Source: Candidatus Micrarchaeota archaeon | GTDB lineage: Archaea > Micrarchaeota > Micrarchaeia > Norongarragalinales > JACRGE01 | Reading direction: 5' to 3' | NCBI GenBank assembly: GCA_016212465.1 | Contig: JACRGE010000017.1 | Span: forward strand, 1-58,210 | Length of the DNA: 58,210 nucleotides | In this document: in pieces, positions 1-58,210 of the stretch | Layout: each line of letters begins with the position of its first letter | How positions within the stretch are numbered: the stretch's first letter is position 1 | Notes under the pieces: generated by a model | Told to the model about the DNA's origin: nothing | The model's input: only the letters and a program-made list of their open reading frames with translations | The model's database searches: none | Position numbers and translations under genes: made by a program

Positions 1-1
1 A

Positions 2-268
2 GAAGCGCTTGCGGGAGAAAAAAAGCAAGCTGGTGCCATCGTTTTGAGGGAAGCACATCCCGGCTACGTTCCCCTAGGAGTATTCAACGTTCGCGAAAAC
101 GTGCGTTCTGCATTGATGCAAAGAGGAAAGGAAATTGATTCTCTGAAAAGCGCGTTGGCTTATTTGTCAACGAAATTCAGGTTGCCAATTTCCCGCTTCG
201 TAAATGAGAGCACTCTTCTAAAGGATTTGCTGCTCGGCAGGCAGACTAATTTAGCGAGATATATTTAA
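2..268 (+). CDS. C-terminal fragment of an NreA-like (Nre family) protein, 5' end cut by the window edge
   Basis: The frame is open back to the window start. ...[27 protein letters not shown] resembles the conserved Nre C-terminal block (PxGVWxVRExVR) as I recall it. Confidence 0.5.
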
Positions 269-287
269 TTTTTCTAAATAAATTGCT

Positions 288-1481
288 CTATAAACTTCCT
301 GAGATTCTTTCAACTGCTTCCTTAATTTTATCTTCGTTCTGCGTCAACGCGAACCTGACATAGCCTTCTCCATATTTCCCAAATCCAGTTCCCGCCGTGA
401 TGACGACGCCTTGTTCCAACACTTTCTTCACGAAAGAAAGCGAGTCCCCGAAGGGAACGCGCGCCCACACGTAAAATGTTGCTTTCGGTTTACTGCACTT
501 TACCCCAATTCCATTCAATCCGTCAGCCAACACGTTTCTCCTGTATTCATATTCTTTCATTATTTTTTCAACCACTTCCGGCCTTTTTCTTGAAGTGTAT
601 GAAGCCAGTGCGGCAGCACCAGCTTTTTGAATGTACATTGGACACCCGGAATCGATGTTGCTCTTGATTTTCTTCAAGCCTGCGGTGGCCTTTTCATTTC
701 CAACAGCCCAGCCTACTCTGTGGCCAGTCATGCAGAAAGTCTTCGAGCACGAGTGAAACTCTACTGCGCATTCTTTTGCTCCCTCGAACTCGAAAATGGA
801 TGGGGCTACATAATCATCGAACGTAAATTCTGAGTAGGCGTTGTCATAGCATAGAATTAGGTTATTTTCTAATGCAAATTGTATTGTTTCTTTCAAAAAT
901 TCGTTTGATGCAACTGCTCCGATGGGATTGTTGGGGTAGTTCACGTAGACCATTTTGGATTTTTTTAGCTCAGATTGGGGGATTGCGTCGTACTGGGGCA
1001 AAAAGCCATTTTCCTCCAGAAGGGGCATTACTACTGGTTTTCCATCGCATAAAATGGTTGCGCCATTGTAATAAACAGGATAAGCAGGATCGGGGACGAG
1101 CACGGAATCGCCGGGATTCACGAACGCCCTAGCAATATTGGCTATGCCTTCCTTGGAGCCCATTACGTTGCACACTTCTTTATCTGGATCCAGCTCTACG
1201 CCAAACCGAATGAAATACCATTTCGCAACCGCTTCCCTGTAGAACCGCTCTCCTTGCGAAGACGGATACTGGTGATTCCCAGGTTTTTCCACTTCTTCCT
1301 GAAGCACTTCTATAACGAATTTTGGCGTAGGGATGTCTGGGTCGCCGATGCCGAGGGAAATAATGTCAACCCCCTGCTTTTTCTTTTCTGCAGTCAGCCT
1401 CTCAAGCTCCGCAAAAAGATAGGGAGGGATTCTTCCCGCTCTTGAAGAGTATTCAATGTTCATGAAAAAACCTTCACTCAT
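288..1481 (-). CDS. dapL: LL-diaminopimelate aminotransferase-like PLP aminotransferase (class I/II)
   Basis: N-terminal RIPPYLFAELERL...GVDIISLGIGDPDIPTP and the PLP-lysine block SCSKTFCMTGHRVGW. ATGA start/stop overlap with lysA. Alternative start at 1463 (MNIEYSS). Confidence 0.75.
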   Translation of the reverse strand: MSEGFFMNIEYSSRAGRIPPYLFAELERLTAEKKKQGVDIISLGIGDPDIPTPKFVIEVLQEEVEKPGNHQYPSSQGERFYREAVAKWYFIRFGVELDPDKEVCNVMGSKEGIANIARAFVNPGDSVLVPDPAYPVYYNGATILCDGKPVVMPLLEENGFLPQYDAIPQSELKKSKMVYVNYPNNPIGAVASNEFLKETIQFALENNLILCYDNAYSEFTFDDYVAPSIFEFEGAKECAVEFHSCSKTFCMTGHRVGWAVGNEKATAGLKKIKSNIDSGCPMYIQKAGAAALASYTSRKRPEVVEKIMKEYEYRRNVLADGLNGIGVKCSKPKATFYVWARVPFGDSLSFVKKVLEQGVVITAGTGFGKYGEGYVRFALTQNEDKIKEAVERISGSL

Positions 1482-2776
1482 TTCAGTAGTCTCTCTGGCA
1501 CCCTTACCTTGCTGATTAAATCGCCAAACGATTCTCTTTCGCGAATAACCTCTGATTTCCCATTATTCACTAAAACTTCTGCCGCCCTCGGGCGAGTGTT
1601 GTATTGAGAACTCATTGAAAAGCCGTACGCACCCGCATTAAGGATTGCAATCACATCGCCTTCCTCAATTATTGGTAGTTCTCTGTCTTTCGCCAACTGG
1701 TCTGTGTTTTCGCAAATAGGCCCAACTACGTTCACTGTTTCCGTCCTTATTTCGCTCAGTTTGTTTGCAACGAACATCTGATGGTATGCGTTGTACAACG
1801 CGGGACGAAGCAGCGTGTTCATTCCTGCGTCAACGCCCACGAACTTTTTTTCGGCAGTCTTTTTTATTGCGTGCACTCTCGTCAAAAGAATGGTGGAATC
1901 GCATACTATGAATCTGCCTGGCTCAATAAATAAATAAGGTTCTCCCATGTTTTTTTCCTCGATTTTTTCCTTGAACTTGGTTGCAACTCTCTTGCCAGTT
2001 TCCTCTATGTCCAAATCGTTTTCTCCCAGCTTGTAGGGGACTCCGAACCCCCCTCCGATGTTAACGAAATCAAAACTGATTCCTAGCCCCTCTGAAATCC
2101 TTCCTGCGATATCAAAAAGCATTCCTGCCACCTGCTCGAAATACGCTGGGTCGCGGACGCAAGAGCCCGTCATCATGTGGATTCCGAACCTTTTGAAACC
2201 GTGCTCCTTGGCTTTCCTGTACGCTTCTACTATCTTGTCTGCCGTAATGCCGAACTTTGCGTCAGGTCCGGAGAAAACAAGGCCGAAATCGCTTTTTCCA
2301 ACACCAGGATTGAATCGGAAGCATATCACCGGAGGAATGTTTGGAGGTGAAGCGAACTTCACGAGTCGATCGATGTACGTCCAGTCATCCAAATTGATTT
2401 TCACACTCATTTCACAAGCGTACTTGAATTCCCCATCAGAATTGTAGTTCCCTGTATAAAGCAAGTCGTCTGTTTTGAATCCCGCCTTTTTTGCCAAAAA
2501 AAGTTCTGCAGGGCACGAGCAATCCGCTCCCGAGCCCTCCTGCCTCAGAATATTAAGGATGGCGAGGTTGTTATTGGCCTTGATTGCATAGTATAACCTG
2601 AATTTCTTGTAGTGCTTTGAGAAAGCTGAGACCATCCGCCCATAGTTTTCTCTGATTCTCGTTTCGTCCGTTGCATAAAGAGGCGTTCCGTACTTTTCAG
2701 CTAGTTCAGTGCACGAGATTCCACCCATAAAAAGCAGTCCATCTCGGTTCTCTAAAGGTTTTTCTATTTTCCACAT
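1478..2776 (-). CDS. lysA: Diaminopimelate decarboxylase
   Basis: Orn/DAP/Arg decarboxylase family 2 motifs YAIKANNN (PLP Lys) and GGGFGVPY. About 430 aa, and coupled to the DAP aminotransferase. Confidence 0.85.
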   Translation of the reverse strand: MWKIEKPLENRDGLLFMGGISCTELAEKYGTPLYATDETRIRENYGRMVSAFSKHYKKFRLYYAIKANNNLAILNILRQEGSGADCSCPAELFLAKKAGFKTDDLLYTGNYNSDGEFKYACEMSVKINLDDWTYIDRLVKFASPPNIPPVICFRFNPGVGKSDFGLVFSGPDAKFGITADKIVEAYRKAKEHGFKRFGIHMMTGSCVRDPAYFEQVAGMLFDIAGRISEGLGISFDFVNIGGGFGVPYKLGENDLDIEETGKRVATKFKEKIEEKNMGEPYLFIEPGRFIVCDSTILLTRVHAIKKTAEKKFVGVDAGMNTLLRPALYNAYHQMFVANKLSEIRTETVNVVGPICENTDQLAKDRELPIIEEGDVIAILNAGAYGFSMSSQYNTRPRAAEVLVNNGKSEVIRERESFGDLISKVRVPERLLK

Positions 2777-2795
2777 TCACTATCACCATTAAAAA

Positions 2796-3203
2796 TTAGT
2801 TCTTCTTCAAAACAGTGAAGCACTCGGTCTCAACAATAGATTTGGTCGTTCTTATGTTCTCCAATATGCCGTTCAATTCACGCATGGAATGCGCCTTTAC
2901 GATGCAGATTATGTCGTACTTGCCTGCAACCTCATAGATCTCCTCCAGGGAGTGTTGTTTGAGTTTTTTTATCACTTGCTCCGTTGGGGTCTGGGGATTA
3001 GTCTTCACACATATTATTGCCTGTTGCTCCAACTCTGTTCCGACTTCTATGGTGAACTTTTTTACCACCCCCATTTTGACTAGCTTGCCGACTCTTTTTC
3101 TTACTGTTCCTTCTACCACACTGAGTTTCTCAGCAATCTTGGAAAAGGGAATTCGTCCATTTTTTTTCAATGTCTCAATTATTTCAACATCAATCTTGTC
3201 CAT
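2796..3203 (-). CDS. Lrp/AsnC family transcriptional regulator
   Basis: MDKIDVEIIETLKKNGRIPFSKIAEKLSVVEGTVRKRVGKL is a typical Lrp HTH, followed by a RAM-like C-terminal domain. Start chosen at the ATG preceded by AGGTGG; the ORF track extends to 3233. Confidence 0.8.
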   Translation of the reverse strand: MDKIDVEIIETLKKNGRIPFSKIAEKLSVVEGTVRKRVGKLVKMGVVKKFTIEVGTELEQQAIICVKTNPQTPTEQVIKKLKQHSLEEIYEVAGKYDIICIVKAHSMRELNGILENIRTTKSIVETECFTVLKKN

Positions 3204-3857
3204 ACGCCCACCTGGAACCTCCTTGGGTTGCAACGGAGAATAGGCAATCAGATTACGAATTTAATTAAATATTGGACAAAAAGTAATATAAATAGTATAT
3301 TTTGTTACGAAACATGTAAATTTGCTGTGAGCGCATTCAAAAAGTTCAACAGAACTCTTATTGAAATGCTGTCGAGTTTGTAGTTTTTTTACATGTATGC
3401 AGAACATCATATGAGCTACAGACTTCTCGGAAGGTCTCTTTTTTTGATGAAAAGATTTAAATATAACCTTTTGTTAATGATTGCGTATTAAGTTAAATTA
3501 GAAGGTGACACAAGTGGCGAAAAAGAAGAAGAAGAAATAAAACTTAAACTTTTTTTGAATAGTCTTTTTTAATTCCTTTTTTCTCTTTTTGGCTTCCCCC
3601 GCTCCTCATTCTGGTTGTACATAAATTACTCCTATTGGTCTAGTTACTACCTTTGATTAAAACTGTTCAAAATATGGGGGGGGTTAAGGGAACGTCAAGA
3701 ATGGAAGGAGGGTTAAGGAAACTGCGTGAAGCCCTGTCAGCTCTGTTTGGCTTCATGCCGTTTGGAAACTGTTTGAAACCTTGTTGTATTGTAAATTGTT
3801 GGGTTTCATACAGTTGGGAAACGTAGTTCCCTATAGGATTGAAGGAACTTTGGTTCC

Positions 3858-6632
3858 TCAACTGGATTGTTTGGCCGCGTTTCCTACGTACTTGAATATC
3901 TTGACTTGGCCGTTTTGGGGCGACCTGTAAACGAGTTCGAATCCTGGAAGGTCTTCGAGGAAGTAAAGACGCGCGAATGCGGAGTCAAGCAGTTTGCTCT
4001 TCTTTCCAATGAAGCCGAGTTGGGGGTTTAAATTCAGGAAAGCGCCAGTCCCTATGGGCACCAAGTAGCTCATGTTGTAGTCTATTTCTTTTTCTTTTCC
4101 CGATGTTATCTTGTATGGCCACTTGCAGTACGGCTTGCTCATGTCCTCTACGCACTCCTGTGAAATCAACAGCAATTCACCGGCTTGGTTCTGGGGTTGG
4201 GTGACGCAATAAAGTGGCATGTCTTGCCTCCAGAAGCTGCTTACCATGGTGGATAGCCTAACAGGCGAAATTCGTTTGGGGCACTCCTGTTGCGAGACAT
4301 ACATGTATTCGAAATAATGTTCTCTTTCATAATCGCTTGCTCCTGCTCCCTTCCTCCAATCCTCTATGCCTGGCTTTTCTGGGCAAGTGGGTTCACTGAT
4401 GCGTGCGCTGATATTCTTGTAGCAAACTCCCGCTAGATAGGTGAGCGCACCCCACTTGGGAACGAGTTCAGAGTCCACGAGCACGTGTGTTGCATTATGA
4501 TTCTTCATGGTGAAATAAAGATCCCCTAATGTTCCGTCAACGAAGGCATGCGCGGTCTCTAGATCGTACTCCCAATAAAAGTTTCCTGGATCCAAAACAG
4601 TGTGCGATTCGCCGAAGAAAGTTGTCCAATGGCCGTAGTCCCACCACGAGAGTACTCTGCCGTTTTTTCCTATGTTTTTCTGCATCCAACCAAATGCATC
4701 AATCCAATCTGAAGTGATTCTCGTACCCTTGAGGCCTTCCATCATTGGCAACACTTTAGTTGCTTGAGCGCCGACCACGATAAATCCAATTAAGAGAATG
4801 AAAGAGAGTGAAACTAATTTTGCGCTTCTCTCTGATGTGATCTTAAATGAATTGTTTAACCTAATCAGCAGCTTCATGGTTTCGCCGAGAATGAATGCAG
4901 CTGCAAGCGAAAGAGCGAACGAGAGGTGTACCATGTACTTCAATTTGTTTAAACCAACGTAGGCGATAGGGAAAATTATCAGAATGAATAGTACGAGCAG
5001 GTATTCTCTTTTTTCGGAATAATGGAAGTAAACCACTACGCTAACGGTGGCCGCGAGAAAATACAGCATTATGTCCAAAGACATGATCCCCGACAAGTTG
5101 AACCAGGAAAAGACAAGCGATATTGCTTCTGCAACATACCTGTTTAATGCCGTGAGAACTAAAGCAAAAACTATGACTGCAACTGAAACAACCTTGTTTT
5201 TTGTAAAGGAAACCGCAAACGCGGAAACAGCGACGATTACGGCCAAAATCGCAAGCAATGGTTTGGGGTTAAATAATTCGCCGAAGGATGAGGCAAACAT
5301 TCCTTCGTAGGTCGGATTCTCCTCTTGAACTGTCATCATAAGCGGTGACTGCGGCTTCGCATAAACAGAGCCGTAGTTGATGTAGCCGTAGAACCTTTCG
5401 CCGAGTGGCGTGACTACCGCCAGTACAAGCATTATCCCGAGCAGTCCTCCAAACGCGATTCCTTTAGAGATCTTTAACTTGAAGGTTGAAAGATAAAGTA
5501 TTAGTCCAGGAACGGTCGCAACGACTATGAAAAGTATGCTCCCAGGCCAGAAATAAACCGCTGGAGGGTTTGCTTGATACAATGCCAACACTGCATTGCC
5601 GAGTAACGCACCAGCTGCAACGATGGCGTTTATCACGATCGCCTTGCTGTCCAGACTGTTCCTGAAGAAATCCAATAGCGTCTGGAGCATGATGTACGCG
5701 GAAACAACGAGCAACGGCCACACGAACTGCGCGGAGCCAAGAACTGCCGCGAAGACAGCAAGTCCAGCCAATAGCGCAATTCTAAAGCTTTTCTTGCCAT
5801 ACGCCAGTGCATAAAGTACGAAAATCGCCAGTGCAGTGAAAATGCCGAAAGGCTGTTGCTCAGCCACGCCTGCGGCCATCTTTTGAATCAGTTGGGGCAT
5901 GAGTGCGAAGAACGCCGCCCCTAGAATAGCGATCCATTTGTCGTACTCATCTCTCAGGAAGATATAAGCAAGAAAGCACATTAGGGCGGCCAGCAGAGGG
6001 GGGTAAACCTGGGCAGTGAGCAGCAGCATCTCCTTGCTATAGGATTGGCCGAGAAAATCTTTGTAGAGAACGTACCAAGAGCCAGTCATGTAATGCATTA
6101 ACGGAGGAACCCTGTGGAATTTCTTCACGGGATAATACGCATCGTCGTCATACAACGGCACGTAGCCTTGCTTGACGAGGTAGCCCGTGACATGAGTGTA
6201 ATAAATCGGGTCAAACTCAAAAAAGTATGGACTCCAGGAAGTGGCAAAGCGCGCGAAAAAGGCAAAGACCATTATGAGAAGTACTACGAAAGCCGGCCAG
6301 TTCCTTCCCAGAGTCTCCTCCGGCTTTTCCCCCAAGGAAAGAACAGCTCTTAAAGTTGCTTCACTGACCTGCTTCTGATAAATTAATGCGCCCAAGGCAA
6401 GCGAGAACAATATGCCTGCATTCAAGAGAACGAGCTGGCTATTCAACAATGCGCCAAAAGCAACAAACTCAAGGAGGCTCAATGCCGGATTCAAGAGAAA
6501 CCCAAAGATGATTCCAAGCAGTCCTTTCTCCCAATTCGCCAGCTCAACTCCTTTCAGCAAAACGAAAGCCAGCATAACGCCTGGAATACAGAAAATTAAG
6601 CCTATTAACAAAACCACTAAAAACTCAATCAT
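3858..6632 (-). CDS. aglB: Archaeal oligosaccharyltransferase AglB (STT3 family)
   Basis: About 13 predicted TM helices, then a soluble C-terminal domain with the diagnostic WWDYGHW motif (VLSWWDYGHWTTFFG). Confidence 0.9.
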   Translation of the reverse strand: MIEFLVVLLIGLIFCIPGVMLAFVLLKGVELANWEKGLLGIIFGFLLNPALSLLEFVAFGALLNSQLVLLNAGILFSLALGALIYQKQVSEATLRAVLSLGEKPEETLGRNWPAFVVLLIMVFAFFARFATSWSPYFFEFDPIYYTHVTGYLVKQGYVPLYDDDAYYPVKKFHRVPPLMHYMTGSWYVLYKDFLGQSYSKEMLLLTAQVYPPLLAALMCFLAYIFLRDEYDKWIAILGAAFFALMPQLIQKMAAGVAEQQPFGIFTALAIFVLYALAYGKKSFRIALLAGLAVFAAVLGSAQFVWPLLVVSAYIMLQTLLDFFRNSLDSKAIVINAIVAAGALLGNAVLALYQANPPAVYFWPGSILFIVVATVPGLILYLSTFKLKISKGIAFGGLLGIMLVLAVVTPLGERFYGYINYGSVYAKPQSPLMMTVQEENPTYEGMFASSFGELFNPKPLLAILAVIVAVSAFAVSFTKNKVVSVAVIVFALVLTALNRYVAEAISLVFSWFNLSGIMSLDIMLYFLAATVSVVVYFHYSEKREYLLVLFILIIFPIAYVGLNKLKYMVHLSFALSLAAAFILGETMKLLIRLNNSFKITSERSAKLVSLSFILLIGFIVVGAQATKVLPMMEGLKGTRITSDWIDAFGWMQKNIGKNGRVLSWWDYGHWTTFFGESHTVLDPGNFYWEYDLETAHAFVDGTLGDLYFTMKNHNATHVLVDSELVPKWGALTYLAGVCYKNISARISEPTCPEKPGIEDWRKGAGASDYEREHYFEYMYVSQQECPKRISPVRLSTMVSSFWRQDMPLYCVTQPQNQAGELLLISQECVEDMSKPYCKWPYKITSGKEKEIDYNMSYLVPIGTGAFLNLNPQLGFIGKKSKLLDSAFARLYFLEDLPGFELVYRSPQNGQVKIFKYVGNAAKQSS

Positions 6633-6835
6633 TAGAAAACCCTAAAATCGGAACCCACCGTTAGCAGAAGCAATAGGAGATACGAAGAAGAAGTTAAAAA
6701 GCCTTTTTTGTTAATGAGCCCAGAAGTTGAAAATCCTGCCAAACTCATTTCCTTAAAAAACCGCCCGCTCGCCTTTGGGGGAGGTATTTAAATAGCGGAG
6801 CAATTCATAAATCCTGCAGTTTCCAATAATTATAC

Positions 6836-7198
6836 GTAGGTGGTGAGTGCACAGCTGACCGTAGCGCCGCAAGGCGCGGCGGAGGAAGTTCTGCCCACCG
6901 AACTGCTCGCAAGAGCGGTTTCAAAGGACGCGAGTCCCCTGCTTAAGGCAGGAGCGGCGAATTAGAAAAAAATATCTCTTCGATTCGATGAAAATGAACT
7001 CAAACGAAGAGAAGCGAAGATGAGTGAAAACGCCCGCTTGGTGCAACACCCTTTGCCGGTGGCTTAGACCGATGCTGTGGCTAACAAAAGGCAGTAGCCT
7101 TTTCTTTCTTCAAAGAAAGAAAACCCTAGGGAAAAGAAAGAACTTTGGGAGAAAAGAAAAATCAACCAAGGCTGCCGAAACTACGGCTCACCGCCTAC
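6836..7198 (+). ncRNA. rnpB: RNase P RNA (archaeal type)
   Basis: P1 pairing of GTAGGTGGTGAG (6836-6847) with CTCACCGCCTAC (7187-7198). P3-like hairpin GCGCC-GCAA-GGCGC. CR-I-like GGAGGAAGTTCTGCCC. 3' blocks GGCTTAGACCGATG and CCGAAACTACGGCTCA resemble the conserved CUAGAUGAAUG and ACAGAAnnCGGCUUA. An oligo-T tract follows. The track ORF 7024-7224 is spurious. Confidence 0.8.
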
Positions 7199-7275
7199 AC
7201 TTCTTTTCTGCCAGCAAACATTAATATCTATTCTTATTATAGTTTTATTTGAGTCGTCTATTTCAGGTGCGTTTT

Positions 7276-9903
7276 ATGATTACCAAAGATTCTTTGAAAA
7301 AAGAGTTTGCAGCGAATTACAAAAAATTCTATGAAATTCCTTTCTTTAAGGAAGCGGGTTTTGAGAGAAAGGTTTGCCCCAAATGTGGACGCGGTTTTTG
7401 GAGTGCGGGCAGAGAGGACTGCGGGAACTCCGTTCACGAGGACTACTCGTTTTTCAGAAAACCCCCCCGGAAGGAAACCTATTCAACTTTCTGGAAAAAG
7501 TATGCGGATTTCTGGAAGAAGCATAGGCATACCATAATAAACCGCTATCCTGTGCTCTCAAGGTGGAGGGATGATCTTTATTTCACGAACGCGAGCATAG
7601 TGGACTTCCAGAGGCTTGAGAACGGAAGAGTCGTGTTCGAATACCCAGCAAATCCTTTAATAGTGCCTCAAATTTGTCTGCGATTTAACGACTTGGCGAA
7701 CGTCGGAGTTACTGGAAGGCACATGAGCTGTTTCACTATGGCTGGTCAGCACGCCTTCAATCCGCCGAGGGAAGGGTACTGGAAGGAAAAATGCCTTGAA
7801 TTGAATTACAAATTTCTTACTGAAGTGCTTGAACTCAAGAAGGAAGAGATCACTTACGTGGAAGACGTCTGGGCCATGCCTGATTTCTCTGCGTTTGGGC
7901 CTTGCATGGAGAGCTTTGCGAAGGGCCTTGAGCTAGTGAACAGCGTCTTCATGCAGTATACCTATAGGAACGGCCACATGGAAGAACTTTCAACGAAGGT
8001 GATTGACGTTGGCTGGGGCTTTGAGAGGCTTCCCTGGTTTTATAACGGCAGTCTCACTGTTTATGATGCGGTTTTTTCCAGAGAAATTGCGTTCATGAAG
8101 GAAAAGAGTTCATTTGACGTGGACGAGGGGCTTCTTGAGAAGTATGCGCATTACTCCGCGAGGCTTGATGTGGAAGAAGCGGTCAGCATAAGGGAAGAGA
8201 AGGAGCGAATTGCGAAAGCCTTGGGAATCCCCTTCGCTGAACTCGAGGAGACGATCTCGCCCCTCCAAGGCATTTATGCGATAGCAGATCACTCAAGGGC
8301 ACTATTGTTTGCATTAACAGATGGTGCAATTCCATCGAATACGGCTGGTGGGTACAACCTTCGTGTCGTTGCGCGGCGGGCAATGGGGTTCATCACAGAA
8401 TTCGGCTTTGACTTTGATCTCATGGACGTCATCGGAATGATTGCCGAAGATTTGAAGAAGGAGTATCCGGAGCTTTTGGAAAGCCTCTGTTTCATCGACA
8501 AGATACTTGAAGTGGAGAAGCGGAAGTACCAGGAGAGCTTTGAAAAAGCGAGGAAAACTGCTGGGGAAGTGGTCGCTCGCGGCGAAAGCCCTTCTGTTGA
8601 AAAACTCATCATGCTTTATGAAAGCCATGGTATCACGCCAGAGTTACTTGAGAAAGTCGGGAAGGAGGTAGGCAAGGAGGTAACGATTCCCAGCGAGTTC
8701 TATCACAGACTGACTGAGAGGCATCTGATGGAGGAAAGAAAGAGGGAAGAACTCGGAGTGAAAGCGCCGTCCACGAAACTCGTTTACTATGAAAAATCAG
8801 GTCTCTTCGAGCTTGACGCCGAAGTGGTTGCAAGGCATGGAAATGCCCTTGTCTTGGACAAGACGATTTTTTATCCCGAGGGAGGAGGCCAGATGTTTGA
8901 CCTCGGCTTAATAAACGGCGCCAAAGTCGTCAACGTCCAGAAATCCGAAGGCATCGTGCTCCACTACCTGAAGAACGGCAAGGAATTGGAGAAATTCAAG
9001 GTTGGTCAGAAAGTCAGGTTGAAGATTGATGTAGCGCGCCGCAAGGCAATCCAGATGCACCACTCAGCGACTCATGTCTTGATTTCCTCTGCAAGAGACG
9101 TTTTGGGTAAGCATGTTTGGCAAGCAGGCAGCAAAAAGGATGAAGATGTTGCTCATGTTGACATCACTCATTACGACAAGCTTTCAAAGGACGAGCGGGG
9201 CAGGATAGAGTCCCTGGCGAATGAACGTGTTTTTGCTGGAAAAAAGATAGGGGTAAAGGAAATGGAGCGAGGCAAAGCAGAGAAGAAATACGGGTTCAGG
9301 CTGTACCAAGGCGGTGGCGCCATAGGAAAGAAAATCCGAATCGTGGAAATAGAGGGCATTGACGTGGAAGCATGCGGTGGACTCCACTGTTCCAACACAA
9401 GTGAATTGGGTTTCATAAAAATCGTGGGAACCGAGCAGGTGCAAGACGGCATCGTAAGACTGTATTTCAAGGCGGGAGAAAAGGCGTTGAAGTACGTTCA
9501 AGCAGAGGAAACACTGTTGGAGGAATCATGCTCTGTATTGAACGTGCAAAAGGATGCGCTGCCTTCTTCAGTAAAACGCTTTTTCGAGGAATGGAAAGAA
9601 AGAGGGAAGGCGCTGGAGGAAGTCCAGCTCGAGCTCGCTGGAATCTATGCCGTTGAACTCAAGCGTGGACTAGAGCACACAAAACTGGTTGAGAAATGCA
9701 TCGGCCGCCTGAGCCAGAAGCTGGTTGAAAAAATCACTTTGGAGATTGCGAGGGAAGATGCCTGGTGTGGAATCATCTCTAATTCTGACGGATTCATTTG
9801 CGTCGCCTGCCATCCGCTGAGTGGAAAGAGCGCTGTTTCACTCCTGAAGGAAAGGGGAAGAGGCGGCGGGGATGAGGGGTTTGCAAGAGGAAAGATATTT
9901 TAA
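7276..9903 (+). CDS. alaS: Alanyl-tRNA synthetase, archaeal type
   Basis: N-terminal Zn-ribbon-like CPKCGRGFWS...CGN, editing-domain HHSATHVL and CGGLHC motifs, and a C-terminal DHHA1-like GGGDEGFARGK. Start placed at the first ATG; the track ORF begins at 7249. Confidence 0.9.
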   Translation: MITKDSLKKEFAANYKKFYEIPFFKEAGFERKVCPKCGRGFWSAGREDCGNSVHEDYSFFRKPPRKETYSTFWKKYADFWKKHRHTIINRYPVLSRWRDDLYFTNASIVDFQRLENGRVVFEYPANPLIVPQICLRFNDLANVGVTGRHMSCFTMAGQHAFNPPREGYWKEKCLELNYKFLTEVLELKKEEITYVEDVWAMPDFSAFGPCMESFAKGLELVNSVFMQYTYRNGHMEELSTKVIDVGWGFERLPWFYNGSLTVYDAVFSREIAFMKEKSSFDVDEGLLEKYAHYSARLDVEEAVSIREEKERIAKALGIPFAELEETISPLQGIYAIADHSRALLFALTDGAIPSNTAGGYNLRVVARRAMGFITEFGFDFDLMDVIGMIAEDLKKEYPELLESLCFIDKILEVEKRKYQESFEKARKTAGEVVARGESPSVEKLIMLYESHGITPELLEKVGKEVGKEVTIPSEFYHRLTERHLMEERKREELGVKAPSTKLVYYEKSGLFELDAEVVARHGNALVLDKTIFYPEGGGQMFDLGLINGAKVVNVQKSEGIVLHYLKNGKELEKFKVGQKVRLKIDVARRKAIQMHHSATHVLISSARDVLGKHVWQAGSKKDEDVAHVDITHYDKLSKDERGRIESLANERVFAGKKIGVKEMERGKAEKKYGFRLYQGGGAIGKKIRIVEIEGIDVEACGGLHCSNTSELGFIKIVGTEQVQDGIVRLYFKAGEKALKYVQAEETLLEESCSVLNVQKDALPSSVKRFFEEWKERGKALEEVQLELAGIYAVELKRGLEHTKLVEKCIGRLSQKLVEKITLEIAREDAWCGIISNSDGFICVACHPLSGKSAVSLLKERGRGGGDEGFARGKIF

Positions 9904-10064
9904 TTTTCTCGCTCCTTTTCTGGACAGTGCTAGAATAAGGAAAAACACATTCTTCGAAAAGAGACGTAAAATGTTTAATAATTTAAAAGAGGACGGTAGA
10001 GAATTTTGAAAAAATTTATTCTCACACCCCCTTTTCTGGTTCGTAGAATCGCGTAGGTGAGATC

Positions 10065-11309
10065 GTGGTGGGAGACGAAAACGAGTGTGCTTTCGCCAAA
10101 GCCCAATTGAAAAAACTGGAGAAATGCCTGAAGCTCTCTGAGTCCGAATTCAATCTTTTGAAAAAACCGAAGAGATCCCTGGCATTCACGATTCCGTTGA
10201 AAATGGATTCAGGGGAAATCGTTTTCTTAAACAGCTACCGCGTGCAATACAACGATGCGCTCGGCCCAACGAAGGGCGGCATCAGATTCCACTCTGAAGT
10301 GAATTTGGAGGAAGCGAAGACTCTAGCGTTTCTGATGGCATTGAAGTGTGCTTTGTTCGAGCTTCCGTACGGCGGTGCGAAGGGTGGCGTGGAAGTGAAT
10401 CCCCGCGCGCTTTCAAAAGCCGAGCTTGAGAGGCTGAGCCGGGGTTTCGTGAGGGAAATCCATAATTTCATCGGCCCTGACTTGGACATTCCAGCCCCAG
10501 ACATCAACACCGACGAGCAGGTGATGGCGTGGATGTTCGACGAATACTCAAAGATCAAAGGCAGGCTGGCTCCAGGCGTCTTTACTGGAAAGCCGTTGGC
10601 TTTAGGTGGCTCAAAAGGCAGAGACGTTGCGACTGCAATGGGAGGAGCATACATCCTTAGGCTGCTTGAGGCAATGGATGAATTGAATCCCTGTGAGTTG
10701 AGATTGGCCATACAAGGCTTTGGAAACGCTGGCCTGAATGCAGCCAGAATCCTTTGCGAGCGCGGCTATAAGATAATTGCTTTGAGCAATTCCCGTCAAG
10801 GGATATACAATAAACAAGGCCTGGACATTCCATTCATCATCTCCAATTATAGAGAAAGATGGTTTCCTGAAATGGAGGGAGTTGAACCTATATCGAACAA
10901 CGAACTGCTTGAACTGGACTGCGACGTACTAATTCCTGCTGCCCTGTCCAACCAGATTACCGCAGAAAACGCTGAACGCGTGAAAGCCCGCATTGTAGTG
11001 GAACTAGCCAATGCGCCAACTGCGCCTGAGGCAGACGACATTCTTTTCAGGAACGGAGTCAAGGTGCTTCCAGACATTCTCGCGAATGCAGGCGGAGTGA
11101 TTGTCAGCTACTTTGAGTGGATACAGAACTCATCCAACGAGTACTGGAGTGAGCAAAAGGTTTTTGAGAGGCTTGAGAAGACGATGGAGAATGCATTTTA
11201 TCAGATTGTGCGAACATCCCAACAAGAAAAATGCGATTACAGAACCGCGTCATATATAATCGCGGTAATGAACATACTCAATGCAGAAAGGCTTCGGGGA
11301 AGCCTATAG
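10065..11309 (+). CDS. gdhA: Glutamate dehydrogenase (Glu/Leu/Phe/Val dehydrogenase family)
   Basis: Catalytic block PYGGAKGGV and Rossmann motif GFGNAGLNAARIL. GTG start preceded by AGGTGA. Confidence 0.85.
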   Translation: MVGDENECAFAKAQLKKLEKCLKLSESEFNLLKKPKRSLAFTIPLKMDSGEIVFLNSYRVQYNDALGPTKGGIRFHSEVNLEEAKTLAFLMALKCALFELPYGGAKGGVEVNPRALSKAELERLSRGFVREIHNFIGPDLDIPAPDINTDEQVMAWMFDEYSKIKGRLAPGVFTGKPLALGGSKGRDVATAMGGAYILRLLEAMDELNPCELRLAIQGFGNAGLNAARILCERGYKIIALSNSRQGIYNKQGLDIPFIISNYRERWFPEMEGVEPISNNELLELDCDVLIPAALSNQITAENAERVKARIVVELANAPTAPEADDILFRNGVKVLPDILANAGGVIVSYFEWIQNSSNEYWSEQKVFERLEKTMENAFYQIVRTSQQEKCDYRTASYIIAVMNILNAERLRGSL

Positions 11310-11313
11310 CTTC

Positions 11314-11865
11314 CTATGCTCCTAGAATCAAGTGCTTTAATGCATCTCCTGCGAGGAAACCGACCGCTGCACCGATGAGTCCGATGAGAACATATCGGAT
11401 GCCGCTTTTCCAGGCATTCCACCGGTATATACTTCCTATGTAATAACCGAGGAAGAAGAGCAGCGAAATGGATAACACCACGCATAAAACCATTGCATTC
11501 CCTATCTTGTCTACGAGAAAGAACGGAAGCGTGGGAATGAAGAGCGCAAGGAGAGAGGAAAAGAAACTCAGCAGAGCACTTTGGATGATGTCGCTATGCG
11601 TGTGCAGGTACTCGGTTCCGTCTCTTTTTTTCTTCTTTTCATAAAACCTCAGTTGCATGCCTCTTTCAGCAGATTCTGAAGTATAGAAACCAATCGCGTT
11701 CCCGAAGCTGTTTGCGATGCCACCGATGAGACCAGAGACGATAACAATCTTGGCGTTGCCGGTTGCCTCGCTTACGCCTATAAGAATTCCCAGCAAGGTT
11801 ACGATTCCGTCCATTAAGCCGAATGCAATTCCCTGAAAATGCTCGAAGAAATTTATTCCAGCCAT
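11314..11865 (-). CDS. VIT1/CCC1-family iron/manganese transporter
   Basis: GLMDGIVTLLGILIGVS and GLIGGIANSFGNAIGFYTSE blocks are typical of VIT (DUF125). Start taken at the ATG after GGGGGTGG; the track ORF extends to 11886. Confidence 0.7.
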   Translation of the reverse strand: MAGINFFEHFQGIAFGLMDGIVTLLGILIGVSEATGNAKIVIVSGLIGGIANSFGNAIGFYTSESAERGMQLRFYEKKKKRDGTEYLHTHSDIIQSALLSFFSSLLALFIPTLPFFLVDKIGNAMVLCVVLSISLLFFLGYYIGSIYRWNAWKSGIRYVLIGLIGAAVGFLAGDALKHLILGA

Positions 11866-11879
11866 GGCCACCCCCGTGA

Positions 11880-13562
11880 TTACCACCCAAGCGTTTCCTT
11901 CACCACTTTAACGATTTCTCTTACTTCGCTTAAATAGCTTAGCACGAGGTACAATGTAGCCAACACTAAGGCAAGAAATATGATTCTCTTAGGTTTTTTG
12001 GTCATCCAAACAACAAAACTCCTCAAAGGCTTGAACAGAAGGTAGTTAATGGTTTTCCAAATTATTTTCAGAATCAGATCAACGAACCACAGAACGAATA
12101 CTCCAACATAACGCAAAAACCCTTTGAACCATCTAAATGTTTTACCATTCTTCCTCTGCACTTCCGCTCTATTCACCACATCCTTCTTTCCCGTGGGGTT
12201 TTCAAGGATGCGGCTGAACGGCAGAACTCCCTTCTCTCTGCGCCCGTACTTCTTGCTTAACTCATTCTTTCTTGCTGAACTGATTAGCTCCGCTTCATCC
12301 ACCACGTCCATAAAGCTCTTCGGGGGATACCACACCACCTTCAAAGGCTCCAGCGCCTTCCCTCTTTCATCCAACGAGGACACAAACGAAACTCCTGCCT
12401 CCAATTTTTTTAACTCTTCTTCAAGTTTGTAGAACGACGATGGTGGAAAGCTTTTTGCAGTATTTCTGATGTCCACTAATTCCTTTCCCGTGAAAGCCCG
12501 GACAGCAAATTGTATCTTCGTGCCAAGCATCTTCCGGATTTGTTCAGGCAAATCGCTTGCGTCTTGGGTGATGAAAAAAACTCCGACTCCCTTCGAGCGA
12601 ATCTGCCGCAACACGTTCGCCATCAAGCTGACCAGCGTTTTGTTGGCTCCTTCAAAAAGATAGTGAGCCTCATCGAAAAAAATCACGAGCTTCGGCTTTT
12701 CTACTTCGCCGACGTCAGGAAAGTCTTTGAACACCTCGTATAAAATAAATCCAATTATGATGGAAAAATATTCGCTCTTCCGCCTCACGTCTGCCAAATT
12801 GAGCACGTTTATTCTGCTTTCTCTAATCAGGTCCACTATTTCAAGCGAAGGCTCTCCAAACAATTCACCAAACCCCTCTGCTTCAAGCTCGGCCATTTTC
12901 CGGAGAACGACATCCATTGAATTCGCGTTTATTCCAGCCATTTCATCAGGATTTGCTTTGAGCTCTTCAATCAAGTTCATTACTTCCCTCCAGTCACTCA
13001 GCCTCCGTCCTTTCCTGGATGCGTAGATGAATGCAGTTACTAGGTGGCTTTCCTGCGTTGGATTCAAGCCCATGAGCCTTGAGAGAAGAATGGGGTCAAC
13101 ATCGCCGATGCTCAACCTCAGTGGAATCAACCGCTCAGTCGCGCTCCAGTAATTAGTTGGATATGCTTTTGGCGACCAATCATAACTGGTTTCAGTTGCC
13201 CTTTGCCTCGCCCTTTCTTCAGACCCTTCCGTCGCGCACCCAGACACGTCGCCCTTTACGTCACTCAATAGAACTGGTATTCCTGCTTCGCAAAGCATTT
13301 CAGCCATTTCTTGGACTGCACGTGATTTTCCTGTTCCAGTGCTTCCTGCAATCAATCCGTGCTTGGTAAGACTGGAGAACGGAATCCTCACCTTAAAGGA
13401 AGTGAGCGTTCTTTCCCCCAGCACGGGCCTGCCGAGCGGAATCCCTTCCTGCGAAGAGTACTCTTCAACTAGCTTCTTGAACTCATTAAGCGTTCCCTTT
13501 TTGGGTGTTTTCGGCATTACATCAATTAGAATAAGCGCAAGGATATATAAAATCAGCCACAC
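11880..13562 (-). CDS. HerA-like / DUF853 (YjgR-type) P-loop NTPase with terminal membrane segments
   Basis: Walker A AGSTGTGKSRAV, then LLSDVKGDVSG (DUF853 hallmark), Walker B VIFFDEAHYLF. Hydrophobic N-terminus (WLILYILALILI) and two C-terminal hydrophobic helices. Confidence 0.75.
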   Translation of the reverse strand: MWLILYILALILIDVMPKTPKKGTLNEFKKLVEEYSSQEGIPLGRPVLGERTLTSFKVRIPFSSLTKHGLIAGSTGTGKSRAVQEMAEMLCEAGIPVLLSDVKGDVSGCATEGSEERARQRATETSYDWSPKAYPTNYWSATERLIPLRLSIGDVDPILLSRLMGLNPTQESHLVTAFIYASRKGRRLSDWREVMNLIEELKANPDEMAGINANSMDVVLRKMAELEAEGFGELFGEPSLEIVDLIRESRINVLNLADVRRKSEYFSIIIGFILYEVFKDFPDVGEVEKPKLVIFFDEAHYLFEGANKTLVSLMANVLRQIRSKGVGVFFITQDASDLPEQIRKMLGTKIQFAVRAFTGKELVDIRNTAKSFPPSSFYKLEEELKKLEAGVSFVSSLDERGKALEPLKVVWYPPKSFMDVVDEAELISSARKNELSKKYGRREKGVLPFSRILENPTGKKDVVNRAEVQRKNGKTFRWFKGFLRYVGVFVLWFVDLILKIIWKTINYLLFKPLRSFVVWMTKKPKRIIFLALVLATLYLVLSYLSEVREIVKVVKETLGW

Positions 13563-13763
13563 TCCTTCATAAAAGTAGGTGGTTCTGAGCTTAGCTGAAA
13601 ATATTGGGTTTTTCTAGAGGAGAAAATAGCTAAACCCACAGTTTGGCTAATTGGCTTCCAAGATCACATCTAGCATCAAATTCCGCTTTTGAAAAAATCG
13701 TGAAATTACGAGGGAGATATTTTCAACAGGGCCTGACTCTGAAAGAATCTCTTTCACCGATGA

Positions 13764-14129
13764 CTAAACGCGCTTACGCTTTTGCTGAATCGGGTTGTTT
13801 GCGGTATCGTACCTTCCCGCAGCCAAGCTTTTTTCCATTCTTCTTTGGTTCTTGATACTCTCAACTTCATTTGCTGTTATCTTGTAAATCAAGTAGTCAG
13901 AGTAGCTGAGGGAAGAACCATTCCTCTTCAAACCGTTGCCGTTCCTCAGGTTACCGTTTCTTGCCTTGCAGATTTGTTCCTTGATTGATTGCAGGTCTTT
14001 GTTGGAAACCGTTTTCAAGACCATCGTGGACTCGCATGAAGGACAGACCTCCGCCTTCGTTTCGTAGTTCCAGAGTTGCTTGGTTCCACAAGAGCCGCAA
14101 GTTACAAGGATGATTTTCAACCCATTCAC
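13764..14129 (-). CDS. Small zinc-ribbon protein, function unknown
   Basis: CGSCG...x14...CPSC zinc ribbon, an Asn/Gly-rich linker and a basic C-terminus. Start uncertain: GTG at 14129 lies downstream of a TATAATA element; the track ORF extends to 14171. Confidence 0.45.
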   Translation of the reverse strand: MNGLKIILVTCGSCGTKQLWNYETKAEVCPSCESTMVLKTVSNKDLQSIKEQICKARNGNLRNGNGLKRNGSSLSYSDYLIYKITANEVESIKNQRRMEKSLAAGRYDTANNPIQQKRKRV

Positions 14130-14231
14130 AGCTACACCCCACAATAAGACACTATTATATGGTAGTAACACTAAATAAACCTGTCGTTTTCGAAGGGGGT
14201 TTTTAAAGGGGCATTTGCCCTATTCCTTGTT

Positions 14232-14759
14232 ATGGAATCTTACGATCCTGAAAAAATAGTATCTATACGGGGCCTCTTAGCCAGAAAACCAAAATCAATT
14301 ATGCGTCTTTTAAATATTATTAAAAAAAAGCCACTTACAGAAGAAGCCATAGACAAGCTAGTGGCGGAGGGTTGGAAAGTAGTTCCAACCGATGATCACT
14401 CCTCTTTTGTGAACCGTCGTAAAAAAATAATTGGGTTGAAAACGGATTTCAAGGAGCTCCAAAGGGATGTTTCCTTTCTTCATGAAGTGGCTCATGCTTT
14501 TTATGGCCAGGCTTTGACCCACAACCACCCACTTGACCCGGATACTGTTGAAACCTTTTGGTTTACCGACTGGCTGGCAAAGCAATGGAGAAGAAACCCC
14601 GAACTTCTTCGGCACGCGATTCTGAAATTCGGCCTCGAGCCCCGCATTTATGACCATGTTACTCGAAAAGCTTTTTCTGAACAAAGAACGCCCGAACAAT
14701 TCGTTTTGCCAGGCATGGAACCTAAATCCAACGGGCGCAGAAAAACAATCCGGAAATAG
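14232..14759 (+). CDS. Hypothetical protein with HExxH metallopeptidase-like motif
   Basis: FLHEVAHAF is the only recognisable signature, and there is no other family match by eye. Confidence 0.45.
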   Translation: MESYDPEKIVSIRGLLARKPKSIMRLLNIIKKKPLTEEAIDKLVAEGWKVVPTDDHSSFVNRRKKIIGLKTDFKELQRDVSFLHEVAHAFYGQALTHNHPLDPDTVETFWFTDWLAKQWRRNPELLRHAILKFGLEPRIYDHVTRKAFSEQRTPEQFVLPGMEPKSNGRRKTIRK

Positions 14760-14800
14760 CCTGCAAATCAACCCTTAAATCCCAGCTTTCCATATCATAC

Positions 14801-14859
14801 CGATGATGAAATCGTCCCAGACTGACCGAAAGGAATGAGGAGCGAGGTAGCTACTGAAG
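14801..14859 (+). ncRNA. C/D box sRNA (2'-O-methylation guide) candidate
   Basis: C box ATGATGA 14803-14809, 12-nt guide, D' CTGA 14822-14825, 9-nt spacer, C' ATGAGGA 14835-14841, 12-nt guide, D CTGA 14854-14857. Lies in an intergenic spacer with a TTAAAT element about 23 nt upstream. Confidence 0.7.
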
Positions 14860-14925
14860 CCAATTAATAGGCTATGCTAATTGAAAAGAAGGGACACTCG
14901 GAAAGGGGATTGGAATAAAAGGAGT

Positions 14926-15678
14926 TTATCGTCCAGAAGGCGCCTTCATTAACTCGTATGCATCCTTCACGTTTCTTACCTCAATTACTTTGATGCCGGT
15001 TTCTTTTTCTATATCAACTTCCTTGAACGTGGTAGAGCACTGCCTTATGATCGCATTCCCCATCCTTTGCTCGCTGCATTTTTCAACTGGAACCCTTTGA
15101 ACCGCCTCGCCTTCAGGGACGAGAATAGTAGTGAATCCATTTTCCTTGGAAACTTCTGCCTTTTCAAGCACGTTGCCCACTGCACCAATGCTTCCATCCT
15201 CTTCAACGGTGCCTGTTACAATCATTTGTTCCTTCAATTTCTCTCCATCCAAGAGCGCGATAGTTGCGACAGTTATGGCCGCTCCCGCGCTTCTCCCTCC
15301 AACCATCTCGGAATCAGCTGTTATGCTATAGTAAATGTTTTTGTCGCTCAAGCTCTGGCCAGTAATTTTTTTCGCGGTCTCCACCGCAGTCCTGAAAGAT
15401 GTTTGGGTGTCTGGGTTTATGATGGGGTTTTCCTTGTCTATCTTCACGTAAAAACCCCCGTTGCCTTTCGTTAGTTCTACCTCAAGGTTTCCTAGCACGC
15501 CTTTGCCGTTCTTGTCAACAGCTGGCAGTTTCAGCGACACCTTCCCAAGTAAATTCGTTGAATCCGAGAACGTTCCCTCCCTGAAAATCTTCAATTCCGC
15601 AGAGGGCTTCGTTTCATAGCCTATGTAGAACGCCATGACAACGAAGAAAACCAAGAGTGCAACCATTATCTTTCTCAT
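14926..15678 (-). CDS. Membrane-anchored S16 (Lon C-terminal proteolytic domain) serine peptidase
   Basis: N-terminal TM helix. GGRSAGAAITVA (Lon catalytic Ser block) and TGTVEEDGSIGAVGNVLEKAEVSKENGFTTILVP (Lys block). The track ORF begins at GTG 15687. Confidence 0.7.
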   Translation of the reverse strand: MRKIMVALLVFFVVMAFYIGYETKPSAELKIFREGTFSDSTNLLGKVSLKLPAVDKNGKGVLGNLEVELTKGNGGFYVKIDKENPIINPDTQTSFRTAVETAKKITGQSLSDKNIYYSITADSEMVGGRSAGAAITVATIALLDGEKLKEQMIVTGTVEEDGSIGAVGNVLEKAEVSKENGFTTILVPEGEAVQRVPVEKCSEQRMGNAIIRQCSTTFKEVDIEKETGIKVIEVRNVKDAYELMKAPSGR

Positions 15679-15752
15679 GCGAAACACTGATGATAATAGA
15701 GGCGTCCTTCCCTATAAAATCCTTTTTATGCGATTCAGTTGAAAAGAAAAGT

Positions 15753-16086
15753 GCGGCAGGCACCAAGGCTCGAATAAGAGGCAAACTGGCCGGTTTCCAA
15801 GCCCGAACCTCCACCTCGTATCTCACGAGCATGCCTTGCTTTGTTTAGAGTTGCTTCCTTCGGGGGGAGAAACCAAGGTTTCTCCTTCCGCAAACCTCTT
15901 CCTTGGTTTCCCGCTATTCCGATCTGGCTCGGTTCGCAAAACACGGCATAACGCAAGGCAAGGCTTCGACGGCCGGACATGGGCCAAACAGCTGCTTCTT
16001 ACCTCTCCTAGGCATCGCCCACCGTAAAGTGAATTGGTGTGGCCTGAAGGCCTAGAGGACCACTAACCCTCCAGCTAGCCCGCCGC
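15753..16086 (-). ncRNA. Signal recognition particle RNA (archaeal 7S RNA)
   Basis: A 9-bp closing helix pairs the 5' end GCGGCGGGC with the 3' end GCCTGCCGC. Internal GAACCGAGCCAGATCGGAATAGCGGGAAACC resembles the conserved helix-8 region (CCAGGCCCGGAAGGGAGCAAC). TATA-like TATTTTTAA sits about 25 nt upstream and an oligo-T tract follows. Track ORFs 15614-16027 here are spurious. Confidence 0.75.
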
Positions 16087-16178
16087 ATTATACTGGCGTA
16101 TTTGGATTAAAAATAGGTTTTGCTAAATGCATGCGGGCATCCTGAGGGGAAAGGTTTTTAATGTTTTCAAATTAATAT

Positions 16179-16197
16179 GTGTTAATGGCGTTAACAC
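16179..16197 (+). promoter_or_regulatory. Perfect 7-bp inverted repeat (GTGTTAA-N5-TTAACAC) between the TATA-like element and the ftsZ start
   Basis: Read directly from the sequence. Lies 40-60 nt upstream of the ftsZ ATG, just downstream of AT-rich TATA-like elements at 16153-16178. Confidence 0.3.
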
Positions 16198-16239
16198 GTC
16201 TTAATCCGAGTTCGTACGGTGGTACGGGAGCTGGTTTTG

Positions 16240-17313
16240 ATGGAGGACATTTTGAAGGATGCGTTAAAAGGTCAATTGAAGAGCGGCAACAGGATCTCTG
16301 AGGAAGGACTTTTTGTAACCCCACGCATCATGGTCATAGGAACAGGTGGCGCTGGATGCAATTCAATAAACAGGCTCGCCAAGATGGGAGTAAAGGGAGC
16401 AGAGCTCGTTGCAATCAACACGGACAGGATGCACCTCACAACTGTTTCAGAGAGCGCAAAAAAGATTTTGATTGGAGCTTCCATTACAAGGGGCTTGGGT
16501 GCAGGAGGCTATCCTGAGATAGGTGCGAAGGCAGCGGATGTTTCCAGAGATGCGTTAGAAAAGCTAATGGACGGCGCTGACCTATTGTTCCTTACCGCAG
16601 GAATGGGTGGTGGCACTGGAACTGGATCCTCTCCAATCATTGCGGAGCTCGCAAGAAAACAGGGTGCGATCGTCATCTCGATTGTTACTTACCCATTTGC
16701 TCTTGAGAGGGCGAGGCTGGAGAAAGCAGATGCAGGACTCGAGAACCTTAGGGCGCAAGCTGATACGATCATCGTCATAGACAACAACAGGCTTGTTCAA
16801 ATAGTTCCAAACCTTCCAATAGACCAGGCTTTTAATGTAGCTGATGAGATCATCGCCAGGGCTGTGCGGGGCATTACGGAAACCATTACCACCCCCTCTT
16901 TGATCAACCTTGATTTTGCTGACGTAAGGGCAGTCATGAGCAATGGCGGAGTCAGCATGATAGCAGTTGGAGAAGCCAAGGGGCCGAATAGGGTTGAAGA
17001 AGTTGTTAGGAATACTCTTTCCCATGCTTTGCTGGACGTGGACTACACTGGTGCGACTGGTGTTTTGCTTCACGTCACTGGGGGAGGAGACATGACTCTC
17101 GGAGAATGCAATGCAATCGGCGAAGCACTTACTGATCGAGTTGACCCGAATGCGACCGTGATCTGGGGCGCGAGAATCGATCCTGCTTTCGAGGGAAAGA
17201 TAGAAGCGATCGCTATTTTCACTGGCATAAAGAGTCCCTACCTCTTGGGAAAGCCTACCAAGGTGCCTAAGAAGTGGGGGGAAGAACGCGTTGAAGAAAT
17301 AGAGTTTCTTTAG
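16240..17313 (+). CDS. ftsZ: Cell division protein FtsZ
   Basis: [13 protein letters not shown] and the tubulin signature [13 protein letters not shown]. Start placed at the ATG after GGGAG; the track ORF begins at 16219. Confidence 0.9.
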
Positions 17314-17457
17314 TCTCTTCTTTTTCCTTTTAGTTTATCCACTGCTTTTTTGGAGAGCATAATCATTTATTTCTTTCCCACCCTTTCCTATTTTTCTTCT
17401 TCTGCGTAGATAGGCTTACGCAAATGGTTTTACAGAATAAACCTTTATGGTTTCCAA

Positions 17458-18585
17458 CTATTCTTTTACGAAATAAAGGGTTGCAACGGAAGCAATGCAT
17501 AACACGATTGCAGCTGTAATGAACGCCCAATCTCCAAATGAGTTCCAAAGAAATCCCGCCAAGAGTGAAGCTGGCAATGCAAGGAGGCCGACAATCAATT
17601 GAAAGCCACCCAAGGCGCTGCCCCGCGTCTGCTTGGGTGCAAGCTCTGAAACAAACGCCTTTTGAACAGGCTCCACCGCCGCTTTGTACAATCCGTATAG
17701 CGTGAACGCAATCCACCCAATCCAAAAGCTTATGTAATAGAATGCGGAGAGGGAAGCGATGTAGAATCCTATTCCAACGCCCAACACTTTCTTTCTTCCT
17801 ATTTTGTCAGCTAGTCTGCCGAATGGAAGTGAAAAGACTGCGGCAACGAGGCTGTAGAAAAGGTACAAGACAATAGTTTGGGGAATGGAGAATTCTCTCC
17901 TGCTCACGTAAAGCAACAGAAAGGAATAAGAAAATGCGGCAAGCGAAAGAAAAGCAGTTGAGGCGAAGAACAGCCAAATGGGTTTGCCCCATCCTTTGAA
18001 CGAAATCTTCTTCCAAACTCCGTTTCCGCCTTTTTTTTCTTTCACGAAAAAGAAAATCATTGCAGCAGCAATAAGAGAGGGAATCGCGGCGACGAGGAAA
18101 ATAGTTGTAAGGGGCAGCAGAAAAACAAGGATTATAGAAAGAGTTATTCCTACTACGGCACCGAAATTGTCCATGGCCCTCAAAAAACCGAAGTTTGCTC
18201 CCCTGTCTTTTTCAGTGCTTTCGTCCGCAACCATCGCGTCCCTCGGCGCTCCCCTTATTTTTCCCACGCGATCAAGGATTCGGAAGGGAATCAGCCACTG
18301 CCAACTAGAAGCAAGGGCATAGCCTATTCTCGAGAGGCCTCCCAGGGAATAGCCGGTCCAAATGAACACTTTTCTTCTTCCCGTCTTGTCCGACAAATAG
18401 CCTGAAGCCACTTGGGAAAGCGCGACGATTGCGTCTCCTAGTCCGTCGAGAAAACCCAACACTACGAGGGAAGCGCCTGCAAAAGAAGTGACGAAAAAAG
18501 GCCAAATCGGATAGATTATCTCGGCGCCCATGTCCTGCAAGAAAGAGCCGATGCCGAAAAGGGTAATAATTTTTTTTCTTGGCAT
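17458..18585 (-). CDS. MFS transporter
   Basis: About 12 TM helices with an MFS loop motif (SDKTGRRKV / GRLADKIGRKKVL). Confidence 0.75.
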   Translation of the reverse strand: MPRKKIITLFGIGSFLQDMGAEIIYPIWPFFVTSFAGASLVVLGFLDGLGDAIVALSQVASGYLSDKTGRRKVFIWTGYSLGGLSRIGYALASSWQWLIPFRILDRVGKIRGAPRDAMVADESTEKDRGANFGFLRAMDNFGAVVGITLSIILVFLLPLTTIFLVAAIPSLIAAAMIFFFVKEKKGGNGVWKKISFKGWGKPIWLFFASTAFLSLAAFSYSFLLLYVSRREFSIPQTIVLYLFYSLVAAVFSLPFGRLADKIGRKKVLGVGIGFYIASLSAFYYISFWIGWIAFTLYGLYKAAVEPVQKAFVSELAPKQTRGSALGGFQLIVGLLALPASLLAGFLWNSFGDWAFITAAIVLCIASVATLYFVKE

Positions 18586-18606
18586 GAGAGCACGTTTTGA
18601 AAGAGT

Positions 18607-19452
18607 TTACGCACGTTTTATCTCATCCAGCCGCTTTTCAAGATTTTCCTTCAACTTTTCAGCGATGAAGTGCTTCGTGTAGAAATCGGCTTTCGCTGCT
18701 ATGGCCAGCTTTGTAGACAATGCCCTCGCGATCTTCCCGCGTTCCTTGAATGGAGCAGTGCGGATGTAAGCGCTTTGGAAGATTATTCCGTGCTTGGGTG
18801 GCTTCGTTCCACTCCTCAAGTGCTTGAACAACGCCTTCTCGGCTCCGATTACTTGAACCGTTGAAGCAGGCATCTTTGCGAGCTTCTCAAGCCCGCCTGC
18901 AATCATGACCAAACGCGATGCGAGCGTTGGCTCGACGAGATAGCAGAGGTTCTTCAAATGCTTTGGAGCCTCTGCATTAATGTACTTCTCTATTCCCTTT
19001 CTGGCTTCAAAAATAGATAGCGCCTTCTTAGCTAATTGCTTGAGTGCTTCAACTTCCCCTTCCTCGAATGGAGCTCCATAGCTTGCCTTTGCTTTATCCA
19101 TCAATTCCCTGCCCTTCTTTTCTCCCACGATTTCAGCAAGCTTTTTTTCCTCAAGTGCTTCCTTGCACCCGAACTCTGCAATTATCTTGCAAGCAGACTC
19201 CTCGTTTTCAACTGAAAATTCCGGGAAGTTCAGCTTGAACCACTCGTCTATCCTCGTGTAAAGCAGTCCCTTGATTTCATCCAATTCATCCAGGCTCCTT
19301 ATGCCTTGAACAAGCATCAAATCCTTTCGCGAAAACGCCTCACGAACCTCTTTCTTCGCTTTCTCAAGCATGCGCCGTCTATCTACTCTGAATCCCTCTC
19401 TGCCTGTTCCTCTAGCTCCGCTCTTCCATCTGCTCCCCTTGAATCTCTTCAT
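18607..19452 (-). CDS. Nop5 (Nop56/58)-like C/D box sRNP protein lacking the N-terminal domain
   Basis: NOSIC/coiled-coil start LVQGIRSLDELDEIKGLLYTRIDEWFKLNFPEF and Nop domain GAEKALFKHLRSGTKPPKHGIIFQ...RGKIARALSTKLAIAAKAD. Start at the ATG behind a TTTAAAAAATA promoter-like element; the N-terminus is a ~40 aa Arg/Gly-rich segment. Confidence 0.8.
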   Translation of the reverse strand: MKRFKGSRWKSGARGTGREGFRVDRRRMLEKAKKEVREAFSRKDLMLVQGIRSLDELDEIKGLLYTRIDEWFKLNFPEFSVENEESACKIIAEFGCKEALEEKKLAEIVGEKKGRELMDKAKASYGAPFEEGEVEALKQLAKKALSIFEARKGIEKYINAEAPKHLKNLCYLVEPTLASRLVMIAGGLEKLAKMPASTVQVIGAEKALFKHLRSGTKPPKHGIIFQSAYIRTAPFKERGKIARALSTKLAIAAKADFYTKHFIAEKLKENLEKRLDEIKRA

Positions 19453-19569
19453 GCTACCACTTCCTTCACTATTTTTTAAACAGAACCCAATAGATTTAAA
19501 ACAGTGACTCAATAAATATGATAATAGTCAGTGGAAGTTATTAAATACCGTGGACCTACGAGGGTGCGC

Positions 19570-21165
19570 ATGTCTGAAAAAACTGAAAAAGAGCAGAAAA
19601 AAAAGGACGCGAAGAAAGGAGAGCTTGGCGGCAAGGCCGAGAAAGTCATCAACCTATGCCTGCGCCGGGGCATCCTGTTTCCAACTGGCGAGATTTATGG
19701 GAGTTTTGCTGGCTTCTTTGATTACGGGCCAGTTGGTGTGGAGATGGAAAGAAACCTGGAAGCGGCTTGGTGGAATCACTTTGTGCACTCTCGAGAAGAT
19801 GTGGTTGGAATTGATGGAGCCATAATAACTCATCCGACTGTCTGGAAGGCCTCCGGCCATTGTGACGCGTTCAACGATCCTCTGGTTGAATGCAGGAAAT
19901 GCAAGTCACGATTCAGGGCGGATCAATTAATTGAAGATGAGTTGAAGATCAGCGTTGACGGCATCACCTTAAAGCAATTGGATGAACTCATCAAGGAACA
20001 CAAGCTCGTTTGCCCAAAGTGCAGGAGCGAACTCTCTTCTTCAAAGGTATTCAACCTCATGTTCAAGACCCACATCGGAGCAGTTGAAGACGACTCTTCC
20101 TTGGCCTTTCTTCGACCCGAGACCGCCCAACTAATCTTCGTGGATTTCAAGACAGCCCAATTCGTTTCCCGAAAGCAATTGCCTTTCGGCATCGCCCAAA
20201 TCGGAAAGTCCTTCCGCAACGAGATCGCCCCACGCAACTTCGTCTTTCGCTCTCGCGAATTCAGCCAGATGGAGCTAGAGTTTTTCATCCACCCCACGAA
20301 AGTAAACAACTGCCCCTTTTTGAACAAACATGTGCTGGAAACTAAAATTAATGTTTGCACTGCAGAAATGCAGGCGAAAGGAGGAATGGGTGAAGTCGTG
20401 GAGATGAGTGTGAAAGAATTGGTTGAAAAAAACATTGTTAAAACCAAGTGGCACGCGTATTGGATTGTAGAAAGCCTGAACTGGTTTCACTCCCTCGGAA
20501 TCCACCCAGAGAACCTTCGCATACGCGAGCACTTGAAGGAGGAGTTGTCCCATTATTCAAGCGAGACGTGGGACGTTGAATACAATTACCCGTGGGGCTG
20601 GAAGGAACTGGAGGGCATCGCCAACCGAGGGGATTTTGACTTGAAGCAGCACGCAAAGTTCAGTGGAAAAGACCTCAGCTACTTTGATGCAGAGAAAGGG
20701 GAGCGCGTTACTCCCATTGTGATAGAGCCCTCATGGGGTCTTGAACGAACTCTGTTCACCCTTCTTTTGGACGCGTTTGAGGAAAAGGTTGAGAATGGAA
20801 AAGCAAAGCTTGTGCTGAGGCTGCATCCAACGATTGCTCCAGTCAGGGTTGGGGTGTTTCCACTCATGAAGAAAGACGGGCTGGCAGAAAAGGCGAGGGA
20901 GGTCTGTGAATCCCTCAAAAAAGAGTTCGCGTGCGAATACGATGAGGCCGGCAGCATAGGGAAACGCTACGCGAGAATGGATGAAATAGGAACTCCGTAT
21001 TGCGTAACAATTGACTACGATTCGCTGGAAAAAAACACCCTTACGCTCAGGGAAAGGGACTCAGCGAAACAAGTCGTGCTTCCTGTGAAAGCATTGAAGG
21101 AAACTCTTCAAAAACTTTTCAGTGGCTCAATTTCTTTTTCTGAGGCGGGAAAGCCCGTAACCTAG
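19570..21165 (+). CDS. glyS: Glycyl-tRNA synthetase (archaeal/eukaryotic dimeric type)
   Basis: RRGILFPTGEIYGS, class II motif 2 FRNEIAPRNFVFRSREFSQMELEFF, and a C-terminal anticodon-binding domain. Start at the ATG after AGGGTG. Confidence 0.9.
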   Translation: MSEKTEKEQKKKDAKKGELGGKAEKVINLCLRRGILFPTGEIYGSFAGFFDYGPVGVEMERNLEAAWWNHFVHSREDVVGIDGAIITHPTVWKASGHCDAFNDPLVECRKCKSRFRADQLIEDELKISVDGITLKQLDELIKEHKLVCPKCRSELSSSKVFNLMFKTHIGAVEDDSSLAFLRPETAQLIFVDFKTAQFVSRKQLPFGIAQIGKSFRNEIAPRNFVFRSREFSQMELEFFIHPTKVNNCPFLNKHVLETKINVCTAEMQAKGGMGEVVEMSVKELVEKNIVKTKWHAYWIVESLNWFHSLGIHPENLRIREHLKEELSHYSSETWDVEYNYPWGWKELEGIANRGDFDLKQHAKFSGKDLSYFDAEKGERVTPIVIEPSWGLERTLFTLLLDAFEEKVENGKAKLVLRLHPTIAPVRVGVFPLMKKDGLAEKAREVCESLKKEFACEYDEAGSIGKRYARMDEIGTPYCVTIDYDSLEKNTLTLRERDSAKQVVLPVKALKETLQKLFSGSISFSEAGKPVT

Positions 21166-21200
21166 TTTTGTGGAAAACCAGTTTTAGAACATGTTTTAAA

Positions 21201-22292
21201 ATGGCCGTGCATAACCCTTTCATGGAAAAAATGGGTTTCGAGAAGAGCCTGCAGGACGGATTCAATTTTGCTGCAGACCCGAAGCGAATCCTCTATTATT
21301 TGGGCTTGCATTTTCTTTTCCTGTGTGTTGCTGGATTTTTTTTCCTGTTGGTTTCCTTGCTTGTTTTTTCCAGCATTTTTGAGAGCCTGCAGAGCTTTGA
21401 TCCATCAGTTTTGCTCAAGCTTATTTCAGGTGTTTTTCTCTTGCTTGTTTTGGTTATCGTATTCGTAGTAGCTTTAATTGTTTTTTCCATCCTCGTCACT
21501 GCGGCGTTCATTGACTCTGCGAGGGATTTTTTAGAGGGCCGGCCATTTAATTTGAGAAAGAGCCTTGGTGTGGCATGGAGCAAGACGCTTTCCCTGCTTT
21601 TCGCCTCTTTTCTGGTTTTTTTGCTAATCTGTTTGGCTTTTCTCCTGGTGTTCCTGGGCTTTTTGACAAAAAACATTGTATTGTTTATAGTGCTCCTCGT
21701 CTTTTCTATTTTATTCATTTTGTTTATTTCCCTGGGTTTTGCATTTGTTTCATATTATATCCTCATAGGCGACACGGGAGTGGTGGAGGGAGTCCAGGCC
21801 AGCTTCAACTTGTTTAAGGGCAATCCCTTGACTGTTTTCGTTGTCTGCATGCTAGTTGGGATTTCCTCCTACGTTATTGCATTGGTTGGCTCGATTCCCT
21901 ACAACTTCCTGTCTAACTTAGCACTAGCCGCATCCTTTTCCCCGCTTTACTTCTATATTCCACTTTTTTTGTTCGCTGGCCTCATTTATGCGGTCGTCTA
22001 TGCATTCAACAGCCTCTTCTGCATCGGTTTCATGACCAGTGCCTTTCTCCAATTGGCCTCTCCCCCTCATCAGCCCATGACAGCCCAGCCCGCTACTCAA
22101 CTCCTGCCGCAATCTCCTGCTGCTTCCCTCGAGCTTGCTTCAAAACCATTCGTTCCGCTTCCCTTGCCTGCAATAGAAGCCGCACAACCTGAAGCAAAAC
22201 CACTTGCAAAAAGGAGGGCCTTTGCTTTTAGGCGGAAAGCGCTTGACAGAAAACAGCCTGCAAAAAAGCCACTGCAAAGAAGCAAGAGATAG
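21201..22292 (+). CDS. Polytopic membrane protein, unknown function, with a Pro/Ala-rich basic tail
   Basis: At least 6 hydrophobic helices. The C-terminal ~80 aa are rich in P/A/Q and end KKPLQRSKR. No family recognised. Confidence 0.5.
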   Translation: MAVHNPFMEKMGFEKSLQDGFNFAADPKRILYYLGLHFLFLCVAGFFFLLVSLLVFSSIFESLQSFDPSVLLKLISGVFLLLVLVIVFVVALIVFSILVTAAFIDSARDFLEGRPFNLRKSLGVAWSKTLSLLFASFLVFLLICLAFLLVFLGFLTKNIVLFIVLLVFSILFILFISLGFAFVSYYILIGDTGVVEGVQASFNLFKGNPLTVFVVCMLVGISSYVIALVGSIPYNFLSNLALAASFSPLYFYIPLFLFAGLIYAVVYAFNSLFCIGFMTSAFLQLASPPHQPMTAQPATQLLPQSPAASLELASKPFVPLPLPAIEAAQPEAKPLAKRRAFAFRRKALDRKQPAKKPLQRSKR

Positions 22293-22319
22293 GTTCTCTG
22301 AGTTGGCTTCTTGTTATAC

Positions 22320-23558
22320 TTATTCCTTCACGTGCCGGAACACCTTCAAGAGACTGCCGCCCGCAAGAAACAGTGATGCCGCCACCATTGAAGCAGCTGC
22401 CCCAGCCAAGCTGTACCTTGGAACCAATGTATTAAGCAAGACGAAATAAATGCCCAGGCTTGCCCCAAGTATAAACAATGGAAAAACCTCTTGGTTCTGG
22501 GACCACATGACCGTAAGCAGAAGCTGGAAGACGCCCATGAACAGCATCCCAAATGAGAGAATGAAGAAAGGCGTGGCAGCAGGCAGGTATTTTTCTGTAT
22601 AGAATGTGGTGATCACGAATTGCGGGAAAAATACGAAGACGACGAATACCGGAATCAGGAAGAGAATGGACTTGCCCAACAACTCTTTTATCCTCTGCTT
22701 GTTCTTTGCGTAACTCATTTTCGATGTCTTGGGGAACAGGACGATCGCTACACCCCCTGCAATAAAGAAGACCACCTTGGCCGTAATGGACGCCACGTTA
22801 TAGTACCCCGCGTTTTCAGAGCCCAGGTAATACCCCACTGAAAACAAGTCAAGATAAAGGAAAATCGCGAAAAGCACGTTGGCTGCCAAGATGAGGAAAA
22901 AAGATTTCTTGAAGCTTATCCCTTGCTCCTCCTCTTTCTTTCCCCACAAAAGAAAGAGTATTGGAAAGATGACCACCAGGCTCCCTAAAGGAATCGCAGC
23001 AAGCGCACCAAACAATCCCAATCCCTGGTCTTTCAATAGCAGTACGATTACGACGGCGAAAACCAGTTTGAACAAGGGGCTCGCTGTGTTTATCACTGAG
23101 AGCTTGCCTATCCTCTCCCTTCCCTGGAAATATGATGAAACAATCCCTGAAAGGTATGTGGCTAACACCGAAAACCCAAGAATGAGTAGGCATGCGGCCA
23201 AACTCACTTTTTTTGGCAGGAGTAAAAAAACCGTGGCTGTCGCGATGAGTGTGGCCACAAGGAAGACAGCAACATTCTTGTGGAAGAGGAATCTTTTGAT
23301 TACATGATTTATTTTCTCTTCCTTTCCCACTGCATCCAGCTTCGCTACCTCTCTCGTCAGTATTGCAGACAAGGTTGCGATAGGCACAGTTACTATAGTC
23401 AGTATCCCAAGCAGTATGCCTAATTCACCGTATTCCCCTGGGGAAAGGAGGCGCGTGACCGCAAAGTGATACAAATAACCCAGGCCCATGCTGGCGACCA
23501 TACCTGTAACTGCTACCAGCGTCAGCCAGTAAGTGCTTTTCCTTATTCTGTCCAACAT
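22320..23558 (-). CDS. Oligosaccharide flippase (Wzx/MOP-superfamily polysaccharide biosynthesis protein)
   Basis: About 12-14 TM helices with typical Wzx-like architecture, at the edge of the glycan island. Start at the first ATG; the track ORF begins at TTG 23606. Confidence 0.65.
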   Translation of the reverse strand: MLDRIRKSTYWLTLVAVTGMVASMGLGYLYHFAVTRLLSPGEYGELGILLGILTIVTVPIATLSAILTREVAKLDAVGKEEKINHVIKRFLFHKNVAVFLVATLIATATVFLLLPKKVSLAACLLILGFSVLATYLSGIVSSYFQGRERIGKLSVINTASPLFKLVFAVVIVLLLKDQGLGLFGALAAIPLGSLVVIFPILFLLWGKKEEEQGISFKKSFFLILAANVLFAIFLYLDLFSVGYYLGSENAGYYNVASITAKVVFFIAGGVAIVLFPKTSKMSYAKNKQRIKELLGKSILFLIPVFVVFVFFPQFVITTFYTEKYLPAATPFFILSFGMLFMGVFQLLLTVMWSQNQEVFPLFILGASLGIYFVLLNTLVPRYSLAGAAASMVAASLFLAGGSLLKVFRHVKE

Positions 23559-23759
23559 GTGTTCAACTCTCTTGAAGCGGCTATGAAGCCGAGCTAATTC
23601 TTTCAAACGCTTTGCGAAAACCCAACGGTCTGAGAATAGAGTAAGTGCCTAACTATTTCTCTTACGCGATGGTATTATATTTTTTTAGTCAATTACTTTC
23701 TTAGTGTTTTTAAATCGTTTTATGCCTTCCTTTTCGGATGGTTTTTTGTGGGTGCAGCA

Positions 23760-24515
23760 ATGAACATGCTCAGCGTAGTCATTCCCGCCTATAGGAAAGA
23801 GCATTCCATCAGGCTTGTGCTCAAAGAAGCCTCTGATACACTGAAGGCCTTTGAAATGCCTTACGAAATAATCGTAGTGGACGACGGCTCGCCCGACAAT
23901 ACGCTCGCTGAAGCAAAGAAACACGCCAAAAAACACCCAAACATTCGAGTTGTTTCCTACGAAAAAAACAAGGGGAAAGGAAACGCCCTCATGCACGGGT
24001 TCAACTTCACTAGAGGTGACCTAGTTGCATTCCTGGACGCTGACCTCGACCTCCATCCAAAGCAATTGAGGGTATTCATGAACCTCATGGATGCCTTGAA
24101 CGCTGATGTCATCATTGGCTCCAAACGACACTCTCTTTCCAAGGTCAATTACCCTGCAACTCGCAAGGCATTAAGCAGATGCTATCAGCTCCTCACTCGC
24201 TTGCTTTTCGGCCTTCCCTTGACAGACACCCAAACAGGGATAAAGTTGTTTAAAAGAAGAGTATTGGAGGACTCTCTTCCTTTGCTGCTCGTGAAGCAGT
24301 ATGCATTCGACCTAGAACTCTTGGCAGTCGCACACCACAAAGGCTATAGAATAGCTGAAGGACCGGTTGAGATGAGTTACACCCAATTCGGGAGCACGGT
24401 GAACCCCCGCGCGGTATTCAACATGTTCCTTGACACGTGCGCGGTCTTCTATAGGATGCACATCCTGAAATACTACGACAGGTTGCAGGGGGACGTGGGA
24501 AGAATAAGTGAGTGA
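23760..24515 (+). CDS. GT2 glycosyltransferase (dolichyl-phosphate hexose synthase-like)
   Basis: SVVIPAYRKE...VVDDGSPDNT...FLDADLD. About 250 aa, Dpm1/AglJ-like in size. Confidence 0.8.
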   Translation: MNMLSVVIPAYRKEHSIRLVLKEASDTLKAFEMPYEIIVVDDGSPDNTLAEAKKHAKKHPNIRVVSYEKNKGKGNALMHGFNFTRGDLVAFLDADLDLHPKQLRVFMNLMDALNADVIIGSKRHSLSKVNYPATRKALSRCYQLLTRLLFGLPLTDTQTGIKLFKRRVLEDSLPLLLVKQYAFDLELLAVAHHKGYRIAEGPVEMSYTQFGSTVNPRAVFNMFLDTCAVFYRMHILKYYDRLQGDVGRISE

Positions 24516-24619
24516 ATCATTTTAATTGTAAAAAACGATGAAATATTGACTACGTGAATCTGACGAAAAGTTCAAGTTGGAATTGATTTTTTATGAGTTA
24601 GTTTGTTACTGGTGATCAA

Positions 24620-25933
24620 ATGAAGTTGACTATAATTGGGGCCGGTTACGTTGGATTAGTTTCAGGCGTCGGCTATTCCTCCCTCGGCAACGAAGTCACT
24701 TGCATTGATGTTGATGAAAACAAAGTCCGCATGATCGCAGCAGGAGTTCCCCCCATCTACGAACAAGGCCTTGAGGAAGCATTGAGTAAAGTATTGAAAG
24801 AAAAAAAGCTTTCCGCAACCACCGCCTATTCCTCTATTTCTTCAGCTGACTTGGTTTTCATTTGCGTGGGCACACCAAGCCGTTCAGACGGTTCCATCGA
24901 CTTAAAGTACGTGGAGTCCGCTGCAGAGCAGGTTGGAAATGAGTTAAGGAATTCGGAAAAATTCGTTTCAATAGTTGTGCGCAGCACAGTCATTCCAGGC
25001 ACCGCGTTGAACGTCAGCAAAATAATCGAAGGTGTTTCAGGAAAAAAGCACGGAAGGGATTTCGGTATTGGGATGGTGCCTGAGTTCTTGAAGGAAGGAA
25101 CTGCCCTTGAGGATTTCATGAATCCAGACCGAATAGTGATGGGTGCTGAAGACGAGAAAACCAAAGAGCTCTTGGAAGAGCTTCACAAGGGATTCAACTG
25201 CCCTAAGATACATACAGATTCCAAGACTGCCGAGATGGTTAAGTATGCAAGCAACACGTTTCTCCTTACTAAAATATCTTTTGTCAATGAGTTGGCAAAC
25301 TTTTGCGAGAGAATTGGGGTTGATGCGAAGGAAGTGACTGTTGCAATGGGTTTGGACAGAAGAATCTCTCCTCACTTCCTTAATTTCGGTGCAGGGGCAG
25401 GCGGCTCTTGTTTTCCAAAGGACGTGAAAGCAATCATGGCCTTCGAGAAATCCATGGGCTTTCAGCCGAGAATACTTGAAGTAGTTTGGGAAACGAATGT
25501 GAAGCAACCACTGAGAATGACTGAGTTAGCTGAAGCGGCATTGGGAAAAGGAAACTTGGATGGAAAGAAGGTTTGCGTACTTGGACTCGCATTCAAAGCT
25601 GATACCGACGACATGCGTGAAGCTGCTTCAATTCCCATTATCAAGGAACTCCAGAAGAGAGACTGTAAAATAGCGGCGTATGACCCCAAGGCGATGGAGA
25701 ATGCCAAAAAGATTTTTCCAGACATTTCTTATGCGGCATCCTTCGAGGATGCGTTGCGAGGGGCAGAGGTTTGCTTCATCGTGACCGAGTGGAAGGAATT
25801 CAAGCGACCTCCCCCTGAATTTAAAAGATTGATGAAATCCCCTATTGTAATAGACGGCAGAAGGGTTCTGGACCCCTTGGAAGCGAAGAAAACTGGATTA
25901 GTTTATAAGGGCATCGGCTACGGGAAAAAGTAA
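24620..25933 (+). CDS. ugd: UDP-glucose 6-dehydrogenase
   Basis: MKLTIIGAGYVGLVSG and catalytic Cys block GAGGSCFPKDV. Typical length of about 437 aa. Confidence 0.85.
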   Translation: MKLTIIGAGYVGLVSGVGYSSLGNEVTCIDVDENKVRMIAAGVPPIYEQGLEEALSKVLKEKKLSATTAYSSISSADLVFICVGTPSRSDGSIDLKYVESAAEQVGNELRNSEKFVSIVVRSTVIPGTALNVSKIIEGVSGKKHGRDFGIGMVPEFLKEGTALEDFMNPDRIVMGAEDEKTKELLEELHKGFNCPKIHTDSKTAEMVKYASNTFLLTKISFVNELANFCERIGVDAKEVTVAMGLDRRISPHFLNFGAGAGGSCFPKDVKAIMAFEKSMGFQPRILEVVWETNVKQPLRMTELAEAALGKGNLDGKKVCVLGLAFKADTDDMREAASIPIIKELQKRDCKIAAYDPKAMENAKKIFPDISYAASFEDALRGAEVCFIVTEWKEFKRPPPEFKRLMKSPIVIDGRRVLDPLEAKKTGLVYKGIGYGKK

Positions 25934-26132
25934 TTATCGTTTAAAAAATATTATATCTCTGGGGGTTGTCTAAAAAACGGGTTTTTCTGTGGGTGGCTTT
26001 GTTGTTTTTCATTTGAGGGCATGTATTTACGAGGAAATAAAACAAAAAACTCTATAAACCACACGCCAATCAATGAAATTATGAGACGTTGTATGGAATC
26101 ATTAGATAACTCGCATCTAGGAAGTGGGTTGA

Positions 26133-26522
26133 ATGGAAAAAACTGAAAAAAATGATTTGAGCTCCCCTCTTTTCCAGGATTTCAGGGGTGAAATAAGGAG
26201 ATTTGAAATCCATGGAACCAAATTTAATGTATTATTTACAAAAGCCGGGTATTTCCGTTCCGGCGACTATCATCCTGTAACCCAATATGATTTAATGCTA
26301 AAAGGAGAAGTTGAAATAACGATGAGGCAGAATGACGACGATGTGGTGATAAAAAAGGGTCCAAATGAACTAATAGTCCTTCCGCCAGGAATCCCGCATT
26401 TATTCAAGGCATTGACAGACACCGTAATGATCGAGTGGTGGGACGGTCCTTTTCGAGCAGAGTATTACGCTCCTTACAGAAAATTTGTTGAAGAGCAATC
26501 CAAGAAAGGTGAATTGGAATGA
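26133..26522 (+). CDS. Cupin-fold protein (RmlC/WxcM-like sugar epimerase/isomerase superfamily)
   Basis: Small beta-barrel-like sequence FQDFRGEIRRFE...PPGIPHLFKAL. 4-nt overlap with the downstream nucleotidyltransferase gene. Confidence 0.45.
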   Translation: MEKTEKNDLSSPLFQDFRGEIRRFEIHGTKFNVLFTKAGYFRSGDYHPVTQYDLMLKGEVEITMRQNDDDVVIKKGPNELIVLPPGIPHLFKALTDTVMIEWWDGPFRAEYYAPYRKFVEEQSKKGELE

Positions 26523-27253
26523 AGGCAATCATTTTGGCAGCTGGTCCAGGAACGAGGCTCCGCCCCCTGACGTATGCGATTCCAAAGCCCCTGCTCCCAG
26601 TGGGAGGAAGACCGGTAATTGATTACGTTATAGACAATCTTCTCACTTGCAAGGAAGTGGACACGATTTATGTTGCAGTGTCGCACATGAAGGAAGTGAT
26701 TGAAAACTATTTGAGGCACACGCCCCGTGATCATGTGAAGGTAGAGACCATCAACACACTATGCTGGGAAACTGGCGGCGACATGAAGACCATTTACATG
26801 GAAAAGGGGTTGAACGAACCAATAATCGTGGCATACGGCGACAACGTAACGAAAATCGATGTTGGAAAATTAGTGGAGTTTCACCGCAAAACGGGTTTGG
26901 ACGCTACTGTAGCGTTGTTCAAGGTTCCTTGGGAGGACGTAGAGCGGTTCGGAGTAGTCCACCTTGAAGGAGACAAGATAACCGAATTCGTTGAAAAACC
27001 TCCTCTTGAAAAAGCTCCATCAAATTTAGCTAACGCCGGCTACTATATACTAGAGCCTTCGGCAGTGGATGCAATTCCTTTGAGACGAATCAAGACGGAG
27101 TCTGAAGTGTTTCCGCTTCTTGCAAAAGAAGGGCGGATAGCGGGGTACGTGTTTGACGTCAACCTGTGGATTGACATCGGTACCACTCACTCCTACAGAC
27201 TTGCTAACAAGCTGGTTGAAAAAATCCTTCCACCTGAAAAAACTGGCCCTTGA
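26519..27253 (+). CDS. Sugar-1-phosphate nucleotidylyltransferase (RmlA/GlmU-N-like)
   Basis: MKAIILAAGPGTRLRPLTYAIPKPLLPV is the canonical G-x-G-T-R-L-x-P-L-T motif. Confidence 0.8.
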   Translation: MKAIILAAGPGTRLRPLTYAIPKPLLPVGGRPVIDYVIDNLLTCKEVDTIYVAVSHMKEVIENYLRHTPRDHVKVETINTLCWETGGDMKTIYMEKGLNEPIIVAYGDNVTKIDVGKLVEFHRKTGLDATVALFKVPWEDVERFGVVHLEGDKITEFVEKPPLEKAPSNLANAGYYILEPSAVDAIPLRRIKTESEVFPLLAKEGRIAGYVFDVNLWIDIGTTHSYRLANKLVEKILPPEKTGP

Positions 27254-27270
27254 GTTCATGATGTGATTGA

Positions 27271-28221
27271 TTGAAAACGGTTTTGGTTGCAGGCGGCGCT
27301 GGATTCATCGGCTCCAATCTCTGCGAAAGGCTGTTGAAGGAAGGAGAGAAAGTAATCTGCGTAGACAACCTAATCACGAGCAGCGAACGCAATATCATGG
27401 CATTAACGGAAAATGCTTTATTTAATTTCGTTAAAGCCGATGTGACGCAACCACTTCAACTCAATGGAAAAATTGATCAAATTTATCATCTGGCTTCTCC
27501 TGCTTCTCCACCAGACTACCAGCGGCTTCAAATAGAAACTCTTTTAGTGAACTCTCTTGGGACCTTGAGCCTATTGAACCTCGCCATCCAAAAAAATGCA
27601 CGTTTTCTTTTCACATCTACTTCCGAGGTATACGGGGACCCATTGGAGCATCCACAGAAGGAAACTTATTGGGGCAATGTGAATCCGATAGGAATCCGCA
27701 GCTGTTACGATGAAGCAAAGCGGTTTGGGGAAGCCTTGGTGATGGCCTTCGTCAGGCAAAAAGGCGTTGATGCGCGAATAGTGAGGATCTTCAATACCTA
27801 TGGTCCAAACATGCGGTCCGATGATGGAAGAGTAGTCTCCAACTTCATCAACCAAGCAATTAGAAATGAGTCAATCACGGTTTACGGAAGTGGTAAGCAG
27901 ACAAGAAGCTTTTGCTTCGTTTCCGACATGGTGGATGGCTTGGTTAAGGCAATGGATTCTGAAGAGGTAAGGGGTGAAGTAATCAACCTGGGCAATCCCC
28001 AGGAGAGAGCTGTGGTGGAGTTTGCTGAAACAATAAAATCCCTCACGCACTCAAGGTCTGAAATCGTTTTTCACCCCCTGCCGAAAGACGACCCAGAGAA
28101 AAGAAAGCCAGATATTTCAAAGGCAAGAGCGTTCTTGGACTGGGAGCCGAAAGTAGACTTTGAAGAAGGAATGCGGAAAACAATCGAGTATTACAGGCAA
28201 CTGATGCTCTCTGAGGCGTGA
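27271..28221 (+). CDS. uxs: UDP-glucuronate decarboxylase (UDP-xylose synthase)
   Basis: Collinear with UXS1 as I recall it: GGAGFIGSNL, QIYHLASPASPPDY, TSTSEVYGDPLEHPQKETYWGNVNPIG, YDEAKR, DGRVVSNFINQA, DDPEKRKPDISKA. TTG start. Confidence 0.85.
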   Translation: MKTVLVAGGAGFIGSNLCERLLKEGEKVICVDNLITSSERNIMALTENALFNFVKADVTQPLQLNGKIDQIYHLASPASPPDYQRLQIETLLVNSLGTLSLLNLAIQKNARFLFTSTSEVYGDPLEHPQKETYWGNVNPIGIRSCYDEAKRFGEALVMAFVRQKGVDARIVRIFNTYGPNMRSDDGRVVSNFINQAIRNESITVYGSGKQTRSFCFVSDMVDGLVKAMDSEEVRGEVINLGNPQERAVVEFAETIKSLTHSRSEIVFHPLPKDDPEKRKPDISKARAFLDWEPKVDFEEGMRKTIEYYRQLMLSEA

Positions 28222-28227
28222 TGAAAA

Positions 28228-28674
28228 GTGAATGGAAAACGTTTTCTCTTGTTTCTACTTCCTATCGCGGTCCTTGTTTTCTCAGTCGCCTACTCATTCA
28301 ACTATCTTTACTACGGCTTGGAGGCTGGAACTTCAGTCTCAAAGCTTGCTAAAAACGCTGCTTTCTACGAGGGAAAAGGGGTTTTGCTGAATGGTCCCAT
28401 TGCATTCAATGTTTCACAGAACTGCTTTTACCTGTCTGGAAAAAATTTTTCAGTGAAGGTGCTAAAGCCCGCTGGCATAGAAATTATGGAAGGCGAGCGC
28501 GTTTTGGTGGAAGGCGTTTCAAGGCTTGAAAGCAGGGGTTTTATTGAACCAACAAATGTGCACGCATATTCCCTGTATCCCCTGAAATTTTTTTTCTCCC
28601 TTATAGGAGTTTTTTTGTTGGCGTTCGTTTCATGGCGCGAGCGTGCTTACCTGCGGGGTGAATGCGTTGCCTGA
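28228..28674 (+). CDS. Bitopic membrane protein with a small beta-rich (OB/CcmE-like?) ectodomain
   Basis: N- and C-terminal TM helices flank about 90 aa (GKGVLLNGPIAF...EGERVLVEGVS). The family call is tentative. Confidence 0.4.
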   Translation: MNGKRFLLFLLPIAVLVFSVAYSFNYLYYGLEAGTSVSKLAKNAAFYEGKGVLLNGPIAFNVSQNCFYLSGKNFSVKVLKPAGIEIMEGERVLVEGVSRLESRGFIEPTNVHAYSLYPLKFFFSLIGVFLLAFVSWRERAYLRGECVA

Positions 28675-29128
28675 CTGGATTACTCACATTCTATTTGCAT
28701 TCATTTTGGCTGATTTGCTGAAGGAAAAGAAGAGCCTTGTTTTAGTGGGAGCTGTATTGCCTGATTTGTTCATTGCTCCCTGGGTTTTTTTAAAAAACTT
28801 CGGTGACTCCGATTTATTTTTTGCAGTTTTCTCACCCACTCACACTCCCTTCACTTCCTTCCTCCTCTCAGCTTCCTTTTCCAGTTTTTTCAAGAAGCCA
28901 CATAAAGCGATTGCATTGCTTTCGTTTGGTTGGGCCTCCCATCTCTTCCTGGACTTGTTTCAGGCCCCTGTAGGCTACATGTTGCTTTGGCCTTTTTCAT
29001 ACGCTGGATTTGGCTTCAACCTCGTGTACTCCGACAACCTGATTCTCCCAGCAGCTGTTTTTGCTTTATTTTGTTTCTACCTGCTTTTCAAGGGACTCAA
29101 AACCAAAGAAGGTTTTAGATTTTTTTAG
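28643..29128 (+). CDS. Membrane-bound metal-dependent hydrolase (DUF457/YdjM-like)
   Basis: LPDWITHILFAFILADLL...GAVLPDL...WASHLFLDL pattern across 4-5 TM helices. The start could be GTG 28643 or 28658. Confidence 0.55.
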   Translation: MLTCGVNALPDWITHILFAFILADLLKEKKSLVLVGAVLPDLFIAPWVFLKNFGDSDLFFAVFSPTHTPFTSFLLSASFSSFFKKPHKAIALLSFGWASHLFLDLFQAPVGYMLLWPFSYAGFGFNLVYSDNLILPAAVFALFCFYLLFKGLKTKEGFRFF

Positions 29129-29282
29129 TAGTTTTGTATCCGCTCTGAAAAACGCTTGCGATTCAAACGCCAAAATTTTTTTGCATCATACACTAAAAGC
29201 AATTTTGTCAATCACCTTTTTTGGGACAGTCTTGGCAAAAGCCAAGTTTAAAATAAGGGCTTTTTTAATCTCTATTGGTTTG

Positions 29283-30248
29283 ATGAAAAAGCCTTTTTTC
29301 TCCATCGTCATCCCTTTGAAGGAACCAAACGATTACTTGAAGGAGGCAGTGGAGCACTGCCTTCAACTGGATTATAAAGACTACGAAATACTGGTTTTGC
29401 CGAACCAGCCCGCGAAAATCAAGGGCGTTAGAGTAGTCCCGACTTATACCAAAATCTTGCCCGCTGAAAAAAGAGACATCGCATTGAGGCATGCGAAGGG
29501 AGATGTTCTGGCTTTCTTGGATGACGACGCCTTTCCTAGGAAAGACTGGCTAAAGAATGCGGCGAAATACTTTTCTGATTCCGATGTGGCGGCAATTGGC
29601 GGCCCTGCCCTAACCCCTCCAAGCGATTCCCTTTTCCAGAAGGCAGGCGGTTACGTGCTTGGTTCAAGAATGGGCGGAGGCAGCTACACCTACCGTTACC
29701 TTCCTGAAGAAAAGCGGGAAGTAGACGACTACCCGACAGTAAACCTCTTTGTCCGCAAAAGCGTTTTCAAAAAGATTGGGGGTTTTGACACAAAGTATTG
29801 GCCTGGAGAGGACACGAAGCTGTGCTTAGACATCGTTGGGCTGGGAAAAAAAATCGTTTATGCGCCTGATGTAGTGGTTTACCACCACCGGCGCCCCTTG
29901 TTCATTCCGCATCTAAAGCAAATCGGCGATTACGGGTTGCACAGGGGTTTTTTTGCCAAGAAGTTTCCCAAAACGTCTTTCCGCTTCTCTTATTTCCTGC
30001 CCTCCCTTTTTCTACTCGGGCTCGTTGCCGGTCCATTTCTTTCACTTCTCTGTCCTTTCCTGTGGCTGCCTTATGCCGCAGTAGTATTGATTTATTCTCT
30101 TGCGGCACTGTTTTACGCAGTTTTATCAGGCGTGCAGGAGAACTCTTTTTCCATAACTCCTCTAGTTTTTCTCGGCATAATCTTGACTCACCTAGTTTAC
30201 GGCTTTGGGTTTTTGAAGGGACTGGCTTCAAGTGATTTGAAGCGATGA
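29283..30248 (+). CDS. GT2 glycosyltransferase with a C-terminal membrane domain
   Basis: FSIVIPLKEPNDY...DYEILVLPN...AFLDDDAFP...GEDTKLC, then 3-4 TM helices. Start set at ATG 29283; the track extension back to 29061 overlaps the previous gene. Confidence 0.8.
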   Translation: MKKPFFSIVIPLKEPNDYLKEAVEHCLQLDYKDYEILVLPNQPAKIKGVRVVPTYTKILPAEKRDIALRHAKGDVLAFLDDDAFPRKDWLKNAAKYFSDSDVAAIGGPALTPPSDSLFQKAGGYVLGSRMGGGSYTYRYLPEEKREVDDYPTVNLFVRKSVFKKIGGFDTKYWPGEDTKLCLDIVGLGKKIVYAPDVVVYHHRRPLFIPHLKQIGDYGLHRGFFAKKFPKTSFRFSYFLPSLFLLGLVAGPFLSLLCPFLWLPYAAVVLIYSLAALFYAVLSGVQENSFSITPLVFLGIILTHLVYGFGFLKGLASSDLKR

Positions 30249-30444
30249 ACTGGGAGACTGTCCCATAATTGGGGTTCTCATGCTCTCTCAAACCTGCTTC
30301 GAAAAACACTTGCCTCTGGAAGCATCCGAAGATTTCTCGTTTTGAGCTGAAAACGTATTTCGTCAAACATATTTTTTGGGTGCTCTCGGTTTGTCGAAAG
30401 CATTTAATCGGTTTTCTTCTTTAATAATGAACGGTGGTTTTTTC

Positions 30445-31887
30445 ATGAAGGTCTCCATCAGCTACCCCCCTCTAGAAGGAGAGGGCACTCCCTTGCTTTC
30501 CCAGAATAGGCAGTTTCAGTTCTTTTCTTCTCCTACCTATATCTATCCAATGGTGCCTGCCTCGGCGGCCACCCTTTTGCACAATAGCGGCTACAAAGTG
30601 GTGTGGGATGACGGCATCGCCGAGGAAGTGACTTACAGCAAGTGGTTTACTCGCTTGAGACATGCTTCACCAGACTTCATAATGCTCGAAACAAAAACTC
30701 CAGTTGTCAAACAACATTGGAAAATCATTAATGAAATCAAGCAAGCTCTTCCTGAAACGAAAACGATTTTGGTAGGCGACCATGTTACAGCTCTTACTGT
30801 GGAGTCCTTCCAGAATAGTAGAGTTGATTTTGTTTTGACTGGAGGAGATTATGATTTTTTGCTGCTGAATTTAGTTGATTACCTGGAAGGAAAAACCAAA
30901 AAGCTTGATGAAGGCATTTTTTTCAGGGAAAAAGGGAAAGTGAAAAATTCGGGCAAATTCAGGTTGCATCATGACTTGAATTCCCTTCCGTTCATCGATC
31001 GTGAGCTCACGAAATGGGAATTGTACAGCGTAAAGAATGGGAATTACAAGTGCACACCCGGAACGTATACGATGGTGGGCAGGGACTGCTGGTACCACCG
31101 CTGCACCTTCTGCTCCTGGCCGACTCTTTATCCTGTTTTCAGAACCCGCATACCCAGTTCATTGCTTAACGAAATTTCTTTGCTTGTTGAAAACTATGGA
31201 GTCAAAGAGATTATGGATGACACGGGTTGTTTTCCCATTGGATTGTGGTTGGAAAAATTCTGCAACAGCATGGTTGAAAAGGAATTGAATCGCGTTGTTT
31301 CACTTGACTGCAACATGCGCTTCGGAGCCCTTTCCTTCGAGCAATATAAACTGATGAAGAACGCTGGGTTTCGCCTCCTCTTGTTTGGACTTGAGTCAGC
31401 CAACCAAAAGACGCTTCACCGCATCAACAAATCCTTGAAAGTTGAGCAGATCGTTGACTCTTGCAAGAAAGCGAAGCAAGCGGGTTTAGAGCCCCACATC
31501 ACTATCATGTTTGGTTATCCGTGGGAGAATAAAGAAGAGGCGTGCAGAACGCTTGAGCTCGGCAAACTTTTGTTGAAGAAGGGCTTTGCTGAAACTGTTC
31601 AAGCCACTGTTGTTATTCCTTATCCTGGAACGCCTTTGTTTGATGAGTGCAAGAAAAAGGATTGGCTGAAGACGACCAATTGGTCGCGTTATGATATGAA
31701 GGAGCCGGTTATGAAGACACCGATGAAGGACGAGGAAGTGATGGGCTTGGTTCAAGAGATTTACAAAGTAGGGTTTGACCCCGAGTTCATTTTGCGTAAG
31801 GTCATCAGCATCCGCAGTCCTTCTGACTTGAAGTTTATGGCCCGGGCTGTAGGAAAAGTAATGGGGCACATAAGGGATTTCAAATAA
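30445..31887 (+). CDS. B12-binding-domain radical SAM protein (class B-like)
   Basis: N-terminal Rossmann-like B12 domain (KTILVGDHVT...VLTGGDYDF), then cluster motif CWYHRCTFC and a TIM-barrel region (LLLFGLESANQKTL). Start at the ATG after GGTGG. Confidence 0.75.
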   Translation: MKVSISYPPLEGEGTPLLSQNRQFQFFSSPTYIYPMVPASAATLLHNSGYKVVWDDGIAEEVTYSKWFTRLRHASPDFIMLETKTPVVKQHWKIINEIKQALPETKTILVGDHVTALTVESFQNSRVDFVLTGGDYDFLLLNLVDYLEGKTKKLDEGIFFREKGKVKNSGKFRLHHDLNSLPFIDRELTKWELYSVKNGNYKCTPGTYTMVGRDCWYHRCTFCSWPTLYPVFRTRIPSSLLNEISLLVENYGVKEIMDDTGCFPIGLWLEKFCNSMVEKELNRVVSLDCNMRFGALSFEQYKLMKNAGFRLLLFGLESANQKTLHRINKSLKVEQIVDSCKKAKQAGLEPHITIMFGYPWENKEEACRTLELGKLLLKKGFAETVQATVVIPYPGTPLFDECKKKDWLKTTNWSRYDMKEPVMKTPMKDEEVMGLVQEIYKVGFDPEFILRKVISIRSPSDLKFMARAVGKVMGHIRDFK

Positions 31888-31904
31888 TTGAAAAGAGGGA
31901 GAAG

Positions 31905-32729
31905 ATGCATAAAAAACCCCGTGTTTCAATTATAATTACAACCAAAAACGAGGAACAAAATATTCAGAACTGTCTTGAAAGCATAGAACAGCAGACGTAC
32001 CCAAATATTGAACTTATCGTGGTCGATAACGCGTCTGCTGACAAGACAAAAGAAATTGCGAAAAGATATACCAAAAAGGTTTTTAATAAGGGACCAGAAA
32101 GAAGTGCCCAACGGAATTTAGGAGTCTTGAAGAGTTCTGGTGAGTGGATATTTTATTTAGACGCAGATCAAATCCTTCCACCAGACATAATTGAGGAATG
32201 CGTTGATACTGTTACTTCAAATAAAGAGTTGGTTGGCCTCCATATACCAGAAAAAATAATGGGTGAGGGGTACTGGATTCGAGTGCGTGATTTTGAGAAA
32301 CAATTTTATGATGGGACGATAATAGATGTGGCCAGATTTATCAAAAAAGATGTGTTTCAAAAAGTTGATGGCTTTGACCCATCTCTTAGTGGCCCGGAGG
32401 ACTGGGACTTAGATAAAAAAATTAGGTGTTTTGGAAAAATAGAGGTAATAAAAAACAGAATGCTACATAATGAAAAGCAATTTAACCTACAAAAATACTT
32501 AGCTAAGAAAGATTACTACTGTGGATCAATGGAAAAATATGTGCGAAAATGGGATGAAAACGATCCAGACATAAATAAACAGTTGGGTTGGCGGTATAGG
32601 CTGTTTGAGGTTTTTGTTGAAAATGGGAAATGGGTTAGGCTGTTAAAGCACCCTCTGCTGGCAGCTGGAATGTTTGCTTTAAGGTTCTTGGTAGGCATCA
32701 CTTATTTAAGGGCGCGGTTTGGAAAATGA
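31905..32729 (+). CDS. GT2 glycosyltransferase
   Basis: PRVSIIITTKNEEQNIQNCLESIEQQTYPNIELIVVDNASADKT...YLDADQ...GPEDWD. Confidence 0.8.
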   Translation: MHKKPRVSIIITTKNEEQNIQNCLESIEQQTYPNIELIVVDNASADKTKEIAKRYTKKVFNKGPERSAQRNLGVLKSSGEWIFYLDADQILPPDIIEECVDTVTSNKELVGLHIPEKIMGEGYWIRVRDFEKQFYDGTIIDVARFIKKDVFQKVDGFDPSLSGPEDWDLDKKIRCFGKIEVIKNRMLHNEKQFNLQKYLAKKDYYCGSMEKYVRKWDENDPDINKQLGWRYRLFEVFVENGKWVRLLKHPLLAAGMFALRFLVGITYLRARFGK

Positions 32730-33598
32730 AAGACACAAAAACTGTTTTCGTGACTGGAGCCACTGGCTTTGTGGGCAGGCATCTGTTAGCAGCTGTAATA
32801 CACAAGAGGCTTGCCAATAAGTTCAATTTCATTCTGCTGTCCAGAAGGGAGGTTCCAGTAAACCCAGACTTCCAGCTAGTTGTGGCAGATCTTTGTGATG
32901 AAGACGTTGTAAGGAAGCAGGTAAGGAAATCGGATGTGGTCATTCATCTGGCCTCAGTTTTGGACTCAAGCGACAAAAACCTAGAAAAAGTCAACGTGGA
33001 TGCTTCTTTAGACATCCTCCGCAGTTTGAAAAAAGGTGCAAAATTCATCTTTTTGAGTTCGGCTACTGTTAACTATCCGATCAAAACAAGGTATGCAAAT
33101 TCTAAGCTGATTGTTGAAAAGAGGATAAAAGAATCAAACATTAATTATACCATAATCCGGCCTTCTTGGATATATGGAAACGGCAGCAGAAGTTTTGAGA
33201 AACTTTTGAATTACGCAAAAAACTCCAGAGTAATCCCTGTGATAAACCAGATGATACAACCAGTTTTTGTCGGGGATGTTGTTGATTTAATTATTAACTC
33301 AACAGATAAGTATGATAGAGAAACAATAGAGATAGCTGGTGAGAAAATAGCGTATCAAAGTTTTGTAGAAAGGATTGCTGCTTTCTTTGGTAAAAAACCG
33401 TTGGTTGTTAGACTGCCTTATGTTTTCTTCTGGCTGTTGTTCAATGCCTCGCAGATTCTTCCTATAAAAATATTGACCAAAGATTCGCTTGTGGATTTCG
33501 AGTACTCGACTAACGTGGATCTTAAGTTGTTAAAGAAAAAATACGGCGTCACACCCAAAAGCGTTGATGTCGTCTTGTCTGAGAAGTTGATAGAGTGA
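32726..33598 (+). CDS. NAD(P)-dependent epimerase/dehydratase-family SDR
   Basis: VFVTGATGFVGRHL and YANSKL (YxxxK). 4-nt overlaps with both neighbours. Confidence 0.7.
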   Translation: MKDTKTVFVTGATGFVGRHLLAAVIHKRLANKFNFILLSRREVPVNPDFQLVVADLCDEDVVRKQVRKSDVVIHLASVLDSSDKNLEKVNVDASLDILRSLKKGAKFIFLSSATVNYPIKTRYANSKLIVEKRIKESNINYTIIRPSWIYGNGSRSFEKLLNYAKNSRVIPVINQMIQPVFVGDVVDLIINSTDKYDRETIEIAGEKIAYQSFVERIAAFFGKKPLVVRLPYVFFWLLFNASQILPIKILTKDSLVDFEYSTNVDLKLLKKKYGVTPKSVDVVLSEKLIE

Positions 33599-34608
33599 AG
33601 AGATTTGGGGTTTCTGTTATTGGAGTAGGAGCGATAAGTGAAAGTGCCCACATTCCTAATTTATTGAAGATTCCCGCCTCTAAGATTGTTTCCATTTGTG
33701 ACATCAGGAAAGAGCGCTTGCAGCTGATGGGCGATCGCTTTAACATAACGAAGAGATTCGCTGACTACAGGGACGCGATCGATGACAAAGAGACTGATGT
33801 CGTAGTAGTGGCGACTGACGCCCCCTCGCACGCCAAAATAGTGTTATCTGCATTAGAAAGAGCCAAGCCCGTCTTCGTTGAAAAACCTTTGACGATAAAC
33901 GTAGCGGATGCTGAAAAAATCGTGAAAACGGCTAGACTGAAAAAAATACCATTGATGGTCGGCTACCAGTTGAGATTTTTGCCAAACCACAGAAAAGTGA
34001 AGGAATTGATGCGAAACGGTGAAATTGGTGATATCTATACGGCTCACGTTCGAGCCGAGACCCTTGTCATCAAAGAAAAAGAAACCCTGCTCATTGACTA
34101 TGGGACACATTTCTTTGATCTAATCCGCTATTATTTTGATAATGATCACATAGTATCTATCTCAGGCCAGCTTACTTTAAACAAAAAAGGTCTTCAAGTA
34201 GGTTCAAGCACTTTAATAAAATTTGAATCCGGGATTCATGCCAACATAGAAGCTTACTGGCTCCCGAATTTCAACTGGGGCGTGGTAGACCGGACTCTTG
34301 AGATCTTGGGTTCTAATGGAAAGATATCAACTAAAATGAGCGGTCCAGATATCAGGATATGGCGTGCGAGTTCATTCAGAGACCGGTTGCTGGGTCCACA
34401 AGTCTTCTTGCCTAAAGAGGCGGTGAGCTCTTACACGCCTTTAAGCGATTACTGTTACCATGAAGAGTTAAGGAGCTTTTTCGATTGCTTGGTTAATGGA
34501 AAAGATATGCCGATAAACGCCGAAGACGGGCTTAAAGCATTGAAGATCGCAGACTATACCTTAAAATCCCATTTGGCTGATCAGAAATTTAGGGGTTTAA
34601 AATTATGA
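33595..34608 (+). CDS. Gfo/Idh/MocA family oxidoreductase
   Basis: FGVSVIGVGAISESAHIPNL...PVFVEKPL is the canonical N-terminal Rossmann/EKP motif. Confidence 0.75.
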   Translation: MKRFGVSVIGVGAISESAHIPNLLKIPASKIVSICDIRKERLQLMGDRFNITKRFADYRDAIDDKETDVVVVATDAPSHAKIVLSALERAKPVFVEKPLTINVADAEKIVKTARLKKIPLMVGYQLRFLPNHRKVKELMRNGEIGDIYTAHVRAETLVIKEKETLLIDYGTHFFDLIRYYFDNDHIVSISGQLTLNKKGLQVGSSTLIKFESGIHANIEAYWLPNFNWGVVDRTLEILGSNGKISTKMSGPDIRIWRASSFRDRLLGPQVFLPKEAVSSYTPLSDYCYHEELRSFFDCLVNGKDMPINAEDGLKALKIADYTLKSHLADQKFRGLKL

Positions 34609-35675
34609 TACTAGAGGTATACGACACCGAGGAAGGATATGCCCCAGTTGTGAGAAAAATTTTTGAAAAGCATCTTTCAAGAATTAAGAGGAATTCCCGC
34701 ATCCTTATAAAAGCTGATTTATACGGTGGGGCAAAAAGCCCGGAGAGTGGCGCAGTTACGAACCTGGAACTGGTGGAAGAGCTCGTTCGTGACCTGAATA
34801 AACTCACCCCAAGGGAAATAATAGTCGCAGACTCCGGGAACATCATGCCCACTTTCAAGGCATTTGAGCTTCAAGGTTTTTCTGACCTTAAAACGAGATA
34901 CAGGAACCTCCGCCTTGTGGATTTTGATCTTTCCCAGAAAATAAAAGTGCAGAATGACCGTTTCATAGCAATAAAAAATATTTCCTTACCTGAAGAACTA
35001 ATCTTATGTGATTACTTCATCAACATCGCAAATTTCAAGAGGCACGTTTCTGAAAGAGTGTCTGGTTGCAGCATCAATCTATACAACTGCATTCCAGACA
35101 GGCAAACAAAAATAAGATATTTGCCTATAGTCGGATCTGTTATCAATGATCTTGTCGTTACTACAAAACCTTTTCTGAACATTCTTGATTGCACCATAGT
35201 TTTACAGGGTAGCGGACCAGTTGAAGGGGAACCCGTGAGACTCAATCGTTTAGTTGTAAGCGACGAACCCGCATTGGCTGACGCTGCAGCATGCAAGTTA
35301 ATTGGAGATGACCCAAACAGAGTTCCGCACCTTAGGGAACTCGCTTGTAGAAAATTAAAAAGCAAGAGTCTTGAAGAAATACACCTAGTAAAAAGAGTTG
35401 AGTTCATCAACTCATTTCCGTATTCGCTGGTTAGGTGCAGCCTATTTTTAAAAAAGCTTGGTTTGTACTTGGAGAATTTGGCTTACTTATTTTTCTTGGT
35501 GTCATTTGTTTTTATTTCCATAGGCCCCAAAAACCTGATCAGAGGAAGATGGGTGCCTTTTAATGAGTATTTCAAGACTGCTTGGACCATATTTTCAAAG
35601 TTCGAGGAGCCCAACAACCTGCTTAATTGGAAAATAACTATAAACAAACACGTTGAACAAGAGAGTATTTCATAA
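34605..35675 (+). CDS. DUF362-domain protein with a C-terminal membrane anchor
   Basis: RILIKADLYGG...GAVTNLELVEELV, FINIANFKRH, DCTIVLQGSGPVEGEP, VVSDEPALADAAACKLIG follow the DUF362 pattern as I recall it. One hydrophobic helix near the C-terminus. Confidence 0.6.
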   Translation: MILEVYDTEEGYAPVVRKIFEKHLSRIKRNSRILIKADLYGGAKSPESGAVTNLELVEELVRDLNKLTPREIIVADSGNIMPTFKAFELQGFSDLKTRYRNLRLVDFDLSQKIKVQNDRFIAIKNISLPEELILCDYFINIANFKRHVSERVSGCSINLYNCIPDRQTKIRYLPIVGSVINDLVVTTKPFLNILDCTIVLQGSGPVEGEPVRLNRLVVSDEPALADAAACKLIGDDPNRVPHLRELACRKLKSKSLEEIHLVKRVEFINSFPYSLVRCSLFLKKLGLYLENLAYLFFLVSFVFISIGPKNLIRGRWVPFNEYFKTAWTIFSKFEEPNNLLNWKITINKHVEQESIS

Positions 35676-35706
35676 GATCAGAAGAATTCGCAGAAAGTCT
35701 TTTTGG

Positions 35707-36870
35707 TTAAGAATACCCGATTTCCTCAAAGGCCTTTTTCGCTATTTTGTCCCACTCGTACTCTCTTGCCAGAAGCAAGGCGTTTTTTTTGTAAGCTATC
35801 AGTTTCACTTCATCAGACAATAATTCACCTAATGCATCAGAAAGCTTTTCTGGGTCATAGTCTACTACTACTCCTGCTTTTTTTTCCATGATGACCCTCG
35901 AAAAACTGGCTACCTTGGTTGTCGCGACAGGCAATCCACAGGCAAGGTATTCCTTCATCTTGATGCCGGAGTCCGCATACCAGTTATGGTGCCGTTCAAT
36001 CGGCATGTACGTTGCAATACCGACATCGCACTCAGGGAGAAATTCCAGTACCTTTTCATGGGGAAGCCAGCCCAAGAACTTCACGTTTTTTGCTAGTCTT
36101 TTTTCCTCAACCAGTTTCTGCAAGTGGTTCTCGTAGGCTCCCTTGCCTATGATGTAAAACATGACTTTAGGCATTTTTTTTATCAACCTAGGCATGGCTT
36201 CCAGTATAAGTTGCACCCCAAAATTTTTCCCCATTAAGCTGCCTGCATAAACAATTCGGAATGTCCTCTTGCATTTGGGCTCTGTTAGGAATAAGTTCGC
36301 CCCGTGGGGCACGAACATTATCCCCTCTTTTCTTGCCCCAAGTTTTTCCATTATTTCGTTTACTTTTTGCGAAGGGCTCCAGACGAAATCCGATCTCCCG
36401 ACAACGAATTTTAATAACGACTGGTATATTAGATTCAACACAGGATTTTCATATCTCTGAGGCGAATAATCGGACACGTAAAAAATCACTTCGTCAACTA
36501 CACCCAATTTTCTTAAAATGATGCCGGAAAGCGTGTTTAAGGGGTCTGCTCCAATAAAGAGCTCGAACTTGAGTTTATTTTTTTTGGATATTGATATGAC
36601 AGAGCGCAGGTTATTTAAAAGGTTGAGAACGTATCCCAGAATTTCAGAACTCCTAAAGCTAATTGTCTTTTCCTCAGAGATCTGAATGCCGCCTGAAAAA
36701 AACTTTGCCCGGGAGTACTTGTCAGAACTATAGGCAAACGGATGGGTTATAAAGAGAAAAGTGTTGCGATTCTTGCCAAGGAATTCGGCAATGGCGTGAG
36801 GGGGGCCAAAGTTATCTGTAACGTGAGTTGCCACAACCATTAGGGGATATTTGCTTCGTTTCTGTTTCAT
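35707..36870 (-). CDS. GT4 (GT-B fold) glycosyltransferase
   Basis: C-terminal Glycos_transf_1-like block VKFLGWLPHEKVLEFLPECDVGIATY...MKEYLACGLPVATT. Confidence 0.75.
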   Translation of the reverse strand: MKQKRSKYPLMVVATHVTDNFGPPHAIAEFLGKNRNTFLFITHPFAYSSDKYSRAKFFSGGIQISEEKTISFRSSEILGYVLNLLNNLRSVISISKKNKLKFELFIGADPLNTLSGIILRKLGVVDEVIFYVSDYSPQRYENPVLNLIYQSLLKFVVGRSDFVWSPSQKVNEIMEKLGARKEGIMFVPHGANLFLTEPKCKRTFRIVYAGSLMGKNFGVQLILEAMPRLIKKMPKVMFYIIGKGAYENHLQKLVEEKRLAKNVKFLGWLPHEKVLEFLPECDVGIATYMPIERHHNWYADSGIKMKEYLACGLPVATTKVASFSRVIMEKKAGVVVDYDPEKLSDALGELLSDEVKLIAYKKNALLLAREYEWDKIAKKAFEEIGYS

Positions 36871-37001
36871 TTTCCCACCAGATTTCTATGAATGCATTTC
36901 TGCCCAGCACACTTCCCTAGATATATATTAAAAATGAGGTTAATAATTCAGGAGATTTAATTGAAATAATCTCCCCAAAATGAACGACTCGCGTGGTTTC
37001 C

Positions 37002-37808
37002 ATGATGGATACTGTTCTCAGTAAAATCTTGAAACTAGTTGTTAGAACTCCAGCATACCCTTATTGGCTTGAAGAGTATAAGAAAAGAAAGGCATACGAG
37101 CATTTGCTGACTGACATCAGCGGTAAAGTGCTTGAAGTAGGTGCAGGTGACGGCTCCAGAAAAATTGAATTACTGAGAAGATGTCCTGCGATCAAAAAAT
37201 ATGAGGCAACGGATTACTCAAGCTGGGATGGGGAATTCGAAAAGATAAACGGCTGGATTAACAAGTATGGAACTCTAGCGGAAGTGTCACTGGGCTTCAA
37301 AAAAAGAAAGTTGGACAGGGTATGTAGTGCAACGAACCTTCCTTACAAAGATAACTCCTTTGATTACCACCTTAGCTTCAGCGTGCTGGAGCATATAGCT
37401 GACCCTGAGAAGTATTTCAGCGAAGCCGCAAGAGTAGTAAAAAAAGGGGGTTATATCCTGGTTTCCGTGCCATTTCTATATCGCATTCACGGCGGTGAGC
37501 CAGAACACAGGCTGGATTACTTTAGGTACGCCCACGGCTTCTTCCATGAGATGGCTGAGCGCAATGGTCTTAAGCTGACGGAGATATACATTAATGGAGG
37601 TTTTGGTACGAGTTTTGCTTCCCTCACAAACCAGTATCTTATAAGAAGAATTTTTGAATCAAATTCTCTTGTAAGAATACCGCTTCTATTAGTTTCTCCC
37701 TTTGTTTTTGTCTCAACCAACGCCTTAGGTTTTATTTTGGACCTAAAGCCAGACAAGAGGTTCCCTACCAACATTCATGTGAAATTTCAAAAGTTGGGTA
37801 AGCGCTGA
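37002..37808 (+). CDS. Class I SAM-dependent methyltransferase
   Basis: VLEVGAGDGS motif I, FSVLEHIADPEKYFSEAARVVKKGGYILVSVP. Hydrophobic C-terminus. Confidence 0.7.
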   Translation: MMDTVLSKILKLVVRTPAYPYWLEEYKKRKAYEHLLTDISGKVLEVGAGDGSRKIELLRRCPAIKKYEATDYSSWDGEFEKINGWINKYGTLAEVSLGFKKRKLDRVCSATNLPYKDNSFDYHLSFSVLEHIADPEKYFSEAARVVKKGGYILVSVPFLYRIHGGEPEHRLDYFRYAHGFFHEMAERNGLKLTEIYINGGFGTSFASLTNQYLIRRIFESNSLVRIPLLLVSPFVFVSTNALGFILDLKPDKRFPTNIHVKFQKLGKR

Positions 37809-38056
37809 GCCAGTGAGTTTAAATAGTTTTTATACGCAAACGGCTTTGCCCATAAATTATTTATTTTTTGCAGTTTTTTCTGCTCAAATGTTTTTCGCAA
37901 AAAGATTCTACTAAAACATAAGGATAAATGCGCAAAACCTCCGCAAACAATTTAAGGGGAGTTTCAAATTATTATATGGAATTTAATGTGGACTTTAACG
38001 GACTAGACTATAGTGTTTATTTCGTCTAGACTGCAGTATTATAGGAGATCATTGGA

Positions 38057-40297
38057 ATGGATTTTCACAAAGTGTTTCAAAACAAGCGAGCCGTCGATTT
38101 TGCAGTAATATTGATTTTCGGCACCATCCCATTTATTGCTACTGGCTGGAACGGTTTCATTAACCCCATTGATCAGGACCATCCCTTCTTCGTTTTGGAT
38201 TTCGTAAAGTCCTTGTTTTACATCTGGAACGGCTCTATGGGCTTTGGTCTAGACGCGTCGTTTTCTTTCTCTCATTTCCTTCCCTACGTTCTCCCACTGG
38301 CGTTTCTGAACATCTTCTTTTCTCCTGAGCTGGCTCAAAGGATCTTCTTTATTTTCTTTTTCTCGCTTGGGGGGTGGTCTATGTATTATCTTTTGTCCCA
38401 ACTCTTGGTTCACCGGTACAGTCGTTGGGCCTGTCTTTCTTCCGCATTGTTCTACATGTACAACCCATATAGCATAAATGGAATATTGCGGCATGGATTC
38501 CCCTATGCTGTTCTAAGCATTGTCTCCCTTCCACTACTTCTTGGATTGTATATCGCAGGCTTGAAAAGTAAAAAAAATGCTTTTGCTTATGCAGTTGCAA
38601 TAGGCTTGGTTTCTCTACTCCAGGTTACTGTGAATCCTCAGTGGACGATTAATCAGATGTTTATTCTTTTGTTTTTCTTGGTTTTTTATCTGCTATCCCA
38701 AAACTCAAGAGATGAGAGAAAAAAGGCTTTGAAGTTTACTGCCACTTGCATTGTTCTAGCGCTTATAGTCAATTCTTTTTGGGAGCTGCCACTGCTGGCA
38801 TCCTTGGACTACCACCTGAAATTTCATACGGCCTCCATTAACTTCACCCAGATTCTTGAAAAGCATAGCATGATGTATCCTCCTAGTGGCGTGGTACGGC
38901 AATGGGTGCAAGGATTTTATTACGAAGATTATTATCAGTCCAATGCCAGCATAGTGGTTGGTTTTTTCCTTGTTGTTATTGCTTTTTCAGCGCTCCTCTT
39001 CATGTATACCCCATATACCTTATTCTTTTCTCTTTCTTCAGTGATTTTCTTCTTTCTTACTCTTGGCATCAACTCCCCCCTCAGGGGAATCTACAAATTC
39101 ATTTTCAATCTGCCTTACGGAATAGCGATATTTCCATATGAGCCCCTCAATTTCATCCGTTTTTTTGTGCTTTGCATGGCGGTTTTGCTTGGATTTTCAG
39201 TTGCCGGAGTATCTGATTTCATACGATCAAGGTTTGAAAACCCTCTTCTTACAAAGATTTTTTTTGTTGGTGTGGTTTTGTTAATATTGGCTAACTCCTG
39301 GCCTATGCTTACTGGGGATCTTACGGGCAACATTAAGCCGGTTGAAATTCCAAAAGATTATTATTCTGCTCGGACTTTTCTTTCACGACAAAAGGAGGAC
39401 TTTCGGGTTTTTGTGACTCCGCCACCGCATTGGTTTGTTTACACGAAATACTCATGGGCTCCCTACGCTATGGTAGACGTGTCCTTTAGTTTTCTTGAGA
39501 GGCCCGTTGTTGCAGACCTGCCTACCTCTGGAATTGACGAAATGCAGATAATAAGACTCTATGAATCTTCCTTGTACCAGAATAGATCGCCTCGTTTGGG
39601 CAAACTGCTGGCATTAATGAACATCAAGTACGTTTTGTTCAGGAGAGACGTTGATATAGGCGGAATGGGCCGTTCCCGCCAATACGATCCCGAGATTCTT
39701 TTCAACTCGTTGAGAAGCCAGGAGAACTTGGAGCTTGAAGAAAACTTTGGAAATCTTTATTTTTTCAAGAATGAATGGTACGCCCCCAAGATTTATGCGA
39801 CAACGCGCTTCTTAATGGTGAACAAAACAGAAGAATTGCTGAGCTTCATTGAAAGCAGGGACTTCATTCCCCAAGACCAAGTAATCCTTGGAAACTACGC
39901 TCGCCACCCGCCTAAAATTCCTCCAGTTGAAAACAGTGTCTTCATATCCTATAAAAAAATCAGCCCCACCCATTACGTAGTCACTGTCAATGCCACCTCG
40001 CCATTTTATCTCGTTTTCAATGAAAATTTCCACGGTTACTGGAAGGCCTACATAACCGAAAAAAACAGGATTCTAGGCGTTCCTGAAGTCTTTTGGGCGC
40101 AGTCAATATCAGAAGAAGATCATTATCCAGTGAATACCTATGCGAACGCATGGTTCATTGATAAGACGGGGTCGTACACCCTAAACCTGTATTACTTCCC
40201 CCAAGCGCTTTATGTTGTCGGAATTCTTGTAAGTGCCGCTGCTGTTATACTCTGCGTCGTTTACCTCGTTTTTACTTCTGCTTTTAGACATAAGTAA
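38057..40297 (+). CDS. Large polytopic GT-C-like membrane protein (paralog A), possibly a glycosyl/oligosaccharyl transferase
   Basis: About 13 TM helices with an acidic first loop (NPIDQDH), then a ~300 aa soluble domain and a final TM anchor. Shares collinear blocks with 46297-48480 (IPKDYYSARTFL / YPKDYYALEKFL; MNIKYVLFRRD / INVKYVVLAKE). Confidence 0.55.
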   Translation: MDFHKVFQNKRAVDFAVILIFGTIPFIATGWNGFINPIDQDHPFFVLDFVKSLFYIWNGSMGFGLDASFSFSHFLPYVLPLAFLNIFFSPELAQRIFFIFFFSLGGWSMYYLLSQLLVHRYSRWACLSSALFYMYNPYSINGILRHGFPYAVLSIVSLPLLLGLYIAGLKSKKNAFAYAVAIGLVSLLQVTVNPQWTINQMFILLFFLVFYLLSQNSRDERKKALKFTATCIVLALIVNSFWELPLLASLDYHLKFHTASINFTQILEKHSMMYPPSGVVRQWVQGFYYEDYYQSNASIVVGFFLVVIAFSALLFMYTPYTLFFSLSSVIFFFLTLGINSPLRGIYKFIFNLPYGIAIFPYEPLNFIRFFVLCMAVLLGFSVAGVSDFIRSRFENPLLTKIFFVGVVLLILANSWPMLTGDLTGNIKPVEIPKDYYSARTFLSRQKEDFRVFVTPPPHWFVYTKYSWAPYAMVDVSFSFLERPVVADLPTSGIDEMQIIRLYESSLYQNRSPRLGKLLALMNIKYVLFRRDVDIGGMGRSRQYDPEILFNSLRSQENLELEENFGNLYFFKNEWYAPKIYATTRFLMVNKTEELLSFIESRDFIPQDQVILGNYARHPPKIPPVENSVFISYKKISPTHYVVTVNATSPFYLVFNENFHGYWKAYITEKNRILGVPEVFWAQSISEEDHYPVNTYANAWFIDKTGSYTLNLYYFPQALYVVGILVSAAAVILCVVYLVFTSAFRHK

Positions 40298-40369
40298 ATT
40301 CTGATGCGGTCAGCCATCCTCAGAGATGAGACGCGGCTGGCAAAAAAATCTTTAAGTCTATCAGAAGCA

Positions 40370-40777
40370 TTAGTCGATTACAGGGTAATTGTGCAGGTCT
40401 TTTATTTTCTCTTTGAATGGCACGCTACTGTACTCGACGAAAGTTAGAGTGCCCTCGCCAATGTTTTTCAAGCCGTGGGAAACAAAGGGGGGGATTTCAA
40501 CTAGAACGAAATTGTCGTCGCCCATCTTGATTTCCATGCGTTCGCCGCTCTTTACGTCGACAAGCGCCATCAGGCCCCTTCCCTCTAGCACGCATGCCCA
40601 GTCTCTGGTAATCTTGTGGTAGTGGTTTCCCCTCACGAAACCCGGCTTGCAGGTGGAGGCTATGATGACTCCAAAGCGGTTCGTTTCAATTTCATCCACC
40701 ATTTTAACGAACCAGCCTCGCTCATCAACGGATTTCTCAAGTTTCTTTACCTTTATAAGTTCTGAAATTCCCTGCAT
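40370..40777 (-). CDS. Cupin-fold sugar-nucleotide isomerase/epimerase-like protein (WxcM/FdtA-like)
   Basis: DERGWFVK...VRGNHYHKITRDWACVLEG...IPPFVSHGLKNIGE is typical of RmlC-like cupins found in deoxysugar pathways. Confidence 0.6.
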   Translation of the reverse strand: MQGISELIKVKKLEKSVDERGWFVKMVDEIETNRFGVIIASTCKPGFVRGNHYHKITRDWACVLEGRGLMALVDVKSGERMEIKMGDDNFVLVEIPPFVSHGLKNIGEGTLTFVEYSSVPFKEKIKDLHNYPVID

Positions 40778-40847
40778 TTTAAAACCTTTTTTAAGTTAGT
40801 AAATAAAACATTATAGTATTTAATTGGCTTTCTTTTCCGGTGGGCTT

Positions 40848-41963
40848 ATGACGAGACACATCCCTATAGGCAAGCCTCTTCTCGGCGTGGAAGAAATACG
40901 ATCCGTCTTGAAGGTTTTAGAAAGCGGCGTGTTGAGTGTACCCAGCACCTCTGGGGGGCCAATGATTCAAGCTTTTGAAAAAACCTTGGCTGAGTATGTG
41001 AGATGCAAGCACGCGATTGCCGTAAACTCAGGCACTTCTGCGTTGTCGGTTTCGCTCATGGCATTGGGCGTCAAAGCTGGCGACGAGGTCATCGTTCCAT
41101 CTTTCACCTACGGCGCGACTGCAAACACAGTCCTGCTGCTTGGCGCAAAACCCCTTTTCATTGACATTGACCCAAAAACCTACAACATGGACCCTGATTT
41201 AATCGAGGCGAAAATCACTGGAAGAACGAAAGCAATTGTACCCGTTCACTTGTTCGGCCTTTGCGCAGACATGGACTTGATTAACGAAATCGCCGCGATA
41301 CACGGACTGCATGTCATCGAGGATGCTGCACAAGCGCTGGGCTCCGAGTACAAGGGAAAGAAAGCTGGAAATCTGGGAGATGTGGGTTGCTTCAGCTTTT
41401 ACCCGGGGAAGGTGATGACCACAGGAGAAGGCGGCGCCATCACAACCAACAATGACGAACTTGCGTTGAGGATGCGGATGATTAGAAACCACGGCCAGGA
41501 AAAGGCTTATGAGTTCGCGGTTTTGGGAAGTAACTACAGGATGCCCGAAATGGAAGCAGCCATTGGAGTAGAACAGTTGAAGAAACTACCCTCATTTCTT
41601 GAAGCGAGAAGAAACAACGCCCGAAGGTTAGGTGAAACGTTGCAATTCGTTTCATCCCTTACTCTTCCCTTCGAGAATGAATTATTCAAGCACAACTGGT
41701 ATCTCTATACTATAAAGTTGGATGCGTCGATTGACAGGGATACTGTTGTGCAGAAGCTTAATGCCGACGGAATAGAGGCGCGGGTTTATTACTCCGCGCC
41801 AGTTCACACAACGCCCCTTTACAGGAGGTTGGGTTTCGCAACCGAGCACCTGCCGTTCACGATGGAAGCATCGAAAAGCATATTTTCGCTGCCCGTTCAT
41901 CCCGGCGTTTCACCACAAGACGTGGATTTCATGACTGGTGCTGTTAAAAAAATTCTCGGTTAA
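40848..41963 (+). CDS. DegT/DnrJ/EryC1/StrS-family sugar aminotransferase
   Basis: IPIGKPLLGVEE..., AVNSGTSAL, FSFYPGKVMTTGEGGAITTN (PLP Lys block). Start at the ATG after GGTGGG. Confidence 0.85.
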   Translation: MTRHIPIGKPLLGVEEIRSVLKVLESGVLSVPSTSGGPMIQAFEKTLAEYVRCKHAIAVNSGTSALSVSLMALGVKAGDEVIVPSFTYGATANTVLLLGAKPLFIDIDPKTYNMDPDLIEAKITGRTKAIVPVHLFGLCADMDLINEIAAIHGLHVIEDAAQALGSEYKGKKAGNLGDVGCFSFYPGKVMTTGEGGAITTNNDELALRMRMIRNHGQEKAYEFAVLGSNYRMPEMEAAIGVEQLKKLPSFLEARRNNARRLGETLQFVSSLTLPFENELFKHNWYLYTIKLDASIDRDTVVQKLNADGIEARVYYSAPVHTTPLYRRLGFATEHLPFTMEASKSIFSLPVHPGVSPQDVDFMTGAVKKILG

Positions 41964-41978
41964 CGCAGGTGGTGTTTT

Positions 41979-42953
41979 ATGAGAGTGCTTGTCACGGGTG
42001 CAGCAGGCCTTTACGGCGTTCACACCGTCGAACGATTGTGCAAGAGGGACGACGTAGAGAGAGTAATCGGAGTAGACGACCTTTCAAGGAATTTCCTCGA
42101 TACGGACCCCTTCCAGCTCGTTGACTCGCCGGAAGTTCGGGAAAAGTTCGAGTTCATCAAAATGGACTTCCGCGGACTGGACAATATCCTCCTGAACAAG
42201 CTCGACGTAGATGTGGTCATTCACTACGCAGCCTACGTCTCGATTCCTGAATCCATGGAAGTGCCCGACAAGTACTTCGAGGTCAACGAGCTTGGCACGT
42301 TCAATCTCTGTCAAAACCTGCTTGCAACCCGCAACCAGCCCTTTCTCATTTATGCGTCTTCTCCCGAAGTTTACGGCACGCCTATAATGAAGCCAATGGA
42401 CATCGACCATCCCATGTATCCACGCAGCTTCTATGCCGTTACAAAGCTGGCTGCGGAAAAGCACTGCCATGTGCTCCACCAGTGGTACAACTATCCCGTT
42501 GCCATCGTGCGCAACTTCAACACGTTCGGCGAAAACCAGAACGTTTGGAGCTATTCGGCTGTAATCTGCAATTTCATAATGCGCGCCTTGAGGAATGAGC
42601 CGCTCATAATCCACAACGACGGCAGGCAAACGCGCGATTTTCTTTACGTGAAGGATGCGGTGCGCGCCTACGAAATGATCGTCGAGAAAAGAAAGCAGTG
42701 CAAAGGGGAAATATTCAACATCGGCACCGGCAAGGAAACTTCCATTAGCGACTTGGCAGACATAATCATAAGACTGACGCACTCGCACTCGGGCAAGGAA
42801 TATTCCGCAGGAAGGTCTGCGGACCTGGCCGGGTTGTGCGCAGACATTTCAAGGGCTAGAGAAAAGATTGGCTGGATGCCAGAGTATTCCCTCGAAGACG
42901 GTCTGTTGAGGACAATCGACTGGTATAGTAAATACGTCCAGAAAGGCGCTTGA
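41979..42953 (+). CDS. NAD-dependent NDP-sugar dehydratase/epimerase (extended SDR)
   Basis: MRVLVTGAAGLYGVHTV, YAVTKLAAEK (YxxxK), about 324 aa. The long antisense ORF 42084-42788 is a GC artefact. Confidence 0.75.
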   Translation: MRVLVTGAAGLYGVHTVERLCKRDDVERVIGVDDLSRNFLDTDPFQLVDSPEVREKFEFIKMDFRGLDNILLNKLDVDVVIHYAAYVSIPESMEVPDKYFEVNELGTFNLCQNLLATRNQPFLIYASSPEVYGTPIMKPMDIDHPMYPRSFYAVTKLAAEKHCHVLHQWYNYPVAIVRNFNTFGENQNVWSYSAVICNFIMRALRNEPLIIHNDGRQTRDFLYVKDAVRAYEMIVEKRKQCKGEIFNIGTGKETSISDLADIIIRLTHSHSGKEYSAGRSADLAGLCADISRAREKIGWMPEYSLEDGLLRTIDWYSKYVQKGA

Positions 42954-43046
42954 ATGTTCCTCGGACTCGATGCTGAAGAAATAACAATCTACAAGCTTTC
43001 GTTTTGAGCTTAAATAAATAAATTTCCTGAATTATTTGGTGAAGGA

Positions 43047-43772
43047 ATGCCAGTTTCAAGTCCTGAACAGGAGAGAGTTGAACGTCTCGGTGAATCCATT
43101 AACTACACCGCTGGATTCAACGAAAAAAACAGCGAGTTTATTTCCCGCGAGGCGGCGCATTTTTATGGGGGCGATTCGTGTCTGGTACTGGGTCCCTCAG
43201 AGTCGGGCGAGTTCGAGAAGACGCTTTCCTCTCATTTCAAGAGAGTAGTCTGCGTAGACGGTTCCTCCCGTATAATCAATGAGCTTAGGCGAAAGCTTCC
43301 CGCATACGAATACAATATTTCCTTGTTCGAGGACATACAAATTGAGGAAAAATTTGATGTAATACTCCTTATGCATGTACTTGAACACGTACGCGATCCC
43401 CAGCAGATCCTTTCGCTATGCAAGAAGTGGCTGGCGAAGGAGGGGGTGGTGATAGTAGCAACGCCCAACGCATATTCGATCAACAGACTGCTTGGTGTGA
43501 AAATGGGCCTTCTTTCTGAAGCCCACGAACTGCACGAGAATGACTTGCGGATTGGCCACAGGCGCGTATATGATTTTGATTCCCTTGAGAGGGATATTAA
43601 GGCGGCCGGTTTCACCGTAGTTGAAAAGCAGGGGGTTTTGTTCAAACCTTTCCCTAATTCCCAAATGGAGTTGTTGAGCAACGGGCAGATTGAGGGGTTG
43701 TACCTTCTCGGCAAGGACTTCCCCAATTATTGCAATAGTTTGTTTTTTGTCATTAAACCCAATGAGCTTTGA
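43047..43772 (+). CDS. Class I SAM-dependent methyltransferase
   Basis: DVILLMHVLEHVRDPQQIL and LAKEGVVIVATPN are typical of Methyltransf_11/23-type enzymes. Confidence 0.65.
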   Translation: MPVSSPEQERVERLGESINYTAGFNEKNSEFISREAAHFYGGDSCLVLGPSESGEFEKTLSSHFKRVVCVDGSSRIINELRRKLPAYEYNISLFEDIQIEEKFDVILLMHVLEHVRDPQQILSLCKKWLAKEGVVIVATPNAYSINRLLGVKMGLLSEAHELHENDLRIGHRRVYDFDSLERDIKAAGFTVVEKQGVLFKPFPNSQMELLSNGQIEGLYLLGKDFPNYCNSLFFVIKPNEL

Positions 43773-44009
43773 TATTGAAAAAAGTTTTCTTGGACTTTTC
43801 TTCTAGGGGAGTTTTATGGACGATGACCTCTCGCTGCTGAAGTAACAATCTTCAAGGAACTTTTATCAAAAAGCAGTTCATTGATTACTGAAAAAGAATG
43901 AACGGAACAATATGCAGAGTAAACCATTTGGCAACGAAAACCGTATCGTCTTTGATTATTCTACTCGGCGTTCACGGAAATCGAAGAGACTCAAAGCAGA
44001 GATGTTTTA

Positions 44010-44945
44010 ATGAAAACAATACTCATTACGGGAGTCGGAAGCGCAGGCGCTCAAAATATCGTAAAAGCCTTCCGGAAATCCGAGGAGGAAACACGCTTTA
44101 TTGGAATTGATTGCGATGCCATTAATGCAGGTAAGTTCCTCGTTGATAAGTTCATACCAGGGCCTTCGGCAAAAGACCCCAAATTCTATGAAAAGATAAC
44201 CTCTATCCTCGAGGAATCAAAACCAGATCTTTTAATACCCGTAGCGCCTCCAGAACTTCCAATACTGGCCCTCTACAAGAATGAGCTTGAAAAAAAAACT
44301 AAGGTACTGATCTCAGACTATGAGACCATAAACTTATTTTCCTCAAAAAAAAGAACCCTTGACTTCTTCATAAAAATAGGCGTCCCTAATGAAGGATACT
44401 ATAGACGCTTGTCAGAGATAAAATTTCCCGCATTCGCAAAGCTTGACGGAAGCTCTGGCTCCTTCGATTCAATGAAAATTATGGATAAAGAGGATCTTGA
44501 TTATTACCTTAAAAAATTTCCAGAATCAATAATAATGCCATTTATACGGGGGACTGAATATTCCGTTGATTGCTTCTGCGACAAAGACGGAGACCTTGTG
44601 GGTTTTGTCCCCCGAAGGAGAATTCAGGTGAAAGCGGGTGTCGCGACGAAAGGAATCACTGAAGAAATAAATAACCTTGAAAACCACTTGAAGAAAATCA
44701 CGAAAAGCATAGAGCTGATAGGACCATTCAACTTGCAGTTATTCGTAAAAGAAGATGGTTCGTTATCCTTCTTTGAAATAAACCCGAGGATCGGTGGTTC
44801 TTTCATACACTCAATAGAAGCTGGGCTTGATATCGCACAGTACATCATTGATTTCATCAACGACAAGAAAAGCAAGCCACTTACCAGCTTTAAAAAGAGG
44901 CTCATAATGGTGCGTTCATGGCAAGAGCATTACGAAGAAGCATAA
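44010..44945 (+). CDS. ATP-grasp domain ligase
   Basis: MKTILITGVGSAGAQNIV pre-ATP-grasp domain and the C-terminal FFEINPRIGGS motif. Confidence 0.7.
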   Translation: MKTILITGVGSAGAQNIVKAFRKSEEETRFIGIDCDAINAGKFLVDKFIPGPSAKDPKFYEKITSILEESKPDLLIPVAPPELPILALYKNELEKKTKVLISDYETINLFSSKKRTLDFFIKIGVPNEGYYRRLSEIKFPAFAKLDGSSGSFDSMKIMDKEDLDYYLKKFPESIIMPFIRGTEYSVDCFCDKDGDLVGFVPRRRIQVKAGVATKGITEEINNLENHLKKITKSIELIGPFNLQLFVKEDGSLSFFEINPRIGGSFIHSIEAGLDIAQYIIDFINDKKSKPLTSFKKRLIMVRSWQEHYEEA

Positions 44946-45523
44946 TACTGGACTTTGATGGGACAATAGTAGATTATAGGGAGCGTTTTTACCAAGCATA
45001 CTGCAACTTCGCAAAAAAACCCTTAGACTGCAAAACATTCTGGGGATTGAGAGCACAAAACAAGAAGATGGCTGAGCTATTGGACTCGCCCCATTTCCTA
45101 AAAGATTTTGATATGGCCTTGGAGTCGCCTGACTTGCTACAAGAAGACAAATTACTCTGCCCTCCCGAATTTTTGCACGCCCTCAAGAAAAAATATAATC
45201 TAGTCGTTATTACTAACCGAAAGAATGAAAAAGCATTGCTTTTGCAAATAAATACCTTGGGAATTCAAGATTGTTTTTCTGAGATAATGACAACAGCAGA
45301 CCTTGATAAACAAGCAATTATCTCACAATATTCAAAAAAAGATGTCGTTGTCGGAGACTCTGAAGAAGAAATAATTGCAGGTAACAAATCAGGGTTGATT
45401 ACTATAGGCGTTCTTTCAGGATTAAGAACTAGAGAACAACTGTTAAAGGCAAATCCGCGGGTTATAATAGAATCAATAATGGAATTGCCAAAAGTGCTTG
45501 AAGGCCTTGACTTCTTGGTGTGA
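44918..45523 (+). CDS. HAD-superfamily hydrolase/phosphatase
   Basis: IILDFDGTIVD (DxDxT) and VVGDSEEEIIAGNKSG (motif IV). 28-nt overlap with the ATP-grasp gene. Confidence 0.7.
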   Translation: MARALRRSIILDFDGTIVDYRERFYQAYCNFAKKPLDCKTFWGLRAQNKKMAELLDSPHFLKDFDMALESPDLLQEDKLLCPPEFLHALKKKYNLVVITNRKNEKALLLQINTLGIQDCFSEIMTTADLDKQAIISQYSKKDVVVGDSEEEIIAGNKSGLITIGVLSGLRTREQLLKANPRVIIESIMELPKVLEGLDFLV

Positions 45524-45671
45524 AATCGCTGCCTTTTGAGCGCAGGTATTAGATCCTTCCCTATTTATGTACTTAGAAAAAAGGATGTAGTATCTTAAAT
45601 TAAAATAAACTCCTCTCTCGGGAATGTTCAAAATACTACCGAACGCGTTTTCATTATTATTTTTTTTAAAA

Positions 45672-46244
45672 TCAGTAGTCTTCTAGACAGTACCCCTCTC
45701 TCGTAGTTGGTAATTTCGCTATTTTTATTAGCGTACTAGCTAGAATCAAAAAAATAGCCACTTCAACGTAAAAATCTGAACTTCTCTTTTCATGTTGAAT
45801 TAGAAAAAACGCACCCAAACCAAAAAGCAAAAGAGCGAGTATAACTAGCACATCCGCAATATTGGCGGCCAGCATTCTCCAAAGCTTTACTAATAGTTCA
45901 CCCCCTTGGAGAAACCTATTAATTTTTTCCTCGTATAAAAAAACTGCTTCCCTGGTATTATTTCTTAGCGTTAGTCTTAACTCATCCAAAGTATCCCGGT
46001 AGGTATATTTGAGGTTATACGCCAGTCTTGGCGCATACGATGATGTTACAGCTTTTCTTAATACCCACAAGAATATACCAGCTAAAAAAACAATCACAAA
46101 AAGAAGAAAAAAAGTATTAGCAAGTCTTAATCGATGCGTGTCAATGGCTATGAGGTATGCAAAAAGGAAGATAATCGCATTTAGGAGAATTATACGGTGA
46201 GGCAAGAAATTCAATATTTTTAATAGTGTGGAAGCCATATCCAT
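45672..46244 (-). CDS. Four-helix membrane protein, unknown function
   Basis: Only hydrophobicity is recognisable. Transcribed divergently from GT-C paralog B. Confidence 0.4.
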   Translation of the reverse strand: MDMASTLLKILNFLPHRIILLNAIIFLFAYLIAIDTHRLRLANTFFLLFVIVFLAGIFLWVLRKAVTSSYAPRLAYNLKYTYRDTLDELRLTLRNNTREAVFLYEEKINRFLQGGELLVKLWRMLAANIADVLVILALLLFGLGAFFLIQHEKRSSDFYVEVAIFLILASTLIKIAKLPTTREGYCLEDY

Positions 46245-46296
46245 AATAAGGTCTTCTAGATATTTATTTGCTCTTCATGCCTCGAGGCGGTGGTGG

Positions 46297-48480
46297 ATGA
46301 ATTTAACCAAGGTATTAAACTCAAGGAATCTTTTTGCAATTATTGCTGAGAATTACCCCCTCTTGCTGTTTTTTATTCTTTCGTTGTTGATAATGGACGG
46401 TCTTCTCTTGCCAGGGAACGTTTTATCCTTGGACATGTCGGGCCTAGAGTCAACAAACACGAGGCTTCAAGACACTTTTTATGGGATTAACGAGCATTGG
46501 AATAATGGATTCACCGTCAGTGCAGTTTTTGAAGTTGCGAAGCTTCCACTGTACCTTGTTATCAGCTTTTTTTTGTTGATTCTTCCCGCTTGGGTCATCC
46601 AGAAGGCGATACTGATTGCTATCCTCTTCGGTTCCGCAGTTTCAGCTTACTTGGCATGCCCAGCGGATAAGCCAGGTAAGACGTTTGCAGGAGTTCTTTA
46701 CATGATTAACCCCTTTTTGTACATCCGTTTCCTAGCCGGGCATTGGATGTTTCTTCTGGCCTATGCAATCGCTCCCCTTGCAGTGATGTCCTACTTTCGT
46801 TTCCTCGATAGTAAAAAAACTGTGCATGTGATTGAGTCTGCATTTTTAACGTTCTTAGTCGCGGTTTTTGAAATTCGTGTTTTCTTACTGTTGCTTTTTC
46901 TTTTTTTACTTTTCTTCTTTCTAAAAGTTTATGCCTCCAGAGACTGCAAAAAACTTCTGAGCGTATCTGCTGTTTTTACGCTGGTTTTCATGCTACTCAA
47001 TCTATTCTGGCTCGTTCCCTTGGCCACCAGTAATTTCGTGCCAGAAGTAGTTTCTTTAGCTGACACAATGCTTTTTGCAACCAAGCACTCAACTTTCAAT
47101 GTGCTTTTCAACGCTGCAGCCTTGCACGGCTTTTGGCGTGGTGGATACCTCCTACCATACAAGATGTTGCATACTTGGTTGTTCTTTGGTTTGTTTGCCG
47201 TCATACTCTATCTTGCAGTTAACGGTTTCGTCCACTATTACCGGAATGAAAAAATAGGAGTGCGGGTAAAGGCAGTTGCGATTGCTGGAATTGCGGCACT
47301 AGTTTTGGCAGTTGGAAGCACTGCCGAGCCATTCAAGTCCCTTTTCAGTTTTCTCTTTGAAAACATTTTTTTCTTCCGGGGTTTCCGAGAACCACACAAG
47401 TTTCTTGCACTCTTAGCATTTGCCTACTCTTTTCTCGGCGGACTGGGTTTAAACGCCTTGCAGCGACAACTGAGGGAAGTCCGGGCCTTTAGGTTCAAGG
47501 GCTTCAGTCTTTCCGGAAACAAGATTGCTTTAGTTTTGGGCATCTTTGCTTTGCTTGTGCCAATGGTTTATACTTTCACGATGTTCAACGGCTTCTGGGG
47601 TCAACTGGAAGGCGTCAATTATCCAAAAGATTATTACGCCCTTGAAAAATTCTTGAATGAAGACCCTAACGAGTTCAATACCCTCTTTTTCCCTTGGCAC
47701 ATGTATATGGACTTTAAATGGAACCCAAAGCAACGTATCGCAGCTCCCTTTGCTTCATTTTTCTCAAAGCCAGTTATTCAAGGAGACACGCTCGAAAGTG
47801 GCGGCATCTACTCCCAGTCAACCAATCCCACATCCAAATACATTGAATTCCTGTTGGCGAACAAGGGAAACAGAACGAACTTCGGCAACCTACTCTCCGT
47901 CATTAACGTAAAATACGTTGTTTTGGCAAAAGAAGCGGATTACCGGAGCTATTCTTTCTTGTACAACCAAACAGACCTCGAGCTTGTGAAAGAATCCTCG
48001 AATTTAATTGTGTTTAAGAATAAAGTGAAGACTGCAAAATTATATGCGTCAAACGAACTTCTGGAAATAAATGACTGGAAGGAACTGTTGGAATTAAGCA
48101 AGCAAACCCCGTTGAATACTCTAGCGTTTGAGCTAAACAAAACCAAAGCAGAAAAAAGCGCTTTAAACGCCACTTTTGTGACTGAAAACGCATTCAAATA
48201 CCTTAAATACGTGAAAAAAAGCCCCACAGAACTTCAATTGAATGAAATTCCCACGAAGAAATACGTTGTTTTCACCAGCAACTACGCGGAAAACTGGCGT
48301 CTGGACGGAGAAAAACCATTCAAAAACGCTGGAGTAACAAACGCTTTTGAAGTAAAAAACAGCATCAACGGCCTCAAGATAACGAATGAAGGGTTCAACT
48401 ACTACCTCATCGGCTATGGCATTTCGTTCATTACCTTAATAATCCTAGGAGTGTACTGGTGGAGGGAAAGAAAGAAATAA
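46297..48480 (+). CDS. Large polytopic GT-C-like membrane protein (paralog B)
   Basis: Same architecture as 38057-40297. Start at the ATG preceded by GGCGGTGGTGG; the track ORF begins at 46228. Confidence 0.55.
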   Translation: MNLTKVLNSRNLFAIIAENYPLLLFFILSLLIMDGLLLPGNVLSLDMSGLESTNTRLQDTFYGINEHWNNGFTVSAVFEVAKLPLYLVISFFLLILPAWVIQKAILIAILFGSAVSAYLACPADKPGKTFAGVLYMINPFLYIRFLAGHWMFLLAYAIAPLAVMSYFRFLDSKKTVHVIESAFLTFLVAVFEIRVFLLLLFLFLLFFFLKVYASRDCKKLLSVSAVFTLVFMLLNLFWLVPLATSNFVPEVVSLADTMLFATKHSTFNVLFNAAALHGFWRGGYLLPYKMLHTWLFFGLFAVILYLAVNGFVHYYRNEKIGVRVKAVAIAGIAALVLAVGSTAEPFKSLFSFLFENIFFFRGFREPHKFLALLAFAYSFLGGLGLNALQRQLREVRAFRFKGFSLSGNKIALVLGIFALLVPMVYTFTMFNGFWGQLEGVNYPKDYYALEKFLNEDPNEFNTLFFPWHMYMDFKWNPKQRIAAPFASFFSKPVIQGDTLESGGIYSQSTNPTSKYIEFLLANKGNRTNFGNLLSVINVKYVVLAKEADYRSYSFLYNQTDLELVKESSNLIVFKNKVKTAKLYASNELLEINDWKELLELSKQTPLNTLAFELNKTKAEKSALNATFVTENAFKYLKYVKKSPTELQLNEIPTKKYVVFTSNYAENWRLDGEKPFKNAGVTNAFEVKNSINGLKITNEGFNYYLIGYGISFITLIILGVYWWRERKK

Positions 48481-48712
48481 CCTGCTTTGAGCGTTCAGAG
48501 AACGAGCTTGACAAGGAGCTTTGCGCATTTCAGTTTTTGGTGTTGGTTTTTCTTCAAGAGTTGGTCAGCCAGAGTCATAAGATGCTGGACAAAACCTGCA
48601 AGGCTGAGTAAAGGCAAAGGTTTAAAAACTCTTTTCTTATAATCTAAAAAGAGAAATAAAAACAGTGGGCAGAGTTGATTGTAGTTGACTGTTATTGGGT
48701 GGAGGAGTATCC

Positions 48713-51568
48713 ATGATGTCTGTAAATGAATTTAAACAAAGGCTGGAGAAAAAGGGAAATCTGCTTTCTATATTTATTACGAGCCTAATAATTGCCATCC
48801 TGCTTTTTACTGTCCCAGCGCAAGCCTTCACCATGGGTACTCCAGTCGTCCAAGCTTCTGGCGTGAGCTTCGTCACCATCAGGATTCCGTTTACGAAAGT
48901 TACGGATGAAGTGATTGATTACAACAATGTGAGTGCGATCTTGTACGCAAGCGGTATTACCCCAGTCACTGGAACACTGCTTTCCTGTACTACTAACGGC
49001 ACTTCTGACTATTCTTATGGATACGATGTTTTTGGATACGGATACGGTTATGACTACGGGACGTTGAGTTATGGATATAATGAAGAAGGGGGGTATGGGT
49101 ACAGCTACGGCTATGGTTACCTACGTGATGTGTCTGGGACATTTGACTGCACCTTCAACTTCACTGGCCTGCCAGCCGGAACCTACTCCAACGCGCAAGT
49201 AGCTGGCTACATCAACGGCGTGTTGATTGACACGAAGACCGTTGATTCTGCATTCACTGTACTCCCAATCTCAGGCGACCCCACGATAAACTGGGTTTCT
49301 GTAGCGGAGCAGGATATCTTCTATTCGTTTGTGTCAGGCAACAACGTAATAAACCTGAGGGTTAACGCAACCAATGTAACTACAACTGACTGGGTTACCG
49401 CCAACTTCTCCGGCTTGAAAGCAGGATTGAGCTGTGACTCCAACCCCGCCAACGGGACGTTTAACCTCACTTACAACGTCTCCTTGAAACTGTATGTGGG
49501 TGCATGCGATGTCACTGCGGAAGCGGTCTCCAGCGACTTTGCAGGAGCACAGGTTCCAGTGACTATATACAAGTCCAGTGACCCAACCAAGACGGCAGTT
49601 GGTTCAAAGATACTCGTCCTCTACAACATGACCACGCCTCCGTCAGACCCGACGGGATGCCACGCCTTTGGAAGCGGAACCATCAACATGAGCACCGTCA
49701 CGGACTTCGGCAGCGTGAACCTTGTTCTATACCATCAACTGAACGGAAACTCAACGTGTGACCCCAATAATGAACTTCCTGGGGATGGACTAAGGAATGT
49801 AATGATGTGGAACTTCACTTCCGTGAACATGAGCACTTATGAACAGGCACAGAGAATGAGTACGCTGAGGACAGCAATTCAAGTGAACATCACCGGACCC
49901 GGAAAATACGGCAATTCAAGAATATATGTTAACGTGAGTGCATTCACGGCATTGGGTACGGCAACGAAGATCGCGATGTATAACCTGCCGTTCCAAACTG
50001 CGCCAAACATCGTGGCAGACAACTCCTCAAACGCCGTAACCAGCATCGTTTGGGCAAGCAACGGCTACGACTCTACGTTCGGGATGTGGACAGGCAACCT
50101 CTCATTCACAGTCAGCAACTTCTCAGGCTATAATATCACGGACAACATGACGCCCCTGGTCACATTCGTTTCGCCGGTGCAAGGCGCAACAGTCAACGAC
50201 ACGACTCCCAACATCAACATCACAATCAATGGGACTGGAACAACCGTAAGCGCGGTCTACATGTTCATCAACAGCATGTTAAATGCGACCTATTACTCCA
50301 ACGGCACTACTTCAAGTGGGTTCCAGTGCGCGAATGTTTCAACTGGCTCGGAAGCAATCTTCTGCAACTACACCGTCACTTCAGACTTGGGCAACAGCAC
50401 CACTCCAAAGAACTTGTCAGTAATCGCATACGATTACGGAACAACCGCGCCTGGAAACAAACAAGTTTCCTGGATTAACTTCACGGTGTTGCCTCCAGGC
50501 TATATGCTGTTGAACACAACTACTACAGTGAATTCAGCTCAGACTGAAGTCGTGGTAACATCTGACAGCGGCGCTGCCAGCGTAACTGTTCCAAGCGGAA
50601 TCAATGCCACCCTCAACCTGTCTGGCGTGCAAAACAACACGGCCTACGTGAACGCAACATTGACTAACGCACTCAATGTAAGCACTCAAGCAAGCGTAAA
50701 CGTTTCAATCCAATTCCCAGCAGGCTTGGTAATAAATTCCTCTCCAAGCTGGACTGGTGACATCAACCTGCCGCAGGTAATGGGGTCTGCTGCAGTTACT
50801 CCGGCGACACCCTCTGGATATACCTTGTCTGGTGTTGAAGCAATCGAACTTGGCTTCGGCAATGTGACGCTGAACTTCAGCAAAGGAGTAAGGGTATTGT
50901 TTACAGGAAAAGCCGGAAAGAGCCTTGGGTACAGCAGGAACGGCGTATTTACCGCTGTTTCAACAACCTGTGCCAACGATTCGCAGGTAGCAGGAGATGC
51001 GCTTTCAGCAGGAGGAGACTGCAAGATAGACGTGGGAAGCGACTTGGTGATGTGGACGAAGCACTTCACTGAATTCGTTACCTATACGCTTACCGCTCCA
51101 ATTACGGGCGGCACGCCATCAGTACCCACAGGCGGCGGCACGAACGCTACTACTACCACCATTCCTGTCACGAGCACGACTACTGGAAGGACAACCAGCA
51201 CAACAATTCGGGGAACAACCACCACCGCTGAAGTGACGCTCGGTGAAGCAACCGCAAAGATCAAGGAAGCAGAGACTCTGTTGGCTGACGCAAAGGCAGC
51301 AAACTTGGACACGAGCACTGCAGAAGCACTGTTGGCAGAGGCAAAGAGCTTGGCCAACGCAGGCAAGTACCGGGAAGCACTGGCGAAAGCAATTGAAGCG
51401 ATAAACAACTTGAAGAGCCTGATGGCTGGAGTGCCTTCGCCTTCACCAGAAGCAGGAGCAATCGCAGGCATGGATACAGTCATGTGGTTGATCGTAATCG
51501 TGGCAGTGCTGTTCATACTCGCAGGCTACTACCTCGTTTCCCAGAAAAAACCACGCCACAGGAGATAA
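48713..51568 (+). CDS. Surface (S-layer-like) glycoprotein with signal peptide and C-terminal membrane anchor
   Basis: Signal peptide ...LLFTVPAQA, about 44 N-x-S/T sequons (hand count), a Gly/Tyr repeat, a Thr-rich tract, an Ala/Lys/Glu helical segment, then a TM helix plus KKPRHRR. Strong RBS GGTGGAGG. Confidence 0.75.
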   Translation: MMSVNEFKQRLEKKGNLLSIFITSLIIAILLFTVPAQAFTMGTPVVQASGVSFVTIRIPFTKVTDEVIDYNNVSAILYASGITPVTGTLLSCTTNGTSDYSYGYDVFGYGYGYDYGTLSYGYNEEGGYGYSYGYGYLRDVSGTFDCTFNFTGLPAGTYSNAQVAGYINGVLIDTKTVDSAFTVLPISGDPTINWVSVAEQDIFYSFVSGNNVINLRVNATNVTTTDWVTANFSGLKAGLSCDSNPANGTFNLTYNVSLKLYVGACDVTAEAVSSDFAGAQVPVTIYKSSDPTKTAVGSKILVLYNMTTPPSDPTGCHAFGSGTINMSTVTDFGSVNLVLYHQLNGNSTCDPNNELPGDGLRNVMMWNFTSVNMSTYEQAQRMSTLRTAIQVNITGPGKYGNSRIYVNVSAFTALGTATKIAMYNLPFQTAPNIVADNSSNAVTSIVWASNGYDSTFGMWTGNLSFTVSNFSGYNITDNMTPLVTFVSPVQGATVNDTTPNINITINGTGTTVSAVYMFINSMLNATYYSNGTTSSGFQCANVSTGSEAIFCNYTVTSDLGNSTTPKNLSVIAYDYGTTAPGNKQVSWINFTVLPPGYMLLNTTTTVNSAQTEVVVTSDSGAASVTVPSGINATLNLSGVQNNTAYVNATLTNALNVSTQASVNVSIQFPAGLVINSSPSWTGDINLPQVMGSAAVTPATPSGYTLSGVEAIELGFGNVTLNFSKGVRVLFTGKAGKSLGYSRNGVFTAVSTTCANDSQVAGDALSAGGDCKIDVGSDLVMWTKHFTEFVTYTLTAPITGGTPSVPTGGGTNATTTTIPVTSTTTGRTTSTTIRGTTTTAEVTLGEATAKIKEAETLLADAKAANLDTSTAEALLAEAKSLANAGKYREALAKAIEAINNLKSLMAGVPSPSPEAGAIAGMDTVMWLIVIVAVLFILAGYYLVSQKKPRHRR

Positions 51569-51575
51569 AACTCCT

Positions 51576-51610
51576 TTCCCTTCTTTTTGTTTCTTTTTTA
51601 TCAACTTTTT
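51576..51610. terminator. Oligo-T/oligo-A tracts between convergent genes (archaeal-type terminator region)
   Basis: CTTTCCCTTCTTTTTGTTTCTTTTTTATCAACTTTTTCC lies immediately after the surface-protein stop and faces the GNAT gene end. Confidence 0.4.
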
Positions 51611-51620
51611 CCTTGACTTT

Positions 51621-52115
51621 CTATTGCTTGTTTTTTGTTTGAGATTTGTTGTCACCTGCCTTCGGGTTTTTTTCAACGAGGAGTATCCCTTTTCCATTGA
51701 TTTTCCTGTATAACCTGCCCCTCACCTTAAAGCCGTATCTGGCGTACAAGCGCAATGCAGCCTGGTTGTCTACGGCGACCAGCATGCACGCGCTCTTTTT
51801 CTTCCTTAGTTTAATGCACGCAAGGGCTTTCTTCAACAGCTTGGAGCCTATTCCATTGCTCCTGAACTCCTCCAAAACAGCTAACCCGAGTATTTTGGCA
51901 TAATCCTTTTTGAATTCAATGTCCACGAATCCAATCGTATGCCCTTTGTAGAGGGCGACGAAGTAAATAACGTTCTTTTTCTTAAGCCGCTTCAGGATGG
52001 CGTCCATGGAGAAATTTGTGTAAGGAAAATACCGGCGCGTCATGACTGTGATAGAGTAAAGCTGTTTCTGGGAAGCCCTGGTAATCCGCACGTCTTTGGC
52101 TGAAAACTCCTCCAT
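51621..52115 (-). CDS. GNAT-family N-acetyltransferase (RimI-like)
   Basis: ILGLAVLEEFRSNGIGSKLLKKAL (acetyl-CoA binding R/Q-x-x-G-x-G/A) and ALRLYARYGF. Confidence 0.75.
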   Translation of the reverse strand: MEEFSAKDVRITRASQKQLYSITVMTRRYFPYTNFSMDAILKRLKKKNVIYFVALYKGHTIGFVDIEFKKDYAKILGLAVLEEFRSNGIGSKLLKKALACIKLRKKKSACMLVAVDNQAALRLYARYGFKVRGRLYRKINGKGILLVEKNPKAGDNKSQTKNKQ

Positions 52116-52389
52116 TCTCTGAACACCTTTTGTTGCACAAGAAATTCAGTGCAGCCTGGTTTAAAGCTTTTTTTTATAGTCCCCCACATAAATAATGCGA
52201 CTTTTTTGGGAATCATTTTTGCTTACTCACTTTATAGGGATTTTTGTTTTCCTCGGCAAAAAATCTTTCTGTTTAAACCAAGCCTAGCACAAAGTGGTTT
52301 TTTAGTTGCAAAACTTTCTTGGCTCCTCTAGTTACTTCCCAGTTCCTCAAACTTGTGAAAAGACTGCAAAAAGGCATTCAACCCCCGGG

Positions 52390-52941
52390 TCAGCCTGTTA
52401 CTTCCGAGCCCTTCTTCCAATCGTCTTCAAATACTTGGAGAAAACGCTTTGCTAAGGAAATGCTTTCAACAAGCACCTCCGCTTCCCGGTTTTTCGTGAG
52501 AGCAGAGCGCGACCAGTTGATGCTGCCGACCAGAAGCTTCTTTCCGTCTAATACTGCGAACTTGGAGTGTGTGTAAGCGAATTCCCTTGAAGCCCACTTC
52601 ACCGAAATCCCGTGGGCCTTGAGGTAAGAAGCAGTTTGAATGTTGTAGTCAACGCGCGGCTCAAGCAACACCCGCACCTTCACCCCCTTCCCAGCGGCTT
52701 TAACAAGCGCCTGCTTCAACGCAAGAGAAGAGAACTCAAACAATTCTGCGTCAATCGATTCCCTTGCCGAGCCAAGTGCTTCAACCAACTCACGTTCGGC
52801 AGGCGGCGAGAAAATAGCAATAGCATTTTCGATGCAGGCTTGCTGATGGACTGTGGGAGACAGGAGGAGCGAACTTGCCCAACCAAGTGAAAGAACTAAC
52901 GCACCCATCAAAAAACCGGTTAAAAATTCCTTGAACCGCAT
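52390..52941 (-). CDS. Membrane-anchored PLD-family (Nuc-like) nuclease/phosphodiesterase
   Basis: Single exact HKD motif HSKFAVLDGKKLLVGSINWS. N-terminal hydrophobic anchor FLTGFLMGALVLSLGW. Start at the ATG after GGAAGTGAGG. Confidence 0.7.
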   Translation of the reverse strand: MRFKEFLTGFLMGALVLSLGWASSLLLSPTVHQQACIENAIAIFSPPAERELVEALGSARESIDAELFEFSSLALKQALVKAAGKGVKVRVLLEPRVDYNIQTASYLKAHGISVKWASREFAYTHSKFAVLDGKKLLVGSINWSRSALTKNREAEVLVESISLAKRFLQVFEDDWKKGSEVTG

Positions 52942-53120
52942 TCTCCTCACTTCCAAAATCTTTTGAAATAATAATCTATTAAATCCTTTTCTCAACAAAA
53001 GCCCAAGAAATCAAAAGATTAATATAATGTTTTTCTTTAATGACTTCGTTGGGCGCAGAATTCGTTTGCTAGGCTGGGTAGCAATCAAGGTTTCATTCAA
53101 TGCATTTGATGTGGTGAATA

Positions 53121-54011
53121 ATGATTGAGGGCTTGATTACGCCGAAAAAAGCGAGGTCCGCTCCTTGGAGCGTGGCCCTGCTTTCATTCATTTTCGTGAG
53201 CTTCGGCATAGGCATGTTCATGCTCTACCAGGGAATAGAGGGCGGAGTCGTAGTGCTCGCCATGCTTCCAGCCATTCCCTTGATCTGGTATCTGGTAATG
53301 GGCGAAGAAAAAATCGAAGCAGACGAGCTTGAAAAATATTATGGAACTTACTATGCCATCTTTCCAGAGCAAAGGCCGACGAGAAAAAACTATGCGTTCT
53401 TCACTTACCACAAGACGCTGTTGATCGTATTCAGTTTCTTCTTTCTCGGTGCAGTGATCGCTTACGCAATCTGGTTTGCATACCTGCCGGAGGATGCTGC
53501 GAAAAACCATTTCGCGAGCCAAATCACTGAACTTTGTTCAATCCGCAAGTCGACCGGCATGCCTTGGATTGACTGCAAGAGCTGGATGAGCGCCCACAAG
53601 CAAAAGGAGTCTGCTTACGTTTCATTCAAGGAAAACGAGTTCACGGCCATTTTGAAGAACAACCTCGGCGTTTTGGGCGCGATGTTCCTCTTCTCTCTCC
53701 TCTATGGAGTTGGAGCTATCTACCTCCTGCTCTGGAACGCTTCAATCATAGGGGTGTTTATTGGCTCTGTCGCGAGAGTGCAAGGCCTTCAGGGCCTGTT
53801 CCTGGGGTTCTTCAGCCTACTTTTCCACGGCGTGTTCGAGCTCGGCGCCTACTTTATCGCCAGCATAGCTGGCGGAATCTTTTCAGTTGCATTGATGAGA
53901 AGGCACTTCCTCAAAAGGGGCTTTGAGTACCTGCTCCTGGACATTCTTATACTCACTCTCATCGCCGTCTTCATGCTCGTCATAGGTGCCTTGATAGAGA
54001 GCTCTTACTAA
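53121..54011 (+). CDS. SpoIIM-like (DUF95) membrane protein
   Basis: The C-terminal half matches the DUF95 pattern: ILKNNLGVL...LLWNASIIG...FHGVFELGAYFIAS. Confidence 0.55.
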   Translation: MIEGLITPKKARSAPWSVALLSFIFVSFGIGMFMLYQGIEGGVVVLAMLPAIPLIWYLVMGEEKIEADELEKYYGTYYAIFPEQRPTRKNYAFFTYHKTLLIVFSFFFLGAVIAYAIWFAYLPEDAAKNHFASQITELCSIRKSTGMPWIDCKSWMSAHKQKESAYVSFKENEFTAILKNNLGVLGAMFLFSLLYGVGAIYLLLWNASIIGVFIGSVARVQGLQGLFLGFFSLLFHGVFELGAYFIASIAGGIFSVALMRRHFLKRGFEYLLLDILILTLIAVFMLVIGALIESSY

Positions 54012-54227
54012 CTTTTATTAAGTTCAGTGCCTTTCCCCGGCAATAGCTTTGCATATTTTTACAATATGTCTTTGGGTGCCAATTCAGCTCATTTAAATTA
54101 AATACTGGTTTTTTTGCTTCATTTTACGAAATTTGAACCAAAAAATTCAGAAAGAGTTTGAAACCAATTTTTGTGCAAAGCCCCCTGCAACGACGTTTTT
54201 AAATCCTTTTCTCCACTCATTCATTAC

Positions 54228-54842
54228 ATGAGGATTCACGAGCTCTCCCACAGGGTTTACGAGGGAACCCCCGTTTTTCCAGGCGATTCTCTCACGAGAA
54301 TAGAGGGAGCTTGCTCAATTGGAAGAGAAGGATTTAGTACATCCAGGATAACCGTTTCAAGCCATGCTGGAACCCATGTGGAGACTCCCTTCCATTTCTT
54401 TCCAGAAGGCAAGAGGCTTGATGAACTCCCCGTAGATGCTTTTTTCGGCAACGCCTACGTATTCGACGTGCGCGGGGAAAACCAAGTCAAACTAAAGCAC
54501 CTGGACTTCGCGTTGTTCAACAAGGCAGAGATCGCCTTGTTTTTCACTGGCCATTCAAGACTCTTCGGTGAAGCCGCTTACTTCGAGGACTGGCCTTTCC
54601 TCTCAGAAGAATTGGTTGAGCTCTTGCCACCCAAGCTCAAGATAGTGGGAACCGATGCGCCAAGCGTGGACAAAAAAAACTCCTGCGAAATCCACAAAAA
54701 GCTTTTGGAGAAAGGGATTCTTGTAGTAGAGAATCTCACTGGACTCGAGCGCATTGCGGAAAAAAACGTGAAATTCTATGCGATTCCGTTGAAGATTTCA
54801 GCGGAAGCGTTTTCAGTGCGTGCTTTTGCAATAGAGGAGTGA
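54228..54842 (+). CDS. Cyclase-family protein (kynurenine formamidase-like)
   Basis: SSHAGTHVETPFHF is a variant of the HxGTHxDxPxH motif. About 200 aa. Confidence 0.65.
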   Translation: MRIHELSHRVYEGTPVFPGDSLTRIEGACSIGREGFSTSRITVSSHAGTHVETPFHFFPEGKRLDELPVDAFFGNAYVFDVRGENQVKLKHLDFALFNKAEIALFFTGHSRLFGEAAYFEDWPFLSEELVELLPPKLKIVGTDAPSVDKKNSCEIHKKLLEKGILVVENLTGLERIAEKNVKFYAIPLKISAEAFSVRAFAIEE

Positions 54843-54897
54843 CTGCAATTTTTATTTCTTCGTCCCGGGCGTCTGGCGTCGCTTCAAAATAAGGTAA

Positions 54898-55284
54898 TCA
54901 ATCCACTAGCTCGAACTGGATTTCTTCTCCTTTTTGGTTGAATGCCTTAACGTCCTCTATTCCATAGGGTGCGCCTGCAATAAAGTGGACTCTTCCCTTT
55001 CTCGAAAAAAACTCAAGGTCGCCTTTTGACGGGTGGTTGGAGGAAGAGGGATGAGAGTGAAATGTTCCAGTTATGGATGGGTCGAGCGGCAGGTGGAAGT
55101 CCGAGAAGGAGGAAAATCCGGCACCGTATTCGCTGAACGGCGCTATGATGAGCTCCCTGAGGATTCCGTCCTCTTCCCTGAACAAGCCAACAAATTCGTT
55201 TGGATACACGCTTTTCGCGCTTTCAAGCGCACTCAGCAAAGCCCTCTTCTTTATCCTCACGGTTTCACTTGCCAAAAACGACAC
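54898..55284 (-). CDS. JAMM/MPN+ metalloprotease
   Basis: PNEFVGL (Glu) plus HSHPSSSNHPSKGD, an exact HxH-x7-S-xx-D JAMM motif. GTG start. Confidence 0.75.
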   Translation of the reverse strand: MSFLASETVRIKKRALLSALESAKSVYPNEFVGLFREEDGILRELIIAPFSEYGAGFSSFSDFHLPLDPSITGTFHSHPSSSNHPSKGDLEFFSRKGRVHFIAGAPYGIEDVKAFNQKGEEIQFELVD

Positions 55285-55424
55285 CTGATAACGTTATGAA
55301 AAGCAGAAGAAAATTCTGTTGTTAAGCGGTTTTTTTGTCCAAACTCATGTTATCAATAGTCTAGCCGAACAGTATTCCATCAAAATTCTGAAAAACACGG
55401 GTTGTCAACCAGCACAACACAAGC

Positions 55425-55601
55425 TTATTTTTCTTCACCAGTTCTCTGCATGAGCTTGGCGAAGACCCAGAAGAAGGAGATTATCACAACCGCAACCGCG
55501 CAGATCACTAGAATCTCCTGGGAGGTTATGACCTGCTTTGAACCAGGCGAAGCAGTTGCATTCGCTTCAGCAACCGCTTGGAAAATGCATCTTCCAACCA
55601 T
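55425..55601 (-). CDS. Possible 58-aa single-pass membrane protein (below the ORF-track cutoff)
   Basis: My own translation: MVGRCIFQAVAEANATASPGSKQVITSQEILVICAVAVVIISFFWVFAKLMQRTGEEK. Clear TM helix. The opposite-strand track ORF 55402-55617 looks less protein-like. Confidence 0.35.
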   Translation of the reverse strand: MVGRCIFQAVAEANATASPGSKQVITSQEILVICAVAVVIISFFWVFAKLMQRTGEEK

Positions 55602-55722
55602 GCTCTCACGTTCTTGAATCAGAACTCAAGTTTCAAGGCATTGCGCCTAAGGCGCTTCCTCACTCATATGGTTCATCACTTAATAAAATACGTTGACTGT
55701 GTTTAAATAGCGTTTCCTGGTT

Positions 55723-56130
55723 TTAGCCGAAGATGCTTCCAAAGCCTTGAGCCGCATTGACTTCGTCGCTCTTTATCCTTTCTATGATTTCCTCCTTTTC
55801 CTTTCCCTCAATCGCCTTAAGCGAGGAAAGCTCCCTGGCTTTTAGGCCATTCAATATCTGTGCCTTCTGCTCTTCGCTCAAGTTCTTTCCCTCGATTATC
55901 TTCTTGAGCCTTTCCTCGGCTTTTTCCGCAAGGCGGTTGGCCAACTTTTTTCCAACTTCTTCTTCGGCACTGAAGTAAAGAACATAGCTTCCTTCAGGCA
56001 GTCCAAGGCCTTGAGAATCCCTCAAAGTATAACCCGTTTTCGCGAAGGAAACGTTGTCATACGGATTTTCTTCAAGAATCTTTTTCAGCTTCTCGTACTC
56101 GCCTGAAGCAATTGAGAAAACGTATTCCAT
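55723..56130 (-). CDS. Hypothetical protein with a charged helical C-terminal half and a ribosomal-stalk-like tail
   Basis: No family recognised. Ends ...DEVNAAQGFGSIFG. Confidence 0.5.
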   Translation of the reverse strand: MEYVFSIASGEYEKLKKILEENPYDNVSFAKTGYTLRDSQGLGLPEGSYVLYFSAEEEVGKKLANRLAEKAEERLKKIIEGKNLSEEQKAQILNGLKARELSSLKAIEGKEKEEIIERIKSDEVNAAQGFGSIFG

Positions 56131-56198
56131 TTCAACTCACCCCTGAATTCAATATATATTGGAGATTGCAGTAAATAACCATTGAATATTGTTTGATG

Positions 56199-56900
56199 TT
56201 ACTGTTCCTTTTGCCCGTAGTACGCGTTTTTCCCGTGCTTTCTGAAGAAGTGCTTGTCCAGCAGGAAGGAAGGGAGCTCTGCATTTGGATTCAATTCAAG
56301 TGTTTCAACCGCCATCCCAGCTATCTCCTCGAGCATTACCGCATTATAGACTGCTGAGTCAACTGTCCTACCCCAAGCAAAAGGACCGTGGCCCGCAACA
56401 AGGCACGCCGGCACCTGCAAAGGGTTGATTCCTTTTTCGTTGAAGAGCTCTACGATGACCCTGCCAGTATTTCTTTCATAATCCCGTTCCACTTCCTCTT
56501 TCGTCATCTCCCTCGTAACTGGGATCTCTCCATAGAAATAATCTGCATGCGTAGTCCCAAGGCAAGGAATTGGCTTTTTGGCTTGCGCGAATGCAGTCGC
56601 GTTTTTGGAATGAGTGTGCACAATCGCTCCGATTTCATTGAAGTTCTTATATAACTCAATATGCGTTGGAGCGTCTGAGCTCGGCTTCTTGCTTCCCTCT
56701 GCAATCCTTCCATCCAAATCCAATACGACGATATCCCCCGGACTCATTTCCTCATATCCGACTCCACTGGGCTTTATCGCAATCACGCCCTCTTTTCTAT
56801 CAACCATACTGACGTTACCGAATGTGAAAACCACTAAACCATGTTCAACCAATGCCTTGTTGGCTGCCAGTGTCTTTATTCTAAGTTCCTCGAATTTCAT
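56199..56900 (-). CDS. araD: L-ribulose-5-phosphate 4-epimerase (class II aldolase/adducin family)
   Basis: Collinear end to end with E. coli AraD as I recall it: GNVSxVDR, IKPSGV, KKPSSDxPTH, IVHTHS, GTTHADYFYGxIP, HGPFAWG, LLDKHxxRKHGxxAYYGQ. Confidence 0.85.
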   Translation of the reverse strand: MKFEELRIKTLAANKALVEHGLVVFTFGNVSMVDRKEGVIAIKPSGVGYEEMSPGDIVVLDLDGRIAEGSKKPSSDAPTHIELYKNFNEIGAIVHTHSKNATAFAQAKKPIPCLGTTHADYFYGEIPVTREMTKEEVERDYERNTGRVIVELFNEKGINPLQVPACLVAGHGPFAWGRTVDSAVYNAVMLEEIAGMAVETLELNPNAELPSFLLDKHFFRKHGKNAYYGQKEQ

Positions 56901-56915
56901 GCTACCCCCACCTAG

Positions 56916-57548
56916 TTAAGTGCTTGCAACAGCCAGTTTCAGCTGCCTTAACTGCACTGGACTCGCGAGCCTGAGACCGTATTTCCTTTCAATATACTCT
57001 TCCAAACTCGGAGTTCTGAATCCGATGTCAGAGGGGTTGACGAAAGTTCTGTTTCCCAATAATTTCCTCAACTCCTGCCCCCTAGCGGTGTTTCCCGCAT
57101 AGCTTTTTACCATCAGCCGACCGTCCTTTTCCCTGTATATTATTCTCGCTCCAGTTCCCTGTGCTTGAATCTGCTCCAGACTCCTTTCCCCAGAGTGAAG
57201 TTCAGCTAGTTCCTCAAGCATCTGCGGATGCACTCTCTTGGAAAAAAAGTAGTCCGACGCGGCGTTGATTAGATTGCGTTTGTTCATTTCAGGCGTTTTC
57301 ATTAATTCATATCGCTGCAGCTTTAAATATTCCTCAAGCGCCTTCTGCTCCCGCGTTTTGAACAAAAATAGCTTCCTTCCAACTGCGCTCTTCAAGAACC
57401 TGTCGCTTTCTCGTTTCCACTCCGCTTCAGAATATTGGCGCCTTTTTCCAGCCATTTCAAGATATGCTGAGGCGGCTTCCTTCCTACGCTTGTTCTCCAT
57501 CATTTTTTCGAAAAGCTTCATGAATACACTCAGGCAAACAACATTCAT
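56916..57548 (-). CDS. Hypothetical protein
   Basis: Long ORF with protein-like composition and no recognisable motif. The start may be an internal ATG at 57521. Confidence 0.4.
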   Translation of the reverse strand: MNVVCLSVFMKLFEKMMENKRRKEAASAYLEMAGKRRQYSEAEWKRESDRFLKSAVGRKLFLFKTREQKALEEYLKLQRYELMKTPEMNKRNLINAASDYFFSKRVHPQMLEELAELHSGERSLEQIQAQGTGARIIYREKDGRLMVKSYAGNTARGQELRKLLGNRTFVNPSDIGFRTPSLEEYIERKYGLRLASPVQLRQLKLAVAST

Positions 57549-57896
57549 AAATTTATGCCTGTCAGAAAGGTCACATAATTCCTTTTTTATGCTGACTGGG
57601 ATTCAAATTGAAGGACATTTTCCTCTAAAAATGCCTTAAAACATTTCATCTGAAGAACCAGAAGCACTTTCGTCAATCATACTCTTTTGGACAATCTCGC
57701 CTGTCAAAAAAAGTCCAGAACCAGAATGCGTGGCACAGAAAAAGAAAACCCGTCTCTAGACTATACTCTATCACGATAAGCCTCAGGGGCGAACCGCAGG
57801 CGAATCCGCTAATCCCCATCTACCAAGATGCAGTATACCTAAGATCAGAACTCTTTTATATGCAGTAACTTTACTTTATTAGGGGGGGCGGTTTGA

Positions 57897-58178
57897 ATGG
57901 ATTTGGAACTCGAGAAAAAAAGGCGCTCGCTTTACAAACAGATGGTAGCTATACGGCTCTGCGGAGGATTTCTATTCAGCTATGGACTCCTTGATGCGAT
58001 GGCGAACATCAATACGCTAGAAAAACAATCCCAAATTATTTTCCTGATAGAATCGCTTGAATTTCTGCTTCCGATGGCAATTGGCCTGATGATGCTGACG
58101 ATAAAACCCATTCAAGAGATACGAATTGAACCCATTCAAGAAACGCGGATTGACCTTTTCCCGCGCCGCGGCAAGTAG
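57897..58178 (+). CDS. Small hypothetical membrane protein
   Basis: Two hydrophobic segments. RBS-like GGGGGGGCGG upstream. Contains a 24-nt tandem duplication. Confidence 0.35.
   Translation: MDLELEKKRRSLYKQMVAIRLCGGFLFSYGLLDAMANINTLEKQSQIIFLIESLEFLLPMAIGLMMLTIKPIQEIRIEPIQETRIDLFPRRGK
58107..58154 (+). repeat. Imperfect 2 x 24-nt tandem duplication inside the small ORF
   Basis: CCCATTCAAGAGATACGAATTGAA / CCCATTCAAGAAACGCGGATTGAC, encoding PIQEIRIE / PIQETRID. Confidence 0.6.
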
Positions 58179-58210
58179 CAAATTAAAAAAATAAAACTAA
58201 AGCCTCAGGG

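Follow-up and report, generated by a model that had tools for sequence, protein, structure and literature searches.

In two bacterial arrangements, GtrA/GtrB/GtrC and ArnC/ArnT, a GT2 polyprenyl-phosphate sugar synthase works alongside a single GT-C transferase and a small flippase of the GtrA or ArnE/F type. Among described GT-C enzymes, the closest in structure to the proteins considered here is the arabinofuranosyltransferase AftD of Mycobacteriales (PF11847; PDB 6W98), a protein of about 1,400 aa which acts on a glycan acceptor at the membrane's outer face using a lipid-monophosphate sugar donor, carries three carbohydrate-binding modules as well as, at its C-terminus, a five-helix bundle to which acyl carrier protein binds, and depends on D41, E251 and K361, each essential by mutagenesis. 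MmpA (NCgl2761/Rv0226c; NF053599) shares homology with AftD over the latter's first 11 TM helices, and in Mycobacteriales mmpA and aftD occupy one conserved locus, that of tmaT, together with genes for a methyltransferase and a putative glycosyltransferase (PMC8698533). The phenotype known for MmpA lies in the acetylation and transport of trehalose mycolate; its enzymatic activity is not proven, and a role as membrane anchor has been proposed (PMC8698533). In the archaeon Haloferax volcanii, AglD (GT2), AglR (flippase) and AglS (outer-face transferase) add the last mannose of the N-glycan (PMC3871713).

The window analysed here is a stretch of 58,210 nucleotides from a Candidatus Micrarchaeota archaeon (contig JACRGE010000017.1), in which a preliminary description had proposed two ORFs, here A and B, to be GT-C-like enzymes that transfer lipid-linked sugars and are distinct from AglB. 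The features of the window that bear on this proposal are as follows.

3858..6632, minus strand: AglB/STT3 oligosaccharyltransferase (Pfam STT3, 33.4 bits; TIGR04154, 73.7 bits; WWDYG at residue 663)
22320..23606, minus strand: candidate Wzx/AglR-type flippase (Pfam Polysacc_synt and Polysacc_synt_3; about 12 TM helices)
23748..24515, plus strand: GT2 of the polyprenyl-phosphate sugar synthase type, which may make a lipid-phosphate sugar donor or initiate a lipid-linked glycan
24620..28221, plus strand: nucleotide-sugar supply, namely UDP-glucose/GDP-mannose dehydrogenase, sugar-1-P nucleotidyltransferase and epimerase/dehydratase (Pfam)
29061..32729, plus strand: membrane-bound GT2 (395 aa), HpnJ-like B12-binding radical SAM enzyme (503 aa) and GT2 (274 aa) (Pfam, NCBIfam)
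32726..35675, plus strand: epimerase, GFO/IDH/MocA oxidoreductase and DUF362 protein with a C-terminal TM helix (Pfam; TM scan)
35707-36870, minus strand: GT4 glycosyltransferase (Pfam), first of the pair directly upstream of A
36993-37808, plus strand: SAM methyltransferase (Pfam), second of that pair
38057..40297, plus strand: protein A, predicted AftD-like (A-type) GT-C membrane glycosyltransferase, 746 aa
40370..45523: sugar-modification block between A and B, namely cupin, DegT aminotransferase, 4,6-dehydratase/epimerase, methyltransferase, ATP-grasp ligase and HAD phosphatase (Pfam)
45672..46244, minus strand: small membrane protein divergent from B, 190 aa, about 4-5 TM helices (TM scan)
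46297..48480, plus strand: protein B, predicted MmpA-like (B-type) GT-C membrane glycosyltransferase with A's architecture, 727 aa
48695..51568, plus strand: surface glycoprotein candidate, 957 aa, with a signal-anchor-like N-terminus, a Thr-rich stalk, a coiled-coil-like segment and a C-terminal TM helix

Both ORFs proved to be real and of the lengths described. For B, a GTG start would extend the gene to 46228..48480 (+); the ATG start chosen in the preliminary description is preferred, as homolog N-termini favour it, and with a GTG start B would run into the divergent gene at 45672-46244. The collinear blocks claimed for the two proteins were found again (PKDYY at A432 and B443; NIKYVL in A and NVKYVV in B), and the claimed paralogy was borne out by BLASTP (25% identity over about 500 aa, E 3e-20) and by cross-scores of 161-219 bits with the clade HMMs, so that A and B are, by sequence comparison, distant paralogs whose relationship lies far beyond chance. 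Neither clade HMM matched any other ORF of the window. The AlphaFold2 models (B, pLDDT 91.5 and pTM 0.92; A, pLDDT 81.2 and pTM 0.85) bear out the proposed architecture: each protein has about 12 TM helices, a soluble external domain of roughly 260-280 aa (about 440-697 in B, about 430-712 in A) and a terminal TM anchor (700-726 in B, 714-745 in A).

Foldseek searches of the PDB returned the GT-C fold for both models: all significant matches were GT-C enzymes, with AftD ranked first for A (6w98, E 2.7e-13) and for B (mycobacterial AftD, E 3.6e-10), STT3, PglB and AglB in a second tier (E 1e-7 to 1e-5), and ArnT among the matches of B. The B model further displays GT-C hallmarks described for AftD, including short helices between TM1 and TM2, a TM3 broken at the invariant N138-P139, and an extended TM7 followed by a loop with short helices and then the soluble external domain. 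At the level of profiles, A passes Pfam PF11847 GT-C_AftD (36.1 bits against a cut-off of 26), a model also hit by 53 of 60 A-type proteins, and the A-type profile matches AftD over about 550 residues (E 2.9e-30). B itself has no Pfam match, but the NCBIfam MmpA model NF053599 is matched by each of the 56 B-type relatives tested and by B, the latter over positions 7-494 of 543 at 131.8 bits (E 2.9e-38); since this lies below the 210-bit cut-off, B is not an MmpA equivalog, and it differs from MmpA also in about 160 extra C-terminal residues, which form the beta-rich domain and TM anchor. Profile matching thus assigns A to the AftD clade and B to the MmpA clade, and both belong to an already catalogued AftD/MmpA family (Pfam PF11847, NCBIfam MmpA). 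The structural part of the preliminary proposal is strongly supported. A is smaller than AftD, at 746 aa; its external domain is single and compact, one TM helix follows at the C-terminus, and Asn stands at the site of the essential K361. As the host is an archaeon without arabinogalactan, the donor and acceptor must differ from those of AftD, and archaea likewise lack the lipids on which the MmpA phenotype rests.

Conservation of the acidic residues of the first external loop had been suggested as a check on the proposal. In the IDQDH loop of A, D39 is conserved, as Asp in 51 and Glu in 3 of 60 relatives, whereas D41 is not. In the B clade, D46, N138-P139, R364, K368 and P466-W467-H468-x-Y470 are invariant, and position 256 is an Asp in 46 of 56 relatives; D46, D256 and K368 align by profile with D41, E251 and K361 of AftD, although the loop-1 Asp falls at AftD D41 in one profile alignment and two residues earlier in another. 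The AftD-related family has both the loop-1 Asp and the R..K motif in common. In A, however, the stretch corresponding to FRxPxKF is FPYEPLNF, where Asn replaces the Lys and Pro the conserved Arg, and the protein may not be fully active. The loss of this Lys in A, and of the Arg in A's subclade, would suit a non-catalytic scaffold or regulator of an envelope-assembly complex, formed by one or both proteins, with A perhaps a pseudo-enzyme partner of B; AftD works in complex with TmaT, and MmpA has been suggested as the membrane anchor for a complex (PMC8698533). Such a role seems improbable, as the invariance of Asp, Arg and Lys in the B clade across archaea and bacteria is hard to explain without catalysis, the loop-1 Asp is kept in A, and A's nearest relatives keep Lys or Arg where A has Asn, so that the subclade as a whole is not degenerate.

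The A/B gene pair occurs in many archaea and bacteria. At 27 of 52 loci an A-type gene precedes the B-type gene on its strand, and at none of 50 does one lie downstream; in many relatives the two are less than 1 kb apart. A and B therefore constitute a conserved, directional two-gene module, AftD-like upstream and MmpA-like downstream. Neither this ordered pairing nor the two clades nor the catalogued status of the family had been recorded in the preliminary description. The genes commonly found beside the pair encode a Wzx-type flippase, methyltransferases, and glycosyltransferases of the GT2 and GT4 families, and A's closest full-length homolog (P0002) likewise has a GT4 and a methyltransferase on its flanks. 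The A/B pair, flanked by GT4 and methyltransferase genes, has a counterpart in this respect in the mycobacterial mmpA/aftD locus. Among 87 B-type loci, 28 hold a Wzx-like gene, often abutting the B-type gene, 25 hold a homolog of the DPM1/ArnC-type GT2, and none holds an AglB-like gene; an unbiased Pfam census of 135 neighbouring ORFs counted GT2 in 18, GT4 in 17, methyltransferases in 12 and Wzx in 6. The AglB of the window, located as described some 30 kb off (about 31 kb upstream of A), is the canonical N-glycosylation enzyme and stands apart from the A/B cluster. Although A and B share the GT-C fold with STT3, AglB and PglB, both lack WWDYG and indeed any WWD motif, and neither matches the STT3 Pfam.

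The neighbourhood also bears on the possibility that A and/or B act on whole blocks, either polymerising a flipped Dol-P-linked oligosaccharide in place of Wzy or ligating it to the final acceptor; were that acceptor a protein, the pair would represent a second oligosaccharyltransferase independent of AglB. The frequent abutment of B-type genes on a Wzx-type flippase, which typically handles oligosaccharide-lipids, is consistent with this, as is the rank of STT3, PglB and AglB directly after AftD. No Wzy, O-antigen ligase, phosphoglycosyltransferase or STT3 gene was seen in the window cluster and none of these reached 4 of the 135 neighbouring ORFs, the census reporting families found in at least 4 ORFs and so passing over rarer Wzy or phosphoglycosyltransferase genes. 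The single DPM1-type GT2 could moreover be an AglJ-like initiator of a Dol-P-linked oligosaccharide, which would favour block transfer. An AglB-independent transferase also exists in Haloferax volcanii, the enzyme still to be identified (PMC3892788; PMC8241124). However, the haloarchaeal matches included no B-type homolog attributed to Haloferax volcanii, and hence no link to that orphan pathway, the closest relative AftD moves single sugars from a monophosphate donor, and the missing WWD motif argues in the same direction. Block transfer is accordingly regarded as a rather unlikely alternative.

The preliminary description favoured protein O-glycosylation of the Thr-rich stalk of the 957-aa neighbour. 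That stalk is indeed present (17 Thr in a 30-residue stretch), B ends 215 bp upstream of the gene, and the PMT family consists of GT-C enzymes that do O-glycosylate proteins. However, a Thr-rich ORF of at least 200 aa was found at only 6 of 87 related loci and a relative of the surface protein near B-type genes at only 2. N-X-S/T sequons dominate the surface protein, which has 43 of them where shuffled sequences have 16.3 +/- 3.4. PMT structures come far down the ranking, behind AftD and the oligosaccharyltransferases (Pmt4 at rank 20 for B; Pmt1-Pmt2 at E 0.41 for A), neither the PMT nor the MIR Pfam matches A or B, AftD acts on glycans, and bacterial family members lie in polysaccharide-type clusters, such as one in Streptomyces that includes a pyruvyl transferase. 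Nothing was found that links the pair specifically to protein O-glycosylation, and the idea now appears very improbable. The 957-aa protein is nonetheless a possible acceptor of the cluster's glycan.

Taken together, the most likely role of A and B, and one held with moderate confidence, is that of extracytoplasmic AftD/MmpA-family GT-C glycosyltransferases which transfer a lipid-phosphate-linked sugar to a surface glycan. The cluster's soluble enzymes would produce modified nucleotide sugars, from which the DPM1/ArnC-type GT2 (23748-24515) would load a sugar onto dolichyl phosphate at the cytoplasmic face; other GT2 and GT4 enzymes and methyltransferases may extend or decorate it, and the Wzx/AglR-type flippase (22320-23606) would carry the lipid-linked sugar to the outer face. 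There A and B would act through the loop-1 Asp, and B also through the Arg/Lys motif essential in AftD, on an exported surface polysaccharide or on a glycan of surface proteins such as the 957-aa neighbour, with the C-terminal external domain holding the acceptor; donor, acceptor and order of action are as we infer them. This reading draws on the confident models with AftD as first match, the clade profiles and the alignment of B residues with those essential in AftD, the GT2 and flippase in the same cluster, their recurrence at related loci that hold no AglB-like gene, and the directional pairing. The best PDB sequence matches of the GT2 are the Pyrococcus Dol-P-Man synthase 5mlz (E 9.5e-17), ArnC and the family-2 glycosyltransferase sll0501 (5ekp), which we take to be GtrB, and its best NCBIfam matches are PgfS, PpgS and ArnC, all below cut-offs. 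With ArnT matching B structurally, the window resembles the Gtr and Arn systems, from which it differs in its Wzx-type flippase and its ordered pair of GT-C paralogs. An archaeal precedent is provided by AglD/AglR/AglS (PMC3871713), whose logic is similar: a GT2 loads dolichyl phosphate, a Wzx-like protein flips it and a multi-TM transferase adds the sugar, independently of AglB, to a glycan that has already been exported (PMC3871713; PMC3892788). By the example of AglS, a second GT-C enzyme beside AglB is not unusual in archaea (PMC3871713). The likeness is one of function only, and the window has two such transferases, of a different, AftD-related family. Counting against the proposed role are the shift of the loop-1 Asp between the two profile alignments with AftD, the lack of a shown glycosyltransferase activity for MmpA and its proposed part as membrane anchor (PMC8698533), the Asn and Pro in the motif of A, and the standing of B below the NCBIfam cut-off and without a Pfam match.

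Of the remaining genes, the small membrane protein at 45672..46244 has no family match in Pfam or NCBIfam and no homolog in related loci, and its part in the system is uncertain. The block at 40370..45523 looks like lineage-specific cargo, given that A-type and B-type genes are so closely spaced in many relatives. The order GT2, radical SAM enzyme, GT2 seen at 29061..32729 recurs in related archaeal loci: in Ca. Methanoperedens nitroreducens (L042) it stands ahead of the A/B pair, and L057 and L081 have it too.

The two open reading frames are both present as the preliminary description gave them, and the present data identify them as paralogs. Protein A (38057..40297, +) is a membrane protein of 746 aa and protein B (46297..48480, +) one of 727 aa; for the latter a GTG start gives 46228..48480 (+), and the ATG at 46297 is preferred on the basis of the alignment with homologs. 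A and B share 25% identity over about 500 residues (BLASTP, E 3e-20), with the two collinear blocks already quoted in the preliminary description, PKDYY and N[IV]KYV[LV], lying inside this alignment. Hidden Markov models of the two clades (A-type and B-type, the homologs of A and of B in other genomes) each detect the opposite protein at 161-219 bits, so that, with the BLASTP match, the paralogy is real; no other ORF of the window is matched by either model. The STT3-type oligosaccharyltransferase AglB is encoded apart from the pair, as had been described, at 3858-6632 on the reverse strand, with WWDYG at residue 663. This AglB is divergent, reaching 33 bits against Pfam STT3, yet its WWDYG is intact; it scores 74 bits against the archaeosortase-A-associated STT3 model TIGR04154, for which the cut-off is 450.

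The resemblance to GT-C transferases that had been proposed for A and B is borne out by structure prediction. AlphaFold2 models were built with family alignments (pLDDT 91.5 and pTM 0.92 for B; 81.2 and 0.85 for A) and searched against the PDB with Foldseek, where the first match of both is the mycobacterial arabinofuranosyltransferase AftD (6W98; E 3.6e-10 for B and 2.7e-13 for A; query-normalised TM-score 0.54). All of the top 20 matches of B and all of the top 22 of A are GT-C enzymes, STT3, PglB, AglB, AftA, ALG12/ALG9, DPY19, ArnT and Pmt4 ranking after AftD. A transporter or protease fold, named beforehand as a refuting outcome, is rejected, with transporters appearing only at E > 0.05 and TM-scores of about 0.1. 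The hallmarks of the GT-C fold, which include a proline-kinked TM3, an extended TM7 that a loop helix separates from TM8 and a soluble external domain (AftD structure paper), can be followed through the model of B. In it, TM1 (20-37) and TM2 (98-120) flank a first external loop (loop 1) containing short helices at 53-93, TM3 is formed by helices 125-136 and 139-146 with a break at the invariant N138-P139, the TM7 region passes from a helix at 217-244 through short helices at 254-290 to a helix at 293-314, and the soluble external domain comprises 440-697. The model of A has the same layout, with N136-P137 at the TM3 break and a loop 1 of low confidence (pLDDT < 50 at 32-42). The GT-C reading of A and B is correct, yet it was already implicit in Pfam and NCBI annotation.

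Family searches divide the pair. A passes Pfam PF11847 (GT-C_AftD, the former DUF3367) with 36.1 bits against a cut-off of 26, and 53 of 60 A-type relatives match the same family; B itself has no match to PF11847, while several B-type homologs carry it as a precomputed annotation. For B the match is to NCBIfam NF053599 ('MmpA family trehalose lipid delivery protein'), with 131.8 bits (E 2.9e-38) where the equivalog cut-off is 210 bits, and B is thus a relative of MmpA and not an equivalog. All 56 B-type relatives match this model at E 1e-5 or better (best, 2.5e-63), and A scores 15.1 bits. Judged by these matches, the split into AftD-like (A) and MmpA-like (B) proteins is systematic across relatives. 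Among searches of PDB sequences, AftD is reached only by a mixed profile and by the A-type profile (E 2.9e-30 over about 550 residues for the latter); the B-type profile has no match there, and single-sequence phmmer with A and B returned nothing. Both clades are large. An exhaustive search for homologs of A yields 3,700 representatives with E up to 1e-3, of which 402 reach 1e-30 or lower, so that the small family of 7 relatives given by a word-indexed search was a sensitivity artefact, and B has 118 word-index matches and 253 confirmed loci in GTDB species genomes. Some archaeal members, e.g., one Ca. Methanoperedens protein, already bear the NCBI name 'alpha-(1->3)-arabinofuranosyltransferase family protein', and the GT-C assignment is therefore present in databases; literature searches turned up no experimental work on archaeal members of the family. 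AftD orthologs proper are about 1,400 aa long and carry three carbohydrate-binding modules and, at the C-terminus, a TM bundle that binds acyl carrier protein, whereas A and B have one external domain each and a single C-terminal TM helix, and match no CBM or F5/8 Pfam domain. Unlike STT3, AglB and PglB, the window AglB included, neither has a W[WYF]D[YWFH] motif or an STT3 Pfam match. Pfam PMT, PMT_2 and MIR domains have no match in either protein, protein O-mannosyltransferases appearing in the Foldseek results as Pmt4 at rank 20 for B (E 3.7e-3) and Pmt1-Pmt2 at E 0.41 for A, nor is there a match to a Wzy_C or O-antigen ligase Pfam domain, even allowing E up to 1.

Residues K39, D41, E251, K361 and D474 are essential in AftD (AftD structure paper; the PDB chain index is the native numbering + 3). 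In profile alignments, D46 of B falls on D41, D256 (Asp in 46 of 56 relatives) on E251, and the invariant K368, within FREPHKF, on K361; K39 is not kept in B and D474 could not be aligned. With counterparts of D41, E251 and K361 kept, B looks catalytically competent, and the conservation of these residues argues that its clade may be catalytic as well. Conservation of the acidic loop-1 residue had been named as a check on the assignment and is found in both clades, D46 of B being invariant in 56 sequences and D39 of A being Asp or Glu in 54 of 60. The conserved Asp of A is D39 or D41 depending on the alignment, and the exact register of loop 1 is uncertain, as the A-type profile alignment sets the conserved Asp two residues before AftD D41. 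Residues 359-366 of A read F-P-Y-E-P-L-N-F, where the family motif is F-R-x-P-x-K-F. Pro replaces the conserved Arg both in A and in the seven relatives nearest to it, and the Lys position aligned with AftD K361 is Asn in A alone, the seven having mostly Lys or Arg there. Lacking this Lys, A may be open to question as a fully active enzyme. A purely structural role is conceivable for A; for B it is unlikely.

Both genes lie inside a glycan-biosynthesis cluster of about 26 kb, which contains the following features:

22320-23606, reverse strand: Wzx-type flippase
23748-24515: GT2 of the polyprenyl-phosphate sugar synthase type, by best PDB sequence and NCBIfam matches
24620-28221: nucleotide-sugar enzymes
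29061-32729: membrane GT2, B12-binding radical SAM enzyme and second GT2
32726-35675: redox enzymes and a DUF362 protein
35707-37808: GT4 and methyltransferase, immediately before A
40370-45523: block of amino-sugar modification genes, separating A from B

Of the proteins with solved structures, Pyrococcus Dol-P-Man synthase, ArnC and sll0501 (5ekp), which we take to be GtrB, come closest to the GT2 at 23748-24515, whose best NCBIfam models are PgfS, PpgS and ArnC. No phosphoglycosyltransferase or Wzy-like polymerase was found in the cluster. The block between A and B (cupin, DegT aminotransferase, 4,6-dehydratase-like enzyme, methyltransferase, ATP-grasp ligase and HAD phosphatase) has the look of a biosynthetic route to an N-acylated amino-deoxy sugar, and is missing between the A-type and B-type genes of most relatives. 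The radical SAM enzyme has HpnJ as its best NCBIfam match (156 bits), and its trio with the two GT2 genes recurs near A/B pairs in Methanoperedens, Methanolobus and one Thermoproteota genome (loci L042, L057 and L081), which suggests an unusual, conserved sugar modification. The DUF362 protein (34605-35675) has a C-terminal TM helix, and in L001 and L076, too, B-type genes have a DUF362 gene nearby. ORF 21168-22292, which is convergent with the Wzx gene, encodes 374 aa with about 6-7 TM helices and a C-terminal tail rich in Pro, Ala and Lys, and matches nothing in Pfam or NCBIfam. A 190-aa membrane protein upstream of B was considered as a conserved partner and rejected: similar-sized genes occur in L001 and L005, but without BLAST or phmmer similarity.

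Neighbourhoods were compared in 87 loci holding B-type genes, 80 from GTDB genomes and 7 from metagenome contigs. The archaea among them include Ca. Methanoperedens and other Methanosarcinales, Archaeoglobus, DPANN lineages, Thermoproteota, Thermoplasmata and Haloferax, and the bacteria Chloroflexota, Planctomycetota, Patescibacteria and Actinomycetota. The comparison is most informative on gene order, the two types forming an ordered pair: where at least 6 kb of upstream sequence is available, 27 of 52 loci have an A-type gene upstream of, and co-directional with, the B-type gene, seven of these 27 overlapping the B-type gene or lying within 10 bp of it, and none of the 50 loci with at least 6 kb downstream has an A-type gene on that side. 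In Ca. Methanoperedens nitroreducens (L042) the order GT2, GT2, radical SAM, GT2, A, B is that of the window without the inserted sugar block. The expected company of glycan genes was likewise found, GT2, GT4, methyltransferase and Wzx genes lying near B-type genes. With window proteins as queries, a Wzx-like gene, often abutting the B-type gene, is present in 28 of 87 loci, the same GT2 type in 25, a second GT2 type in 22 and GT4 in 18; the window AglB as query found no AglB-like gene near B-type genes in any of the 87. When 135 neighbouring ORFs from 19 loci were assigned to Pfam families in an unbiased census, 18 were GT2, 17 GT4, 12 methyltransferases, six epimerases/dehydratases and six Wzx, with fewer than four members each for the STT3, Wzy and phosphoglycosyltransferase families. 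A Methanoperedens contig carrying an aminoacyl-tRNA synthetase gene, Wzx and a B-type gene looked syntenic with the window; this was rejected, the synthetase-like ORF of the window having no BLAST match in the compared loci.

Fold, family, residue conservation and neighbourhood are the observed basis for a model of A and B, from which we infer donor, acceptor and the division of labour between the two. The best-supported reading is that A and B would transfer glycosyl units on the outer face of the membrane, from a lipid-phosphate-linked sugar donor presented on the non-cytoplasmic side to a glycan acceptor, the donor being supplied by the DPM1/ArnC-type GT2 (23748-24515) and the Wzx-type flippase. 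Such a scheme would mirror the mechanism of bacterial Gtr and Arn systems. It would also parallel AglD/AglR/AglS in Haloferax volcanii (PMC3871713; PMC3892788). A serious rival is block transfer or polymerisation of a flipped Dol-P-oligosaccharide by A and/or B, which fits both the tight adjacency of Wzx to B-type genes and the absence of Wzy and phosphoglycosyltransferase genes, and in which the only DPM1-type GT2 might serve as initiator in the manner of AglJ.

A further possibility was raised by the 957-aa surface protein encoded downstream of B (48695-51568), which has a C-terminal TM helix and, as described, a Thr-rich stretch (17 Thr in 30 residues), namely that A and B are protein O-glycosyltransferases. 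This idea gains nothing from the comparative data, as the anticipated co-occurrence with Thr-rich surface proteins failed to appear: Thr-rich ORFs occur in only six of 87 loci, and relatives of the 957-aa protein in two of 87. Co-occurrence does not favour the specific functions offered in the preliminary description (O-glycosyltransferase, second oligosaccharyltransferase type or glycan polymerase). The most striking feature of the surface protein is its excess of N-X-S/T sequons, 43 against 16.3 +/- 3.4 in shuffled sequence. It belongs to no Pfam family. A Tyr/Gly-rich segment (YGYDVFGYGYGYDYGTLSYGYNEEGGYGYSYGYGY) lies close to its N-terminus, and a helical stretch rich in Ala, Glu and Lys precedes the C-terminal TM helix.

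Beyond the preliminary description, the analysis adds the AftD-like and MmpA-like clade assignment, the directional pairing with a Wzx flippase in two domains of life and the catalytic-residue pattern (predicted intact in B, without the Lys in A). To our knowledge, AglB is so far the sole well-understood archaeal surface transferase, and A and B are concrete candidates for archaeal outer-face glycan chemistry. No enzyme has been assigned to archaeal O-glycosylation in the literature so far, and at least one AglB-independent archaeal N-glycosylation enzyme awaits assignment (PMC8241124). A bolder proposal, which we consider improbable, is that the ordered pair plus Wzx, without AglB, Wzy or a phosphoglycosyltransferase, constitutes a self-contained, widespread, AglB-independent machine that attaches or polymerises lipid-linked surface glycans. 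If so, it could be a surface-glycan polymerase of a new type or a protein glycosyltransferase independent of AglB, either O-linking glycans to Thr-rich stalks or serving as a second N-linking enzyme, and mycobacterial MmpA would, as a corollary, be a true glycosyltransferase working with AftD.

MmpA is essential in M. tuberculosis, and we know of no established function for it. In Mycobacteriales, aftD and mmpA occupy one conserved locus with the methyltransferase MtrP and a predicted glycosyltransferase, and mutants of genes in this locus have phenotypes in common (PMC8698533). With GT4 and methyltransferase genes beside it, the archaeal AftD-like and MmpA-like pair looks to be related to that arrangement, in compact form. 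The original MmpA paper proposed an anchoring role and stated that homologs of MmpA are restricted to corynebacteria and mycobacteria (PMC8698533), counter to which all 56 archaeal and bacterial B-type proteins match the MmpA model. That MmpA-like proteins keep AftD-essential residues and habitually lie just downstream of an AftD-like gene suggests that MmpA may be AftD's enzyme partner and not a passive anchor; the comparison thus bears, for tuberculosis biology, on whether MmpA acts as an enzyme.

More distant versions of the pair occur in haloarchaea and Streptomyces. In Haloferax sp. S1W, the B-type gene is directly preceded by the gene of a 928-aa protein related to the A-type (hhalign 98%, E 1.5e-13), and the locus (L077, 887-11971) runs Wzx, GT2-GT4 fusion (672 aa), sulfatase-family protein, phosphodiesterase-family protein, remote A-type, B-type. 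Similar modules are present in L055, L067 and L071, and the haloarchaeal module recalls sulfated haloarchaeal glycans. A link to the AglB-independent agl5-agl15 pathway of Haloferax volcanii was not established, no haloarchaeal B-type hit being attributed to that species. In Streptomyces, an 852-aa protein upstream of the B-type gene is A-type in part (94.8%). The locus of Streptomyces caniscabiei (L006, 777-9650) comprises Wzx, GT2, GT4, polysaccharide pyruvyl transferase, the 852-aa remote A-type protein and a B-type protein, and resembles a gene cluster for an exopolysaccharide or a secondary cell-wall polymer; its B-type protein, at 549 aa, has the length of MmpA.
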